A stretch of 63,221 nucleotides of DNA, the filler included, from Craspedostauros australis (taxonomy: Eukaryota), in assembly GCA_030167865.1 (NCBI GenBank). It is 10 parts of 10 records of this genome, joined end to end, with 100 filler letters (N's around TTAATTAATTAA, not from the genome) between each part and the next. Parts side by side here need not be neighbours in the genome. Positions count along the whole stretch, not along the records: positions 1 to 5,053 come from JALAGF010006717.1; 9 more parts are not named here. One strand, 5' to 3'. Shown one piece after another: positions 1-63,221 of the stretch. The notes below the pieces were generated by a model, which was not told the DNA's origin, searched no databases, and was given only the letters and a program-made list of their open reading frames with translations. The position numbers were made by a program, and so were the translations under genes. Within the stretch, counting starts at the first letter, position 1. Every line of letters starts with the position of its first letter.

Positions 1-1555
1 TGTCATGGTTCAGTTCGATGTTGCAGCTGAGGTAGTCTCCGAGTCCACGCTCGATTGTCACCTTGAATTTGCTGCCTTGGATGTACTTCAGGAATGTCTC
101 CAATGCCTTGGAGTCTCTGCAGCAGAAGCAATCGTTCACGTAGATGGCCACGATCATACTTCCTTCGTTCGTCTTCCTGTAGAACAGACACGGGTCTGCC
201 GCGCTCTGTTCGAAGTTGATATTCTTGAGGGTCGATACCAACATCTTGAACCATTGTCTGGCGCTCTGCACAAGTCCGTAGATTGGCTTGTGTAGGGTCA
301 GGGCTTCGTCTGGTTGATGATCCATCCCATTGGGACAGTTCATGTAGATCTCCTCGTCGAGGTCTCCATGTAGGAATGCCGGTACGACATCGACGAGTGC
401 GCAGTCCATCTTCTTGATCAGCATGATCACCATCATGACCCAATAGGTCACGTCATGGATGACGGGTGAGTAATGCTCTTGGAAGTCCACTCCTGCGACT
501 TGTGAATAGCCACATGCAACGAGCCGCGCTCGATGTGTGCCGTCGCGTTTCAGCTTGAAGACCCATTTGCACTTGCAGCATCTGCGGCCGCGTGGTATGG
601 CGTCTCGTTTGATCTTGCTGTACACCTTTCGTGTATCCATGGAGTCGAACTCCTTCTTGATGGCTGCTCGATATCCCTTTCGATGGATGGGATCTGGATG
701 ATTGAAGGCTCCATCAAATGTCGTTGGTTCGATGTGCTTCTCTGGTTTCTTGTTCTCGTCCTGCATCGACAGTCCGATGTCGATCGCTGGTGACTCAGTG
801 ATGATTGCGTTCATCCCGTATAGTCCTGTTGTGCTGTGATGAGTGATTTCGATCTCTTCTTCTCCGTCTACAATTTCTTCATCATCTGTAGTCTCATTGT
901 TGGATTCGTCGGATATCTCGTCGCTGAGTTCGTCACTCTCTTCGTTGGATGATGACTTGCTCTCATAGCCTTCCTCCTTTCGACCTCGTTCATTGAAGTC
1001 TGCGAGCTCACGCAGAGCTCTGGAAATACTCTTCCCTGTAGTTGGTTTGGGATTAGCTTCTCCCTTCCTGCCTCGTGCTTCATGACGTCGGATTCTCTCC
1101 TTTCTAGCTATGTCACGCTTGCTTGGTTTGCTTGGTGGAGGTCTCGATGGTGTGTCATGTGTAGACCTCGCTGGTGTGTTCGGAGGAGTGACGCCTGTAT
1201 CATCGTCGGCTTTGTCGCCAGATGGTGTGATCTCGTCATCCTCATGATTGGATTCTCTCCGATCTTCCTCGTCGTTATGGATTAGTTGAGTCACTACTCC
1301 ATCGTCCTCATCATCCTCATCATTGCTGTCCGATAGGATGTGATATTTGTTCGTGTCCGCGAAAGATACTCTCTTTGCTTCTGATGTTTGACGCATTGCC
1401 GTCTTTGGCATTGCTCCCTTCCGTCCAATGGTTGTGAAGCCGTCTGCGTCTGTCGTTCCTACTTTGCTGGATATGTTCGGTGCTGGTGCCCAGCCACGGA
1501 ACTGTCCATATGATTGGTTGAGCCACTTGATGTCGCGAGAGCAGACCAGTGACTT
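1..1555 (-). pseudogene. Degenerate Ty1/copia pol fragment (integrase-RT linker and RT N-terminus), copia family B
   Basis: Minus strand gives KCKWVFKLK, RARLVACGYSQVAGVDF, AFLHGD and YGLVQSARQW, with frameshifts. 1300-1555 is the reverse complement of 48374-48620. Homology stops abruptly at 1555. Confidence 0.9.
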
Positions 1556-1646
1556 TATCAGCACAAATACATATAGTGCAAATTACGTTACTCCCGTAGC
1601 CCCCACTATCTATAAATTTCACTTGTGTTCGGATCAGCAATCGCAA

Positions 1647-1715
1647 TGCCTGTAGCTCAACGGTAGAGCACCAGTAATTCTCACTGAGGTTCCGGGTTCG
1701 AATCCCGGCATGGTA
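1647..1715 (+). ncRNA. tRNA-like sequence / Pol III type-2 promoter cassette (pseudo-tRNA, nominal anticodon TTC)
   Basis: A box TAGCTCAACGGTAGAGC with D stem GCTC/GAGC. Anticodon arm CAGT-AATTCTC-ACTG. T arm CCGGG-TTCGAAT-CCCGG (perfect B box). Acceptor TGCC-TG/CATGGTA with a 1-nt bulge. TTTT at 1722-1725. The anticodon loop lacks the canonical Y32-U33. Confidence 0.8.
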
Positions 1716-2272
1716 CTTTGCTTTTGCTCTCCCCTCGTGATTTTTCGATCGTGCTCTTTCAGATTAACAGTCGCACTCGCTCCACACCTGTGTTGATCGA
1801 GTGAATATCCACTTCATCTGCTTCAAGCATCCTCAGCTACCCCACGTGACGACGTGACACTCTCTGCCCAGTCCTCTGTGCAGACACACTCTTCTGTTCG
1901 GATCCCACCGTTCAGCTCCCACCGTTCAGCTCCACTCGGCTTCGGCCCTCGCGCGCTCACCACACTCCAGACATCACAGTCCAAGTGTGTACACTCTCTC
2001 TTNNNNNNNNNNNNNNNNNNNNNNNNNNNNNNNNNNNNNNNNNNNNNNNNNNNNNNNNNNNNNNNNNNNNNNNNNNNNNNNNNNNNNNNNNNNNNNNNNN
2101 NNNNNNNNNNNNNNNNNNNNNNNNNNNNNNNNNNNNNNNNNNNNNNNNNNNNNNNNNNNNNNNNNNNNNNNNAAACACTCCGCCAACTACAACAAAACAA
2201 ACACAAAACAAACAATCTACATCACATCACATCAACCATCACCCAACACCCATCACCGAACGCTTTTCTACC

Positions 2273-5053
2273 ATGGCTACCAACACCAACGTCACCGACA
2301 TCAACGAGTACACCATACTCAACCACGTCTTGTCTACCATCGGCATTCAGGCCCATTCTTGGCAACGTCGCGCTCTCAACGAGGCCGGNNNNNNNNNNNN
2401 NNNNNNNNNNNNNNNNNNNNNNNNNNNNNNNNNNNNNNNNNNNNNNNNNNNNNNNNNNNNNNNNNNNNNNNNNNNNCCCATGAATGTGCTTGTTGTCAAC
2501 AAGATCCTCGCATTGGTACGCTGGATCAATCTCCAACCCCGATTGACTCCCGATGAATGGATGAGTGTCGACATGTACGACATCTCGCATCCATCCGTCA
2601 TCGGGACCGCGGGTCCCCGGACCCCGGCCAGCTACCATTCCTGAGGAGGTGTCGGCATCATTCCTCCCAGTACTCGCACTTGCCGTACTGTGGACGATGA
2701 TGAGGATATCGAATCTGTGTCCCCGCCTGACCGGGCCAGATTTGCTACTCCAGTGACCAACCCTTCGGCACGCGTTGCAACAGCGGAAACTCCAATCGCT
2801 GCTGCTCCTGTGCCAAGTGTTGCATTCTCTCCGTCGAGCGCTCTCCCAGAGTCGTTCACCAAGGAGTTCAGCCGTGGTGTTAAGCGTGAGGCCCTCGCAT
2901 TCCCCACCCTGAAGGACAACAAGCATTTCCTTTCATTCCGGCGCCAATTCGAAGCGATTGCGTATACTCATGGACTTGAGTATCACATCGATCCTTCGTG
3001 GGAGCCGGGTCCATCGGACATGTTGTTCTACAACATGCAGAACAGGTACTTGTACTCTGTTCTGAGCCTTCATGTCAAGACTTTGCGTGGCGACCAACTC
3101 CTTCGCAAGCATCAAGCGAGCAAGGACGGTCGCGCTGTCTATCAAAGTCTCATTGAGATTTACACCAATGGTGTCAACGGTGAGAGCGCGGCAATGGCAC
3201 TTCATGCTCGCATCGCCTCCTTCACCTTGGATAACAGCTGGAAGAAGAACCGTGAGAACTTCGTGGACACCTGGCAGGGAATCATCTCCGATATCGAAGA
3301 TATGGAAGATGACGCCTTGCCGGACAACACGAAGAAGACATGGCTGCATAACTCGATTGCTCCGGACAAGGATCTTCTGAATGCTCTCACGAGCACATCC
3401 TACGTCCGTGACGAGATGCTTGCGGCCATGCCCTCCGGTTTCGAGATCAAGGCAGCTGGATTCGACCATCATCTCAACTCGGTTCGGATCCATGCTCAAC
3501 GCCTCGATTCCTCTCATCCTCGTCAGGTTCAAAAGCGTAATGTCAACAACGCTACGACCGGCAAGGGAAAGGGTGGTTCTTCGGGCAAGTCTCCTGCCAA
3601 AGGCAATGGCAAGACTTACACCAACGACAAGCGTACCCGCATTCCGAATGAGGAATGGGCAACCATGTCTTGGGCCCAGAAGAAGGACTACATGCACAAC
3701 AACCCCTCCTGTAGTGCTGGCAAGGGCGACACCTCGCGTGCCGCTAATAAAGCCAAGTCCTCAGGCAACTCTTCGTCCACCCCGGCGACCAACGCTCCCG
3801 CTTCCTCCGGCGCTGGCAGCAATGCGGATTCAAAGGGCGGTCCTCCGGGATCTGCTATCAACCGCATGCTCGCGCAGGCTCGTCAGTCTGGTCAATCGAC
3901 CGCTGACTTCGTCGATTCTGAGGGCGGGGCGTGGCGACGGGTGAATTCTACCGTGGTCCGATACAACTTCGAGACCTCAGTGGAGACGAAGACGGGTGCG
4001 CTCGTCGACAGTGGCGCCAATGGCGGCCTCGCTGGCGACGACGTGCTAGTTCTGTGCAAGACGGGCACCATGGCGGACGTGAGCGGCATTGGTGATTCCA
4101 CCATTGCGAGCCTGGACATTGGTATGGTCGCGGCCCTGCTTCACACGAGCAGTGGCCCGATCATCGCCAAGTTCCACCAGTACGCTCTATACGGGAAGGG
4201 CAAGTCCATCCACTCTACCAACCAGCTCTCCGCGTTCGGTATGGATGTGAATGAACGCCCACGTGGACTCCCTGGTGGTCGGCAAACTGTCGTCACACCT
4301 GAGGGGCACGTCATCCCTCTGTCCATTCGTGCTGGCTTGTCCTACATGGACATGCGCCCGCCGACCCCTGCTGAGATGGATCGGTACCCTCATGTGGACT
4401 TCACGTCCGATGATGTCTGGGACCCTTCCATCCTCGATCAGGAGTTTGGTCTTGATGATGTCCGTGCTCTTGCGGACGATGATGATGATGGTTCCGCGCT
4501 CGCCAACCTCGATCGCCTGCATGTATATGCGGCATCGACGGATGAGGCGCGCGGCAACGTACCGCATTCCGGGTCCGCTGGCAACTCCGGTTCCGTTCGT
4601 GTTCGCAGCTCGCCCATCGACTATGAGGCGCTGCGCCCGCACTTCGGCTGGATCCCTGCTCGTCGGATCAAGGACACTCTCGGCTGCACTTCCCAGTGGT
4701 ACCGCACTTTGGAGCGATTCGCGATGCGCAAGCATTTCCGCACTCGTTTTCCGGCGGCCAACGTCGATTGTCTTCATGAGACAGTCGCGATGGACACTTT
4801 CTTCTCTGATACACCCGCTCATGATGACGGTGTCCCTGGCCATGGTGGCTGCACCATGATCCAGGTGTTCGTTGCGCTCGACTCTCGGTACACATCGGGA
4901 TTCCCGATGGCGTCCGAGTGGCAGGTCGCGGACTCCTTGCTCGACTTCATTCGTCGGCATGGAGCGCCCGACCTACTAATGTCGGACAACGCGAAATCAG
5001 AGGTGGGATTCAAAGTGCAAGACATCCTGCGTCAATACGCAATCAAGGATCAC
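2273..5053 (+). CDS. Copia (CoDi-like) gag-protease-integrase polyprotein, one in-frame TGA at 2642-2644, 3' truncated
   Basis: ATG at 2273 (MATNTNV) is in the same frame as ORF 2690..5101. Gag core (FLSFRRQFEAIAYTHGL...DGRAVYQSL), protease LVDSGANGG, integrase ETVAMDTFF...LMSDNAKSE. Confidence 0.85.
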
Positions 5054-5097
5054 NNNNNNNNNNNNNNNNNNNNNNNNNNNNNNNNNNNNNNNNNNNN

Positions 5098-5109
5098 TTA
5101 ATTAATTAA
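5098..5109. other. Artificial contig linker TTAATTAATTAA flanked by N runs (also 9837-9848, 13195-13206, 33946-33957, 37390-37401, 40763-40774, 44664-44675, 48829-48840, 55983-55994)
   Basis: Identical 12-mer with stops in all six frames, always embedded in N blocks of the same length. Confidence 0.97.
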
Positions 5110-5923
5110 NNNNNNNNNNNNNNNNNNNNNNNNNNNNNNNNNNNNNNNNNNNNGAAGCGTGTGTTTGCCAATCCGTTTCGAAAGTGTGCATTTGGGACGC
5201 TTGTCGTGTGATGAAAATGAAGTCCACTGTATTTACGACCCCATTCAGGATACGATAGTACATTCTTGCCGATTTTTAATTTGAGGACCGATATAATCCT
5301 ATTATGTTGTGGAGGGTATATGGGTGAAATATTAGACGCCTGGACCTTATAGTTAAAAAGTTTATATTTTTCGCATTAATCTACGACTACAAACGAAAGG
5401 CATGCGGACGCAGAAGGGCAAATTGTGTTGGGAATCACCAGTCGTGCTTCAGCTTGCTGTCCAGTCGTGCCCTTGATTGACAGACTCACATTTCGCATGG
5501 GCAAGGCGGTTGGGTGCGAAGAGATGTTGAGGATTGCACGGTAGCAGTAGGCATGGTGATGATGATGCTTCGTCTGGAATGTGGATCAGTTGTCAAAATT
5601 CAGAGTTGTGGGTTGGTGGGTAATCCAGATCTTCACCCCCGCCTTGACTTTCACACTGCCTTGTTCTCGGTTCTGCTGCCGTTCATGCCCTGGGACATTG
5701 AGCTTCGTCCATGTCTCAATCAGCACACACTGCCTTCCCTCCATATGCACACTCTATCCCTTCATGACCCAGAGATAATTACACTATTATATTGTATATC
5801 TCGACACCGTGTTAATTTTTGAACGCGTTTGTCCTACCACGGCCTACGTGAAAACTAAATCGGTACCATCGTGTACTAGTGCTATTGTCAAGAACCACTG
5901 AATTTTTGTTTTACCATACTTCA

Positions 5924-7073
5924 TCACCTTCCATGGTATATACCCCAATGGTCTTTACAAATATGGACTCTACACAAGCTGTAGATCCGTTTAACCCTCT
6001 TGGGAGTGTTTTCTTCTAGGCCTGTATTTTTTGTGGCCTTCAAGTAGCAGCAATATTGGCAAAGTCGTTGCTTTCCATCTTCGTCGATTATCTGTCTGTG
6101 GTCTTTATCCCTTAATGGACCAGCCATAAAGGATCTGTCAGATCCATTATAAAGCCTCCGTGTTAAATTTCTACGGCTTTTTCCTACCATGTCCTACGTA
6201 TGAAAACTAGTTCTGTACCTGTATCTAAACTGGATTTTAGACTGTAATGGTCAGCTCACTTTCGTCAGAGTTGATTGTACTCTCATCATCCTTCCCATGA
6301 AATACATTCCAGTGCAGCTTACAGACATGGATTCCACACACACTGCACATCCTTCTGACTCTGCTTGGTTCATGTGCTGGCCTCCCTTCGAGCTTTGCTT
6401 TTGCTTTAAGATAAGAACAGTATCTACAAGTCCTCTGGCTTCCGTCCCTGCTGATGATCTCCTTGTGATCTTCGAATCTCCCCTCCAACCTCGATCTGGG
6501 CAGCTTTGGAGAGCAGGGGCTCATCCGATTCCTTGTTCGAATGGTGTGTGGGACTCTCTGGTGGCTTGCCCTTGTTGCCATCAAATCTGTTTCATTCCCT
6601 TTGCGGACCAGAGTCTCAATCATCTTGATCATGAATGCCTTGCTCCCCAATCAATCTTGCTCTCTTGCCAGGTGATTGAATGCAATCCAAGTATTGACGC
6701 ACATGATGTCCAACAAGTGGAACATGAGGGGCATCCATACTCTCCAAGCCCTCAAGTCAGGGCAATAATATGCAATGAGTTGGTTGCATTTGTCAACTTC
6801 AAGCATCCACTGATTGTAGTCATCAATCATCTTCTGAATTTGGATGTGTGCAAAGTACTTGCTCCCCCAGACCATCTCCAAGTGCCCTGCATTCACCTTG
6901 TTCTTTCTTGGCTTGTGGCAATTGCAAAGGACCGACTCGTTCCCATGGTGCACCACACTTACCATCAACACCACATTGTTGTCAATCCACCTGGCCACCA
7001 TGTACTGATTGTTCTCAATCCAGACATAGAGCGAGTTGAAGCGCATGCCCTCAACCTCCTTCACCTCTATGCT
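5924..7073 (-). pseudogene. piggyBac-like transposase C-terminal remnant with two tandem Cys-rich (CRD) modules
   Basis: WIDNNVVLMVS...IDDYNQWM-EVDKCNQLIAYY...WMPLMFHLLDIMCVNTWI matches the DDE_Tnp_1_7 C-terminal pattern. CRD1 is CRYC...CSVC-IHVC-LHWNVFH; CRD2 is CQYC...SLCRVHICKDHWGIYH. In-frame TGA at 6651-6653. Confidence 0.8.
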
Positions 7074-7365
7074 TGTCGAGATGTACATGTGAGTATATGT
7101 CGAGATGTACGTGTATATGTGCATCATTCACCTGTTATTCTCTTATGCATGTTCGGACGGTAAAACTACATTCGTGTCAATAGAATGCTGTGATTTGTCA
7201 GAATCACAGTGGAAATGGAACACACAAAAATGAGCAGACTTTCTGGAGGAAATTTGCAATCAACAGTTTCTGAGAGAATCAGGAACATCGTCTGTCCATC
7301 CATCAATGGAAACGTATGGTACCAAGAGAATCTCAAGGTACTTCCCAACTAAACCTCAGATGACA
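7074..7365 (+). mobile_element. LTR family A, solo LTR (~292 bp)
   Basis: Starts TGTCGAGA, ends TGACA and interrupts the piggyBac relic. An inverted homolog lies at 9893-10129. Confidence 0.7.
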
Positions 7366-7369
7366 ATAT

Positions 7370-8012
7370 CATCTGACAGACTGCTGCATCACCAATGGAN
7401 NNNNNNNNNNNNNNNNNNNNNNNNNNNNNNNNNNNNNNNNNNNNNNNNNGAACATGACATCTGGAGAGCAGAAGGACGCCTACTGACGTCAACAGGATGT
7501 CATCATGTCACCACGTCGACATCTGTCTCCAAGCCAGAGCAGGAGGCAAAGATCCGATGACCGAAGGGCATCAGGATCATGGATACAGGAGATGAACTTC
7601 AAATGGTAAGTACTCATGGAGTAGGAGCCAGTACTGAATGAACGGAGTGTTGAATGCGGAATACGCATCGAGCACGGAGTATCGTGTAGCACGAAGCACA
7701 CGATGCTGAGACAAAGAAAGAGAGAGAATACAGAGAGGAGCGAGAGAGCATCTCGCGTACCAACTCATAGTCGGAGACCAAATCTACGAAACAGATTGAA
7801 GAGCCAAGAGCATCAGGGAAGAGAACAGGCGTACACCGAGAGGATTGGAGTAGCCAAGTAATGAAATAGCAAACGAACGACTATCAACCAATACCACCCT
7901 CCACGATCGTAGGTTACCAATCACGGAACTTGCCAACACACGATCGTAGGCTTCCGTGAGCGGAACTTGCCAACACACGATTGTAGGCTTCCGTGAGCGG
8001 AACTTGCCAACA
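7370..8012 (+). mobile_element. LTR family B fragment with triplicated 37-bp terminus
   Basis: Homologous to 48885-49257 and to the reverse complement of 52343-52855. Ends GGAACTTGCCAACA three times. Confidence 0.85.
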
Positions 8013-9892
8013 TACCGCAACACCAGCGGATACCACAGTATCCACCACATGTGACATCACATCAAGGCCTTACCTACCAGGTCTACAGGAGTGAAATATG
8101 TTTAAACAATCCATCAGATTCAATCAATCATCAGATTCAACAAAACCCAAGAACGGAACAACGACGAGACAACGAGAGAGAAACGACAATGTTGACGATC
8201 AAGTCAACATCAACGAGCAACAGGAGAGCAATGTGCATGGAGGTGCAAGAGGATTGCACCAAGCAATGAGAGCAAGGAAGAGATGGATCAAGAGAGCATC
8301 TTGATCATCTCATTCCCCACGCTCGCTCATCAACAATCAATAGCAACATCAATAACAGTAACAGAAACACTTTTGACAAAGAGTGGGACTACTACCAATT
8401 CTCCGTGCGCGGAGCCTTCCAACACGTATGGGTGACGGATGTCATATGCAATCATGCTCTCTGCTTGGAATTGTGGAGGATTGGAAGCGGGATTCGATTT
8501 GGGTGTTGCTGTTGCTTCCTTGTGGGGGCTGGAAGATTGAGGGTGCAGTAGTGGCTTGGGTGTGTGTTTTGGAGATAGCACCATGGTAGTATGGGTGCAG
8601 TGATCGTGCGTGTATGATGATTTTTGTGAGTGCGATGAAATTGCGAGCTCCATGATTGTTTGAGTTTGCGGAAGGTGCAATGTCGCAAAGCCAAGACAAA
8701 ATGAAGATGAACATCACAAGTGATGATGTTGCCACACCCATGCATGCTTGAAGGAAGGAGGTGATGAAGACATAAAGGACATGAGAGGAGATGACAACCT
8801 TGGAAGAGGAAAGCAAGGAATTGCTGAAAGCGAAGTACAACAGCAGTTTCAGCGAGTGTGATGTGGAAAAAACGGATTTGACGTTGCCAGCCTCACAGTT
8901 TGAGCCTGGCCGAACAGTTTCACTTCAGTCCCATGGTGCAGAATTAATTCACAAGTACTTCAGGCTTGATTAGCGATAAGATGACAGTATGAAACATAAA
9001 ACTTAAACATATTCATTGGAAAGCTGTGCTCAATAGTTTTCGAAAGATGTAAAGAAAGTGGTATTGTTCACAGATGTTGTTGTCAAAAATGAAAAGAACT
9101 GAAACTGAAAACAAGAAATGATGTATTATATCGTCTAGGTCATGAACAGATAGTACGGCCTCGTCCTCACTTCAGGTCTATTCCCTGCCCACATGTTTGG
9201 ACCTCCTCTCTGCTAGTCGTCACCAACAGCTAGCATTGGCTTCTGTCTGTTGTTCATCTGTTCTCCTCTTTGCTTTTTGTTTCGGTGTCAATAAACCGGC
9301 ACGCACTCAAATCACAACACAAGAAGCAACACGGAAAACAACACTTCCACCACCAGTCTCTTTCTGCGCCATGCCAACAGCTCAGTAGATGACCATGTTG
9401 TCTCATGTCCGTGGCAAGCAAAGCAGGTTTCACAGGACTTTGGTTTCACAAACAATGCTATAACAAGTGTTAAATCAAGTTCTATTTTGCAGACCAAAGG
9501 AGAAGTCACTGTGCTCCATTACACCATATTGTATTATAATATAAAATATTATGTTGTGTAGTATTCGCAAGTGTTGCTATTGTCGTGGACGTGGAAGTGG
9601 ACGTGTAGGGATGCCACCACCATCGCCGTGCTCCATGACACAACACGAACAAAGGAGGCAACCCCTCGCCAAGCCAAATCCAAAACGACGCGAGGAATCG
9701 ACGCTGCACCGAATCTGCCAAAACATCGCCATCCACACCGTTCGATACCATTGCAGTCTGACATCGACCGTCAATGACGTCATCATTTTCGTNNNNNNNN
9801 NNNNNNNNNNNNNNNNNNNNNNNNNNNNNNNNNNNNTTAATTAATTAANNNNNNNNNNNNNNNNNNNNNNNNNNNNNNNNNNNNNNNNNNNN

Positions 9893-10129
9893 TACCATTG
9901 ATGCATGGACGGACGATTTTCTGATTCTTCCAGAAATCGTTATTTGCAAATTTCCTCCAGAAATCTTGCCCCTTTTTGTGTGTTCCATTTCCCCTGTAAT
10001 TCTGACNAATCACAGNATACTATNGACACGAGTATAGTTATACCGTCCAAGTGCGTATGAGAGAATAGCGGGTGAACGATGCACATATACACGTACATCT
10101 TGATATATACTCACATGTACATCTCGACA
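9893..10129 (-). mobile_element. LTR family A, partial, inserted into copia RT
   Basis: Reverse complement of ~7074-7310. TGTCGAGA begins directly after the RT codons for VDPCL. Confidence 0.8.
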
Positions 10130-13100
10130 AAGGCATGGATCCACTTTGCTCTGTCGAAATCCCAGCTTGAGTAGAATGTCGACCAGCTTTTTGTTCCATT
10201 GTCTGGCACTCTGCACTAATCCGTAGATGGTCTTCTTGAGCAGCAAGCATTCGTCGGTCTCATGCCTCATGCCCTTTGGGCATTGCATGTAGATCTCTTC
10301 GTCAAGTTCTCCATGTAAGAATGCTGTCTCGAAGTCGATGATCGTACTATCCATGTGCAGTAGCATCTTCATAGTGAGCATGATGCGGTAGGTTGCATCA
10401 TGAATCACCGGTGCGTGGTGTGCTGAGAAGTCCACTCCTGCGATCTGTGAGTAGCCGCAGGCGACGAGTCTGGCTTGGAAGACTCCGTTCCTCTTCTCCT
10501 TGAACACCCACTTGGTCTTCACGCATCGCCGATCCCTCGGCATTCGGTTCCTCTTGATCTTCTCCCATACTCCTCTTCTGGTCATATCGTTGAACTCCTT
10601 ATTGATTGCCTCTCTCCACTTCTTTCTCTTTTCGGGATCTGCATGGTCCCAGCATTCTTCGAAGGTGGTAGGGTCTAGCATCATAGCTACGCTTGCTTGC
10701 TCGGGTCTGACTCGATCATTCGTCACTTGGCTCGCAGCAATGAAGTCATCCAATCTCATCTTTCCGTGAGTGGTGTCTATCATCATCCCTGCGACGTCTC
10801 TGTTGAACATCGACCCGTCTGTATGGAAGCTCGGCCCCTTTGTCGCCGCTGTTTCGGCTTCTGTCTCTTGGGCAGTCTCTTGCTTCTCATCGTCAGATTC
10901 CGTTGTCTCGCTGGATCCGTAGTCTCTGTCCTCCTTAGCAACAGGCGAATTGTTATACCCTGCGAGATCTCTGACCATTCTCGGTACGTATGCAACGGGT
11001 GTTGCAACTGGAGTCGAGGGCGGTTCTTTTTCTGCCGTTCTTTCCTCACTCCTTCCATCCTCGTCCCTTCCGGATTCATCGCCGACGTCATCGTCTGGTT
11101 CCTGATCCTCCTGGACGGGTAGCAGGTCGTCCTCCTCTAGCGCAGCATCTTCTGAATCTCCTTGTTCTCCGGTTCTGCTGCGTTGCTCATCGTCATCGGT
11201 CTCTATATTGCTCATACTGTCCGATTGACGAAGCCAAGTCACTCCTCTCTCTGGAGACGAATCTCTTGATGACGAGTCGTCGTCTATGTTCATCACTCTG
11301 GATCTGTTGGCATCCTTGATAACCTTGAACTCTCCATATGACTTGTTCAACCATGTTACGTCGCGAGTCATCAGGATTCTCGAGGTAGCAAGGTTCATCA
11401 TGCGGTACACTCCTTTCGCGTGCGACTCTCCGTATCCCACGAACATGNNNNNNNNNNNNNNNNNNNNNNNNNNNNNNNNNNNNNNNNNNNNNNNNNNATC
11501 CAATCTCATCTTTCCGTGAGTGGTGTCTATCATCATCCCTGCGACGTCTCTGTTGAACATCGACCCGTCTGTATGGAAGCTTGGCCCCTTTGTCGCCGCT
11601 GTTTCGGCTTCTGTCTCTTGGGCAGTCTCTTGCTTCTCATCGTCAGATTCCGAGGTCTCACTGGATCCGTAGTCTCTGTCCTCCTTAGGAACGGGCGAAT
11701 TGTTATACCCTGCGAGATCTCTGACCATTCTCGGTACGTATGCAACAGGTGTTGCAACTGGAGTCGAGGGCGGTCCTTTTTCTGCCGTTCTTTCCTCACT
11801 CCTTCCATCCTCGTCCCTTCCGGATTCATCGCCGACGTCATCGTCTGGTTCCTGATCCTCCTGGACGGGTAGCAGGTCGTCCTCCTCAAGCGCAGCATCT
11901 TCTGAATCTCCTTGTTCTCCCGTTCTGCTGCGTTGCTCATCGTTATCGGTCTCTATATTACTCATATTGTCCGATTGACGAAGCCAAGTCACTCCTCTCT
12001 CTGGAGACGAGTCTCTTGATGACGAGTCGTCGTCCGCGTTCATTACTCTGGATATATTGGCATCCTTGATACCCTTGAACTCTCCATACGACTTATTCAA
12101 CCATGTTACGTCTCGAGTCATTAGGATTCTCGAGGTAGCAAGGTTCATCATGCGGTACACTCCTTTCGCGTGCGACTCTCCGTATCCCACGAACATCGCA
12201 GGTTTGGAGCGGTCGTCTAGCTTGGCCTTGATAGCCTGTCCACCGATGTGTACCATCCCCATCTCACCGAACACACGCAGGTCATTTGCATACTTCGGGA
12301 TTGTTCCGTTTAACAGTATACATGCTGGTTCCCTTGACTTCGTGCCGATGATGTTCTCCAGCTGCGTCGCCGTGTGAGCAGCCTCTGCCCACAGTTTGCC
12401 TCGCGTTGATTTTGGTAGATGGGTTTGGTTCAGCATGGCGCGTACTTTGCCGTAGNNNNNNNNNNNNNNNNNNNNNNNNNNNNNNNNNNNNNNNNNNNNN
12501 NNNNNTCATCGTCATCGGACTCTATATCATTCATGCTATCCGATTGACGAAGCCAAGTTACGCCTCTCTCTGGAGACGAGTCTCTTGATGAGGAATCGTC
12601 GTCTGTGTTCATCACTCTGGATCTGTTGGCATCCTTGATACCCTTGAACTCTCCATACGACTTATTCAACCATGTCACGTCCCGAGTCATAAGGATTCTC
12701 GAGGTGGCAAGGTTCATCATGCGGTACACTCCTTTCGCGTGCGACTCTCCGTATCCCACGAACATGGCAGGTTTGGAGCGGTCGTCTAGTTTGGCCTTGA
12801 TAGCCTGTCCACCGATGTGTACCATCCCCATTTCGCCGAACACACGCAGGTCATTTGCATACTTCGGGATTTTTCCGTTNAACAGTATACATGCTGGTTC
12901 CCTTGACTTCGTGCCAATGATGTTCTCCAGCTGCGTCGCCGTGTGAGCAGCCTCTGCCCACAGTTTGCCTCGCGTTGATTTTGGTAGATGGGTCTGGTTC
13001 AGCATGGCGCGTACTTTGCCGTAGAGTGTCGCGAATTTCCTTTCGACGCGACCATTCTGTTGCGGCGTCGATGCCGCAGTGTACTCGAAGGTTGGGGCGA

Positions 13101-13150
13101 ATCCCTTGTTAAGTAAGAGTTTCTCTGCAGAACGATTCTCTCCTGCGTTG
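10130..13150 (-). mobile_element. Ty1/copia pol (integrase C-terminus, acidic linker, RT N-terminus), family A; three overlapping variant copies separated by gaps
   Basis: TPQQNGRVERKFATLYGKVRAML, LWAEAA, KLDDRSKPAMFVGY, KWVFKEK, ARLVACGYSQ, DFETAFLHG and KTIYGLVQSARQW. Blocks 10130-11447, 11498-12455 and 12506-13150 overlap in content. Confidence 0.92.
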
Positions 13151-13250
13151 NNNNNNNNNNNNNNNNNNNNNNNNNNNNNNNNNNNNNNNNNNNNTTAATT
13201 AATTAANNNNNNNNNNNNNNNNNNNNNNNNNNNNNNNNNNNNNNNNNNNN

Positions 13251-13533
13251 TGGAACGCCGGAGGGTGTCCAAGACGTGTCTGAGACTATCTGCAGAAGCC
13301 GTGCATGAGACGACATCAAAATCATCGCCGAAGTTGCCATCGTTTCTGCCGCCGTATCCTCTGTTCGATCTCTTTATTGCCATCCTTTCGTTGTACTGCG
13401 CGATGCGGCGCTTGAAATTCTCAAAAATGAGAGGCCAAGTTCCGTTTTTGCATTTGCCTGGTTCCTTCTTGATTTCCAGGTAGGCGAGGCAAAGCATCCT
13501 CGCTTTCGCTGGAGTCCAGGAAGGTTGCGTCAT
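13251..13533 (-). CDS. N-terminal fragment of a possible Myb/SANT-like (NAM-associated / Harbinger ORF1-type) DNA-binding protein
   Basis: MTQPSWTPAKARMLCLAYLEIKKEPG...TWPLIFENF resembles the W..E...LC.A+L.....P.......W..I...F pattern. Truncated by a linker. Confidence 0.35.
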
Positions 13534-14782
13534 TTTGGAGAAGAAGTGGGGATGTGCTGTGTGAGTATCGGCGGTGATGGTATTCTATGGGCTGTCCTTG
13601 GACTCTTCGCTCAAGCTTTGATGGAGTGTCTGTTGTTGTGTTGGATTTGGTGACACCGGATTGTGTTGTTGTGTGCCTGGCATCCTGGTTGGGGTTTTTG
13701 GGCAACTTTGTGGGGAGGGGATGCGTGGATCTTCCGGTGATGCCAAGAGATACGATTGCACTCGGTTGAGTCAATCGCAGTGATTTGGATGGTGATTGTT
13801 GGAGAAGATGCTCAAATTGTGAGGACAGACAGATGGCACGAAACCAAAGAAACCAGGAAATGCCAGTGACGTCATTCGTCGTTGCAACACTACAACTGGT
13901 AGCCACCACCAACACCAAGCAAGCAAACACAAGCAAACAACAACAAACTGGACATTGGCAGCAACCAGCCATAAATCCAGTTTAAAATATCTGATTACAC
14001 CACAACAACAATCCCATTGCTCTTCATCTGGTTTGCCGTTTGGTTCACTGCCAGGTAGAGGCCGGTGAAGGAGCCATTGCTTCAACAGCAGATGCCACAA
14101 TGACGCAAGCAAGCATGGCCCACGATGGTGGTGATGGCAGCTCCCTCTGTCTCTCTGTATCTCTGTGTATCTGTGTATCTGCCTCCGGAGACTTTCGCGT
14201 TGTTTGCTTCGAATTGATGTGGTGTTGATTGTGACTGAAGTCAATGTGTCGGAGGCAGACCCAAGCCACAAGACTGTCCAGACCAATGGAAACACCCAAC
14301 GACCATTTCGAACCACTTGGGTATGACCATCAACAATCTTTCGCATTCGTTGATCTTCTTCGCTGGTCTTGATCGTAGTCGAATCAGTCGAAGATTCGGG
14401 TTTTCGATGCCCCACAAAAGAGAACTCTGTTGTGGTGGGAACGTGTTTCCTTCCTTCCCTTGTTGTCTGTGGACATTTTCGTGATGGATGAGAACAAAAG
14501 GATCCAAACCGCACAAACCAGAGGGAGTGATCAAGAGGAGGCACAGACAACAAGACGCGTCACTCAACACCACACAACCCCATACTCGAGCACATCAACA
14601 ACAGACATCGAATTGCCATTCATACTACTATTCATCACGCAGTGTATGATACGCGTGCTACTACAAGCTATTGAAGACACACCATCGATATCTCTGCCAT
14701 AGGCATAATAGCTCAGATCACACACTTCCTCGACAGCCAATCCAACGCCAAAAGACCACCAACCATCAACCATCCTCTCAAC

Positions 14783-15640
14783 ATGCCGAATGTTACGAAC
14801 GAACAACTCCTTGGTGCTGCCGAGGCAGGTGACTTGTGGGTGTTGGAGGAATGGAAGAAGCAGAACCAGATACAGAATGAAGAAGTTGATGTCAACAAGG
14901 TTACAAACGAGATTGGTTGGACTCCCCTTCATTGGGCATGCATTGAGGGCCACCTGGAGTGTGTGGAGTACCTCATCAAATCATGTGGGGCTGACGTCAA
15001 CTGCAAAGACGACTTTGGTTCCACTCCCCTTCATGACGCATGCCACTACGGCCAGCTGGAGTGTGTGAAGTACCTCATCGAATCATGTGAGGCGAACATC
15101 AACTGCAAAGGCAACGATGGTTCCACTCCCCTTCATTGGGCATGCCACTACGGCCAGCTGGAGTGTGTGGTGTACCTCATCGAATCATGTGAGGCGAACG
15201 TCAACTGCCAAGACAGCGATGGTGACACTCCCCTTCATGACGCATGCCGCAACGGCCACCTGGAGTGTGTGGAGTATCTCATCAGATCATGTGGGGCTGA
15301 CGTCAACTGCAACAACGACAATGGTGAAACTCCCCTTCATGTGGCATGTCACAACGGCCACTTGGAGTGTATGGAGTCCCTCATTAGAGGACTTTCGCCT
15401 TCAGCTCACCCACAATTGCAACAACTGCAACAATGCTTACAACAAAACGAACAAGCAAATGAACAGCCACAAGAACAGTTGAGACAGCAGTTGAAGCGAA
15501 AGAGCCAAGAGAATGAACACAAGCACAGTAGCCACAAGAGGACCAACGTCAGCATTGGAGAAGACCGACTCAATCCTTCTAAACTGGGAACAGGACAGAC
15601 ACCATCTTCTTGTGTGGACAGGGCGACTAACAGCAACTAA
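14783..15640 (+). CDS. Ankyrin-repeat protein copy 1 (N-cap + 5 repeats + Gln-rich coiled linker)
   Basis: Five GxTPLHxAC...GHLECV motifs at a 34-aa (102-bp) period. Confidence 0.9.
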   Translation: MPNVTNEQLLGAAEAGDLWVLEEWKKQNQIQNEEVDVNKVTNEIGWTPLHWACIEGHLECVEYLIKSCGADVNCKDDFGSTPLHDACHYGQLECVKYLIESCEANINCKGNDGSTPLHWACHYGQLECVVYLIESCEANVNCQDSDGDTPLHDACRNGHLECVEYLIRSCGADVNCNNDNGETPLHVACHNGHLECMESLIRGLSPSAHPQLQQLQQCLQQNEQANEQPQEQLRQQLKRKSQENEHKHSSHKRTNVSIGEDRLNPSKLGTGQTPSSCVDRATNSN

Positions 15641-16418
15641 CCAAGGCAAACGCCGAAGTCCTGATGATCACCATCCCATCCATTGAGACACTGATCGACA
15701 AAGGAATCCAACATCAGCACACGAATGATGACACCGAAGACGGCGCGGCTCCATCCAAACAACCATCCCTCTTCCCAACATTCAACCAAACCATGTCCGA
15801 TACGTCCTCCAATGCATCTACACAGGCGAGATATCCCTCAATGACAGCGCTCGTGACAACGCCGTCACTCACATCGGTGCTCACGCCAACGCTCACCACG
15901 ATACAGATGCCTCTCACCAGCCAACTCCCACTCTCACTGGACAGGACGATCTGCAACAGCTGATCCTTGTGGCCAATGAGTTCGGCTTCTGGCGACTCAA
16001 GCTTGTTCTTGAAGTGGAGTTGGTCCGCAAGCATCTCACAGAGGACACCACGATAGATGCGTTGATATTCGCTGATCAACACAACTGTGTGGTGTTGAAG
16101 GATGCAACAATGAGAGTGGCAGCTGAAAGTGAGAAGGATAAGTTCACTCATCTAGATTTAAGCAAACTGATTCTACAACCTCAACTGATGGGAGGTATTC
16201 ATATCCTCCGCAATGGGGGAGCGGAGAGTGATGGTATTGATGATGAGTGCACTCGTATGTCCATGATGGAGCTGTACAAGGTTGTGGGTGAAGACGAGGG
16301 GATCGCGCAAGTGGATTCATACATGGATCGGGTGACATTGGTGGACTTCGTCCGCTCTATGACTACCAAATCATCCAAAATGATTGAGACGGACGGTGCT
16401 GCTGAAGAAGAGGGTTGA
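15595..16418 (+). pseudogene. BTB/POZ domain with helical C-terminal tail, copy 1 (stop and frameshifts)
   Basis: TDTIFLCGQGD*...KANAEVLMITIPSIETLIDK, then RYVLQCIYTGEI in a shifted frame, then LILVANEFGFWRLKLVLE...DALIFADQHNCVVLKDA. Confidence 0.75.
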
Positions 16419-18335
16419 ATTGCCAGACCAGACCATGCCATACCAGAAGTTTTCAAGAATTGGACGCATGACGGAATTGAGTTGATGGATAAAAATAGTC
16501 GTCAGAATAGTCATTAGGATAGTAACTATGTGAAAGGAGGTGGAGCAACTTGAGATCCAATCATTGAATGGTGCGTCCGCCATGCCTTCACCGTCGCCTT
16601 TGGTGATGTGCACAGCATGCTGCTCCCTGCACTCCTGTATCGTTTGGAGCGCGGTCTGGCTGGGCCGCGAGATACGCATGGTCTTCTGTGCATGAATTGC
16701 AGATGATCCCGGTTGGTGTAATGCACGTTGGTGTGCAACATCAGTGGCCAATGCGACATGAAGACGATGGTTCAGCCACCGCTGTCATTGTCATGGTCGT
16801 CATTGCCGATCCTATGGTTTCCGCGTTCGTTGGTGTCGATGATGTGAGCGGAGTTTTTGTGGGAAACGATGGTGGACCCTGCGGGCATCATGCATGCCTT
16901 GTAGGAATCGAATCCAACGTGACGGAGCGGGATGTACTACGGCTGTCAGCTTGTTGTTGTTGGTGGTGGTGGTGCTGCAGTTCGTGCATGATGTCGCGCA
17001 GGGCACAAGCGTATGCCAGCGGTTGCATGGCTTTCGATAGGTATGGCCGACAAAGCTGACGAGCAATGGGAGAAGTTGCCGACGTAATTGCACACAATTT
17101 CTTTCATTTGTCGATCTGAAAAGACAGTGCCTCTGTCTCATCGTTTGCGGTTTGTGGCTGCGACGTATCGCTTCGAGCATCGGTATGAACAGGCGTGGCT
17201 GGCTGTGGTACATGTAGTGGAAACTGAGGAACATCTCCGAACTGATGGCTCTGTTGGTCTCAGGAAAAGTCGCTGCGTTTGATCTCACAGATGTATCCGT
17301 CCAACATGTGCTGAATCTCCGTTTCAGACAACGCATCGGACGTTTATGTGGGTGGGCGCGGCTGCTGATGACTTGAATCCAGACCGCACCATGGGCCATG
17401 ACATTTCTTGCCATTTCTGTTGGTTCTGTTGTTGGTGCTGCCATTGCCCATGTCCCAAGCCCATCTTTACTCCGGAGCAGTGGGTGTGGTATCTTCCCTT
17501 CGGATGTTTCTGAGCGATGCGGCACGTTGGGGATCGCTGTTTGTCGCCGCTTGCCATTCATCATCAGCGTCATTCATCATCATCAGCAGCAGCAGCAGCA
17601 TCATCGTTGGCATCATCACAGTCTCTTGCCATAACCGCCTTCGTTGATTCTGGTTGGCGTGCCATATTTTGCGCAGCCGCCGCTTGTTTGGTTACTTCAT
17701 TGCTTCATTGCTTTGCTGCTTGACGGACAACGTCTCAGTGTTGGTTGATACCTCCATCAATGCAAACATAGTCATGCCATTTCATCTTTCTTGCTCTCTC
17801 TCTCTCTCTCTGGTTGTGTTGAAGTCGCTTGATGGATCATGTGCAAAATCGAAGATTCGTTGTTTTGGGTTGCGTCAAGAATTTTTGGCGCGTTTGTTGA
17901 TTACTCGTCTGTCTGCCATCCGTTGTTCATTCAACCAGTGACACACACGTCACCAATGCGTCATCTTCATGCAAAGCAACTCTGTTCGGCGATGGCAATG
18001 GCGATGGCGACCCCTCCAACGGCGTCGCATCCCTTCACATCGGTACCACCAACACAAACAATCAGACAAGATGACAAGATGATGAGTCATCGACATCCAA
18101 GAGGAACTGTGGGAAGGCTCGCCAGTTGCTCCGTACCCTTGACCCACTCGTCCTACGATTATGAGTATTACTATGGAACCTCCCATGAGCACGATCTACT
18201 CTGGGAGTTGCCACAGCCAAGCGTCCAGCCTGATAGGTACTCTGTTCGAACCTTCGTACAGCCTGTGCGGTCATGCGGTCATGACCATCGAAGTTGCTGG
18301 AAGAGGGCGGTGATAGACTGATAGCAGAGAAGAAC

Positions 18336-20434
18336 ATGGAGACCAAGCAACCGCAACAGGCCGACACGAAATCGAAGGCGAGCAAGTCCACCAGCGTCGC
18401 CCAAGAGGCCAAAGCAGCTGCAAATCAGGTCGTCGTGCGAGTGTCAGCACAGATACACCAAGCAGTGCCAATAGAAGCACAGCCAAAGATGCGAAAGCTT
18501 CAGCTGTGAAACGATCATGTGCGAAGAGTCTGGACATGCTCAACATGCAAGATCACGAGACATCATTCAGCTCCCTTGATCCCAGCAAGTTCATCAACAA
18601 CGAATCGATGCCGGTGCCAAACATCCCAGGTGGACTCAGCTTCGCCACAGCCCCGGCACTTGGCGCAACCCATGAACGGATCAACCAAGACAAGACGAAG
18701 CTTGCCCAGAGTCGGAGAAGCAGGCCAAGGCCAAGAACGAATTCCAACGGAACGACCAGCAGCGACAAATCGAGGAGCAAGAGTTTGGAATCCTTGGAAT
18801 TTTCGAAGGACGGACACAACATGCCAGGCACAACATACACACCAGGCGCATTGAGCGCAGCCAGCACCCCGGCTCTACCTCGAGTTGCGACAACGAAGAA
18901 GTCACACAGCAAGATCCTGGAGTCACGCTCCAATCTGCCAAGTCTCCACGATGACGACAGCGTCGACGATGGCAGCGTCGACGTTGCGACAAGTGCTGCC
19001 GTAACGAACGGTGGGAGAAGCTCTGCGGCCCCTGTCACGCCTGGAGGTCGGAGCGCGGCATCTACACCAGCCCCCTTCAGCCGCACACATGAAAAGAGAC
19101 AACAGTCTTCGTCGTTGAACAAGCGCAGGTCAACGTTGGACAGCATCCTCAAGGCCAAACGATCATCATTACGTGAAGTGTCGTTGACCAATCCTCCCAA
19201 ATCGAAGCAACGACCATCTCTCGAATCCCGACCATCGCAATTGGCCAATCTTGCCTTGACCAAAGCATCCGCAAAGGCGCCATCATCGCCATCATCGTCG
19301 CCACCGTCATCATCATCATCACAGTCCAAATCCAAACTCAATCTTCAACAGTTCGAACGCGAACACGAACACGGAGGTGTCTCGGCCACAACCCCAAGCC
19401 CCATCCAGTCCTGGAGCCTTGAGTTTGGGAATCGAATTGCAATCGAGCAAGAAGAACCGGGTGGCTCCTTCTCGCAACAGATCTGCACGCAGTTCGTTGC
19501 GCCCAAGCGAAGACTCAAAGCAACGACGTTCATGCGGACAAAGCACGGGTGTTCTGCGTGATGAGAAGCGATCAAGGAAAGGATCTCCAAGGTGCTTGGC
19601 AATGGGCCCCGACATCACCACTCCAGCAAAACAAGAGACGTGTCATCACCATTGATGTTACCATCGATATTACCATCGCCACGGCATCGGCGGAGAAGCA
19701 CACAGCACACCAGTGGCAAGCTGCATTCAACATCGTCAAGATCAAAGAGTGTGGAGCATTCGACATCATTGTGCCATCGTCGTGACGGAGCAATTTACAC
19801 TTCCTCCTCTGGAAGAAGCTGCCGCTCGCCATCGGCGCGGAGTCGTCGAAGCCCATCCGATCGTGGCCGTAGAAGAACTGCGCAAGTATCGATGGACTCA
19901 TCGCCATCATCACGGCGACAACGAACATCTGGCAGCTCGGATGATATGAACACAGCCTCACGTTCACACGAAACCAACTCAAATGCGCACTCCACCGGTA
20001 CTGGTTTGCACCAACGCAAGGGCTCACCTTCCCGAAGCATGCCCGGGGAAGTTCGCGAAGACCAAATCAACGTGGCCGCAGCCAATCGACACCATGTGGC
20101 GAAGATCAGCGAAGGAAGTCCTCCGATGAACGATCACCATCGGCGCGACAACGAAGCAGATCAAGAGGATATCGAAATGACAGCGTCGAACGGCACAGCA
20201 ATGAGCGAGATGACAATGGACGGCATGACAAGGAACAGCATGGCAAAGAACAACATGGCAACAAACGTTCGTCATCACGCGGGGCACTTCAATCAAATCG
20301 CCGTGGACGAAGCAGATCGTCAACTCGCGATGCTGTCTACCATGAGAAGCTGTCCGGCACAAAACCACTGCAACTCATATCAAAGAAAGCAGTCAGGAGC
20401 AAGAGCTCATCTCAGTACAACGATCGCTCGATGA
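18336..20434 (+). pseudogene. Ser/Thr/Arg-rich low-complexity gene of unknown function, frameshifted (unit 1)
   Basis: ORF pieces 18294-18509, 18506-19561 and 19592-20434 are collinear with the unit-2 ORF 25962-27140. No recognisable domain. Confidence 0.45.
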
Positions 20435-22486
20435 ATGGTACCAAAACTCTCGCCCTGTGATGCATCACGACACGATGGGATGGAATGAGATGTGTGGGCC
20501 GCTCCGTATTTGTATCATGCTCATAGAGGTATGGTAGACTCATGTCGCTGTAATGTAATACACCTATGAATAGACTGTACTTCTCTACGTATGTTTGGAA
20601 CAGTGCCATATGCACTATATCTGCTCGTGCAATAGAACACTGTGATGAAGTCACTGGATGTGTCAAGAGATTGCAGGGCTGGATACTGCTCCCACGCTGC
20701 CTCCGCCTTGTCTGCAACTTGTCTGGTCCGCTCTCTGCGGTATAGTACATACCCACACAGGGATATTGCCGATGTCATTCACAAGCAGATTGGACGTCCG
20801 TGGTTCCGCCCACACTCCGCCATCAGCATCGTTGTTGGTTCGTTGCGCAGACAAAGGACGCATGGCAGCAGCATAATCACAAGCTGTGCGGTCGTCACCG
20901 TGCCACCGGATTCACACATAAAGCACTCCACTCCAAGTCACACACTGTCAAACAGATTGAAAGCTACAGTGCCGATGCCAGTCGATCCAAGTTGCTGGCA
21001 GAGACGATCTACGAAGAGCACATGGCGAACAAGGCAGAGAGAAATGGTGAGAAGCCGTGAGGAGCATGGTTGCTGCACGGTTCCATCGACTGTCCCCTAT
21101 CGCGCTATTGTCCTCATCTCTCCATGAGTTGCACTCCGCCATTGCGCCAACACTGCAGTCGAGACCCTTACCAGGTCCCAGGAGGAGCAATCACTTTTCG
21201 TTGGAGCAACAAATGCCGAGGTCACCATCTATTCCGATCTTCGAAGCTACCAGTGCCAGTGTGGCGGAAAGACAAGAACCGACGAGCCAGTGCAGTCCAA
21301 GCATCCTGAGAGCTTGATGAGCAAAAGAGGAAACCAACGAACCAACGAGCAACCCCATGCAGAGTGCGAGTGCCGTATTGCGGATCATGGTTGACACAGA
21401 GTTCCATACAGCACAAGAAGCACGTGGTCAGCGATCCATGGCCCATTCGCACCGTACACCCACATATCCTCCTTCGTGGTGCTCCCAACTTCGTTGATGA
21501 GACGGAGGTTCTTGTCGATCGCCTCGGTTGAGCATCGATGCTCTGGAAGTCACGAGCCAAGACGGCGGCACTCATGCCTATTGATAGAATGCGCGTGGTG
21601 TTGTGTGTTGGTGGTCCGTGTGGCAGGAACAGTGGAGGCGGCACAGTATCACTCCGCCTGATGCTTGCCGAACATGCCAACCCATCCCAATACGCAATGT
21701 GGTGTTGGTTGGATGTTGAGGACTCTTGTTGCCTGTGCGGATGGTGATGGTTGCAATGCGGTGGGATGGCAAACAGTCAAATCCAAATGAGATGGGTCAC
21801 AACCAACACAGGCAATCAACAAAGGCAGTCACATTGGTGGCTTCATCGGTGGCTTCATCGGTGGCTTCATGGTTGTTCGAGGCATTGGCTCACACCTCAA
21901 GTTGGTGCTTGCGATGGCAGGCGGACAAGGGCCAGAGGTCTTGCAGATGCCACGATGACGCAAGCAAGCGTGGGCCATGGTGCACATGGCGACAGCTCCC
22001 GCTGTCTCTTTCTCTCTTTCTGTATCTCAGCCTCCAAAGACTTTCACATTGTTTGCTTCGGATTGGTGTTGCGTTGATTGTGGCCAAACGAGAACTCTGT
22101 TGTGGTGCTTCTTTCTTGTTGTTGGTCGCACGCATTTTCGTGATGGATGGGAACAGAAAGATCCAATCCGCGCGAACCAGACGCGTTTGATCAAGAGGAG
22201 ACAAACACAGGCAAACAGAAGGAGGAGACCATGCGAACAAGACAACAACACACACACATCACTCAACACCATACTCAACCGCGTGAACAACAGACATCGA
22301 ATTGCCACTCATATTCATCACACAGCGTATGGTACTCATACTCATACTCATACAAGCTGTTGCACACAAACATCGATATCTCTTCCATAGGCAGCTCCGA
22401 CCACAGACATCCTCGACAGCCAATCCAACGTAAATCGTCCAACGTCCAACGTCTATCGTCCAGCGACCATCCACCACACTCTCAAA

Positions 22487-23287
22487 ATGCCGAATGTTAC
22501 GAACAAACAACTCATTGATGCTGCCAAGGCTGGTGACTTGTCAGTGTTGAAGGAATGGAAGAGGCAGAACGAGGCACAGAATGAAGGAGATGGTGTCGAC
22601 AATGTCACAGACTGGATTGGTCGCACTCCCCTTCATTGGGCGTGCTATTCTGGCCACTTGGAGTGTGCCAAGTACCTCATCGAATCATGTGAGGCGGACA
22701 TCAACTGCAAAACCAACCAAGGTCGCACTCCCCTTCATCAGGCATGCTACAACGGCCACCTGGAGTGTGTTGTGTACCTCATCGAATCATGTGAGGCGGA
22801 CATCAACTGCAAAAACAACTATGGTTCCACTCCCCTTCATCGGGCATGCACGCGTGGCCACCTGGAGTGTGTCAAGTACCTCATCGAATCATGTGAGGCG
22901 GACATCAACTGCAAAGACAACGATGGTTACACTCCCCTTCATCTGGCATGCTACAACGGCCACCTGGAGTGTGTCAAGTACCTCATCGAATCATGTGGGG
23001 CGAACATCAACTGCCAAAACAACCGAGGTGAAACTCCCCTTCATTGGGCATGCTCCAAGGGCCACCTGGAGTGTATGGAGTCCCTCATTAGAGGACTTTC
23101 ACCTTCAGTTCACTCACAACTGCAACAACTGCAGCAACACTTACAACAAAACGAACAAGCAAATGAACAACCACAAGAACAGTTGAGACAGCAGTTGAAG
23201 CGAAAGAGCCAAGAGAATGAACACAAACACAGCAGCAACAAGAGGACCAACGTCAGCATTGGAGAAGACCGACTCAAATCCTCCTAA
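22487..23287 (+). CDS. Ankyrin-repeat protein copy 2 (N-cap + 5 repeats + Gln-rich linker)
   Basis: Five TPLHxAC motifs. Ends at a TAA that is in frame with the downstream BTB sequence. Confidence 0.9.
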   Translation: MPNVTNKQLIDAAKAGDLSVLKEWKRQNEAQNEGDGVDNVTDWIGRTPLHWACYSGHLECAKYLIESCEADINCKTNQGRTPLHQACYNGHLECVVYLIESCEADINCKNNYGSTPLHRACTRGHLECVKYLIESCEADINCKDNDGYTPLHLACYNGHLECVKYLIESCGANINCQNNRGETPLHWACSKGHLECMESLIRGLSPSVHSQLQQLQQHLQQNEQANEQPQEQLRQQLKRKSQENEHKHSSNKRTNVSIGEDRLKSS

Positions 23288-24078
23288 ACTGGGAACAGGA
23301 CAGACACCATCCCCTCGTGTGGACAGGGCGACCAACAACAACCAATCAAGGCAAACTCTGGAGTCCTCCTGATCGCTGCCCCATCCATTGAGACACTGAT
23401 CGACAAAGAAATCCGACATCAGCACGCGAATGATGACATCGAAGACGGCGCGGCTCCATCCAAACAACCATCCCTCTTCCCCACCTCCAACCAAGGCACG
23501 ACCGATACGTCCTCCAATGCATCTACACAGGCAAGATATCCTTGAATGACAGCGCTCGTGACAACACCGCCACTCACATCGGTGCTCACGCCAACGCTCA
23601 CCACGATACAGATGCCTCTCACCAGTCAACTCCCATCCTCACTGGACAGGATGATCTGCAACAGCTGATCCTTGTGGCCAACGAGTTTGGCTTCTGACGA
23701 CTCAAGCTTGTTCTTGAAGTGGAGTTGGCCCGCAAGCATCTCACAGAAGACACCATGATAGATGCGTTGATATTCGCTGATCAACACAACTGCGTGATGT
23801 TGAAGGATGCAGCAATGAGAATGGCAGCAGAGAGAGAGAAAGATATGTTCACTCATCTAGATTTAAGCAAACTAATTCCACACCAGCAACTGATGGGAGG
23901 CATTCATGTCCTCCGCAGTGGGGGAGCGGAGAGTGATGGCATTGATGGTGAGTACAGTCACATGTCCATGGTGGAGCTGTACAAGGTTGTCGATGAGGAT
24001 GAGGGTACAGCACAAATGGATTCATACATGGATCGGGCGACACTGGTGGACTTCGTCCGCTCTATGAGAGCCAATTGA
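23288..24078 (+). pseudogene. BTB/POZ domain with helical tail, copy 2 (degenerate)
   Basis: In frame after the TAA: TGNRTDTIPSCGQGDQQQPIKANSGVLLIAAPSIETLIDK. A frameshift and a TGA follow, then DALIFADQHNCVMLKDA. Confidence 0.75.
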
Positions 24079-25961
24079 TCCAAAGGGATTGAGGCGGATG
24101 GCACTGCCGAGGAAGAGGAGTGACGTGTCAGACCATACTATCACAGAAGTCTTCGAGAAGCGACCGCATGACGGATTTGAGTTGATGGATAAGAATAGTC
24201 ATCAGAATAGTCATTAGGATAGCAACTGTGTGAAAGGAACTGAAGCAATTTATGATCGATTCATTCAATGGTGCGTCTGGCATGCCTTGACCGTTGCTTT
24301 TGGCGATCCGCACAGCATGCTGCTCCATGCACTCCCGTATCGTTTGCAGCACGGTCTGGCTAATCCGCGAGATACGCATGGTCTTCTGTGCATGAATTGC
24401 AGATGATCCCGGTTGGTGTAAGGCACGTTCGTGTGCAGCATCAGTGGCCAATGCGACATGAAGACGATGGTTCAGCCACCGCTGTCATCGTCATGGTCGT
24501 CATTGCCGATCCTATGGTTTCCGCGTTCGTTGGTGTCGATGATGTGAGCGGAGTTTTTGTGGGAAACGATGGTGGACCCCACGGGCATCATGCATGCCTT
24601 GTAGGAATCGAATCCAACGTGACGGAGCGGGATGTGCTACGGCTGTCAGCTTGTTGTTGTTGGTGGTGGTGGTGCTGCAGTTCGTGCATGATGTTGCACA
24701 GGACACAAGCTCACGTCAGCTGCTGCCTGGTTGTCAATATGGCCGACAAAGATGACGAGCAATGGGAGAAGTTGCCGACGTCATAGCACACGATTTCTTT
24801 GATCTGTGGATCCGATGAGAGCATGCCTCTGTCTCATTGTTTGCGGTTTGTGGCTGCGACGCATCTTTTTGAGCATTGGTATGAACAGGCGTGGCTGGTT
24901 GCGGCGCATGTTGTAGAAACTGAGGAACATCTCCGAACAACAGGCTCTGTTGGTGTCGGAAGAAGCTGCTGAGTCCGATCTCACAGATGCACCCGTCCAA
25001 CATGTGCTGAATCTCCGTCTCCGACAGCGCATCGGACGTTTATGTGCGAGCACGCTGCTGGTGATGACTTGAATCCAGACCGCACCATGGGCCATGACAT
25101 GTCTTGCCATGGCTGTTGGGTTCTGTTGTTGGCGCTGCCATTGCCCACGTCCCAAGATATTCTCTACTCCGGAGCAGTTTGTGTGATATCTTCCTGTCGG
25201 ATGTCGCTGAGTGATGTGACACGTTTGAGATCGCTGTTTGTCGCCGCTTGCCACTCATCATCATCATCAGCGTCATCATCATCGGCATCATCATCGTCCC
25301 TTGCAATGGCCGCCTTCGTTGATTCTGGTTGGCGTGCCATATTTGCGCAGCCGCCGCTTGCTTGATTACTTCATTGCTTGACAGACAATGTCTCAGTGTT
25401 GGCTGATACCTCCATCAATGCAAACATACTCATGCCATTTCATCTCTCTCTCTCTCTCTCTCTTGTTGTGTTGGTGTTGTTTGATGGATCGTGGCGCAAA
25501 ATCGAAGATTCGTTGTTTCGGGTGGTGTCAAGAATTTTTGGCGCGTTTGTTGAGTACTCGTCTGTCTGCCGTCCGTTGTTCATTCAACCAGTGACGCACG
25601 CACACACTCACAACCAACATCACCAATGCGTTGTCTTCATGGAACGCAACTCGGTTCGACGATGGCGATGGCGACCACTCCAATGATGCTGCATCCCTTC
25701 ACATTGGTACCACCACCAATAACACAAACAGCCAGACAAGATGACAAGATGATGAGTCATCGACATCCAAGAGGAACTGTGGGAAGGCTCGCCAGTTGCT
25801 CCGTACCTTGACCCACCCATCCTACGACTATGAGTAATACTATGGAACCTTCCATGAGCACGATCTACTCTGGGAGTTGCCACAGCCAAGCGTCCAGCCT
25901 GATAGGTACTCTGTTCGAACCTTCATGAGGTCATGAGGTCATGAGGTCATGACGATCGGAG

Positions 25962-27850
25962 TTGGTAGAAGAGGACGGTGTCAGACTGATAGCAGAGAAG
26001 CAAACGGAGACCAAGCAACCGCAACAGGCTGACACGAAATCGAAGGCGAGCAAGCCCATCAGATTCGCCAATGAGGCCAAAGCAGCTGCAAAATCAGGTC
26101 GCCGTGCGAGTTTCAGCACAGATACACCAAGCAGGGCCAGTAGAAACACAGCAAAAGATGCGAAAGCTTCGGCTGTGAAACGATCACATGTGAAGAGTCT
26201 GGAGATGCTCGACATGCAAGATCACGAGATGTCATCCAGCTCCTTTGATCCCAGCAAGTTCAACACCAACGAATCGATACCGGTGCCAAACACCCCAGAT
26301 GGACTCAGCTTCGCCACAGCCCCAGCACTTGGCGCAACCTGCGAACGGATCAACCAAGACAAGACGAAGCTTGCCCAGAGTCGGAGATACAGGCCAAGGC
26401 CAAGAACGAATTCCAACAGAATGACCAGTAGCGACAAATCGGGGAGCAAGAGTTTGGAATTCTTGAAGGATGGACACCGCATGCCAGGCACAACATACAC
26501 ATCAGACACATCAGGCGCGATGAGTGCAGCCAGCACCCTGGCTCCACCTCGAGCTGCGACAACGGAGACGTCACGCAGTGAGAGCCTGGAGTCACGCTCC
26601 AATCTGCCAAGTCTCCACGACAGCGTCGACGTTGCGACAAGTGCTGCTGCAACGAACGGTGGGAGAAGCTTGGCGGCCCCTGTCACGCCTGGAGGTTGGA
26701 GCGCGGCATCTACACCAGCCCCCTTCAGCCGCACACATGAAGAGAGACAACAGTCTTCGTCGTTGAACAAGCGCAGGTCGACGTTGGAAAGCATCCTCAA
26801 GGCCAAACGATCACCATTACGTGAAGTGTCGTCAACCAATCCTGCCAAATCGAAGCAACAACCATCTCTCGAATCTCGATCATCGCAATTGGCCGATCTT
26901 GCCTTGACCAAAGCATCCGCAAAGGCGCCATCATCGTCGCCATCATTAACACAGTCCAAATCCAAACTCAATCTTCAACAGTTCGAATGCGAACACCAAC
27001 ATGGAGGTGTCTCGGCCACAACCCCAAGCCCCATCCAGTCCTGGAGCCTTGAGTTTGGGAATCGAATTGCAATCGAGCAAGAAGGACCGGGTGGCTCCCT
27101 CTTGCAACAGATCCGCACGCAGTTCGTTGCGCCCAAGTGAAGACTCAAAGCAACGACGTTCACACGGACGAAGTACGGGTGTTCTGCGTGATGAGAAGCG
27201 ATCAAGGAAAGGATCTCCAAGGTGCTTGGCAATGGGCCCCGACATCACCACTCCAGCAAAACAAGAGACGTGTCATCACCATCACCATTGATATTACCAT
27301 CGGTATTACCATCGATATCACCGTCGCCACGGCATCGGCGGGGAAGCGCACAGCACACCAGTGGCAAGCCGCACGCGACATCGCCAAGATCAAAGAGTGC
27401 GGAGCGTTCGCCATCATTGTGTCATCNNNNNNNNNNNNNNNNNNNNNNNNNNNNNNNNNNNNNNNNNNNNNNNNNNNNNNNNNNNNNNACACCTGGCAGC
27501 TCGGATGATATGAACGCAGCCTCGCGTTCACGCGAAGCCAACTCAAATGCGCACTCCACCGGTACTGGTTTGCAAAGGCGCAAGGGTTCACCTTCCAGAA
27601 AGCATGTCCGAGGAAGTTGGCGAAGATCAGCAAAGGAAGTCCTCCGATGAACGATCACCATCGACGCGACAACGAAGCAGATCAAGAGAATATCGAAATT
27701 ACAGCATCGAACGGCACAGCAATGAGCGAGGTGAAAATGGACGGCATGGCAAACAACAACATGGCAATAAACGTTCGTCATCACGCGGGGCCTTCAATCA
27801 AATCGCCGTGGACGAAGCAGATCGTCGACACGCGATGCTGTCTACCATGA
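25962..27850 (+). pseudogene. Ser/Thr-rich low-complexity gene, unit 2 paralog
   Basis: 392-aa ORF homologous to 18336-19561. The unit-1 ATG is ACG here and there is a premature TGA at 27138. Confidence 0.45.
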
Positions 27851-30259
27851 GAAGATATCTGACACAAAGCCACTGCAACTCACACCAAAGAAAGCGGTCA
27901 GGAACAAGAGCGCGTCTCAGTGCCGCCATCCCTTGATGAATGGTACCAACACTCACACCCCGTGATGCATCACGACATGATGGGATGGAATAAGATGAGA
28001 TGGATGGGCCGCTCCGTATTTGTATCATGCTCATAGAGGTATGGTAGACTCACGTCGCTGTAATGTAATGCACCTACAAATAGACTGTACTTCTCTACGT
28101 ATGCTTGGAACAGTACCGCATGCACTATATCTGCTTGTGCAATAGAACGCTGTGATGAAGTCACCGGATGTTTCAAGAGATTGAAGGGCTGGATACTGCT
28201 CTCACACTGCCTCCACCTTGTGTACGACGAGTCTGGTCCGCTCTCTGCGGTACAAACGCACACAGGGATGTTGTCGATGTCATTCACGAGCAGATTGGAC
28301 ATCTGTGGTTCCATCCGCACTCTGCCATGAGCATCGTTGTTGGTTCGTTGCACAGACAATGGACGCATGGCAGCAGCATTTTCACAAGCTGTGCGGTCGT
28401 CGCAGTGCGGTCGTCACCGTGCCACCGGATTCACACACAGAGCACTCTCCACTCCAAGTCACACACTGCCAAGCCGATTCAAAGCTACAGTGCCGATGCC
28501 AGCCGATCCAAGTTTGTGGAAGAGACGATCTACGAAGAGCACATGGCGAACAAGGCAGAGAGAAATGGTGAGAAGCCGCGAGGAGCATGGTTGCTGCGCG
28601 ATTCCATCGACCGTCCCGTATCACGCTATTGTCCTCATCTCTCCATGAGTTGCGTTCCCACCATTGTGCCAACACTGCAGCTGAGACCCTCGCCAAGTCC
28701 CAGGAGGAGTGATCACTCGCCGTTGGAGCAACAAATGCCAGGGTCACCATTCATTCCAATCTTCGAAGCGAGCAGTGCCAGCGTGGCGGAAAGACAAGAA
28801 CCGACGAGACAGCGCAGTCCAAGCATCCTGAGAGCTTGACGAGCAAAAGAAGACACCAACCAACGAACCAACCAACGAGCAACCCCATGCAGAGTGCGAG
28901 TGCCGTATTGCGGATCATGGTTGACACAGAGTTTTCGTATGGTACAAGAAGCACACGGTCAGCAATCCATGGCCCATGGATACCGTATCTCCACATGTCC
29001 TCCTTCGTGGTGCTCCCAACTTCGTTGATGAGACGGATGTTCCTGTCGATCACCTCGGTTGGGCATCGATGCTCTGGAAGTCACGAGCCAAGACGGCGGC
29101 GCTCGTGCCTGTGGATAGAACGTGCATGGTATTGTATGTTGGTGGTCCATGCAGCAGGAACAGTGGAGGCGGCACGGTATCGCTCCGCCTGTTGATTGCT
29201 GAAGGTGCCAACCCATCCCAATACGCAATGGGGTGTTGGTTGGATGTTGAGGACTCTTGTTGCCTGTGCGGATGGTGATGGTTGCAATGCGGTGGGATGG
29301 CAACCAGCCAAATCCAAATGAGGTGGGTCGCGACCAACGAAGGCAACCAACAAAGGCAACCAACAAACGCAGTCACATCAGTGGCTTCATCGTTGTTCGA
29401 GGCATTGGTTCGAACCTCAAGTTGGTGCTTGTGATGACAGGCGGGCAATCGTGTCTTGCAGATGCCACGATAACACAAGCAAGCGTGGGTCATGGTGTAC
29501 ATGGTGGTGGTGATGGCAGCTCCCTCTGTCTCTCTGTATCTCTGTGTATCTGCATCCAAAGACTTCCGTGTTGTTTGTTTCAAATTGTTGTGGTGTTGAT
29601 TGTGACTGAAGTCGAGTTGTTGGAGGCAGACTCAAGACCGAAAGACCGTTCAGACCAATGGAAACACCCAACGACCATTTCGAACCACTTGGGTATGACC
29701 ATCAACAATCTTTCGCATTCGTTGTGCTTCGACAGATGTCAACACAGTCATTGATCTTCTTCGGTGATCTGACTCATAGTCGTATCAGTCGAAGATTCTC
29801 GTTTTCGACAATGCCACACAACAGAACCCTGTTGTTGTCAGAACCCTCTGTTGTCTTCCTTCTTGTTGTTGTTCATGTACTACTAGTCGTAGAAGTAGTA
29901 GTACATACTCGTGATGGATGGGAACAGGAGGATCCAAGCCGCACGAACCAGAGAGGGGTGCGATCAAGAGAAGGAGGCAAACACGACGATGCTTGTGCGC
30001 AACGAGAGAAAGAGAGGACACGTGCGAACAAGACAACAACACACTCGAGCACATCAACAACAGACATCGAATTGCCACTCATTGTCATCACAACGTGAAT
30101 AGTACTCATCCTAATACAAGCTATTGAAGACACCACGATCGACATCTCTGCCATAGGTAGCTCAGACGACACATTTCCTCGACAGCCAATCCAACGCCCA
30201 TCGTTCAACGTTCAACGTCCAACGTCAATCGTCCAGCAACCATCGACCATCCTCTCAGA

Positions 30260-31432
30260 ATGCCGAATGTTACGAACGAACAACTCCTTGGTGCTGCCAA
30301 CAGAGGCGACTTGTCGGTGTTGAAGGAATGGAAGAAGCAGAATGAAGGAGTTGACATCAACCGCCAAGACATGTTTGGTCACACTCCCCTTCATGGCGCA
30401 TGCAACAATGGCCACCTGGAGTGTGTGGAGTACCTCATCAAATCATGTGGGGCTGACGTCAACTGCAAAGGCATGTTTGGTTACACTCCCCTTCATGGCG
30501 CATGCAACAATGGCCACCTGGAGCGTGTGGAGTACCTCATCAAATCATGCGGGGCTGACGTCAACTGCAAAGACGACTTTGGTTACACTCCCCTTCATCA
30601 GGCATGCAACAATGGCCACCTGGAGCGTGTGAAGTACCTCATCAAATCATGTGGGGCTGACGTCAACTGCAAAGGCATGTTTGGTCGCACTCCCCTTCAT
30701 CAGGCATGCAACAATGGCCACCTGGAGCGTGTGAAGTACCTCATCAAATCATGTGGGGCTGACGTCAACTGCAAAGACGACTTTGGTTACACTCCCCTTC
30801 ATCAGGCATGCAACAATGGCCACCTGGAGCGTGTGGAGTACCTCATCAAATCATGTGGGGCTGACGTCAACTGCAAAGGCATGTTTGGTTACACTCCCCT
30901 TCATGGCGCATGCAACAATGGCCAGCTGGAGCGTGTGGAGTACCTCATCAAATCATGCGGGGCTGACGTCAACTGCAAAGACGGTAAAGGCTCCACTCCC
31001 CTTCATGGCGCATGCAACAATGGCCAGCTGGAGCGTGTGGAGTACCTCATCAGATCATGTGGGGCTGACGTCAACTGCAAAGACGGTGAAGGCTCCACTC
31101 CCCTTCATAAGGCATGCGCCAACGGCAAGCTGGAGTGTATCGAGTCCCTCATTAGAGGACTTTCGCCTTCAGCTCACCCACAATTGCAACAACTGCAACA
31201 ACACTTACAACAAAACGAACAAGGAAATGAACAACCACAAGCACAGTTGAGACAGCAGTTGAAACGAAAGAGCCAAGAGAATGAACACAAGCACAGCAGC
31301 CACAAGAGGATCAACGTCAGCATTGGAGAAGACCGACTCAATCCTTCTAAACTGGGAACAGGACAGACACCATCTTCTTGTGTGGACAGGGCAACTAACA
31401 GCAACCAATCAAGACAAACGCCGAAGTCCTGA
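30260..31432 (+). CDS. Ankyrin-repeat protein copy 3 (N-cap + 8 repeats + Gln-rich linker)
   Basis: Eight near-identical 102-bp repeats. Confidence 0.9.
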   Translation: MPNVTNEQLLGAANRGDLSVLKEWKKQNEGVDINRQDMFGHTPLHGACNNGHLECVEYLIKSCGADVNCKGMFGYTPLHGACNNGHLERVEYLIKSCGADVNCKDDFGYTPLHQACNNGHLERVKYLIKSCGADVNCKGMFGRTPLHQACNNGHLERVKYLIKSCGADVNCKDDFGYTPLHQACNNGHLERVEYLIKSCGADVNCKGMFGYTPLHGACNNGQLERVEYLIKSCGADVNCKDGKGSTPLHGACNNGQLERVEYLIRSCGADVNCKDGEGSTPLHKACANGKLECIESLIRGLSPSAHPQLQQLQQHLQQNEQGNEQPQAQLRQQLKRKSQENEHKHSSHKRINVSIGEDRLNPSKLGTGQTPSSCVDRATNSNQSRQTPKS

Positions 31433-32073
31433 TGATCACCATCCCATCCATTGAGACACTGATCGACAAAGGAATCCAACATCAATGCGTTCACGATGGC
31501 ACTCACGATAGAACTGAACGCATCCACACAACCATTCCTCTTCCCAACCTTCAACCAAAACACGTCCGATACGTCCTCCAATGCATCTACACAGGTGAGA
31601 TATCCTTTGATGACAGCCCTCGTGACAACGCCGCCGCTCACCACGATACAGATGCCTCTCACCAGCCAACTCCCATCCTCACTGGGCAGGACGATCGGCA
31701 ACAGCTGATCCTTGTGGCCAACAAGATCGGCTTCTGGCGACTCAAGCTTGTTCTTGAAGCAGAGTTGGCCCACAAGCATCTCACAGAGGACACCACGATA
31801 GATGCGTTGATAATCGCTCATCAGCACAACTGTGTGGTGTTGAAGGATGCAGCAATGAGAGTGACAGCTGAAAGTGAGAAGGATATGTTCACTCGTCTAG
31901 ATTTAAGCAAACTGATTCTACAACCCCAACTGATGACGGAGATCCAGGTGTTTTCCAGTGGGAGAGCCAAGAGTGATGGTACTGATGATGAGTACAGTTG
32001 GATGTTCATGATGGACCTGTACAAGGTTATGGATGAGGATGAGGACACAGTACTATATCTGCTCGTGCAATAG
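31432..32073 (+). CDS. BTB/POZ-derived ORF, copy 3 (open, 3' end fused at the deletion junction)
   Basis: TIPLPNLQPKHVRYVLQCIYTGEI...LILVANKIGFWRLKLVLE...HQHNCVVLKDAAM. Its ATG overlaps the ankyrin stop (TGATG). Confidence 0.6.
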   Translation: MITIPSIETLIDKGIQHQCVHDGTHDRTERIHTTIPLPNLQPKHVRYVLQCIYTGEISFDDSPRDNAAAHHDTDASHQPTPILTGQDDRQQLILVANKIGFWRLKLVLEAELAHKHLTEDTTIDALIIAHQHNCVVLKDAAMRVTAESEKDMFTRLDLSKLILQPQLMTEIQVFSSGRAKSDGTDDEYSWMFMMDLYKVMDEDEDTVLYLLVQ

Positions 32074-34001
32074 AACACTGTGATGAAGGCACCGGATGTT
32101 TCAAGAGGTTGAAGGGCTGGATACTGCTTCCATGCTACCTCCTTGTCTACGACTTGTCTGGTCCGCTCTCTGCGGTACAAACGCACACAGGGATGTTGCC
32201 GATGTCATTCACGAGCAGGTTGGACGTCCGTGGTTCCATCCATGCCCTGCCATCAGCATCGTTTTTGGTTCGTTGCGCAGACAATGGACACATGGCAGCA
32301 CCATTTTCACAAGCCGTGCGGTCGTCGCGGTGCGGTCGTCATCGTGCCGCCGGATTCGCACACAGAGCACTCTACTCCAAGCCACACTGCCAAGCAGATC
32401 CAAAGCTACAGTGCCGATGCCAGCCAATCCAAGTTTGTGGAAGAGGCGATCTACGAAGAGCACGTGGCGAACAAGGCAGAGGGAAATGATGGGAAGCCGC
32501 GAGGAGCATGGTTGCTGCGCGGTTCTATCGACCGTCCCATATCGCCCTATCGTTCTCATCTTTCCCGGAGTTGCACTTCCGCCATTGCGCCAAAACTGCA
32601 GTCAAGACCTTCACCAAGTCCCAGGAGGAGCGATCACTCGCCGTTGAAGCAACACATGCCAGGGTCACCATCCATTCCAATCTTCGAAGCAAGCAATGCC
32701 AGTGTGGTGGAAAGACAAGAACCGACGAGCCAGCGTAGCCCAAGCATCCAGAGAGCTTGACGAGCAACAGAAGAAACCAACGAACCAACAAGCAACCCCA
32801 TGCAGAGTGCGAGTGCCGTATTGCGGATCATGGTTGACACAGAGTTTCCGTATGGTAGAAGAAGCATGCGGTCAGCGATCCATGGCCCATGAGCACCTTA
32901 TACCCACATGTCCTCCTTTGTGGTACTCCCAACTTCTTTGATGAGGCGGATGTTCCTGTCGATCACCTCGGTTGAGCATCGATGCTCTGGAAGTCACGAG
33001 CCAAGACGATGGCGCTCATGCCTCAGGATAGAATGCGCATGGTATGATATGTTGGTGATCTGTGCGGCAAGAACAGTGGAGGTGGCACGGTATCGCTCTG
33101 CTTGTTGATTGTTGAAGGTGCCAACCCATCCCAACACGCAATGTGATGTTGATTCGGTGTTGGGGACTCTTGTTGCCTGTGTGGATGGTGATGCTTGCAA
33201 TGCGGTGGGATGGCAACCAGCCAAGTCCAAATGAGATGGGTCGCAAGCAACAAAGGCAACCAACAAACGCAGTCACGTCAGTGGCTTCATCTTTGTTCGA
33301 GGCATTGGCTCGCACCACAAGTTGGTGCTTGCGATGGCAGGCGGACAAGCGTCAGCGGTCTTGCAGATGCCACGATCACACAAGCAAGCGTGGGTCATGG
33401 TGTACATGGTGGTGGCATCATCTCTTACCTTGGTCGTTTCTGTTCAATCTGTTCGGCGTACCCCACCGCATTTCGCGCAGCCGCTTGCTTGCCTCGCCGC
33501 TTCGTTGCTTGGCTGGCGCTGCTTCCATGTTGGCGACACTTCCATCAACGCAAACGTGGTCATGGTCATTTGGTGGGAACTTCGCCGAACCAAAGATCTC
33601 TTTTTCGGGCGGTGTCAAGAATTTTGGCGCGCTTCACTCGTCTGTATGTCATCCGTGGCTGATTCCTCTCAAAAATGGCGGGTCTCGATTTGCCACGATT
33701 GTGCGGCTGGAAAATCAACGATGACGAGGACGCAAACACATGCTCAAGCTGGAACGGTCATTTTTGTTGTCACTCAGCTCTGTTCGACGATGGCGATGAT
33801 GGCGATGATGGCGATGATGACCCTCCCAAAGGCCGGAAATGAGACCCAACGCTGGGATCGCAGAGCGGAGCAGGAGACAACATGAGGAAGTGAAGCTCCA
33901 CNNNNNNNNNNNNNNNNNNNNNNNNNNNNNNNNNNNNNNNNNNNNTTAATTAATTAANNNNNNNNNNNNNNNNNNNNNNNNNNNNNNNNNNNNNNNNNNN
34001 N

Positions 34002-37000
34002 GAGTCACTCTCTCTCTGGATGCCTTGTCCCGGCGTCCCTGGTGTACCGTATCGTTGCAGCTTCATCACGTCGTCCTTGAAAGTGTTGACGATGTTGTTG
34101 ATGATGTGCGGTTGGTTCACCCAGCAATTGGTCTCGTTGTGGTTGAAGTTGATCTTACAACTGAGGTAGTCTTCGAGATCTTCTTCCACCTTGATACCGA
34201 ATCGCTTTGCCTTGATGTCCCCCACNAGGTCCTTCAGCTCCTGTTCATCCCCGATGCACAGGCAGTCGTNGACGTAGGTTCCGATCAGTANCANTCTCCC
34301 TTCCTGATTCCGAATCAGGAGGCATGGATCCACCTTGCTCTGTCTGAATCCCATTTCAATCAGGATGTCGACCAGCTTCTTGTTCCATTGCCTGGCGCTC
34401 TGCACGAGCCCATAGATCGTCTTCTTGAGCAATAAGCATTCATTGGCTTCATGCCTCATGCCTTTCGGGCATTGCATGTAGATCTCCTCTTCGAGATCCC
34501 CATGCAAGAACGCTGTCTCGAAGTCGATGATGATGCAGTCCATTCGAAGAAGCATCTTCATGGTTAGCATCACTCGGTAGGTAGCGTCGTGGATCACCGG
34601 TGCATGATGCGCTGAGTAGTCGACTCCTGCAATCTGGGAGTACCCACATGCAACCAGTCGGGCGCGGAATACGCCATTCCTCTTCTCCTTGAACACCCAC
34701 TTGGTCTTCACGCATCGTCGGTCGTCTGGCATCTCGCTCTTTTTGATCTTCTGCCATACTCCTCTTCTGGCCATGTCGGTGAATTCCTTGTTGATAGCAC
34801 CACGCCACTTCTCTCTCTTCTCAGGATCAGCATGATCCCAGCACTCCTCGAACGTCGTTGGATCCAACATCACAGCCGTATTGGCTTGTTCGGACCACTC
34901 ACCATTCCGTTCGTTCTCAACATCTTGACTCGCAGCGATGAAGTCGATAAGTCTCATCCTCCCTTGGGTAGTATCGATCATCATGCTGGCGACGTCTCTG
35001 TTGAACATCGACCCATCTGTGTGGAAGTTGGGTCCTCCAGTAGCCGCGGGGACTATCATCGTCTCCTGCGCAGTGTCATAGCCATCCTCATCTCCTGATG
35101 CTGATGCTTCGCCTGCCTCCGATTCCGAATCTGATTCTGATTCTTGTTCCCTCTCCTCTTGGGGAATCGGTGAGTTGTTGTAGCCTGCCAGGCCACTCAC
35201 CATCCTTGGTACGCGCGCCAATGGTCTCACGGGAGTGCGAGCAGTCGATTGCTCAATAACCGAATCGATCCGCCCCGCACGGTCATTGTCCCTTCCGGAT
35301 TCATCGCCCTCATCATTGTACGATGGTTCTTCCCCTTGGGTAGGTAGCAAGTCATCTTGCTCGTGAGCGGTGTCATCTGTGTTTCCTTGTGTGTGTCCGG
35401 CTCTTCCGCTCCTCTCTGCGACGCCGATCTTCGCGTTCCTCGCGATATTCGAGCTTCGCCCCCAAGTCACTCTCTTTCTTTGGATTGCATCTCCAGTCTC
35501 AGAGTCGTCGTCATCCAGATCATATATCACCGATCTGTTGGCATTCTCAACACCCTTGAATTGCCCATATGACTGGTTCATCCATGTCACGTCTCGCGTG
35601 ATTAGGATCCTTGCCGTTGCGAGGTTCATCATTCGGTATACACCGCTCGCATGTGANNNNNNNNNNNNNNNNNNNNNNNNNNNNNNNNNNNNNNNNNNNN
35701 NNNNNNNNNNNNNNNNNNNNNNNNNNNNNNNNNNNNNNNNNNNNNNNNNNAACAAACGCAGTCCGTCCACGTATGTGGGTGTCTGCCCATTGAATAGTAC
35801 GCAAGCCGGTTCTCTCGACTTCGTTCCAATGATGTTCTCGAGTTGCGTTGCTGTTCTTGCTGCTTCGGCCCATAGCTTTCCTCGTAGATGCTTTGGTAGG
35901 TGGGTCTGATTGAGCATCGCCCTGACCTTTCCGTATAGCACAGCGAATTTCCGTTCCACGCGACCATTCTGCTGTGGAGTTGAAGCTGCCGTGTATTCGA
36001 ACGTCGGGCCGAATCCCTCCTCGAGTAGCTGCGCCTCTGCGCTGTAGTTCTCTCCTGCGTTGTCACATCTGATATTCTTGACAGTCACGTTCTGATTCGC
36101 CTTGAGCCATCTCAAGAGCGACATCATCTTCGATCCCACTTCNNNNNNNNNNNNNNNNNNNNNNNNNNNNNNNNNNNNNNNNNNNNNNNNNNNNNNNNNN
36201 NNNNNNNNNNNNNNNNNNNNNNNNCTGTACGTCTGGACACTGGAGGTATCCATGAACAGCCGTTCGCCAACTCTGCTCGCCTTCGCCTGTGACATTTTCG
36301 ACAAACATTTTTGTCGAGATTTGCCGATAGCACAGTCCTCACATGGATTCATTCGTCCTATGACATTCCATCCGTATCGCNNNNNNNNNNNNNNNNNNNN
36401 NNNNNNNNNNNNNNNNNNNNNNNNNNNNNNNNNNNNNNNNNNNNNNNNNNNNNNNNNNNNNNNNNNNNNNNNNNNNNNNNNATTGATGTCGACCGCCTTG
36501 CCGGTGGACACACCAATGTTTGCCATCTCATGTTCGGCTGGGACCGCCACCATGTTCACGCCGGAGACGAATCCACTGTGAGTCGCCATGATGCGGTCGA
36601 AACGGATGCGCAATCCGTTCTTCTCGAGAGCCATCACCACACCCTTGTTGCTGATGTCGAATCCGCTTTCGAGTGCCTTCGTGATGCTCAGGAGGTTGAC
36701 CCAAAGCTTGGGGACGAACTTCACCGCCTTGAGGATGATGATGACTTCCGAGCCATCCTTCTGCATCACTTTCATGCGTTTGTCGCCCACCTTCGTTGCT
36801 TTGAGGTAGCGCCCGCTTCCCACTTTCACTGCGAAGCTCGCGAGGCGCAAGTTGGTCATGCCCTCGTCGCTGTTGGTGAGATGGCACGATGCCCCCGAGT
36901 CGCCAAGCCAGGTGTTTGCCTCGTGGCGATCTGGCGCGATGGTCTTCTTGCGTTCGCCGGCGTCGTACATGTCACCGATCACCATGGCTAGTTCATGCGC

Positions 37001-37345
37001 ATGGTTGTACCCGTAGACAGGCAACTCGTCGAACATGTGTCCGTCGCGTACGCCGTTGTCCGATGGATGGTGAATCCAGAGCAGGCGATCCGCGGCCATG
37101 GCGCTCATACGCGAGATCAGGTTCTTCGGGAGTGGCGGGAGACGATTCTCCTCAAGCAGATCGTTGATGTCGATTGCCTTACTCGCCACGTCGTATGCTC
37201 CGATCACGCCGATGGTCATCAGCATGAAGTACACACTCCGCACTTCCATGCGGTTCTCGTTGATGCCTTGGTATGCCTCCATCGCGTCATAGCAGATGAG
37301 CGAGAGGTCGGAACGAACATCGTTCGCAGGCATCACGTTGGACAG
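34002..37345 (-). mobile_element. Ty1/copia pol (protease-integrase-RT), family A relative; frame open across the gaps
   Basis: WLGDSGASCH, CEDCAIGK, FMDTS, IRCDNAGEN, TPQQNGRVER, DFETAFLHG, TYVxDCL. PR-IN-RT order is diagnostic of copia. Confidence 0.95.
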
Positions 37346-37445
37346 NNNNNNNNNNNNNNNNNNNNNNNNNNNNNNNNNNNNNNNNNNNNTTAATTAATTA
37401 ANNNNNNNNNNNNNNNNNNNNNNNNNNNNNNNNNNNNNNNNNNNN

Positions 37446-38800
37446 TACTTCTTGACACGATCGGTCTTGTTGCCGAATCTCGCGCGCTTGTTGGACTTGC
37501 GCTGAGCTTGTTGCTCTTGGGTTTTGGCGTACTCGGTGGGCTTAGCGCGTTTGAGCGCAGCCTCACCCATGAGCTCTCCGGTGCTGCGGAAGTGGCGTGA
37601 AGACTCCACCACGAGCACTTGTGCTGCGGNNNNNNNNNNNNNNNNNNNNNNNNNNNNNNNNNNNNNNNNNNNNNNNNNNNNNNNNNNNNNNNNNNNNNNN
37701 NNNNNNNNNNNNNNNNNNNNNNNNNNNNNNNNNNNNNNNNNNNNNNNNNNNNNNNNNNNNNNNNNNNNNNNNNNNNNNNNNNNNNNNNNNNNNNNNNNNN
37801 NNNNNNNNNNNNNNNNNNGGACCCAGGAGAAGGACTCCTTGGTCTGCTGTAGGCTTGTGATCACGCTGGCAAATCGCTCGTCGCGGATGCTGCGGAAAAA
37901 CCTTGCGATCTTCTCTTGATCGTTCATTGGCTTGCCATTGTCCTCGATTGCATGGAGGGACATCGAGAAGTCGTTGACAAAAGTCCCAAAGGAACCATTG
38001 CCAGAGTATATGAGCTTGGAGAGTCTTGCCTCCTCCTCTGCCACGATGCCGGCCTGATTCTTGGCGGACTCGTAGATGCGAATGAGAGATTGGAAGGCGG
38101 CGTGGCNGCTGGGTTCCTCTGCTGTGACAATGTACTGCGCGTCTCCCTTGCAGGTTTTGGAGCGGAGCACTGCGTAGAACTGAGCGTCCACTGATGCGCG
38201 GTAGTGCGGTGGTTTCTCTTGCAGCATGTAGTCCGCGAATTTGGAGGTGACCAGCTGCCGCATGAAGTCCGTCTTCCATTGGTACCACTCAATGTTGAGA
38301 CTGTTGAATGTCTCAGTCTCCGGCATGGTGATCTTATTGTATTTCCATCCGGTTGGCGTCAATGGTGATCGACCGAGTTCCTGCTGGCGCCGTGGCGAAT
38401 GTACCACGACCTCACAGCTTGCAGCCTCAGTGAGTTCGCGGCTTGCTGCCTTCATATCCGCCTCCAATTGGAGCTGGATGGCTTTGAGCGCGACGGGAGT
38501 CTTGATGGAGGGCACTGTGTACCCAGAGGACTTGATGAACTTGTCGATTGCGTCCCAGTCGGTAGCTTGATCAACCTGGCGCTCCTTGGCGAAGGTGAAG
38601 ATGCGGAGGATGTTCTCAATGTTGATTGAGGTGAGTGTTGGCGAAAGAGACAGCACCTGGATGATGTTCTTCTCCGGACTCTGGATGGCGCGTTCGATCC
38701 TGCCAAGCTTCTTGCGGATGAACTCCATGTCATCGTCTTCAAGCTCAACAAGCTCCTTGATGACGGTCGTCCAGGTACGGTTGTTGATTGGTCTTGCCAT
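37446..38800 (-). CDS. CoDi-type copia gag
   Basis: ATG at 38800 (MARPINN). WYQWKTDF...QFYAVLRSKTCKGDAQYIV...HAAFQSLIRIYE parallels the gag core at ~2900-3200. Confidence 0.7.
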
Positions 38801-39125
38801 GGTGGTTGGTATTGTAACGTGATAAGCTTGATGATAGATCACGACTCTTAATCTGTCAAAGTGCACAAGTAACTACTGTAGACGTATTGGCCTGTTGTTG
38901 CGTGCCCTGGTCGGAGCTCTTGTTCTTTATTTGTGAGTTGTCCGAAGACAAACCCCCGACCAGTATTTGTGACTAATATGATTAGTAAAGAGGTAAGAAG
39001 GTACAGAGAAAGTTGTCAGTTGCCATCGTCACCATCGCCGAACTCTTGCATGAAATTTGTGGCCACGTTGCCAAGATTGTATGCAGGATTGATTCGTCTG
39101 ACCGTCTGTCCAAACCGTAGACGCG

Positions 39126-39209
39126 TGTAAGACCCGCTGCAGCGAAAATGTTACGCCCAAGTTGGCGTCGCATCTGCGATCCTGCTATAACCTTTATGAG
39201 GTCTTAACA
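39126..39209 (-). mobile_element. Possible very short LTR, or the inner part of a longer LTR, upstream of gag
   Basis: Bounded by the inverted termini TGTAAGACC / GGTCTTAACA, ~330 bp upstream of the gag ATG. Confidence 0.4.
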
Positions 39210-39951
39210 TATACTTGATGTAGATATATATAGAAGAACTACATTCTGAAACCGTATATTGGATGGGTTAGGAGGTCATGAAGGTACCTATTCTGTCGTG
39301 TTGTATCGTGCATTAGATTCAGTTTTTGGGATGCGACACGGATGCGACTCATCACTGACCCCAAATTGGATGTTGGCGAGCAGCGAAAATGTTCTTTTTT
39401 CCTCTCTCAGACGGACTCACAGCAAGGCGCTCAAAGCTGAACTCAGACGTGCCTACAGTCGTGCGAACGGGCACACATTTCGGCTGTTTTTGGCCCCAAT
39501 TGATTGCACGCAGTTTCTCGCGGTGGACTTGGAACAACAGGTGAGGAGAAAAACTGCATCAGAATGCGATGGTACGTACGTGCACTGCGCTGTACGTACG
39601 ACATTAGGATGGGATGAAGGTGCAGAGCTATCAGCATATTCTACCAGGTATAGTGGGATGTTACTTTTGCTTTTGCTGATGCTGCTAGTACTTCGTGAGC
39701 GCAGGAACTGTGATCACTGGCGGGTTCGTCGCACCATGATCTCGCGCGTTCCACGTGTGGTCTCTCATGTCATACAAGGGGCACGAGACTCTGTGACAAG
39801 ACAGGTGCAGGTGGATAAGGGCCCGTTCTACAAAATAAAGTCAGCTGGCGACTACGGCACATTCCTGATGTACGCTGCTGTGCTCTTCTCGAGTTGCTGA
39901 GTTGCCGAGTCGCCGCGCGTTGCGCCTCTCAGACAGGATTTCGGTGTCTCG

Positions 39952-40557
39952 TTGTTGTTGTGGAAGTTTGTGAGTTCATTTTGCTCTTTCCTGGATCATG
40001 TTTCATTCCTTTTCCTGGTTTTGTTCCATGTCGCAATCAAAGAATCGCTCTGTTCTACTTCTGATTTCGGTGGACAGACAGACGTGAGATGTGGTGTTTT
40101 GGTAGAAACATGCGTGGAACAAAACCAAATCAGATACTGCGGTCGCGAATTCTGGACTGCTTTGTGCCTGTTGATACACATTCCCAGAAGAATCGGTTCT
40201 GGTGCGCCACAAAACTGCGGAGTGGCNNNNNNNNNNNNNNNNNNNNNNNNNNNNNNNNNNNNNNNNNNNNNNNNNNTTGTTGTTGTTGTTGTGGAAGTTT
40301 GTGAGTTCATTTTGCTCTTTCCTGGATCATGTTTCATTCCTTTTCCTGGTTCTTTTCCATGTCGCACCCAAAGAATCGCTCTGTACTTTTTCAAATGTCG
40401 GTGGACAGACAGACGTGAGATGTGGTGTTTTGTTAGAAACATGCGTGGAACAAAACCAAATCAGATACTGCGCTCGCGAATTNNNNNNNNNNNNNNNNNN
40501 NNNNNNNNNNNNNNNNNNNNNNNNNNNNNNNNNNNNGCCACAAAACTGCGGAGTGGC
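39952..40557. repeat. Diverged direct duplication of a ~275-330-bp unit
   Basis: TTGTTGTGGAAGTTTGTGAG...GCCACAAAACTGCGGAGTGGC occurs twice, with several substitutions between copies. Confidence 0.75.
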
Positions 40558-40818
40558 TCTGCGAGAACAGAATGATGTACCGCACTGAACACAAGAAGGG
40601 GAGTACAGCAGGAGATCATATAATACATCTGTGTTTTTATTGTACATGCCCACATTTGTATTATTCGCCCATCGGAGGCTGATGAGGTTAGATCTTGTGA
40701 TGGATCGGCTGACTTCCGNNNNNNNNNNNNNNNNNNNNNNNNNNNNNNNNNNNNNNNNNNNNTTAATTAATTAANNNNNNNNNNNNNNNNNNNNNNNNNN
40801 NNNNNNNNNNNNNNNNNN

Positions 40819-42200
40819 TGTTGCCACTGGAGCAGTCATTGTCTCCTGTGTAGTTGCGTAGCCATCGTCATCTCCTGATTCTGATGCTTCGTTCGTCACC
40901 CTTGTTGGGCATTGGTATATTGTGGTCAGCTGCCAGCTCTGTTGTGGTGTTGCCTTGCAACCACGTTGTCGATCGCCTTCATCCTCTTCTGGATAGCATC
41001 GATTCATCATGCTGCAGCTTCTTCGTCATGGGAGTTGTTGGTGGCCTCCTNNNNNNNNNNNNNNNNNNNNNNNNNNNNNNNNNNNNNNNNNNNNNNNNNN
41101 NNNNNNNNNNNNNNNNNNNNNNNNNNNNNNNNNNNNNNNNNNNNNNNNNNNNNNNNNNNCTCACTGTATCTGGAATCCGCCGTTCATGGCTCGCGCTCTC
41201 ATAGCTGTATCCTTTCCAGATTCGAGTCTCTCTCTCATCAATCTCATTCTCATCGCACATCGATCTCATATCTGTGCTCGTAGTATCTCGCCAATCATTC
41301 GGCATCCGGTTCTTCTTGATCATCTGCCATACTCATGCCATGGCTATATCACTGAACCGTACCATCATGGCCTCCCGCCATTCATTGCTCTTCTTGGGAT
41401 CCACATGACCCCGTCATTCGTCAATTGTGGTTGGATCCAGCATCATTGCGACATTTGGTTGCTCGGATCCCTCTTTGTTCTGTATGTAGTTCAATGCTTG
41501 ATTCGCAGCGATGAAGTCACCCAGGCTCATCTTCTCATGAGTGGTGCCAATCATCAAGCCTGCGATATCTCTGTTGAATGTTGACCCTTCTGTGTGAATG
41601 TTGGGTCCTCCTGTCGCCGGTAGTGTGGTAGTCATCTTTCGAGTGGTCTCATACCCCTCATCATTCTCTGATTCTGATTCTCCACCTGATCTAAGTTCTC
41701 GCTCCTCCTTCGGATGGGTGTATTGTTGTATCCCACGAGAGCACTCAGCATCCTTGGCATGTGCATGACAGGTTCTGCGATTGGGACTGTGTTTGGTGCG
41801 TCCTCGACCAAGTCGTCTCGTCCCGTCTCATCGTCCCTTCCGGATTCATCGTCGTCGTCATCGTCCGATGGTTCATCCCCTTGGGTAGGGAGCAAGTCAT
41901 CTTGCCCTCGAGCAGCGTCTTCTGTATCTGTATCGTCTCCGGCTCTTCTGCTCTCATCAGCGTCGTCGGTCTCCATGCTTCGGATGGTATCCGCACGTCG
42001 CTCCCAAGTTTTCGTCTATCTGGGGAAATCATCCCCGATATCGAGTCGTCATCTCCCAGGTCTGTCAGTACTGACCTGCTGGCATTCTCAATACTCTCGA
42101 ATTGCCCTCATGACGTATCCATCCATGTCACGTTCATCGTGAGTAGGGTCCTGGTCATCACCAGGTTCACTCGTGCGGTCCACACCGCTTGCATGCGACT
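40819..42200 (-). pseudogene. Scrambled, degenerate copia family-A linker/RT fragments
   Basis: GGPNIHTEGSTFNRDIAGLMI...MLDPTT, DDESGRD and HASGV match 34850-35655. Confidence 0.8.
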
Positions 42201-44719
42201 CCTGTGTCCAATCAGCGTCTGTTGGATCGGAAGTGAAGTTGCTGTTCTCCAGCATGTTGTTGATTGCGTTCACATTGCGAGCCACGTCGAGTGCGCTCCG
42301 CACGCCAATCTCATGCATCATGTAGTGCTTATGCATCATGTAGTGCAACCCGCANNNNNNNNNNNNNNNNNNNNNNNNNNNNNNNNNNNNNNNNNNNNNN
42401 NNNNNNNNNNNNNNNGCTCAACGAGTATCGAGCCAAGAGGCAGATCGGACCTGCATCCATATGCAGTCCTCTGTGCTCCTCATCACTCGTTTCGCCTTCG
42501 TTGTAGTTGGCGTTGCCTTCGTCCTCTTCATTCTCGGATGAAAAGGGTCCTCTGTTGATCAACTCCATCGTGATCGTTCGTAGGCTCGTAGTAGCCATAC
42601 ACTCCTGGAGTGTACTCGGCTATGTCCTTCCTGGTCCACTCGTAGTCATTGACTGGTGTTCCGCTGTTGAAGTCGGAAACCCCATCATTGTTGATTGTTA
42701 TAAGTGCCATGTTGTTCGTGATCGCGTTGTCGTCGCGCATCATCGTGTAGTTTCACATGGTCACATTTTGGTCGTTGTTCGCGATTTCGGTGATGGCCAC
42801 GAATTTCGTGTTGGTCACATTTTTGGTGCCGACCACATTTTCGTTGATGGGCATGGACATCGGCTCGTCGTTTGCGATGAGAGCGATGTCATCCATCCCG
42901 TCCATCCTGTCTGTCGCGACCTTGGCCGACCCGGCTTCCTTCCTCTCACTCTCTTACTGCCATTGCCTCGTGCGCACTCATAACCGTGTTTGATACGGTG
43001 GCGGTCGTAGATGAGGTTCATGGCTTCGTAGAGGTCTTGAATCATCGTCTTCTCCGATGGCNAGGACACCTCTTGTTCCTCGTCTTTCGTATTGAGCCTG
43101 GGATCGAAGCGCGGAAGGACCTCCCGTCCAGCTTGTTCCAGCGCTTTCCCTTCTCGTCGAAGCACGCACTTCCTGTGTTGCTGTTCTTGTTGTTGTTGCC
43201 AATTCTTGGCCTGGTAGGTTGCATCCTTACCATCTCGATCATCTCACAGTAGGGATCGCAGCCAGCACTCGAGCATGTATCACTCGATGGCAGTCGGTGC
43301 CGCATGATCATCTCGATGCTTTCCATTGCTGCTTCTCGCACTACTCTTGATGTGATCGCGATCATGGGCCATGCCCATTCCTGCGTAGATCTTGATCTCT
43401 TTTCATCTTATCATCCCTGCTTGCATGCTCATGCTCGATTGAGTCGCGCGTGCCATGTGCACAGACGCGCAGCATCAGCGACCTCGTTCGCTCCTCATCC
43501 ATCTCGGCTTCCATATCGACCGAGCGCTGATGAGGCAGCTCCATTCTTGCAGGGTAGGTGGGAAGCTCTCNNNNNNNNNNNNNNNNNNNNNNNNNNNNNN
43601 NNNNNNNNNNNNNNNNNNNNNNNNNNNNNNNNNNNNNNNNNNNNNNNNNNNNNNNNNNNNNNNNNNNNNNNNNNNNNNNNNNNNNNNNNNNNNNNNNNNN
43701 NNNNNNNTGTCAGGAATCGAGGGTGCGACTATGTCGTATTATCCTAGATTGCCGCACCTCCCATAATACCAAAAATAGACTGACCGATCTAACAAAGTCG
43801 GACACGCTCCCAAGTCTATTGTGGACCTCCTCCTCTGTGTGTCAAGAGTATGACGGACGACGGACAGACTAATCGTGAGACATGGCTTGAGTGGATTGAC
43901 GAACTGGTATGGCGAACGATGGATGTAAAAGGGAGACTGGAACACCGAAGTGTTCCAAGCATGAGGGTTGACCGGTTAACCTGAAACATCTATGCGAATG
44001 CGCTATCACGGTTGAGTCGCTCGGAACCCAGAACTTGATTACGTGACTGACAGAGAACCAACGAAGGAGAACAAAGCGCGGACTGGAACAGCATCGAAGG
44101 ACTGCACTGATCGTGCCAGAACTCCATGTTCTGAGCAAGTGTGAATGTTGGTGGACATGTGAGAAGAATGAATGAACAACACGAAAGAGTGCACTGAATG
44201 AGTGACGGATGTCTGATGAGAAGAGAGTGAATCGAGCATCGGCATGCATGCGCCTCAGGAGTGTAGACTGATCTCCCAACAGTTGAGCATGATGAAATGC
44301 ACTTGTCATGAGCAATGAAATGGACATGACGGAGAGAGATTGCAATGGTGATCATGAGGGGCAACTACAGGAGGCCATCAGCATCATCATGGGCAAACGA
44401 GTTGACGATTTGAGAAATGAGTGTGTTGTTCTCACAGTTCTAAGACGGTACAGTTTAATAAGCATTAGACTATATCTATAACCCCGGATTTCCAACAGAC
44501 CATGGACAGTTCTTCCAATGCGCGTGTTCCGAGCACCTCCTTGCTTCCAGCAATACATGTAGTGTCTGTACTTGCCTCAGCTGCGGTCTCCACTCTGCTG
44601 GTGGACTCGCGGTGGTGCTNNNNNNNNNNNNNNNNNNNNNNNNNNNNNNNNNNNNNNNNNNNNTTAATTAATTAANNNNNNNNNNNNNNNNNNNNNNNNN
44701 NNNNNNNNNNNNNNNNNNN

Positions 44720-47700
44720 AGGAGGACTACAATGCCTGGGAGTCCCAAGCGAAGGCGTACATGCGTGCGCAGAGAACAAGAGATGTGATGTTGGGGAAGA
44801 CGAAGATCCCAACCAAGAGCGAAATCGGAGCTGCCACAGAAACAGACAAGGAAGTATTGGAGGAGACCTACGAGCTGGCAGCCGACTGCTTCAGCGATCT
44901 GATCCTCATGATGGATGCAGAGAAGGGTACAGGCAAGCAAGCCATCCAATACAACAACCAATGCATCTCCGACATATTCCCTGAGGGGAACCCACACGAG
45001 GTGTGGAAACCTCTCACGGAGAAGTACAAGCCATCCGACGCCGCCACCAAGCTCAAGCTCAAGAGGCAGTTCAACAACGAGAAGATGAAGAAGGACACTG
45101 ATTCAGATGTCTACATCACATGGCTCAAGCTACTGCACTCCTGCCTTCAAGACATCGGGCACGAGATCAGCAACAAGGAAATGATCATGCAGATCCTCAG
45201 CACAGTGAGTGCCAAGTACAAAGCTCAAGTCATCAACTTCGAACATCAACTCACATTCAGCCCAACTGTTGTCACAGTCAACACAATCAGAGCACTACTT
45301 CGCACAGCATACACAACCAACCAAGGAGGGAAGGCCTACATCAACGAATTTCAAGACAGCAGCATGAAGACTAACAACGCTGGCTTCACGAGCACCAGCA
45401 ACTTCAAGGGAATCTGCCACAACTGTGGTGTGTATGGTCATCGATCTGCGAATTGTCCCGAACGGAAGAAGGCAAACAACAAGAAAAACGCCAACAACAA
45501 CAGAAAGAACGGAAACCGAAACAATAAAGGCAAGGGAAGCAGATTCAACGGAAAGTGCCACTACTGCGGCATCATCGGACATCGCGAGGTAGAGTGCCGA
45601 AAGAAGAAGTTCAACAAAAAGAAGAAGGCCAACAAGCAGGCCAACACAGCGAAGGAAAGACATGAGAAGAGCGGCCATGAGATGATGCTCTCTATTCTGG
45701 ACATGATGCTCTGCTTGGAGGTATCCGACGACATCAAGGATTCATTCTTCGATCACTTCCAACACTTCGAAAACGATGACGAAGTACACGACGACGAGGT
45801 CGTGCCAGCGTGGCTCAGCGACGAGCCAATCATCCATGAAGTCGACCGACGTCGCGAAGTCAGTTAAAAGTACTGCTTCAATGTGAACAACATCATTGAT
45901 CTGTCCGGCGACGCAGCTGAGATGGGAGCAGAGACCATCGCCATCGAGTTGGAAGCGGCCGCGAACGCAGACGATGCCGACACCAACAAGAACAGCGCGG
46001 ATCAAGACAACAAAGACGTCTCTGGCGACAAGACAAACGGCGGTGAGGCGCCTCCTCCTCCAGTGGCAAGGAACAACAGAATGGGTATCTTCCACAAAGA
46101 CAGCAGCGATGAATCAGAACAAGAAGTGGACAGATTCAATCCAAACAAGAGAGTCATCTATCCAACAGACATCTCGTTCCCACCAGTCCAGNNNNNNNNN
46201 NNNNNNNNNNNNNNNNNNNNNNNNNNNNNNNNNNNNNNNNNACAGGCATGATACGATCCCATATCCTACATTGACAGTAGAGACAATGCAACGACAGCTC
46301 ATCCACGACGCCGTGATGGTAGCAGACATGCGTCTCTTCCCAGGGATGATCAACGGGGGACTGCAACATGTATGGGTGCGCGTGATTGGCACCATACTGT
46401 CCGACAATTTCCGATCAATCGAAGAGATTCTCGCCAACACAGTGATGCTCAACCGGCTGTTGGAGGAAAGACNAGCTCATTCCAGAGACGGAATTGCACT
46501 ACGTCCTTGGAGGATGTATGCAGGTACTCCTGCGCGAGCGACCACAAGTCACGCCATACGATTCGGTGACAGGAACTCACCGAGAAGACATGACTCCAGC
46601 AGTCGGAGAACCATACTATGACGGCATGGACTACCACAGGATGGACGACGGGAACAAAGAAGATCACGACAACGACATGGCAGCAGCTGCCATGGAACAG
46701 CTTCACGAGCTGAGCACCAAATACAAGGACAAGGTCAACGAGAATACCTGGCTTGCCGACAGCAGAGCCTTGTGTCACATCATGAACTCAGACGCCGGCC
46801 TCTTCAACGTGCGGCACATCAAGTCCTTCGTCCAAGTGGGAGACAGCACGAAGCTGGACTCTCCCAAGATTGGATCCATCCGCTTGAAGGTCAAGCAACA
46901 TGACAACACTTGCCACATTATCCAGCTCAATAATGTGAAGTACACACTCAAGATGGTGGTGAACCTTTTCTCTACAAACAAGGCACTATACAACAGTTAC
47001 CAGATTGGAAACAATGGCATTCTGATGGACATTGTCAACAGAGCTGGGAAGAAGATCATCTTCAATCGCATCTTCCCACCATCTAACAGATTCATCACAG
47101 GAGTGCAGATGCATCCCATCATGCCAACTGAGGATGACAAGGCTTCCACAGCCATCATCAAGAGCCCATCCAAGGAGGTGAGCGCAGTGAACTTGCATCG
47201 AATGCTCCGCCACGCACCGCTTGAGACCATGAAGCAGACAGCCGCTCAATACGAATGGAAGATCATCGGCGAGATGCTGGTGTGTCGCGACTGTGCTGTC
47301 GCAAATGCGAGAGTGAAGAACATCTCAAAGACTAGAATCCCAAGAGCGACTTGCCGTGGCGAACGCCTCTTCATCGATATCAGTTACACTAAACACATAG
47401 GCTTCGGAGATAAACGCTACTGGACCTTGATCGTGGACGGCTTCACGGACTACTGCTGGAGCTTCTTTCTGAAGAACAAGAGGGACCAACCAGGGTATCA
47501 AACGATTCGTGCAGACAATCAAGTCACACACAGGTGATCAACAAATCATTTTCCAAGGCGATAACAGCGGAGAGAACAAATCCACGCAGGATACTCTCAT
47601 CGATGCAGGACTGAATGCGAAATTCGAGTTCATGGCGTCCAACACGCCACAGCGGAATGGCAGAGTAGAACGCAAGTTTGCGTATCTCTACACTAAGATC

Positions 47701-48784
47701 CGTTCCATGCTCAACGGAGCACAACTCAACAACAAATAGAGGCATGGCCTGTGGGCAGCAGCTGCAAGCACTGCCACTNNNNNNNNNNNNNNNNNNNNNN
47801 NNNNNNNNNNNNNNNNNNNNNNNNNNNNCCTTGATCGTGGACGGCTTCACGGACTACTGCTGGAGCTTCTTTCTGAAGAACAAGAGGGACCAACCAGGGT
47901 ATCAAACGATTCGTGCAGACAATCAAGTCACACACAGGTGATCAACAAATCATTTTCCAAGGCGATAACAGCGGAGAGAACAAATCCACGCAGGATACTC
48001 TCATCGATGCAGGACTGAATGCGAAATTCGAGTTCATGGCGTCCAACACGCCANNNNNNNNNNNNNNNNNNNNNNNNNNNNNNNNNNNNNNNNNNNNNNN
48101 NNNNNNNNNNNNNCTCAACGGAGCACAACTCAACAACAAATAGAGGCATGGCCTGTGGGCAGCAGCTGCAAGCACTGCCACTGCCATCGCCAATTCTTTG
48201 ACAGCAATCCACCATACACCAATTCACTTCGAACATTCGGAGAGGTGGTTGTTGTGAAGACCACCTATGGCGGGATCTCCGCCAAGCTCAAGAATAGAGG
48301 AGAAGAGATGGTGTTCATCGGATATGCACACCAACATGCATCAGGAGTGTACAACATGTACAGACCATCGACCAAGTCACTGGTCTGTTCCTGTGACATC
48401 AAATAGCTCAACCAATCACACGGATAGTTCTGTGGCTGGGCACAAGCACCAAACACACTCAACGATTCAGAAATGACGAACGCAGATAGCTTCACAACCA
48501 TTGAACGGAAGGGAGCAACGCCAAGGACGGCAATGCGTCAAACGACAGAACCAAGGAGAGTATCCTTTGCCAACACGAACAAGTATCACATCCTATCGGA
48601 CAGCGATGATGAGGACGAGGAAGCAGCGACCCAACTGCTCGAGAACGAGGAAGATCGGAGCGAGTCCGCCCTGAGGATGACGAGATCCTACCATCCGGCA
48701 ACGAAGCCGACGATGACAAGGGCATCACTCCTCTGAACACACCAGCGAGGCCTGCGCGTGGTACACCATCAAGACCTCCACCAA
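44720..48784 (+). pseudogene. Degenerate copia family-B gag-PR-IN
   Basis: Two CCHC knuckles (CHNCGVYGHRSANC, CHYCGIIGHREVEC), WLADSRALCH, LFIDIS and TPQRNGRVERKF, with several stops and frameshifts. Homologous to 49258-52260. Confidence 0.92.
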
Positions 48785-48884
48785 NNNNNNNNNNNNNNNN
48801 NNNNNNNNNNNNNNNNNNNNNNNNNNNNTTAATTAATTAANNNNNNNNNNNNNNNNNNNNNNNNNNNNNNNNNNNNNNNNNNNN

Positions 48885-49257
48885 GAAGGGCATCAGCATC
48901 ATGGATACGAAAGGTGAACTTCAAATGGCGAGTACTCATGGAGTAGGAGCCAGTACTGAATGAACGGAATGTCGAATACGAAGTACGTATTGAACACGGA
49001 GTATCGTGTGCGACGAGTACATGATGTTGAGAGAGAGAGAGAGAGAATACAGAGAAGAGCGAGAGAGCATCTCGCGTACCGACTCATAGTCGGANNNNNN
49101 NNNNNNNNNNNNNNNNNNNNNNNNNNNNNNNNNNNNNNNNNNNNNNNNNNNNNNNNNNNNNNNNNNGAGTAGCCAAGTAATGAAATAGCAAACGAACGAC
49201 TATCAACCAACACCATCTTCCACGATCGTAGGTTACCGTGCGCGGAACTTGCCAACA
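48885..49257 (+). mobile_element. LTR family B, inserted into a family-B element in opposite orientation
   Basis: Ends GGAACTTGCCAACA directly against the codons for HRMLGHA (integrase Zn finger) on the minus strand. Confidence 0.85.
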
Positions 49258-50995
49258 CGCGTGGCCGAGCATTCGATGCAAGTTCACCACGCTGATCTCC
49301 TTTGATGGATTCTTGATGATGGCTGTGTAAGCCTTGTCGTCATCTGTTGGCATGATAGGATGCATCTGCACTCCCGTGATGAATCCGTTGGATGTGGGGA
49401 AGACTTGATCGAACACGATCTTCGTTCTGGATCCGTTGATGATGTCCATCAGAATGCCGTTGCTACCAAGCTGGTATCCATTGTACAGAGCCTTGTTGGT
49501 TGAGAAAAGGTTCATCACCATTTTCGGTGTGTACTTCACATCATCGAGCCAGATGATGTGGCCAGTGTTGTCTCGTTGCTTGACCTTCAAGCGAATGGAT
49601 CCCATTTTGGGAGAGTCCAGCTTCGTGCTGTCTCCCACTTGGACGAATGACTTGATATGCCGCACGTTGAAGAGAGCGGCGTCCGAATTGACGATGTGAC
49701 ACGAAGCTCCGCTGTCGGCGAGACAGGTGTCTTTGTTGACCTTGTCCTTGTATCTGCTACTCAGCTCGTGGAGCTGCTCCACGGCTGCTGCAGCTATCTC
49801 GTCGTCAAAGCTGCCGTCGTCGTCGTCTTCGTGGACTCCGTCTTTGTTGTACGGATTGTGATGATCTCCATCATCCATGTCGTCATCGCTTGGTAGTTCT
49901 GCGTAGTCCGATGGAACCGTGCTGTTCCGATTGATTCTGGCCCCTGTGTCGTATGGCGCGACGTGTGGTCGCTCGCGCAGGAGCATCTGCATGCATCCTC
50001 CAAGGACGTAGTGTAGATCCAATTCTGAGAGTTGATCCTCTTCTGCTGCCTCCAATAGTTGGTTGAGGATGGCTGCGTTGACGAGAATCTCTTCAATCGA
50101 TTTGAAGTTATCGGATAGGATGGTGCTTACCATGTTCACCCAAATGAATTGCAATGGTTCGTTCACGAACCCTGGGAACATCGGTATTGCAGCTGTTAGA
50201 ACCGCGTCGTAGATGAGCTGCTTCCGCATTCGTTTTGCAGTGACCGTTGGTTCCGGGAAGGTCTGGAGTCGGTAGATGTCGTCTACTCTTCTGGGATTTG
50301 GTTCCGGTGGGAATTGGATTCGGATTGGGTAGACGACGTGTTCATAGGGATTGAACGTATCGTTTGGACGGTCCTCAGCTTCGTCGCTGTCCTCTTCGCC
50401 GAAGATGCCCGTTCTCTCGTTTCGCGCTACTGGGGGAGGCGGCGCTTCACCGCGGTTCCCCTTGTCTCTGGTGGCATCGTCGTCGTCTTCGTCTGCGCCG
50501 TTCTCGTCGGCGTCTTCGTTGTCTTCGCTCATTGCCTCTTCGATGTCGCTATCGATGGCCTTGCTGTCCATCTCGGCTCCGTCGCCGTATGGACCGATCA
50601 GGTCGTTCGCGTTGAAGCAGCATTCGTAGCTCACTTCGCGTCTTGGATCCACCTTGTGGATGATGGGCTCTTCGCTGAGCCACTCTGGGACGATCTCATC
50701 GTCCTGTACTTCGTTGTCACTCCTGACGCACTCGAAGTTATCGAAGAAGGAGTCTTCAAAGTAGTCGTTGGACACCAACATGCAGAGCGGCATGTCCTTT
50801 GCCGAGAGTACCATCTCGTGCCCGCTCTTGTCGTGTCCTTCCGTTGCTGTGTTGACCTGTTCGTCGGCCTTCTTCTTCTCGTTGAACTTCTTCTTTCGGC
50901 ATTCTGCCTCGCGATGTCCAAAGATGCCGCAGTAGTTGCACTTGCCGTTGAAGCCGCTTCCCTTGTTGCGGTTGTTGTTGCGTTTTCCGTTCATT

Positions 50996-51028
<33 letters not shown>

Positions 51029-52260
51029 TTCTTGTTGTTCGATTTCTTGTGTTCTGGGCAATTGGCGGATCTGTGACCATACACACCACAGTTGTGGCAG
51101 GTCCCCTTGAAGTTACCGGTGCTCGTGAAGCCGGTGTCGTTGCTCTTCGTGTTGCTATCTTGGAAATCGTCGATGTACGCCTTGCCTCCTTGATGAGTGG
51201 CATGTGCTGTGCGGAGTACTCCTCGGATCGCGTTGATGGTGACCGCTTCCAGATTGAACGTGAGTTGGTGGTTGAAGCTCACGACGTGTGTCTTATATTC
51301 CATGCTTACCGTACTGAGGATTTGCATGATCATTTCCTCGTCCGTGATCTCGTACTTGACATCGTGGAGATGCGATCGTAGACCCTCGAGTTGCGTGATG
51401 TAGATGTCGGGGTCCGTGTCTCTATTCATCTTTTTGTTGTTGAATTGGCGCTTGAGTTTGATCTTCGTCACCGCATCGGATGGTCGGAACTTCTCCGCGA
51501 GAACGTTCCACGCTGCATGTGAATCCCTCTTGGGACAATCGTCGGAGATGCACTGATTGATGTATTGGATGGCCTGCTTGCCCTTTCCCTTCTCTGCATC
51601 CATTATGAGGATCAGATCGCTGAAGCAGTCGCCTGCCAGCTCGTAGGTTTCCTCCAGTGCTTCCCTGTCTGCTTCGGTGGCTGCTGCGATCTCGCTCACT
51701 GTTGGCACCTTGGTCTTGCCCAACATCACGTCTCTCGTCTTCTGTGTACGAGCGTATGCCTTTGCTTGGGACTCCCATGCGCTGTAGTCTTCCTGTTCAC
51801 CGCTGAACATCGGCGCCTTGATGCGTCGCTTGTTCANGTTGGCTGATGTCGCCATGTTGATTCGTTGTTTCGTTGTTGGTGCGCTCGCGCCCTTGATTTC
51901 CGTCTGTTTCTGTGTTGTCGATTCTTCGAATTTCGCTTGTTGTTTCGCGAGGGTTGATTTGCTCACAAATTCTCCTCCTGGTGGTGTCTCACTTTTACCA
52001 CTTCGTTTGGCTGTGCGAATACTCTCCGTTACACCAGTCTCCTCTTGCTTGGCCGCCTTGAGAATCCTCTTCTTCTCGCGGTGTAGTCTCGCAGACCGTT
52101 CTTCTTTGGTCTCGTCGATTGCGCTTGCCTCTGCGCCTGATAGGACAGTAGCCGCAGCTGCTTCCTCCTGTTCTTGAAGTCGAGTCTCACTCGCACCTTC
52201 TTGTCTCTTGATAGCCAGTTGGGACAGAGGGATGTCTCTCAATTCCTCTTCCTCGCTCAT
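49258..52260 (-). CDS. Copia family-B gag-protease polyprotein (open for ~1000 aa, cut by an LTR insertion)
   Basis: FSGEQEDYSAWE, UBN2-like gag core, two CCHC knuckles, poly-Asn tract, LADSGASCH and LHRMLGH. Confidence 0.92.
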
Positions 52261-52342
52261 TCGGCCTGCGGCTCTTGAATGATGTTCGTCTTCCTCGCAC
52301 GATCCGATCCACGGGCTCGCCCTGATCTATCGTTTGTAAACG

Positions 52343-52855
52343 TGTTAGCAAGTTCCGTGATTGGTAACCTACGATCGTGGAAGATGGTGTTGGTTGATAG
52401 TCGTTCGTTTGCTATTTCATTAGTTGGTTACTCCGATCCTCTCGGTGTACACCAGTTCTCTTGCCCGATGCTCTCGGTGCTTCAATCTGTTTCGTAGATT
52501 CGGTCTCCGACTATGAGTCGGTATGCAAGATGCTCTCTCGCTCCTCTCTGTATTCTCTCTCTCTCTCTCAACATCGTGTGCTCGTCCCACACGATACTCC
52601 GTGCTCGATGCGTACTCCGCATTCGACACTCCGTTCATTCACTACTGGCTCCTACTCCATGAGTACTTACCATTTGAACTTCACCTTCTGTATCCACGAT
52701 GCTGATGTCCTTCGGTCATCGGATCTTCGCCTCCTGCTCTGACTTGGAGACAGATGTTGACATGGTGACATGATGACATCCTGTTGACGTCAGTAGGCGT
52801 CCTTCTGCTCTCCAGATGTCACATTCCATTGGTGATGCAGGAGTCTGTCAGATGG
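52343..52855 (-). mobile_element. LTR family B, 5' LTR of the element above (outer boundary not resolved)
   Basis: Ends ...GGAACTTGCTAACA ~82 bp before the gag ATG. Homologous to 7370-7938. Contains a (GA)n tract. Confidence 0.85.
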
Positions 52856-53645
52856 AGGAATGAAGAGTGAGGAAGAAACAGGCAAGCGAGCTCGCGAGCA
52901 GTATCCCAATCAGACACACAGGAAAAAATGCAAGAACAGCGACCAGCAACTACGAGATGAAGTGACACAGACACAACAAGATTCCAATGGAGATGGAGAT
53001 GAAGGCTTCAAAATGCCATGAGCAACCTGTGGGCGGAAGTGTCGGAGAGGTATGTGAATAATTTGTCAGTTGAGTGGACTAGAATGCGTGTCCTGTGCGC
53101 GAAGTTCGCCCGAGTTACCCCAGGTCGTGTCCGTGTGTGAACCGATTCACCTCAGAGAACAAGATCATGCGAGTGAAGGAGAATATGCCAGGAGATGACA
53201 CAGGCAGCGACGAAATGAGGGTTGGACACAACCATGGTACCAACTACGATGGTCTCGCATTAACTCGACACTCTCTAAGCGCATATTATCAGGGTCCGTC
53301 GGGCGTGCTTCTTTTTAATCGACCATCACTTGATTGTGTGGTTTTATATTTCCCCCGCAGCTTCTGAGGGTGGCTGAACGACAAAAACAGAGCGTGCCGT
53401 GCCTGTGTTTGGGCTGAATCCTTTCCGGTCGGAGTAGTATCGCATAGAGCAAAAACCGTGTTGTTTCCACGCAGTGGGGTGTCATGTTTGCGTTGGGGTC
53501 TGTTTTTTTGTGATTTTGGCCCCCCCTGAGAGGCTCGAAACCTTCCTTGTTCGGAAGGTCCTTCCTTGTAAGGAAGAATCGGCCTTTTCTGACCCCCTGA
53601 TCTTCCTTGTTCGGAAGGTGCACTAAGAACACCGTGAAACAAAAC

Positions 53646-55830
53646 TCACCATGGATATGATTCGAGGAGGTACTTCACACACTTCAGGTGGCCATGGCAG
53701 CATGCGTCATGAAAGGGAGTGTTTCCATCGTTGTTTTGGCAGTTGATGTTTGCCCCACATGTATTGATGAGGTACTTCACACGCTCCAAGTGGCCGTTGT
53801 GGCATGCGTGATGAAGGAGAGTGTTTCCCTTGTTGTTTTGGCAGTTGATGTAGGCGCCACATGATTCAATGAGGTACTCCACACACTCCAGGTGGCCGTT
53901 GAAGCCTGCCACATGAAGGGGAGTGTTTCCATTGTTGTTTTGGCAGTTGATGTTTGCCCCACATGTATTGATGAGGTACTTCACACGCTCCAAGTGGCCG
54001 TTGTGGCATGCGTGATGAAGGGGAGTGTTTCCCTTGTTGTTTTGGCAGTTGATGTTTGCCTCACATGATTCAATGAGGTACTCCACACACTCCAGGTGGC
54101 CGTTGTGGCATGCCACATGAAGGGGAGTGTTTCCATTGTTGNNNNNNNNNNNNNNNNNNNNNNNNNNNNNNNNNNNNNNNNNNNNNNNNNNCCTCACATG
54201 ATTCAATGAGGTACTCCACACACTCCAGGTGGCCGTTGTGGCATGCCACATGAAGGGGAGTGTTTCCATTGTTGTTTTGGCAGTTGATGTTTGCCCCACA
54301 TGTATTGATGAGGTACTTCACACGCTCCAAGTGGCCGTTGTGGCATGCGTGATGAAGGGGAGTGTTTCCCTTGTTGTTTTGGCAGTTGATGTTTGCCTCA
54401 CATGATTCAATGAGGTACTCCACACACTCCAGGTGGCCGTTGTGGCATGCCACATGAAGGGGAGTGTTTCCATTGTTGTCTTCGCAGTTGATGTTCGCCC
54501 CACATGATTCGATGAGGTACTTGACACACTCCAGGTGGCCGTTCCAGCATGCCAGATGAAGGGGAGTGTCACCATCGTTGTCTTTGCAGTTGATGTCCGC
54601 CTCACATGATTCGATGAGGTACTTCACACACTTGAGGTGGCCGTTGTGGCATGCCACATGAAGGGGAGTGGAGCCATTGTTGGCTTTGCAGTTGATGTTC
54701 GCCCCGCATGATTCGATGAGGTACTTCACACACTCCAGCTGGCCATGGCAGCACGCTGAGTGGAGGGGAGTGTTTCTATTGTTGTCTTTGCAGTTGATGG
54801 TTACCTCACATGATTCGATGAGGTACTTCACACACTTGAGGTGGCCGTTGTGGCATGCGTGATGAAGGGGAGTGGAGCCATTGTTGGCTTTGCAGTTGAT
54901 GTTTGCCTCACATGATTCGATGAGGTACTTGACACACTCCAGGTGGCTGTTCCAGCATGCCACATGAAGGGGAGTGTCACCATCGTTGTCTTTGCAGTTG
55001 ATGTCCGCCTCACATGATTCGATGAGGTACTCTACACACTTGAGGTGGCCGTTGTGGCATGCGTGATGAAGGGGAGTGTTGCCATCGCTGTCTTCGCGGT
55101 TGATGTTCGCCTCGCGTGATTTGATGAGGTACTTCACACACTCCAGGTGGCCACGAAAGCATGCCCGATGAAGGGGTGTGTTTCCATTGTTGTCTTCACA
55201 GTTGATGTTGCCCTCACATGATTCGATGAGGTACTTGACACACTGCAGATTGCCGTTATTGCATGCGTCATGAAGGGGAGTCCAACCATTGTTGTCTTTG
55301 CAGTTGATGTTCGCCCCACATGATTTGATGAGATACTCGATACACTTCAGATGGCCGTTCATGCATGCATAATGAAGGGGAGTGGAGCCAGCATTGTCTT
55401 CGCAGTTGATGTCAGCTCCACATGATTTGATGAGGTACTTGATACACTCCAGGTAGCCGTTATTGCATGCGTCATGAAGGGGAGTCCAACCATCGTTGTC
55501 TTTGCAGTTGATGTTCGCCTCACATGATTTGATGAGATACTCGATACACTTCAGATGGCTGTTCATGCATGCATAATGAAGGGGAGTAGAGCCAGCGTTG
55601 TCTTCGCAGTTGATGGCAGCTCCACATGATTTGATGAGGTACTTGATACACTCCAGGTGGCCGTTGGAGCATGCCTCATGAAGGGGAGTGCGACCAAACC
55701 AGTCTGTAACCTTGTTGGCATCAACCCGTTTTTTCTTGCTCTTCTTGTTGTGCTTCTTCCATTTCTTCAACACCGACAAGTAACCTTCTTTGGCAGCATC
55801 AAGTAGTTGTCTGTGCGTAACATTCGGCAT
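53646..55830 (-). CDS. Ankyrin-repeat protein copy 4 (15 repeats before the gap + 5 after), lacking the Gln linker and BTB
   Basis: Same MPNVT start and upstream sequence (to 55938) as copies 1-3. The array ends mid-repeat at ~53657 against unrelated DNA. The repeat count is uncertain across gap 54142-54191. Confidence 0.9.
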
Positions 55831-56038
55831 GTTGAGGGGATGGTCGATGGTTGCTGGACGATTGACGTTGGGCGATTGGCGTTGGATTGCCTGTCGAGGA
55901 AGTGTGTAGTCTGAGCTACCAATGGCAGAGATATCGATNNNNNNNNNNNNNNNNNNNNNNNNNNNNNNNNNNNNNNNNNNNNTTAATTAATTAANNNNNN
56001 NNNNNNNNNNNNNNNNNNNNNNNNNNNNNNNNNNNNNN

Positions 56039-58472
56039 ACATTCCATTCAACACAAAGTCAGACCAAACGGAGACAGGAGTCACATCTTCCAGAGCATCC
56101 CATGCCTCTTGCACGTGGTCTGGCGTGTTGTCAGGGACTCCCGTGGACGATTTGGGCTGCATGTTGAGCGTATCCTTCAGAATGGATTGGATGCGTTTCC
56201 GTTTCTCTTGTGCGACCGTCGTGGCTGCAGTGATGGCAGAACCGACGATCTGCGTCGACAACGCCTCGAAGGGAAGCAGAGTCTCTCCAAGAAAGCCATA
56301 GCTGCCCTTCACCCGCTTTCCAGTCTCCAACAGCCACACACACAGCAGTTGAATTGCTGGATCCACCAAGTATGGCTTCTTCAGGCTCTTCGGCTGCGTG
56401 AATGCTGGATCCACCTGAGCGTTCCCATCCTCATCCAACACAACGTGGTCGAATATCTCGAAAGGCACTGGTACCACCAGTCCATAACTCGTGACGAGAT
56501 GGTACATGATGTTGATGTCGTTCGTTCCGAACCTCTCAAACTCGATTCCATAGTCGAGTCTCATCGCGCGTTCCATTGCTGTTTCGATGTCCATGGGCAC
56601 TTCGAGTTCCTCTTGATACAGAGCAATAGCCAGGATTCGTGCCACTGCCAGAGCTTGTTTGCTGGCTCCTTCGCTGGCTCCTTCTGCCGTCCACCCATCA
56701 GTCCGAAGGGCGGAAAAGCCGTTGCATCGTATAAACTTGTTGAACACCAACGAGATCAGCCTCAGATCATGATACGGGTCGCCGAAGCTCAACACCGTCT
56801 CTGCCAGCAGGTTGATCAAGATGGATGTCATCCTTGCATTGTGCGATGCGATGATGCTCATGAATGGCGTCTCCATCATCTTCTCGTAGGTGGGGAGCTT
56901 GCACCTTTTTCCGCTTTGTCCGTCGTATTCCATGCAAAGGGCTTCGTACGTTTGTTTGGGATCCTTTTTGGCGCTGGGTTCAAGACAGACGAAGTTTTTG
57001 CTTGGAGAACCGGCAATCCCACTGTACATTCCTGTGCCTGCGATAGAGAAGACCACCTCGATGGCTGACGGGGTTTCGGTTGCTGGGAGTCCACCATGAC
57101 CCGTGCTGTCTCCTTCCTTCACGCCTCCAGGGCCATTGTTCATGATGTAGTGACCAAGGTCTCTTCCAAGGTCATCATANTTTCTGATGATCTCTCTCGC
57201 AAGATTGGGACACGTCGATGCTTCATCGATGGCAAGCACTATCCGAATCCTGTTGTCGTTCACATTCGGGTGTTCATCGTCGCCAGCCGCGTCGCCAGCC
57301 GCGTTAGTCGTGGCTTCCATCTTCTCGAGTGTACTCAGCCGCTGCTGCACCGTGTTTACTATCGTTGATAGCACCTCACCGTTGTATGCGAAGTCAGTAT
57401 CCACCCATCTCTTCAAATAGGCTCGGCACTGATTCGTTCGATTTTCGTTTGGTTCCGTCGTCGCTACGTCACCATCTGCCTCATGCATCAGAGTGATGGT
57501 CGCATTTCTTGATTCTGAGCTTGTCGCCAGCTCGACCGTCTTGCCTGTACCGCTGCCGGAGAAGAAGACACGGACAACGCTGGAATCTGGCGCTTCGTCA
57601 CATTTGACGGTATGAACTGCTTGGGGGGTTCCAGAGGCATCGCTCATGTGCCGAAACCCGCATTTGCCGATGTAGTATGCTGCTCTGCCATCGTCACAGT
57701 CCATGCGGTAAAGAGAATGCGTTGTTCGGACGTTTGGAGCGTCGTGGAGAATACTCAGGATCTTCCGCACCGATTCGCGGAGAGGAATGCTTGGGTCATC
57801 GATTCCACCAAGACCCTCGATTGACTTCCATGCGTATGATGCGCTGTCCCTGTTCCTAGCATTGTAGAGCCATTGGGTCAGGACGTGGTCCCCTTCATGG
57901 CTCCAACCGGCCATTTGTACTACCTCCCCCCGCCAGCGCTTGTTTTCAACCATATCGATGACACCCTTTCGGAATCGCACCATTCTGTTCAGCCAATCAA
58001 CCTCCCATGCGCTCATCTTGGCTTCGTCTGAACCATCTGCATTCATTTTGGTGATTGCGTCCCTGATTACTCTTGCGTCAGGCTTCGGCAAGGTCTTCAG
58101 CATCTCCATGACGCGTTCGAAATCATCCTTGATGGTCCAGAAATCGTTGTTCTTGAAGACAGAATCGTATCTGTTCACAACGAGCGGCGTGTTACCACTA
58201 GCATCGTCGGCCTCACTGGCGAGTGCGGCCATGCGAAAGCTTGGGCGCCAACGTTGGTGGAGACCATCGTGATGATATTGGCACTGACCGTGACGCAGTT
58301 GCGCAAGGAATGGTGAGGACGATACCGAAAGGGTGTAGCCAGACCTGAATGGCTGCAATGGTCGTGACAACAACGGTTGGGGGATGGTGAAACCCATCGC
58401 AGGAGGCATGGCTGCCATCGCCTTTGCCACCCTAGTTCCTGTCATCTTGGTCATGAGGCTTGGAGAGGGCAT
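56039..58472 (-). CDS. Large P-loop NTPase-domain protein (Crinkler/RHS-type NTPase-like), 3' truncated
   Basis: Walker A VFFSGSGTGKT (~57537-57569) and Walker B IVLAIDEA (~57219-57243). The frame is open from 58946; the likelier start is ATG 58472. Confidence 0.7.
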
Positions 58473-58956
58473 GGTGGTTCTGGGTTTGGTTTCTACGTTG
58501 GCGTTGACGTTGACGTTGACGTTAGTGTTGATGTTGGTGTGAACTTGAGCGTTGCAGTGAATCTGAGGTGCCAGTCTGATCTGGGGTCGCTGGATTGCTT
58601 CTTCTGTGGGCTGAAGCTTGAGTAGGACAGAGATAGCGTGGATGCCGAAGTGGAGTTGATGGTGTCGTTTTCGGTGTTTTGTGTGGTCGTATGATTTGGC
58701 ACAGCAGATCGATGATTCTTTTTTTGTGGCTGTGTCAGTGTCGCAAGCCGTTCGATCGGAGCTGCTCTGCTGTTCTGTGTGGGATGTCTGTGGCGTGGTA
58801 CACCCTCTCGGTCCATCCTCCAGTGTTTGTGTCCCAACACATAGATCTGGTTCAACGTGGCGTGCGGAGTTCGGATATCCGTGAGGAAAATAAAAGGACT
58901 CGTGAGTCCGTTTAGCGCTTAGTGGACTCACCAATCCACTTGGCATTTTTGTTGTT

Positions 58957-59013
58957 TCGTAAGTGGACTCCTCAGTCCAGTTACCGTAAGTGGACTGAGG
59001 AGTCCACTTACGA
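58957..59013. repeat. Nested palindrome (28-bp arms, 1 mismatch, 1-nt centre)
   Basis: TCGTAAGTGGACTCCTCAGTCCAGTTAC-C-GTAAGTGGACTGAGGAGTCCACTTACGA. Confidence 0.95.
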
Positions 59014-59086
59014 CCACAAAAAAAGTAGTCGAATTTCGCTCATCTGAGAAAAGACTACTTCGACCACCCCACGCTGTCACATTTTT

Positions 59087-61355
59087 GAGGAAATTCATTA
59101 ACCAGCCCTTTTGAAGTGCCGATTTGCATCAACCAGCCTGTTTTTGCAACACTTAGTGGCACAAAACGTCCAATTGTCCATGCGACATCCCACCGACACA
59201 GGGATTTCGCATCGACTGGCATGGTTAGTGCATAAATATAGACTACCTGTACCACACAGGAAAACTTCAAGCCACATCATATTGTACATGTTTATCATCA
59301 GCTTCATATTGCCAGTGTAGTCCAAACGAATGTACACCATCCAATGAGGGAAATACGTGACTACTTTAGTTGTAGATATGTACATCATCCATCTGTTTGC
59401 TCCAATTTCTTGCGTTGTGGATCGTATTCTGACGACATCTTCATTGCAAGGGCAAATATAGTACAGTTTAACAAATTTAGCGCATCGAAGGCATTCCAAT
59501 GGGTATACAAATAGCTTGTGAGTGACTGGATTCATCTAGAAGGTGTTTCGGATTGTATGCGGCCAAATCACGGGATACCGCACGGTGGCTGTGTGCGGTG
59601 TGCATGGTGTTGACCAAACCTTCGTATGAAAGATTCAACATATACCATTCCACCAATGCCATCATAGCAACGGCGCTTCTATGGGTATGGGGTGGCTTGC
59701 GAAGATCTGGGTCTTTCTGGAAGGAGTGCTGGCACCCAAATCTATGAATCTGGTGATACTGTGCGGTACGCATGGCGTTGTACTGTACTCCGCACATCTA
59801 TGCATTCAGCAGGCCGTTTTGAGAGGTTCAACCAACCTCACTACTCCAATCATACTGCATAGAGTACGGACATGAATTTTGAAGTATTTGATCCATCAGG
59901 AACGGATCCAATTCTATGGATGCAGATATCACGCAGTAGTGATTGGTACGCATCGCACTGTACATTAATTTGGATGTTTGTACACAGGAACTGGCAACTG
60001 TATTCCAATCCAACGCTCCGACTACTCCAATCATACGCCAAAGAGTATGAAAATGAAGTTTGAAGTTCTTCATCCGTTTGGAAGGGATCGCAATCTATGG
60101 ATGCTGATATCACACTGTACTAAACAGTCCGCGTCACGCTGTATAGCGTTCTGAGAATACGTGCATATCAAGTGTTGGCCATATTGTAATCGAATGCTTG
60201 GATGACTCCGATCACACTCTAATGGGTGCGGCCATGAAGTTAAGTATTGAATCCATCTGGAAGCAATCCAAAGCTGGGGATATGGATATCTGGTGACGCT
60301 GTTTGGGAGGGGGCTCTACGATGCGCATTGCGCTGTGCAGCCTTCTGCGGATATATTCATTCAGCCAGCTGGCTTGAGAGATCCGACCAACCGCGTTGCG
60401 TCAAGTAGACTCCGAAGGCTGCGGCCATCAAGGTTGAAGTCCCATATCTGTTTGGAAGGGGTCCATTTCTACGGATGCTGAAGTGGAGTGTCACTGAGCG
60501 GCGTCATGACATGTGGATCACCTGGGCGCATACCGATACGTCTTCCTGGAAGATTCACGGCTTCAAACTCCATGTCCGTGCTCTGTGGAATGCGTTCGGA
60601 TTAACCAAAGCGTTGGATTGGAATATGACCGCCAATGTCTATGCACATATTCTCAGAACGCTGCACAGCATGACGCGTACTGTTCAGAACTGCGTGATAT
60701 CAGCATCCGTAGAATTGGATCCCTTCCTGACGGATCAAGGACTTCAAACTTCATGTCCTTACTCTTTGGAGTGTTCTTGGAGTGATGTGGCTGATCGGAT
60801 CTCTCAAAATGACCTGCCGAATGCATAGATATGCAGAAGACTGTACAGCACGATGCGCACCACCCAGTATCATGCGATTCACAGATTTGGATACCAGCAT
60901 CTCTTCCAGATGGATTTAGATGCCCGCATGCTAATGATATACCCATTGAAATGCTCTCCATGCTCTTATCTTGTTAGAATGTAATATTGTTGTCCTTTCC
61001 ATAGAACATGTCATCAGAATACGATCCACAGCACAAGGAATTGGAGCAAACAGATGGATGATGTACACATCTACAACTAAGGTAGCCATTTGTTCCTTTT
61101 ACTAGATGCATTAAATTTTAGTGGACTATTTGATTGCATTCTATGGCGATTATGCTAAACATGTATGATGTGGCTTATACTTTTCGTGTGTAGTGCAGGT
61201 AGTCTACATTTATACCTAAACTTGCGAGTCGATGTGAGATTTTTTGTCCACGGGACGTCGCATGGACATTTGGACGTTTTGGGTCGCTAAGAAACACAAA
61301 ACAGGCTGGTTGATGCAAATCGGCACTTCAAAAGGGCTGGTTAATGAATTTCCTC
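59087..61355. mobile_element. Non-autonomous Mutator-like (MULE)/foldback DNA transposon, 2269 bp
   Basis: Perfect ~58-bp terminal IR starting GAGGAAATTCATTAACCAGCCC, with imperfect IR continuing far inward. 9-bp TSD CACATTTTT at 59078-59086 and 61356-61364. No transposase ORF. Confidence 0.92.
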
Positions 61356-61594
61356 CACATTTTTTGGATTCTTCGTGTTGTTGCGTGTAAACTTGTGCAC
61401 ACAGCGATTTTGCATTGAGACGCACCTCCTCCGTTCTTTTTTACACAATAACAGCAATCAACACTGACTCTACTCTGCATTATATTGTCTTTTTCTACTG
61501 TTATGATACTGTTGTGCTACTGTTNNNNNNNNNNNNNNNNNNNNNNNNNNNNNNNNNNNNNNNNNNNNNNNNNNTACATAATTCGTATTGCATA

Positions 61595-63221
61595 TCATCG
61601 TTTCCGCTTCCTTCCATGCAGACCGTGAGTTATGACCTCTGTATCTCTGCTCTGGATCTTGGCTTCGGCGGCTGCCTTGTGCACAGCTTGTATTGCTGCT
61701 TCCAGATTCAGGACAGGCACCCTTGAGCTAATTCTTGTGGCTGTGTTTGTTTGATTTGCCTTGGCAGTGGTGGTTTCACCGTCAGCATTGTCATTGCTTT
61801 CGTTGCTCATCTCTCTTGCTATCTCTGTTNNNNNNNNNNNNNNNNNNNNNNNNNNNNNNNNNNNNNNNNNNNNNNNNNNNNNNNNNNNNNNNNNNNNNNN
61901 NNNNNNNNNNNNNNNNNNNNNNNNNNNNNNNNNCATTCGACAGGCTCCTTGTGCACAATTCGATGACATAAGTTGTGAACAATGATTGCGTCCGCTCCTT
62001 TTGCGATGTTTCTTAATGTCATGGTTAGGGCAATGCCACATGCCATGAGCCACTCCTGTTTGTCAGCTTTGATGTATCAGCAAGCATACAAGTTGCATCC
62101 TGGACAGATCCAGTGTCTACACACTGAACAGGCAACACAGGTTCCCCTCACGTCTGGACAGTACCTTGCTGCATGCTCACCCTGCNNNNNNNNNNNNNNN
62201 NNNNNNNNNNNNNNNNNNNNNNNNNNNNNNNNNNNNNNNNNNNNNNNNNNNNNNNNNNNNNNNNNNNNNNNNNNNNNNNNNNNNNNNNNNNNNNNNNNNN
62301 NNNNNNNNNNNNNNNNNNNNNNNNNNNNNNNNNNNNNNNNNNNNNNNNNNNNNNNNNNNNCTCCCTTTTGTTTCTTGCCCTTTCTTTCGTCTGCAGCCAT
62401 GACTGCGAGCAACTTGCGCAACCGAGCAATGATTCATCCCATCACCTTATTCAGGCTTCATTCATGATTTACTCTGCTGGGATAATGTTCGATGGTGCCA
62501 GTGTGGCCTGCTTCAATTTCATGATCGGAGTGTGCCTCTGTTGCATAGTGAATCAATCAATGCAGTGCCACAAACATGGTTTGTAGCTGTCAACCGACTG
62601 CTATGCAATGGATTGTTGCAATGAGTGGGGANNNNNNNNNNNNNNNNNNNNNNNNNNNNNNNNNNNNNNNNNNNNNNNNNNNNNNNTTCCATACAGCACA
62701 GTTCAGGGGAGGAACGTCTTCACTGGAGGTACTGGGAAAGCAAGAATGTTGTGGTGGGTTTGTCAAATCTTCTTGTGATGGAATACATCATCCCCTGTGA
62801 TGTTCCGCAGGTTCTTGCTTGCCCTGCAGATCTTGTTCGTCTTTGGGTTCAGCTTGAGAAACTCTGTATGGAGCGTCTTGGATGATTGCTGATCTGCCTC
62901 TGGAATTTCAGGGAAGGCAAACGCCAAGAGCAAACGGGATGCATCTTCAGGAACGTTCTCAGAATGATGCAAGAGGCCAAGGGAAAACCTCGTTCCTACA
63001 AGGCACAGGATGTTTCCCTTTTTGTCTCCTGTCACCCAATCGAGCGTTCATGTAAGTCAGTGGTTGTGGAAAAGGGATCCACAGTTGTGTGAGAAGACAG
63101 ATGAGGTTGGTACGGAACAAGGTGAAGCCATTCGGATATGGAGAACCTGTGTTGCATTTGCCACAAGGCGCACTTACCGATCACAATCAGAGCTCCTCTC
63201 ACACCATAGACACATATGCAT
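61595..63221 (-). pseudogene. Degenerate gene with a C-terminal Cys cluster, possibly a piggyBac/IS4-like transposase relic
   Basis: GTCVACSVCRHWICPGCNLYAC...GMWHC near the 3' end. The upstream frame is broken by stops and gaps, and no catalytic motif is confidently seen. Confidence 0.35.

Follow-up and report, generated by a model that had tools for sequence, protein, structure and literature searches.

A 206-bp LTR with an acquired tRNA-like unit probably forms the 5' end of a coding copia retrotransposon in a diatom-like genome. The LTR (TATCAGC...TTTCA) occupies 1556-1761 (+) of the window, by which the whole analysed stretch of 63,221 nucleotides is meant, and the tRNA-derived, non-decoding, cloverleaf-like segment, recognised through an Rfam tRNA match, lies inside it at 1646-1716 (+). 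To date, the only retrotransposons described with a tRNA-like unit in an LTR are tiny, non-coding ones from fungi, animals and one plant, and promoters of small-RNA genes are known in the LTRs of non-coding miniature elements alone, namely Cassandra, Helenus and Ajax. The general idea of a tRNA-like LTR is already published for TRIMs, in the case of Helenus (PMC10886601), and in the literature searched beyond that report (Kojima 2024), neither autonomous nor diatom elements were found to have such an LTR.

The window is a gap-rich eukaryote draft with 55 N runs and 51% G+C, and the element appears to have inserted into an older copia element. To its left, positions 2-1555 (-) hold another copia-type fragment comprising the post-integrase region and the start of RT, truncated at 1555 by the insertion; its ORF (2..1564, -) matches RVT_2 at E 9e-38. 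This fragment is 81% identical to 48374-48784, a copia copy that runs on into integrase-coding sequence, and the homology stops exactly at 1555. This break indicates that something interrupted the left-hand copia at 1555/1556, so that the insertion junction placed at 1556 in the preliminary description is real. The continuation of the interrupted copia was not detected on the right by tblastx or blastn. Furthermore, no other copy of 1556-2002, and thus no LTR pair, was found in the window by blastn at word size 7. A reading of the insertion as a MITE with TIRs was discarded, the sequence having no terminal inverted repeats of note.

Both edges of the LTR can be placed. The left edge coincides with the homology break at 1555/1556, and the same start is preceded by a PPT followed by TATCAGCAC in a contig of an independent run, designated X1. 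On the right, the terminal CA (1760-1761) stands directly before the conserved PBS GATTAACAGTCG (1762-1773, +). The conservation of this site was assessed in 15 metagenomic loci encoding relatives of P0001, the 803-aa main part of the downstream frame, seven of which hold too little upstream sequence for a PBS. The 14-mer CAGATTAACAGTCG, which corresponds to 1760-1773, occurs once in each of the remaining eight, on the gene strand and 606-729 nt upstream of the protein match; it is therefore present in 8/8 loci that reach far enough upstream. In the window, this site has one exact and one single-mismatch match, against 0.24 expected. As GATTAACAGTCG is conserved upstream of gag in all loci reaching it, it is taken to be the PBS of the lineage.

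In the relatives, the order of elements is pol stop, PPT (A[AG]AGGGGAG), an LTR beginning TGTCA[AG]C, its terminal CA, and GATTAACAGTCG. The composite motif A[AG]AGGGGAG-TGTCA[AG]C was found in seven loci, twice in L004, and the LTRs so delimited measure 470-533 bp. The start of the window LTR, TATCAGC, resembles the TGTCAGC and TGTCAAC of these relatives. The layout of an LTR followed by a PBS, together with the PPT seen in the relatives and in the X1 contig, is that of Ty1/copia elements. The PPT and PBS motifs of the lineage should also be useful for annotating such elements. In seven of the relatives' contigs (L001-L005, L009, L011), pol stop, PPT, one LTR, PBS and gag follow one another, and the contig ends repeat coding sequence; in L004, two PPT motifs lie 6471 nt apart. 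These contigs are explained either by tandem arrays in which single LTRs are shared, by circles with one LTR or by a collapse in the assembly. Their terminal direct repeats were considered as LTR pairs and rejected, since they are coding sequence and the contigs are permuted circles or tandem copies.

The complement of the PBS contains CTGTTAA, which has the form of a 7-nt anticodon loop with the anticodon GTT. By the genetic code, an anticodon-type loop CUGUUAA, to which the PBS is complementary, would suit tRNA-Asn(GUU). By inspection, the PBS complement is absent from 1646-1716. The suggestion that the tRNA-like piece might itself serve in priming is therefore abandoned, the PBS being complementary to a different loop sequence. 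An iMet-type PBS (TGGTAG...) behind 1763 in an X1 contig was also dropped, given that the conserved PBS is known and that this sequence is more simply explained as flank.

Further copies of the LTR were recovered from X1, which is one small public run available as contigs only and shares few words (0.04) with 1300-2002, no RNA data set being listed alongside it; copy number and expression cannot be read from contigs of this kind. Twelve X1 contigs match 1573-1775, five of them at 99% or more and five at 95-99%, with no X1 cover over 1300-1572 and 1776-2002. In record 1, the sequence corresponding to 1573-1705 differs at 6 of 133 nt and is continuous into the tRNA-like part. Upstream it reads ...GTAGGGGAG and then TATCAGCAC, that is, a PPT of the lineage's type and the LTR start; the full upstream string, ...TAGCGTAGGGGAG TATCAGCACAAA..., has the same LTR start as that at 1556. 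Record 8 extends through the PBS to 1775 and then enters a different leader, and record 6 departs from the LTR at 1763, with unrelated sequence beyond, so that at least two further contexts of the LTR exist.

These copies bear on the possibility that a host tRNA gene or pseudogene merely stood beside the insertion, or that a SINE landed in a single LTR copy after integration. tRNA genes are targets of many retrotransposons, and ARAGORN rejects the segment as a tRNA. However, the segment sits between the LTR start and the LTR end with its PBS, the X1 copy behind the PPT reads without a break from the LTR start into the tRNA-like part as far as 1705, and the repeat has its start 90 nt before the 5' end of the tRNA-like part, unlike a SINE. 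An LTR found behind a PPT, before a PBS and beside other DNA speaks decisively against either event, and this explanation is regarded as very improbable. Two circumstances that had been named as fatal to the idea are thereby contradicted: the tRNA-like piece is not a one-off insertion, as other X1 copies carry the LTR with the segment, and the element does not start downstream of 1725 next to a host tRNA. The proposal that the segment lies within the LTR is upheld from both sides, by the conserved PBS on the right and by the same LTR start behind a PPT in X1.

The tRNA-like segment itself combines well-preserved and decayed parts. The Rfam tRNA model RF00005 matches 1651-1710 at 35 bits (gathering score 29), with E = 0.0013 when the whole window is scanned and 1.3e-05 for a stretch of 601 bases, and no other Rfam match in the window reaches the gathering level. 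Model positions 6-65 of 71 are aligned, which leaves the acceptor stem unmatched; within the aligned part, the D and T arms are perfect, and the anticodon stem has 4 bp and one mismatch. The D arm is GCTC/GAGC and the T arm CCGGG-TTCGAAT-CCCGG. A canonical tRNA anticodon loop has U33 and a purine at 37. The loop of 1646-1716 is AATTCTC and has neither. The acceptor stem forms six pairs only, with T1711 bulged, and is mismatched. With default settings, ARAGORN reported no tRNA at 1646-1716, and at a lowered threshold it gave odd calls only. The segment thus lacks the 7-bp acceptor stem, the canonical loop and the tRNA-finder call of a functional tRNA gene, and it no longer decodes, its acceptor stem being bulged and mismatched and its anticodon loop odd. 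The features listed in the preliminary description (TATAAAT, A and B boxes, bulged acceptor, odd loop and T-runs) were all located at their given positions, and the covariance-model check proposed there gave the Rfam match just described.

Folding of the 71-mer placed the one-bulge cloverleaf at -18.2 kcal/mol, against a minimum free energy of -18.6 kcal/mol. In the wider 91-nt region, the stability was no greater than that of shuffled sequence (z -0.16). Identities of 75-78%, across 83-92% of the segment, were found to phage genes for tRNA-Met, Ile and Asn; with all three isotypes matching at this level, the naming of a parent isotype was dropped. Exact-pattern scans for the odd anticodon arm gave no matches in metagenome, viral and genome contig collections. 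The leader motif ACCGTTCAGCT, present twice at 1907-1931, is complementary to the D arm (1654-1664) at 10 of 11 positions, which is no better than other chance pairs in the same list.

Promoter-type motifs were located by matching patterns that we take to be the A-box and B-box consensus sequences. The A-box-like motif TAGCTCAACGG lies at 1653-1663 (+) and the B-box-like motif GGTTCGAATCC at 1695-1705 (+); both boxes are canonical and stand at tRNA spacing. The B-box pattern GGTTCGANTCC has a single match in the window, counting both strands, at 1695, and the looser A-box pattern TRGCNNANNGG has ten matches, one of them at 1653. In addition, two T-runs inside the LTR, TTTT at 1722-1725 (+) and TTTTT at 1741-1745 (+), are candidate Pol III terminators, the first beginning 6 nt past the end of the tRNA-like segment.

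The TATAAAT at 1611-1617 (+) had been attributed to the tRNA cassette. From its start to the LTR end, 151 nt are counted in the window LTR. The corresponding distance, measured from the start of TATATTTT, is 150 nt in both L001 and L011, and for L004 and L005 it is 140-141 nt; the TATA-like motif of L009 lies 112 nt from the LTR end, and the LTR of L003 contains no TATA-like motif by the pattern used. Because the distance to the LTR end is conserved in relatives (151 nt vs 150, 150, 140 and 141), the motif probably belongs to the element's own LTR, as its TATA box, and the attribution to the cassette is the less likely one. Most simply, the tRNA-like segment would then replace LTR sequence without lengthening the LTR, and would begin about where Pol II would start.

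The acquisition appears to be specific to one family. Among the 15 related loci, no tRNA match reached the gathering score, and in the seven of them that were scanned at E<=1, there was again no tRNA match, the three matches at that level being of miRNA families and all in L004. In the LTR alignment, the relatives have unrelated but mutually conserved sequence at the position of the tRNA-like segment. The absence of the piece from the relatives' LTRs marks it as a family-specific acquisition: as read from these sequences, one family of the lineage acquired a tRNA-gene-derived segment between the TATA box and the LTR end.

Such an acquisition need not have any function. A tRNA pseudogene or the head of a SINE may have entered the LTR of a master copy on a single occasion and been tolerated there, with no Pol III activity of consequence, and this inert-passenger explanation is a serious one, to which somewhat less than an even chance is given. 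It agrees with the absence of the segment from all related LTRs examined, with the decay of the acceptor stem and anticodon loop and with the lack of a structural stability signal; by inspection, the two differences at 1646-1647 in another copy restore no pairing. Moreover, Kojima's conclusion for Helenus is that most of the tRNA-like parts do not encode a functional RNA (PMC10886601). On the other hand, decay elsewhere in the segment contrasts with perfect D and T arms and two perfect boxes, and the LTR kept spreading with the segment, as several variant X1 contigs attest. Intact A and B boxes are, however, also expected in a young inert passenger. The spacing from the TATA box to the LTR end is still about 150 nt, although 71 nt are tRNA-like, which suggests replacement under a length constraint rather than plain insertion.

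Downstream of the PBS, a G-poor leader (1774-2272, +), delimited by composition and repeats, contains a 14-nt tandem repeat at 1896-1923 and the N gap at 2003-2172. The relatives' leaders are pyrimidine-rich with short tandem repeats and cannot be aligned to it; that of L001 (301-625), for example, has many short tandem units and small inverted repeats such as GGATAG..CTATCC. A tandem-repeat leader may be an architecture common to the window element and its relatives. The gag-protease-integrase frame follows at 2273-5053 (+), with its ATG at 2273 and an N gap at 2389-2476, and ends at the gap after 5053, the RT not being in the window. An in-frame TGA (2642-2644) separates the first ~120 gag codons from the 803-codon frame; the window copy may be defective, or the TGA base call may be wrong. 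Comparison of the second N-terminal gag piece with the relatives gave no significant matches.

The identity of this frame was established through its homologues. P0001 matches no Pfam family at E<=0.01 and has a sub-threshold rve (integrase core) match at residues 731-801 (E 0.044). It has 4159 relatives in a representative library, the best at 39% identity, and 19 of 19 longer homologues (1445-2702 aa) carry PF07727, the copia-type RT domain. In the full-length homologue P0004, which covers 95% of P0001, RVT_2 lies at 1377-1592, downstream of the aligned part. Since the full-length homologues carry a copia-type RT domain, the downstream frame is most probably the gag-protease-integrase part of a copia element. 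The named relatives are from the diatoms Epithemia and Entomoneis, and the earlier assignment of the element to the copia type is supported. It is from these named relatives that the diatom provenance derives.

Whether the LTR and this frame form one element is the point at which Helenus (TRIMp3), the closest kind known, has to be considered. As described by Kojima (2024; PMC10886601), Helenus elements are non-coding TRIMs of 311-1263 bp with LTRs of 120-323 bp, which contain tRNA-like sequence with conserved A and B boxes and are mostly non-functional as tRNAs. In fungi they are mobilised by copia elements, and most fungal Helenus elements and their copia partners have a PBS against the anticodon-loop region; a SINE is proposed as donor of the tRNA-like part. 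The underlying screen kept only elements below 1000 bp and reported them from fungi, animals and Selaginella (PMC10886601); the paper contains neither the word 'diatom' nor 'stramenopile'. The window LTR shares with Helenus the tRNA-derived sequence with an A box (TRGCY..YGG) at 1653 and a B box (GGTTC) at 1695, the short length (206 bp), the non-functional tRNA part and an anticodon-loop-type PBS. As copia-type elements are the partners of Helenus in fungi, so a copia-type ORF follows the LTR here. Unlike in Helenus, however, LTR and PBS precede, across an N gap, a gag-protease-integrase ORF. Helenus has the layout LTR-PBS-PPT-LTR, with a short non-coding internal part, within less than ~1.3 kb, and a target-site duplication of 4-5 bp. 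Here the PBS is present, the window holds no second LTR, and a PPT with an LTR is seen only in the X1 contig.

The LTR and PBS could accordingly be those of a Helenus-type TRIM or of an internally deleted derivative, parasitic on this copia lineage and sharing its PBS and PPT, with the gag ORF a separate entity brought alongside by nesting or scaffolding. This alternative is considered unlikely, though it has several observations in its favour. At 206 bp, the LTR is within the TRIM range and less than half the 470-533 bp of its relatives; the N gap at 2003-2172, the main source of uncertainty, falls between PBS and gag; in X1 record 8, another leader follows the same LTR end and PBS; and Kojima (2024) holds that LTRs of Pol III type should not be found in autonomous partners as well (PMC10886601). 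A parasitic TRIM would, moreover, share the PBS of the lineage. Duplicated contig ends are also found round other gaps in the assembly: identical (100%) stretches of the window flank N gaps at 47425-47649 and 47829-48053 and at 47710-47778 and 48114-48182, and look like unmerged overlapping contig ends, for which reason gap sizes and the local order of the scaffold are unreliable. Against these points, the succession of LTR, PBS, ~500 nt of G-poor leader and gag ATG has the order, strand and spacing of one element. Furthermore, the assembled sequence flanking the gap, left and right, shows no second LTR, 2173-2272 being unlike the LTR end, and CoDi LTRs down to 153 bp are reported in the CoDi paper (PMC2806351). 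The order, the strand and the shared PBS suggest that LTR and gag are contiguous across the N gap at 2003-2172. A single coding copia element beginning with this LTR, and continuing into the conserved PBS, leader and gag, therefore remains the preferred reading.

How such an LTR might work can be outlined from the arrangement of its signals. The TATA box would drive Pol II genomic RNA from about 1641-1648, which would place the start of this RNA at or close to the tRNA-like fold. With its A and B boxes, each LTR would be a potential TFIIIC/Pol III site, and the Pol III unit would be predicted to yield an RNA of ~80-100 nt ending at 1722-1725 or 1741-1745. Pol III itself would be unable to supply genomic RNA, because the T-runs precede the PBS. 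At each retrotransposition the module would be copied to both LTRs and would in this manner spread as an LTR-borne, tRNA-like Pol III site, much as Helenus/TRIMp3 elements do, though in this case on an element that encodes proteins. The fuller proposal, that an autonomous diatom copia exchanged the R/U5 start of its LTR for a tRNA-derived unit placed one TATA-to-start distance downstream of its own TATA box, is possible but on balance doubtful, and is put forward tentatively.

Other known systems resemble the window element in part. As summarised in PMC10886601, Cassandra TRIMs carry a 5S rRNA-derived Pol III domain in their LTRs. Like the window LTR, Cassandra LTRs (both of them, in that case) thus contain a Pol III promoter and terminator of small-RNA-gene origin. 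In Cassandra, however, the domain is of 5S type and the elements are confined to plants and non-coding, whereas the domain here is of tRNA type; and a Pol III transcript running from LTR to LTR, as given there for Cassandra, is unlikely here, with T-runs before the PBS. For the CoDi copia elements of diatoms (Maumus et al. 2009), the report gives LTRs of 153-844 bp and three of 26 families without TG...CA ends (PMC2806351). The 206-bp LTR is within this range, and its TA start fits the families without TG...CA ends; the word 'tRNA' has no occurrence in the main text of that paper. SINEs of tRNA origin (SINE2) likewise have a tRNA-derived head with an internal Pol III promoter, and a SINE is a possible donor of the segment. 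Unlike SINE2, the repeat starts at 1556, at an LTR terminus preceded by a PPT and 90 nt before the tRNA-like part, and ends in CA and a PBS, without a LINE-type tail.

The significance of the LTR depends on which of these readings applies. If LTR and gag are contiguous, the window holds a coding copia element with a TRIMp3-type LTR; if the LTR belongs to a TRIM, it extends Helenus to a new host group. A diatom copia that encodes proteins and has such an LTR would make a natural intermediate or helper for miniature elements, and it would show that an autonomous element can combine a tRNA-type Pol III unit with its Pol II promoter. Diatom genomes would also gain from it scattered tRNA-like sites of the TFIIIC type, with consequences for tRNA gene prediction and possibly for chromatin boundaries. 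Should the replacement of R/U5 be true, a tRNA-like fold would stand at the start of the genomic RNA, each LTR would be a site for both Pol II and Pol III (TFIIIC), and the element would be a coding counterpart, possibly a progenitor or helper, of Helenus-type TRIMs. This would contradict the expectation on the LTRs of autonomous partners expressed in PMC10886601.

Several other repeats occur in the window. Beyond the gap at 5054, the sequence is unrelated to the copia-type ORF, and a piggyBac-type transposase fragment (6654-7127, -; DDE_Tnp_1_7, E 3e-10) lies just past the gap that cuts this ORF. Non-coding repeats 87-92% alike (7455-7939 vs 52342-52821, on opposite strands; 7563-7775 vs 48885-49094) are common to the flanks of other copia copies in the window and are probably the LTRs of a second copia family; the Rfam scan of the window gave no tRNA-like match in these presumed LTRs. 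In addition, 102-nt repeats in long arrays encode ankyrin repeats (Ank families, E down to 1e-177), at 53549-55715 (-) and at 14788-15416, 22492-23120 and 30250-31184 (+). The ankyrin arrays sit in a unit of ~7.5-8 kb that is present three times between ~14.7 and 33 kb, with a start-to-start spacing of about 7.4-8.1 kb.

Follow-up and report, generated by a model that had tools for sequence, protein, structure and literature searches.

The window, by which we mean the whole stretch of 63,221 nucleotides from Craspedostauros australis that was analysed, is a chain of separate contigs whose joins are N44-TTAATTAATTAA-N44 linkers containing stop codons. One of the nine linkers lies at 55939-56038 (no strand) and the remaining eight are at 5054, 9793, 13151, 33902, 37346, 40719, 44620 and 48785. 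Across the window, 38 ankyrin units of 102 bp (34 aa) are distributed over four open reading frames, A1 to A4. In A1 (14783-15640, plus strand, 285 aa) an N-terminal cap is followed by 5 ankyrin units (14897-15406) and then by a Q-rich linker, and the frame is lost after ...GEDRL. A2 (22487-23287, plus strand, 266 aa) has 5 units (22601-23110) and a Q-rich linker and terminates at a shared TAA (...EDRLKSS*), and A3 (30260-31432, plus strand, 390 aa) has 8 units (30359-31174) and a linker followed by a frameshift. A4 (53646-55830, minus strand) has 15 units (54192-55830) and 5 further units (53646-54141), separated by a 50-N gap (54142-54191) whose flanking sides are 90% identical; it ends in ...LLESYPW*, and linker and BTB part are both absent.

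A1, A2 and A3 are located within a single contig (13251-33901), in a tandem segmental duplication of about 7.7 kb (14549-33415, plus strand) whose units 1 and 2 share 86% identity across 5.3 kb. An earlier note on this DNA had listed the four paralogs together, but A4 sits on a different contig (48885-55938), beyond linkers, and is unlinked to the other three because the window consists of concatenated contigs. The copies are on unplaced contigs, with Copia fragments around them.

Tandem Repeats Finder identified arrays of period 102 at 14914-15384 and 22619-23088 (4.6 copies each), 30352-31152 (7.9 copies), 54195-55690 (14.7 copies) and 53657-54141 (4.8 copies), and Pfam ankyrin models matched 4/4 reading frames with E-values of 2e-58 to 1e-167. 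The framework motif ACTCCCCTTCAT occurred 34 times at 102-bp spacing (0.01 expected) and TACCTCATCNNNTCATG 23 times (0 expected). The earlier description of four paralogs built from a 102-bp ankyrin unit, with a framework nearly identical at the DNA level and 5, 5, 8 and about 15-20 repeats, was borne out; we found 5, 5, 8 and 15+5, so that repeat number among the copies ranges from 5 to at least 20. Adjacent repeats in the window arrays have an identity of 0.64-0.84, and two unit types take turns along A3, which suggests that a 204-bp double unit was duplicated recently. Cysteines are frequent in the framework (C2, C15, C22, C30), and the 34-aa unit is one residue longer than that of designed ankyrins, in the loop that follows helix 2 (ESC[G/E]A versus K-x-GA). 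An AlphaFold model of A2 (pLDDT 80) had five helix pairs at 34-residue spacing, and its best PDB matches were the consensus-designed ankyrin 4o60 (45% identity) and DARPins, with target-normalised TM scores of 0.91-0.93, which agrees with the DARPin-like fold proposed earlier.

Variation at the binding face and signs of exchange between copies

Eight codons of the unit (positions 3-6, 8, 13, 16 and 17) were hypervariable; they belong to the beta-turn and the inner helix, and include the residues on both sides of TPLH and the two after AC. Among 29 internal repeats the entropy was highest at position 13, after TPLH (10 residues, 3.13 bits), followed by positions 16 (9 residues), 6 (7) and 8 (6), and N1, T9, H12, A14, L20, Y25 and L26 were invariant. 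Per-site change at the eight codons was about three times that of the remaining codons. For 28 internal repeats the eight codons gave a dN of 0.59 and a core four among them 1.08, against a dS of 0.22 and a dN of 0.10 in the framework. For 27 unique repeats the ratio pN(hv8)/pS(all) was 1.87 (bootstrap 1.53-2.33), that of the core four codons 2.63 (2.16-3.19) and that of the framework 0.41, these being pairwise Nei-Gojobori counts rather than a site model, on recombining repeats whose pairs are non-independent and in which conversion-driven homogenisation of the framework lowers dS. Both expectations raised beforehand, a ratio above 1 at a variable binding face on a fixed framework and a concentration of entropy at particular codons, thus found support. 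CpG decay, by contrast, does not account for the variation, given that a consensus CpG covers only 1/21 variable hypervariable columns and that transversions exceed transitions at the hypervariable codons (2080 versus 1314; 998 versus 2086 in the framework).

The same pattern might arise with no positive selection if the eight codons were an unconstrained surface and conversion and recent duplication homogenised the framework, silent sites included. Framework pS within A1, A2 and A3 is very low (0.04-0.075), which indicates recent homogenisation, in A3 a two-repeat unit has clearly been duplicated recently, and according to PMC4308713 the same positions have the highest entropy in ordinary ankyrin proteins. 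However, among repeat pairs that have 0-3 differences in the framework, as many as 12/24 hypervariable nucleotides differ, and whole-repeat conversion is a poor explanation for this since the differences at the variable codons would be erased as well. Across the 33 most similar repeat pairs, hypervariable codons differed 9.4 times as much per site as the framework did; one pair had 0/78 framework and 6/24 hypervariable differences. Hypervariable pN was 0.41-0.47 (0.465 between A1 and A2 at matching positions, where overall pS was 0.155). The non-coding flanks of the duplicated units diverge by 0.10-0.185, two to four times less, and a neutral site would be expected to stay within the flank rate. 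Furthermore, 37% of the codon pairs at hypervariable positions differed at 2-3 nucleotides, versus 3% in the framework. We consider an absence of positive selection unlikely, and the substitution pattern argues for diversifying selection on the binding face.

Repeat 4 of A2 and repeat 12 of A4, which are on different contigs, have 0/78 framework differences. In addition, lesions downstream of the arrays are shared by A1 and A3, by A1 and A2, and by all three tandem copies; these patterns are incompatible with a single tree and are therefore signs of exchange between copies, as would be expected if recombination diversifies them, which the earlier note had proposed. Unequal crossing-over and gene conversion, both inside single copies and from one copy to another, may have shaped the arrays, in concert with selection that diversifies the binding face.

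A probable ANK-BTB family

P0040, a transcript-derived protein of C. australis (366 aa, named BTB domain-containing protein), has an N-terminus like that of A1-A3, one ankyrin repeat, a Q-rich linker and a BTB/BACK domain. N-terminus, linker and tail are common to P0040 and the window copies; its single repeat is a hybrid and may come from a collapsed transcript assembly. P0040 is colinear with the regions downstream of A1, A2 and A3 and the comparison shows no intron, in line with the intronless genes proposed before. The BTB/BACK remnants are at 15572-16288 in A1 (colinear with P0040 residues 128-366), 23288-23991 in A2 and 31339-32031 in A3, all on the plus strand. What had been read as intact genes beside decayed neighbours must be revised accordingly: the ankyrin frame and its "neighbour" descend from one ancestral ANK-BTB gene, of which the "neighbour" is the C-terminal, BTB/BACK half. 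In all three copies the same TAA severs this half.

A HMMER search using the A1 tail reading frame as query gave 55 matches. When 15 of these and P0040 (16 proteins) were scanned with Pfam, 8 were ANK+BTB and 4 were MATH+BTB with a BPM/SPOP BACK domain. The named relatives among the scanned proteins were C. australis transcripts; the nearest named relatives thus come from a diatom and not from a brown alga, the group from which the earlier note had drawn its comparison. A multi-repeat member of the exact subfamily with an intact BTB was not found in the search for longer proteins, which was swamped by generic ankyrin proteins. The P0040 model matched the SPOP BTB structure 4j8z with a target-normalised TM of 0.81 (E = 4e-7), SPOP chains occupying the top ranks, followed by KEAP1, KBTBD2-CUL3 and KLHL11.

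The four genes probably belong to a lineage-specific ANK-BTB family, as truncated copies. The family layout would be an N-terminal cap, 34-aa ankyrin repeats, a Q-rich helical linker and a SPOP-type BTB plus BACK. Homology suggests that full-length members would act as adaptors bringing substrates to cullin-3 ubiquitin ligases; the ankyrin groove would pick the target and the BTB/BACK would dock the ligase. The family is predicted to bind CUL3, and an immune-like role, perhaps against the viruses, parasites or transposons named in the earlier note, may be proposed.

State of the window copies

The TAA at the start of the BTB part is common to all three tandem copies, each of which has further frameshifts and stops. 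In the A1 and A3 remnants 1 bp is deleted after EDRL. A1 has in addition two stops of the CAA>TAA type and, ahead of IQTTIP, a second frameshift, and A3 has two TAA stops and has lost 24 bp in frame. In the A2 remnant the frame shifts ahead of IQTTIP, and FGFW contains a TGG>TGA stop. Pfam BTB matches were partial and marginal (A1 21.1 bits against a cut-off of 20.5, A3 18.0). The window copies encode at most ankyrin-only proteins. The earlier statement that all four frames are open holds for the ankyrin reading frames, but compared with a full-length member they are open only until a premature stop or frameshift.

Could short-read assembly of a repetitive family have created the stops, frameshifts and/or repeat counts, the real genes being intact ANK-BTB genes? 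The contigs are unplaced, gapped and linker-joined, A4 is broken by a gap with sides that are 90% identical, and at 31339 most of the depth in run X1 (149.7/200.5) carries an extra A that would restore the frame. On the other hand, the identical TAA occurs in three copies whose identity to one another is only about 86-90%, and other lesions are present in two copies each, which makes an artefact unlikely because independent errors would not recur in several copies. At 15571/15572 about 324/511 of the depth in run X1 is without the inserted base, so frameshifted versions exist outside the assembly, and a 187-nt X1 contig is identical to A2 at 22501-22687 (0 differences). We regard an assembly origin as very improbable.

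A further explanation, close to the view of the earlier note, is that the ankyrin-plus-linker frames function on their own (for example as decoys, inhibitors or scaffolds) and are kept open by selection, with a useless BTB decaying. The four ankyrin frames are all open, and neutral frames of about 790-1640 bp at 0.05-0.08 substitutions per site would be expected to acquire 2-5 stops per lineage. Between units 1 and 2 there were 19 indel events in 2262 bp of flanks and 1 in 1506 bp of the gene; the ankyrin part had 0 in 789 bp, with about 6.6 expected at the flank rate. Linker dN/dS is 0.14-0.45, and the TAA may be old given that all three copies carry it. However, the BTB remnants look equally constrained (dN/dS 0.44-0.67 versus 0.46 for the ankyrin framework; over about 717 bp, units 1 and 2 differ by 1 indel event), and the later lesions, four distinct ones in the BTB part versus 0 in the ankyrin part, give only p ~0.06 (binomial estimate). 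These comparisons hint weakly that the ankyrin half may be kept while the BTB half decays, but given the similar constraint on both this is not demonstrated. Moreover, run X1 contigs include frame-restoring variants at the same positions, indicating that the disabled state is not the family norm, and the copies are located amid Copia fragments in unplaced contigs. Ankyrin-only binders still in use are a tentative reading of the window copies, and we lean slightly towards copies that were recently disabled and lie in unplaced, transposon-rich sequence of the assembly. Disabled or used, they could donate repeat cassettes.

Nearest known systems

Among known systems, the closest kind is found in fungal NLRs, whose ANK/TPR/WD repeats are highly conserved internally. 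According to Dyrka et al. 2014 (PMC4986451), those repeats are alike within a gene, vary in number and undergo concerted evolution within and between members, and the ankyrin repeats have a handful of positively selected positions on the concave face (inner helices and beta-hairpin). The window repeats are similar in being very alike within a gene and variable in number, and in showing signs of exchange and of selection at the concave face. In contrast to fungal NLRs, the window family has no NACHT or NB-ARC, its partner being a SPOP-like BTB/BACK, and its nearest named relatives are diatom, not fungal. That study also has a 33-aa unit, versus 34 aa here, and an identity criterion of 85%, which is approached by A3 only among the window arrays, and repeat number was compared among paralogs here rather than among alleles.

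The nearest functional analogy is to the fast-evolving MATH-BTB adaptors. The original paper on rapidly evolving nematode MATH-BTB families is reportedly Thomas 2006. In the expanded nematode MATH-BTB proteins, as described in PMC4334554, positive selection is reported in the substrate-binding and not the cullin-binding domain. The BTB/BACK of the present family is nearest to the MATH-BTB (SPOP/BPM-type) CUL3 adaptors by sequence (4/16 proteins) and fold, but its predicted substrate-binding module is an ankyrin array instead of MATH, and the window copies are without an intact BTB. Plant NPR1/BOP-type proteins also combine BTB and ankyrin in one protein, but in NPR1 the domain order is reversed, with BTB first, and the match of the P0040 model to NPR1 structures was weak (ranks 47 and 49, query-normalised TM ~0.4, rmsd ~12 A). 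NPR1 is not known to carry a hypervariable array of highly conserved repeats.

Designed ankyrins (DARPins, ANK-N5C; PDB 4o60, 2xee) share the near-consensus framework, to which A2 is 39-45% identical, and the A2 model superposes on them at 0.9-2.9 A; the window genes differ from such libraries in being natural and in their 34-aa unit and cysteine-rich framework. The positions randomised in DARPins (2, 3, 5, 13, 14 and 33) correspond to window unit positions 5, 6, 8, 16, 17 and 3. Unit position 13, the most variable in the window repeats, is equivalent to a fixed Leu in DARPins. In PMC4308713, ankyrin positions were chosen for randomisation owing to their high entropy, and the set given there for ANK-N5C (2, 3, 5, 10, 13 and additionally 33) corresponds to window unit positions 5, 6, 8, 13, 16 and additionally 3.

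Ankyrin repeats with a fixed framework and variable positions

Because the ten contigs of the 63-kb window are separated by nine identical linkers, each made up of 44 N, TTAATTAATTAA and 44 N (5054-5153, 9793-9892, 13151-13250, 33902-34001, 37346-37445, 40719-40818, 44620-44719, 48785-48884 and 55939-56038), the window is a chain of unplaced contigs and no single stretch of chromosome, and adjacency across linkers is meaningless. Open reading frames that enter linkers are truncated where the contig stops, e.g. 55983-58946 and 33950-37336. Arrays with a period of 102 bp are present at four ankyrin-repeat genes, three of which lie on the 20.6-kb contig 13251-33901 (A1, 14783-15640; A2, 22487-23287; A3, 30260-31432) inside a tandem duplication with a unit of about 7.7 kb (86% identity between units 1 and 2 over 5.3 kb). 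The fourth, A4, lies on the minus strand of a separate contig (48885-55938). The sequence ACTCCCCTTCAT occurs 34 times (0.01 expected), always at a spacing of 102 bp, and TACCTCATCNNNTCATG occurs 23 times (0 expected). Ankyrin Pfam profiles (PF00023/PF12796) matched A1-A4 at 191-534 bits (cut-off 21.1), and the matched stretches number 5, 5, 8 and 15 in A1, A2, A3 and A4, respectively. The repeat number is 5 in A1, 5 in A2 and 8 in A3, and A4 has 15 repeats, a gap of 50 N and 5 further repeats, in agreement with the counts of 5, 5, 8 and about 15-20 in the earlier note.

With 34 residues (102 bp), the unit is longer than the canonical ankyrin unit of 33. In alignments to ankyrin-1 the one extra residue is inserted into the loop that follows helix 2, and self-identity in transcript relatives of these genes likewise peaks at offset 34. 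The length is a variant and no ground to exclude A1-A4 from the ankyrin proteins. AlphaFold, run on the A2 sequence by itself, gave a model (pLDDT 80) in which five helix pairs recur every 34 residues, two cap helices are present at the N-terminus and the Q-rich linker forms a long helix, and the predicted architecture is that of ankyrin proteins, i.e. stacked helix-turn-helix units with beta-turn loops. In Foldseek this model was closest among PDB entries to 4o60, a consensus-designed ankyrin with 45% identity, and to numerous DARPins (target-normalised TM 0.91-0.93, rmsd 0.9-2 A). The randomised set in DARPins comprises positions 2, 3, 5, 13, 14 and 33.

Among 29 internal repeats, entropy peaked at unit position 13, the residue after TPLH (10 residues), and at positions 16 (9), 6 (7) and 8 (6), with moderate variation at positions 3, 4, 5 and 17. 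Moderate variation, chiefly charge swaps, was also found at the outer-helix/loop positions 24, 28, 31 and 33, and N1, T9, H12, A14, L20, Y25 and L26 were invariant. Each unit further carries four nearly fixed cysteines at positions 2, 15, 22 and 30 (NC..., AC, EC and SC; e.g. 14999-15100), which is unusual for the framework of ankyrin repeats and may relate to metal binding or redox chemistry, or to neither. In the A2 model, the first helix of every pair carries positions 13, 16 and 17 and the loop before it positions 3-8; the numbering (i, i+3, i+4) points to a common face of the helix for 13, 16 and 17. In the library from which 4o60 derives, positions 2, 3, 5, 10 and 13 (+33) of a 33-residue unit were randomised because entropy in natural repeats is highest there, and they are described as a continuous binding surface made up of beta-turn and helix 1 (PMC4308713). 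They correspond to unit positions 5, 6, 8, 13 and 16 (+3) of the window genes.

For the analysis of selection, the eight positions named in the earlier note (3, 4, 5, 6, 8, 13, 16 and 17) were defined as hypervariable and four of them (6, 8, 13 and 16) as a core, the remaining codons being the framework. Nei-Gojobori counts for 28 internal repeats gave a dN of 0.59 for the eight positions and 1.08 for the core four, as compared to a dS of 0.22 and a dN of 0.10 for the framework, which rules out an even spread of variation over codons. For 27 unique repeats, pN at the eight positions divided by pS over all codons was 1.87 (bootstrap 1.53-2.33), and the corresponding ratio was 2.63 (bootstrap 2.16-3.19) for the core four and 0.41 for the framework, the counts being pairwise over repeat pairs that are non-independent and repeats that recombine. 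Transversions outnumbered transitions at the hypervariable codons (2080 versus 1314) and the reverse was true for the framework (998 versus 2086). Two- or three-base differences were found in 37% of codon pairs at variable positions versus 3% in the framework. Decay of CpG could be ruled out as the source of the variation, since a consensus CpG was present at only 1 of the 21 variable columns of the hypervariable codons.

The excess persists between close copies. Between A1 and A2, which are colinear copies in the duplicated units, hypervariable pN was 0.465 and overall pS 0.155, and the non-coding flanks of the duplicated units have diverged by 0.10-0.185. The framework differs at no more than 3/78 nucleotides in 33 repeat pairs; in these pairs the hypervariable codons differ 9.4 times as much per site as the framework does, and repeats 3 and 4 of A3 differ at 0/78 framework and 6/24 hypervariable nucleotides. 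Pairwise counts and bootstrap together indicate positive selection at a few positions of the putative binding face. The earlier claim of variable binding positions on a fixed framework holds.

A truncated BTB half and the relatives of the window genes

Among 3748 matches from 5762 candidates of similar length, the only close relative was P0040, a 366-aa transcript-derived BTB domain-containing protein of the diatom Craspedostauros australis; the rest were generic ankyrin proteins. P0040 has the MPNV... N-terminus of the window genes, a single ankyrin repeat, a Q-rich linker and a BTB/BACK region. Its repeat (residues 45-70) is a hybrid with the start of a first repeat and the end of a last repeat, and P0040 could either stem from a genuine gene with one repeat or be a product of transcript assembly in which near-identical repeats were collapsed. 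Immediately downstream of each of A1, A2 and A3, P0040 aligns in changing frames. The alignment is gap-free, which rules out an intron at the ANK-BTB junction and agrees with the earlier claim that these genes are intronless.

All three copies carry a TAA at P0040 Q131, the start of the BTB domain, and each has 2-3 further stops or frameshifts, so that the BTB frame is interrupted. Following EDRL, 1 bp is deleted in both A1 and A3, which also have a second CAA>TAA change in common, A1 and A2 have in common a frameshift before IQTTIP, A2 has a TGG>TGA stop and A3 an in-frame deletion of 24 bp. An intron across the lesions was rejected because it would excise the core of the BTB domain. An alternative code with TAA read as Q, for which two TAA codons at P0040 Q positions could speak, was rejected, since frameshifts and a TGA occur alongside these codons and CAA>TAA is a common type of transition. 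A4 ends with ...LLESYPW* and has neither linker nor BTB sequence. The window copies are therefore at best ankyrin-only derivatives of an ANK-BTB family. The statement that the four frames are open beside decayed neighbouring genes is correct for the open ankyrin frames and the lesioned tails, but mapping of the lesions relative to P0040 shows that what looked like a decayed neighbour is the second half of one and the same gene.

With the A1 tail ORF as query, exhaustive searching by HMMER gave 55 relatives, and those with names were all C. australis transcripts. When 16 proteins (15 of the 55 and P0040) were scanned with Pfam, 8 had ANK and BTB, 4 had MATH and BTB together with a BPM/SPOP BACK domain, 3 had BTB only and 1 had BACK only. 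With the BTB profiles (PF00651, PF24570; cut-off 20.5), the window tail ORFs scored 21.1 bits (a partial match to profile positions 51-82) and 18.0 bits and P0040 scored 20.0 bits, slightly below the cut-off; seven further ANK-BTB relatives reached 24-34 bits, and for five of these the match spans almost the entire profile. A model of P0040 from a 19-sequence alignment (pLDDT 72.8, and 85-95 across most of BTB/BACK) matched the SPOP BTB domain 4j8z (target-normalised TM 0.81, E = 4e-7, probability 1.00) as well as full-length SPOP, KEAP1, KBTBD2-CUL3 and the KLHL11 BTB-BACK. A BTB fold with BACK/3-box helices is thereby predicted for this transcript relative rather than for a window copy. From the mapping of P0040, the relatives and the fold of the tail, the ancestral gene layout was therefore cap, ankyrin array, linker and SPOP-like BTB/BACK. 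By homology to SPOP only, such a protein would be a cullin-3 substrate adaptor in which ankyrin replaces MATH.

In the search for ANK-BTB proteins with several repeats and an intact BTB, a query with the BTB region picked up 2 of 453 candidates; among longer proteins, the matches were crowded by generic ankyrins and none exceeded 55% identity. In two scans of metagenome contigs, 0/64 and 0/81 pattern matches were confirmed.

Constraint on the two halves was compared between units 1 and 2. The flanks (2262 bp) differ by 19 indel events and the gene (1506 bp) by 1, which lies outside the ankyrin part. Neutral ankyrin ORFs should have gained two to five stops in each lineage, and none were seen. 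The dN/dS of the BTB remnants was 0.44-0.67 as compared to 0.46 for the ankyrin framework, and four later lesions were located in the BTB part versus 0 in the ankyrin part (binomial estimate, p ~0.06). These comparisons are only suggestive of an ankyrin half that may be kept while the BTB half decays, and the copies were either disabled recently or refreshed by conversion from intact relatives. Of the public sequencing runs only X1, a run of uncertain type, was listed with this sequence, and no RNA run was. Among the contigs of X1, versions with an extra, frame-restoring base at 15571/15572 and 31339 were found together with versions lacking it, and there was one exact 187-nt match to A2. X1 contigs matching 19.4 kb numbered 2042 at 90% identity or more, 584 of these at 99% or more, which hints at many sequence variants; depths summed over the ANK and BTB parts are no measure of copy number, and the zero-cover bins 18382-19028 and 26146-26792 are uninformative.

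Repeat exchange and a possible role in recognition

The repeats within one gene are close to each other, with a mean framework nucleotide distance of 0.09-0.17 and many pairs differing at 0-3/78 sites, and framework pS within A1, A2 and A3 (0.04-0.075) is lower than the 0.19 over all repeats. A3 is an alternation of two unit types, and the repeat number among paralogs of this one assembly is 5, 5, 8 and at least 20. Repeat 4 of A2 and repeat 12 of A4, which are on different contigs, differ at 0/78 framework and 3/24 hypervariable sites. The pattern of lesion sharing among A1, A2 and A3 is incompatible with one tree, and because of this it points to exchange between copies. Gene conversion had been suggested as a check, and both the framework identity of these two repeats and the incompatible lesion sharing speak for exchange between copies; the data fit a concerted evolution that would proceed through unequal crossing-over and conversion. 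Identity between adjacent repeats, with hypervariable positions and caps counted, was 0.64 in A1, 0.70 in A2, 0.84 in A3 and 0.71 in A4, and in the transcript relatives it was 0.11-0.56, i.e. that of ordinary repeats.

Fungal NLR proteins have highly conserved ANK, TPR and WD repeats that are polymorphic in number, and their ankyrin repeats are under positive selection at about five concave-face positions; highly conserved internal repeats are defined there by at least 85% identity over at least 100 aa (PMC4986451). The evolutionary regime of the window genes appears to be the same. Fungal NLRs have a NOD domain, however, and the window genes have none, their partner being a BTB domain. Since Pfam gave no NACHT or NB-ARC match in A1-A4, their flanks or the relatives, the window family is no NLR family. 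Nematode MATH-BTB and F-box ligase adaptors are reported to show positive selection in the substrate-binding domain only and have been proposed as detectors of foreign proteins (PMC4334554). The window family appears to combine the fungal-NLR type of repeat regime with the type of fast-evolving ligase adaptors, and an immune-like role is plausible. The papers retrieved on diatom ankyrin/BTB expansion, judged by title or abstract, describe no such family.

Little is known about the intracellular recognition of viruses, parasites and selfish DNA by diatoms. One scenario, which we regard as rather unlikely, is a fast-shuffling repertoire of ANK-BTB cullin-3 adaptors that catches foreign proteins, with the window copies as silent cassette donors. 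The diatom lineage would keep a large repertoire of such adaptors, whose DARPin-like grooves would be diversified to catch changing viral, parasite or transposon proteins, and the proteins caught would be ubiquitinated, providing intracellular recognition independent of NLRs. The truncated tandem copies would donate repeat cassettes to intact members by gene conversion; pseudogene donors are known from other diversifying systems. The recombination-diversified recognition repertoire proposed in the earlier note is partly supported, in that the observation is confirmed but the genes are truncated ANK-BTB halves and not whole. The family joins two marks of recognition repertoires, near-identical repeats with few selected residues on a putative binding face and a ubiquitin-ligase adaptor domain. 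If intact members exist and bind CUL3, they would offer a concrete candidate, open to testing, for defence by target-specific destruction of proteins in one of the major groups of marine algae, and a natural counterpart of engineered ankyrin binders.

Mobile DNA and other sequences of the window

Pieces of Copia-type LTR retrotransposons (RVT_2, gag, zinc knuckle, Pol beta-barrel and retroviral SH3 domains) are present on five of the ten contigs, on the minus strand at 2-1582, 10010-12454, 12508-13149, 34004-37345 and 49084-52326 and on the plus strand at 44722-45867 and 46446-47537, and several are long open frames. In a Pfam scan of 25 long ORFs, 7 had Copia-type domains (RVT_2, gag, Pol_BBD, retroviral SH3). 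A search for an LTR pair flanking the element below A4, the insertion of which might have truncated A4, found none. Two long frames are without Pfam match, one of about 1000 aa that leaves the contig end (56040-59039, minus strand) and one of 803 aa (2645-5053, plus strand).

Inside the 7.7-kb units, Ser/Arg/Lys-rich ORFs on the plus strand (18317-20434, 414 aa, and its copy 25953-27140, 289 aa) had no Pfam match. Units 1 and 2 differ less in this stretch (p-distance 0.075) than in the spacer around it (0.10-0.13), so that a genuine gene may be present here. The remaining ORFs of the unit gave no credible Pfam match (11 ORFs scanned; one match, YmaF at 18.3 bits, was under its cut-off of 27). 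X1 contigs pile up on a second stretch in each unit (20323-21616, 28087-29380 and 32616-33262), where ORFs are without Pfam match, and which may be another repeated element. A 37-bp tandem repeat in 3 copies is located at 7902-8012, and a 485-bp stretch is common to two contigs at 92% identity (7455-7939 and 52342-52821, the latter just above the Copia frame beside A4).
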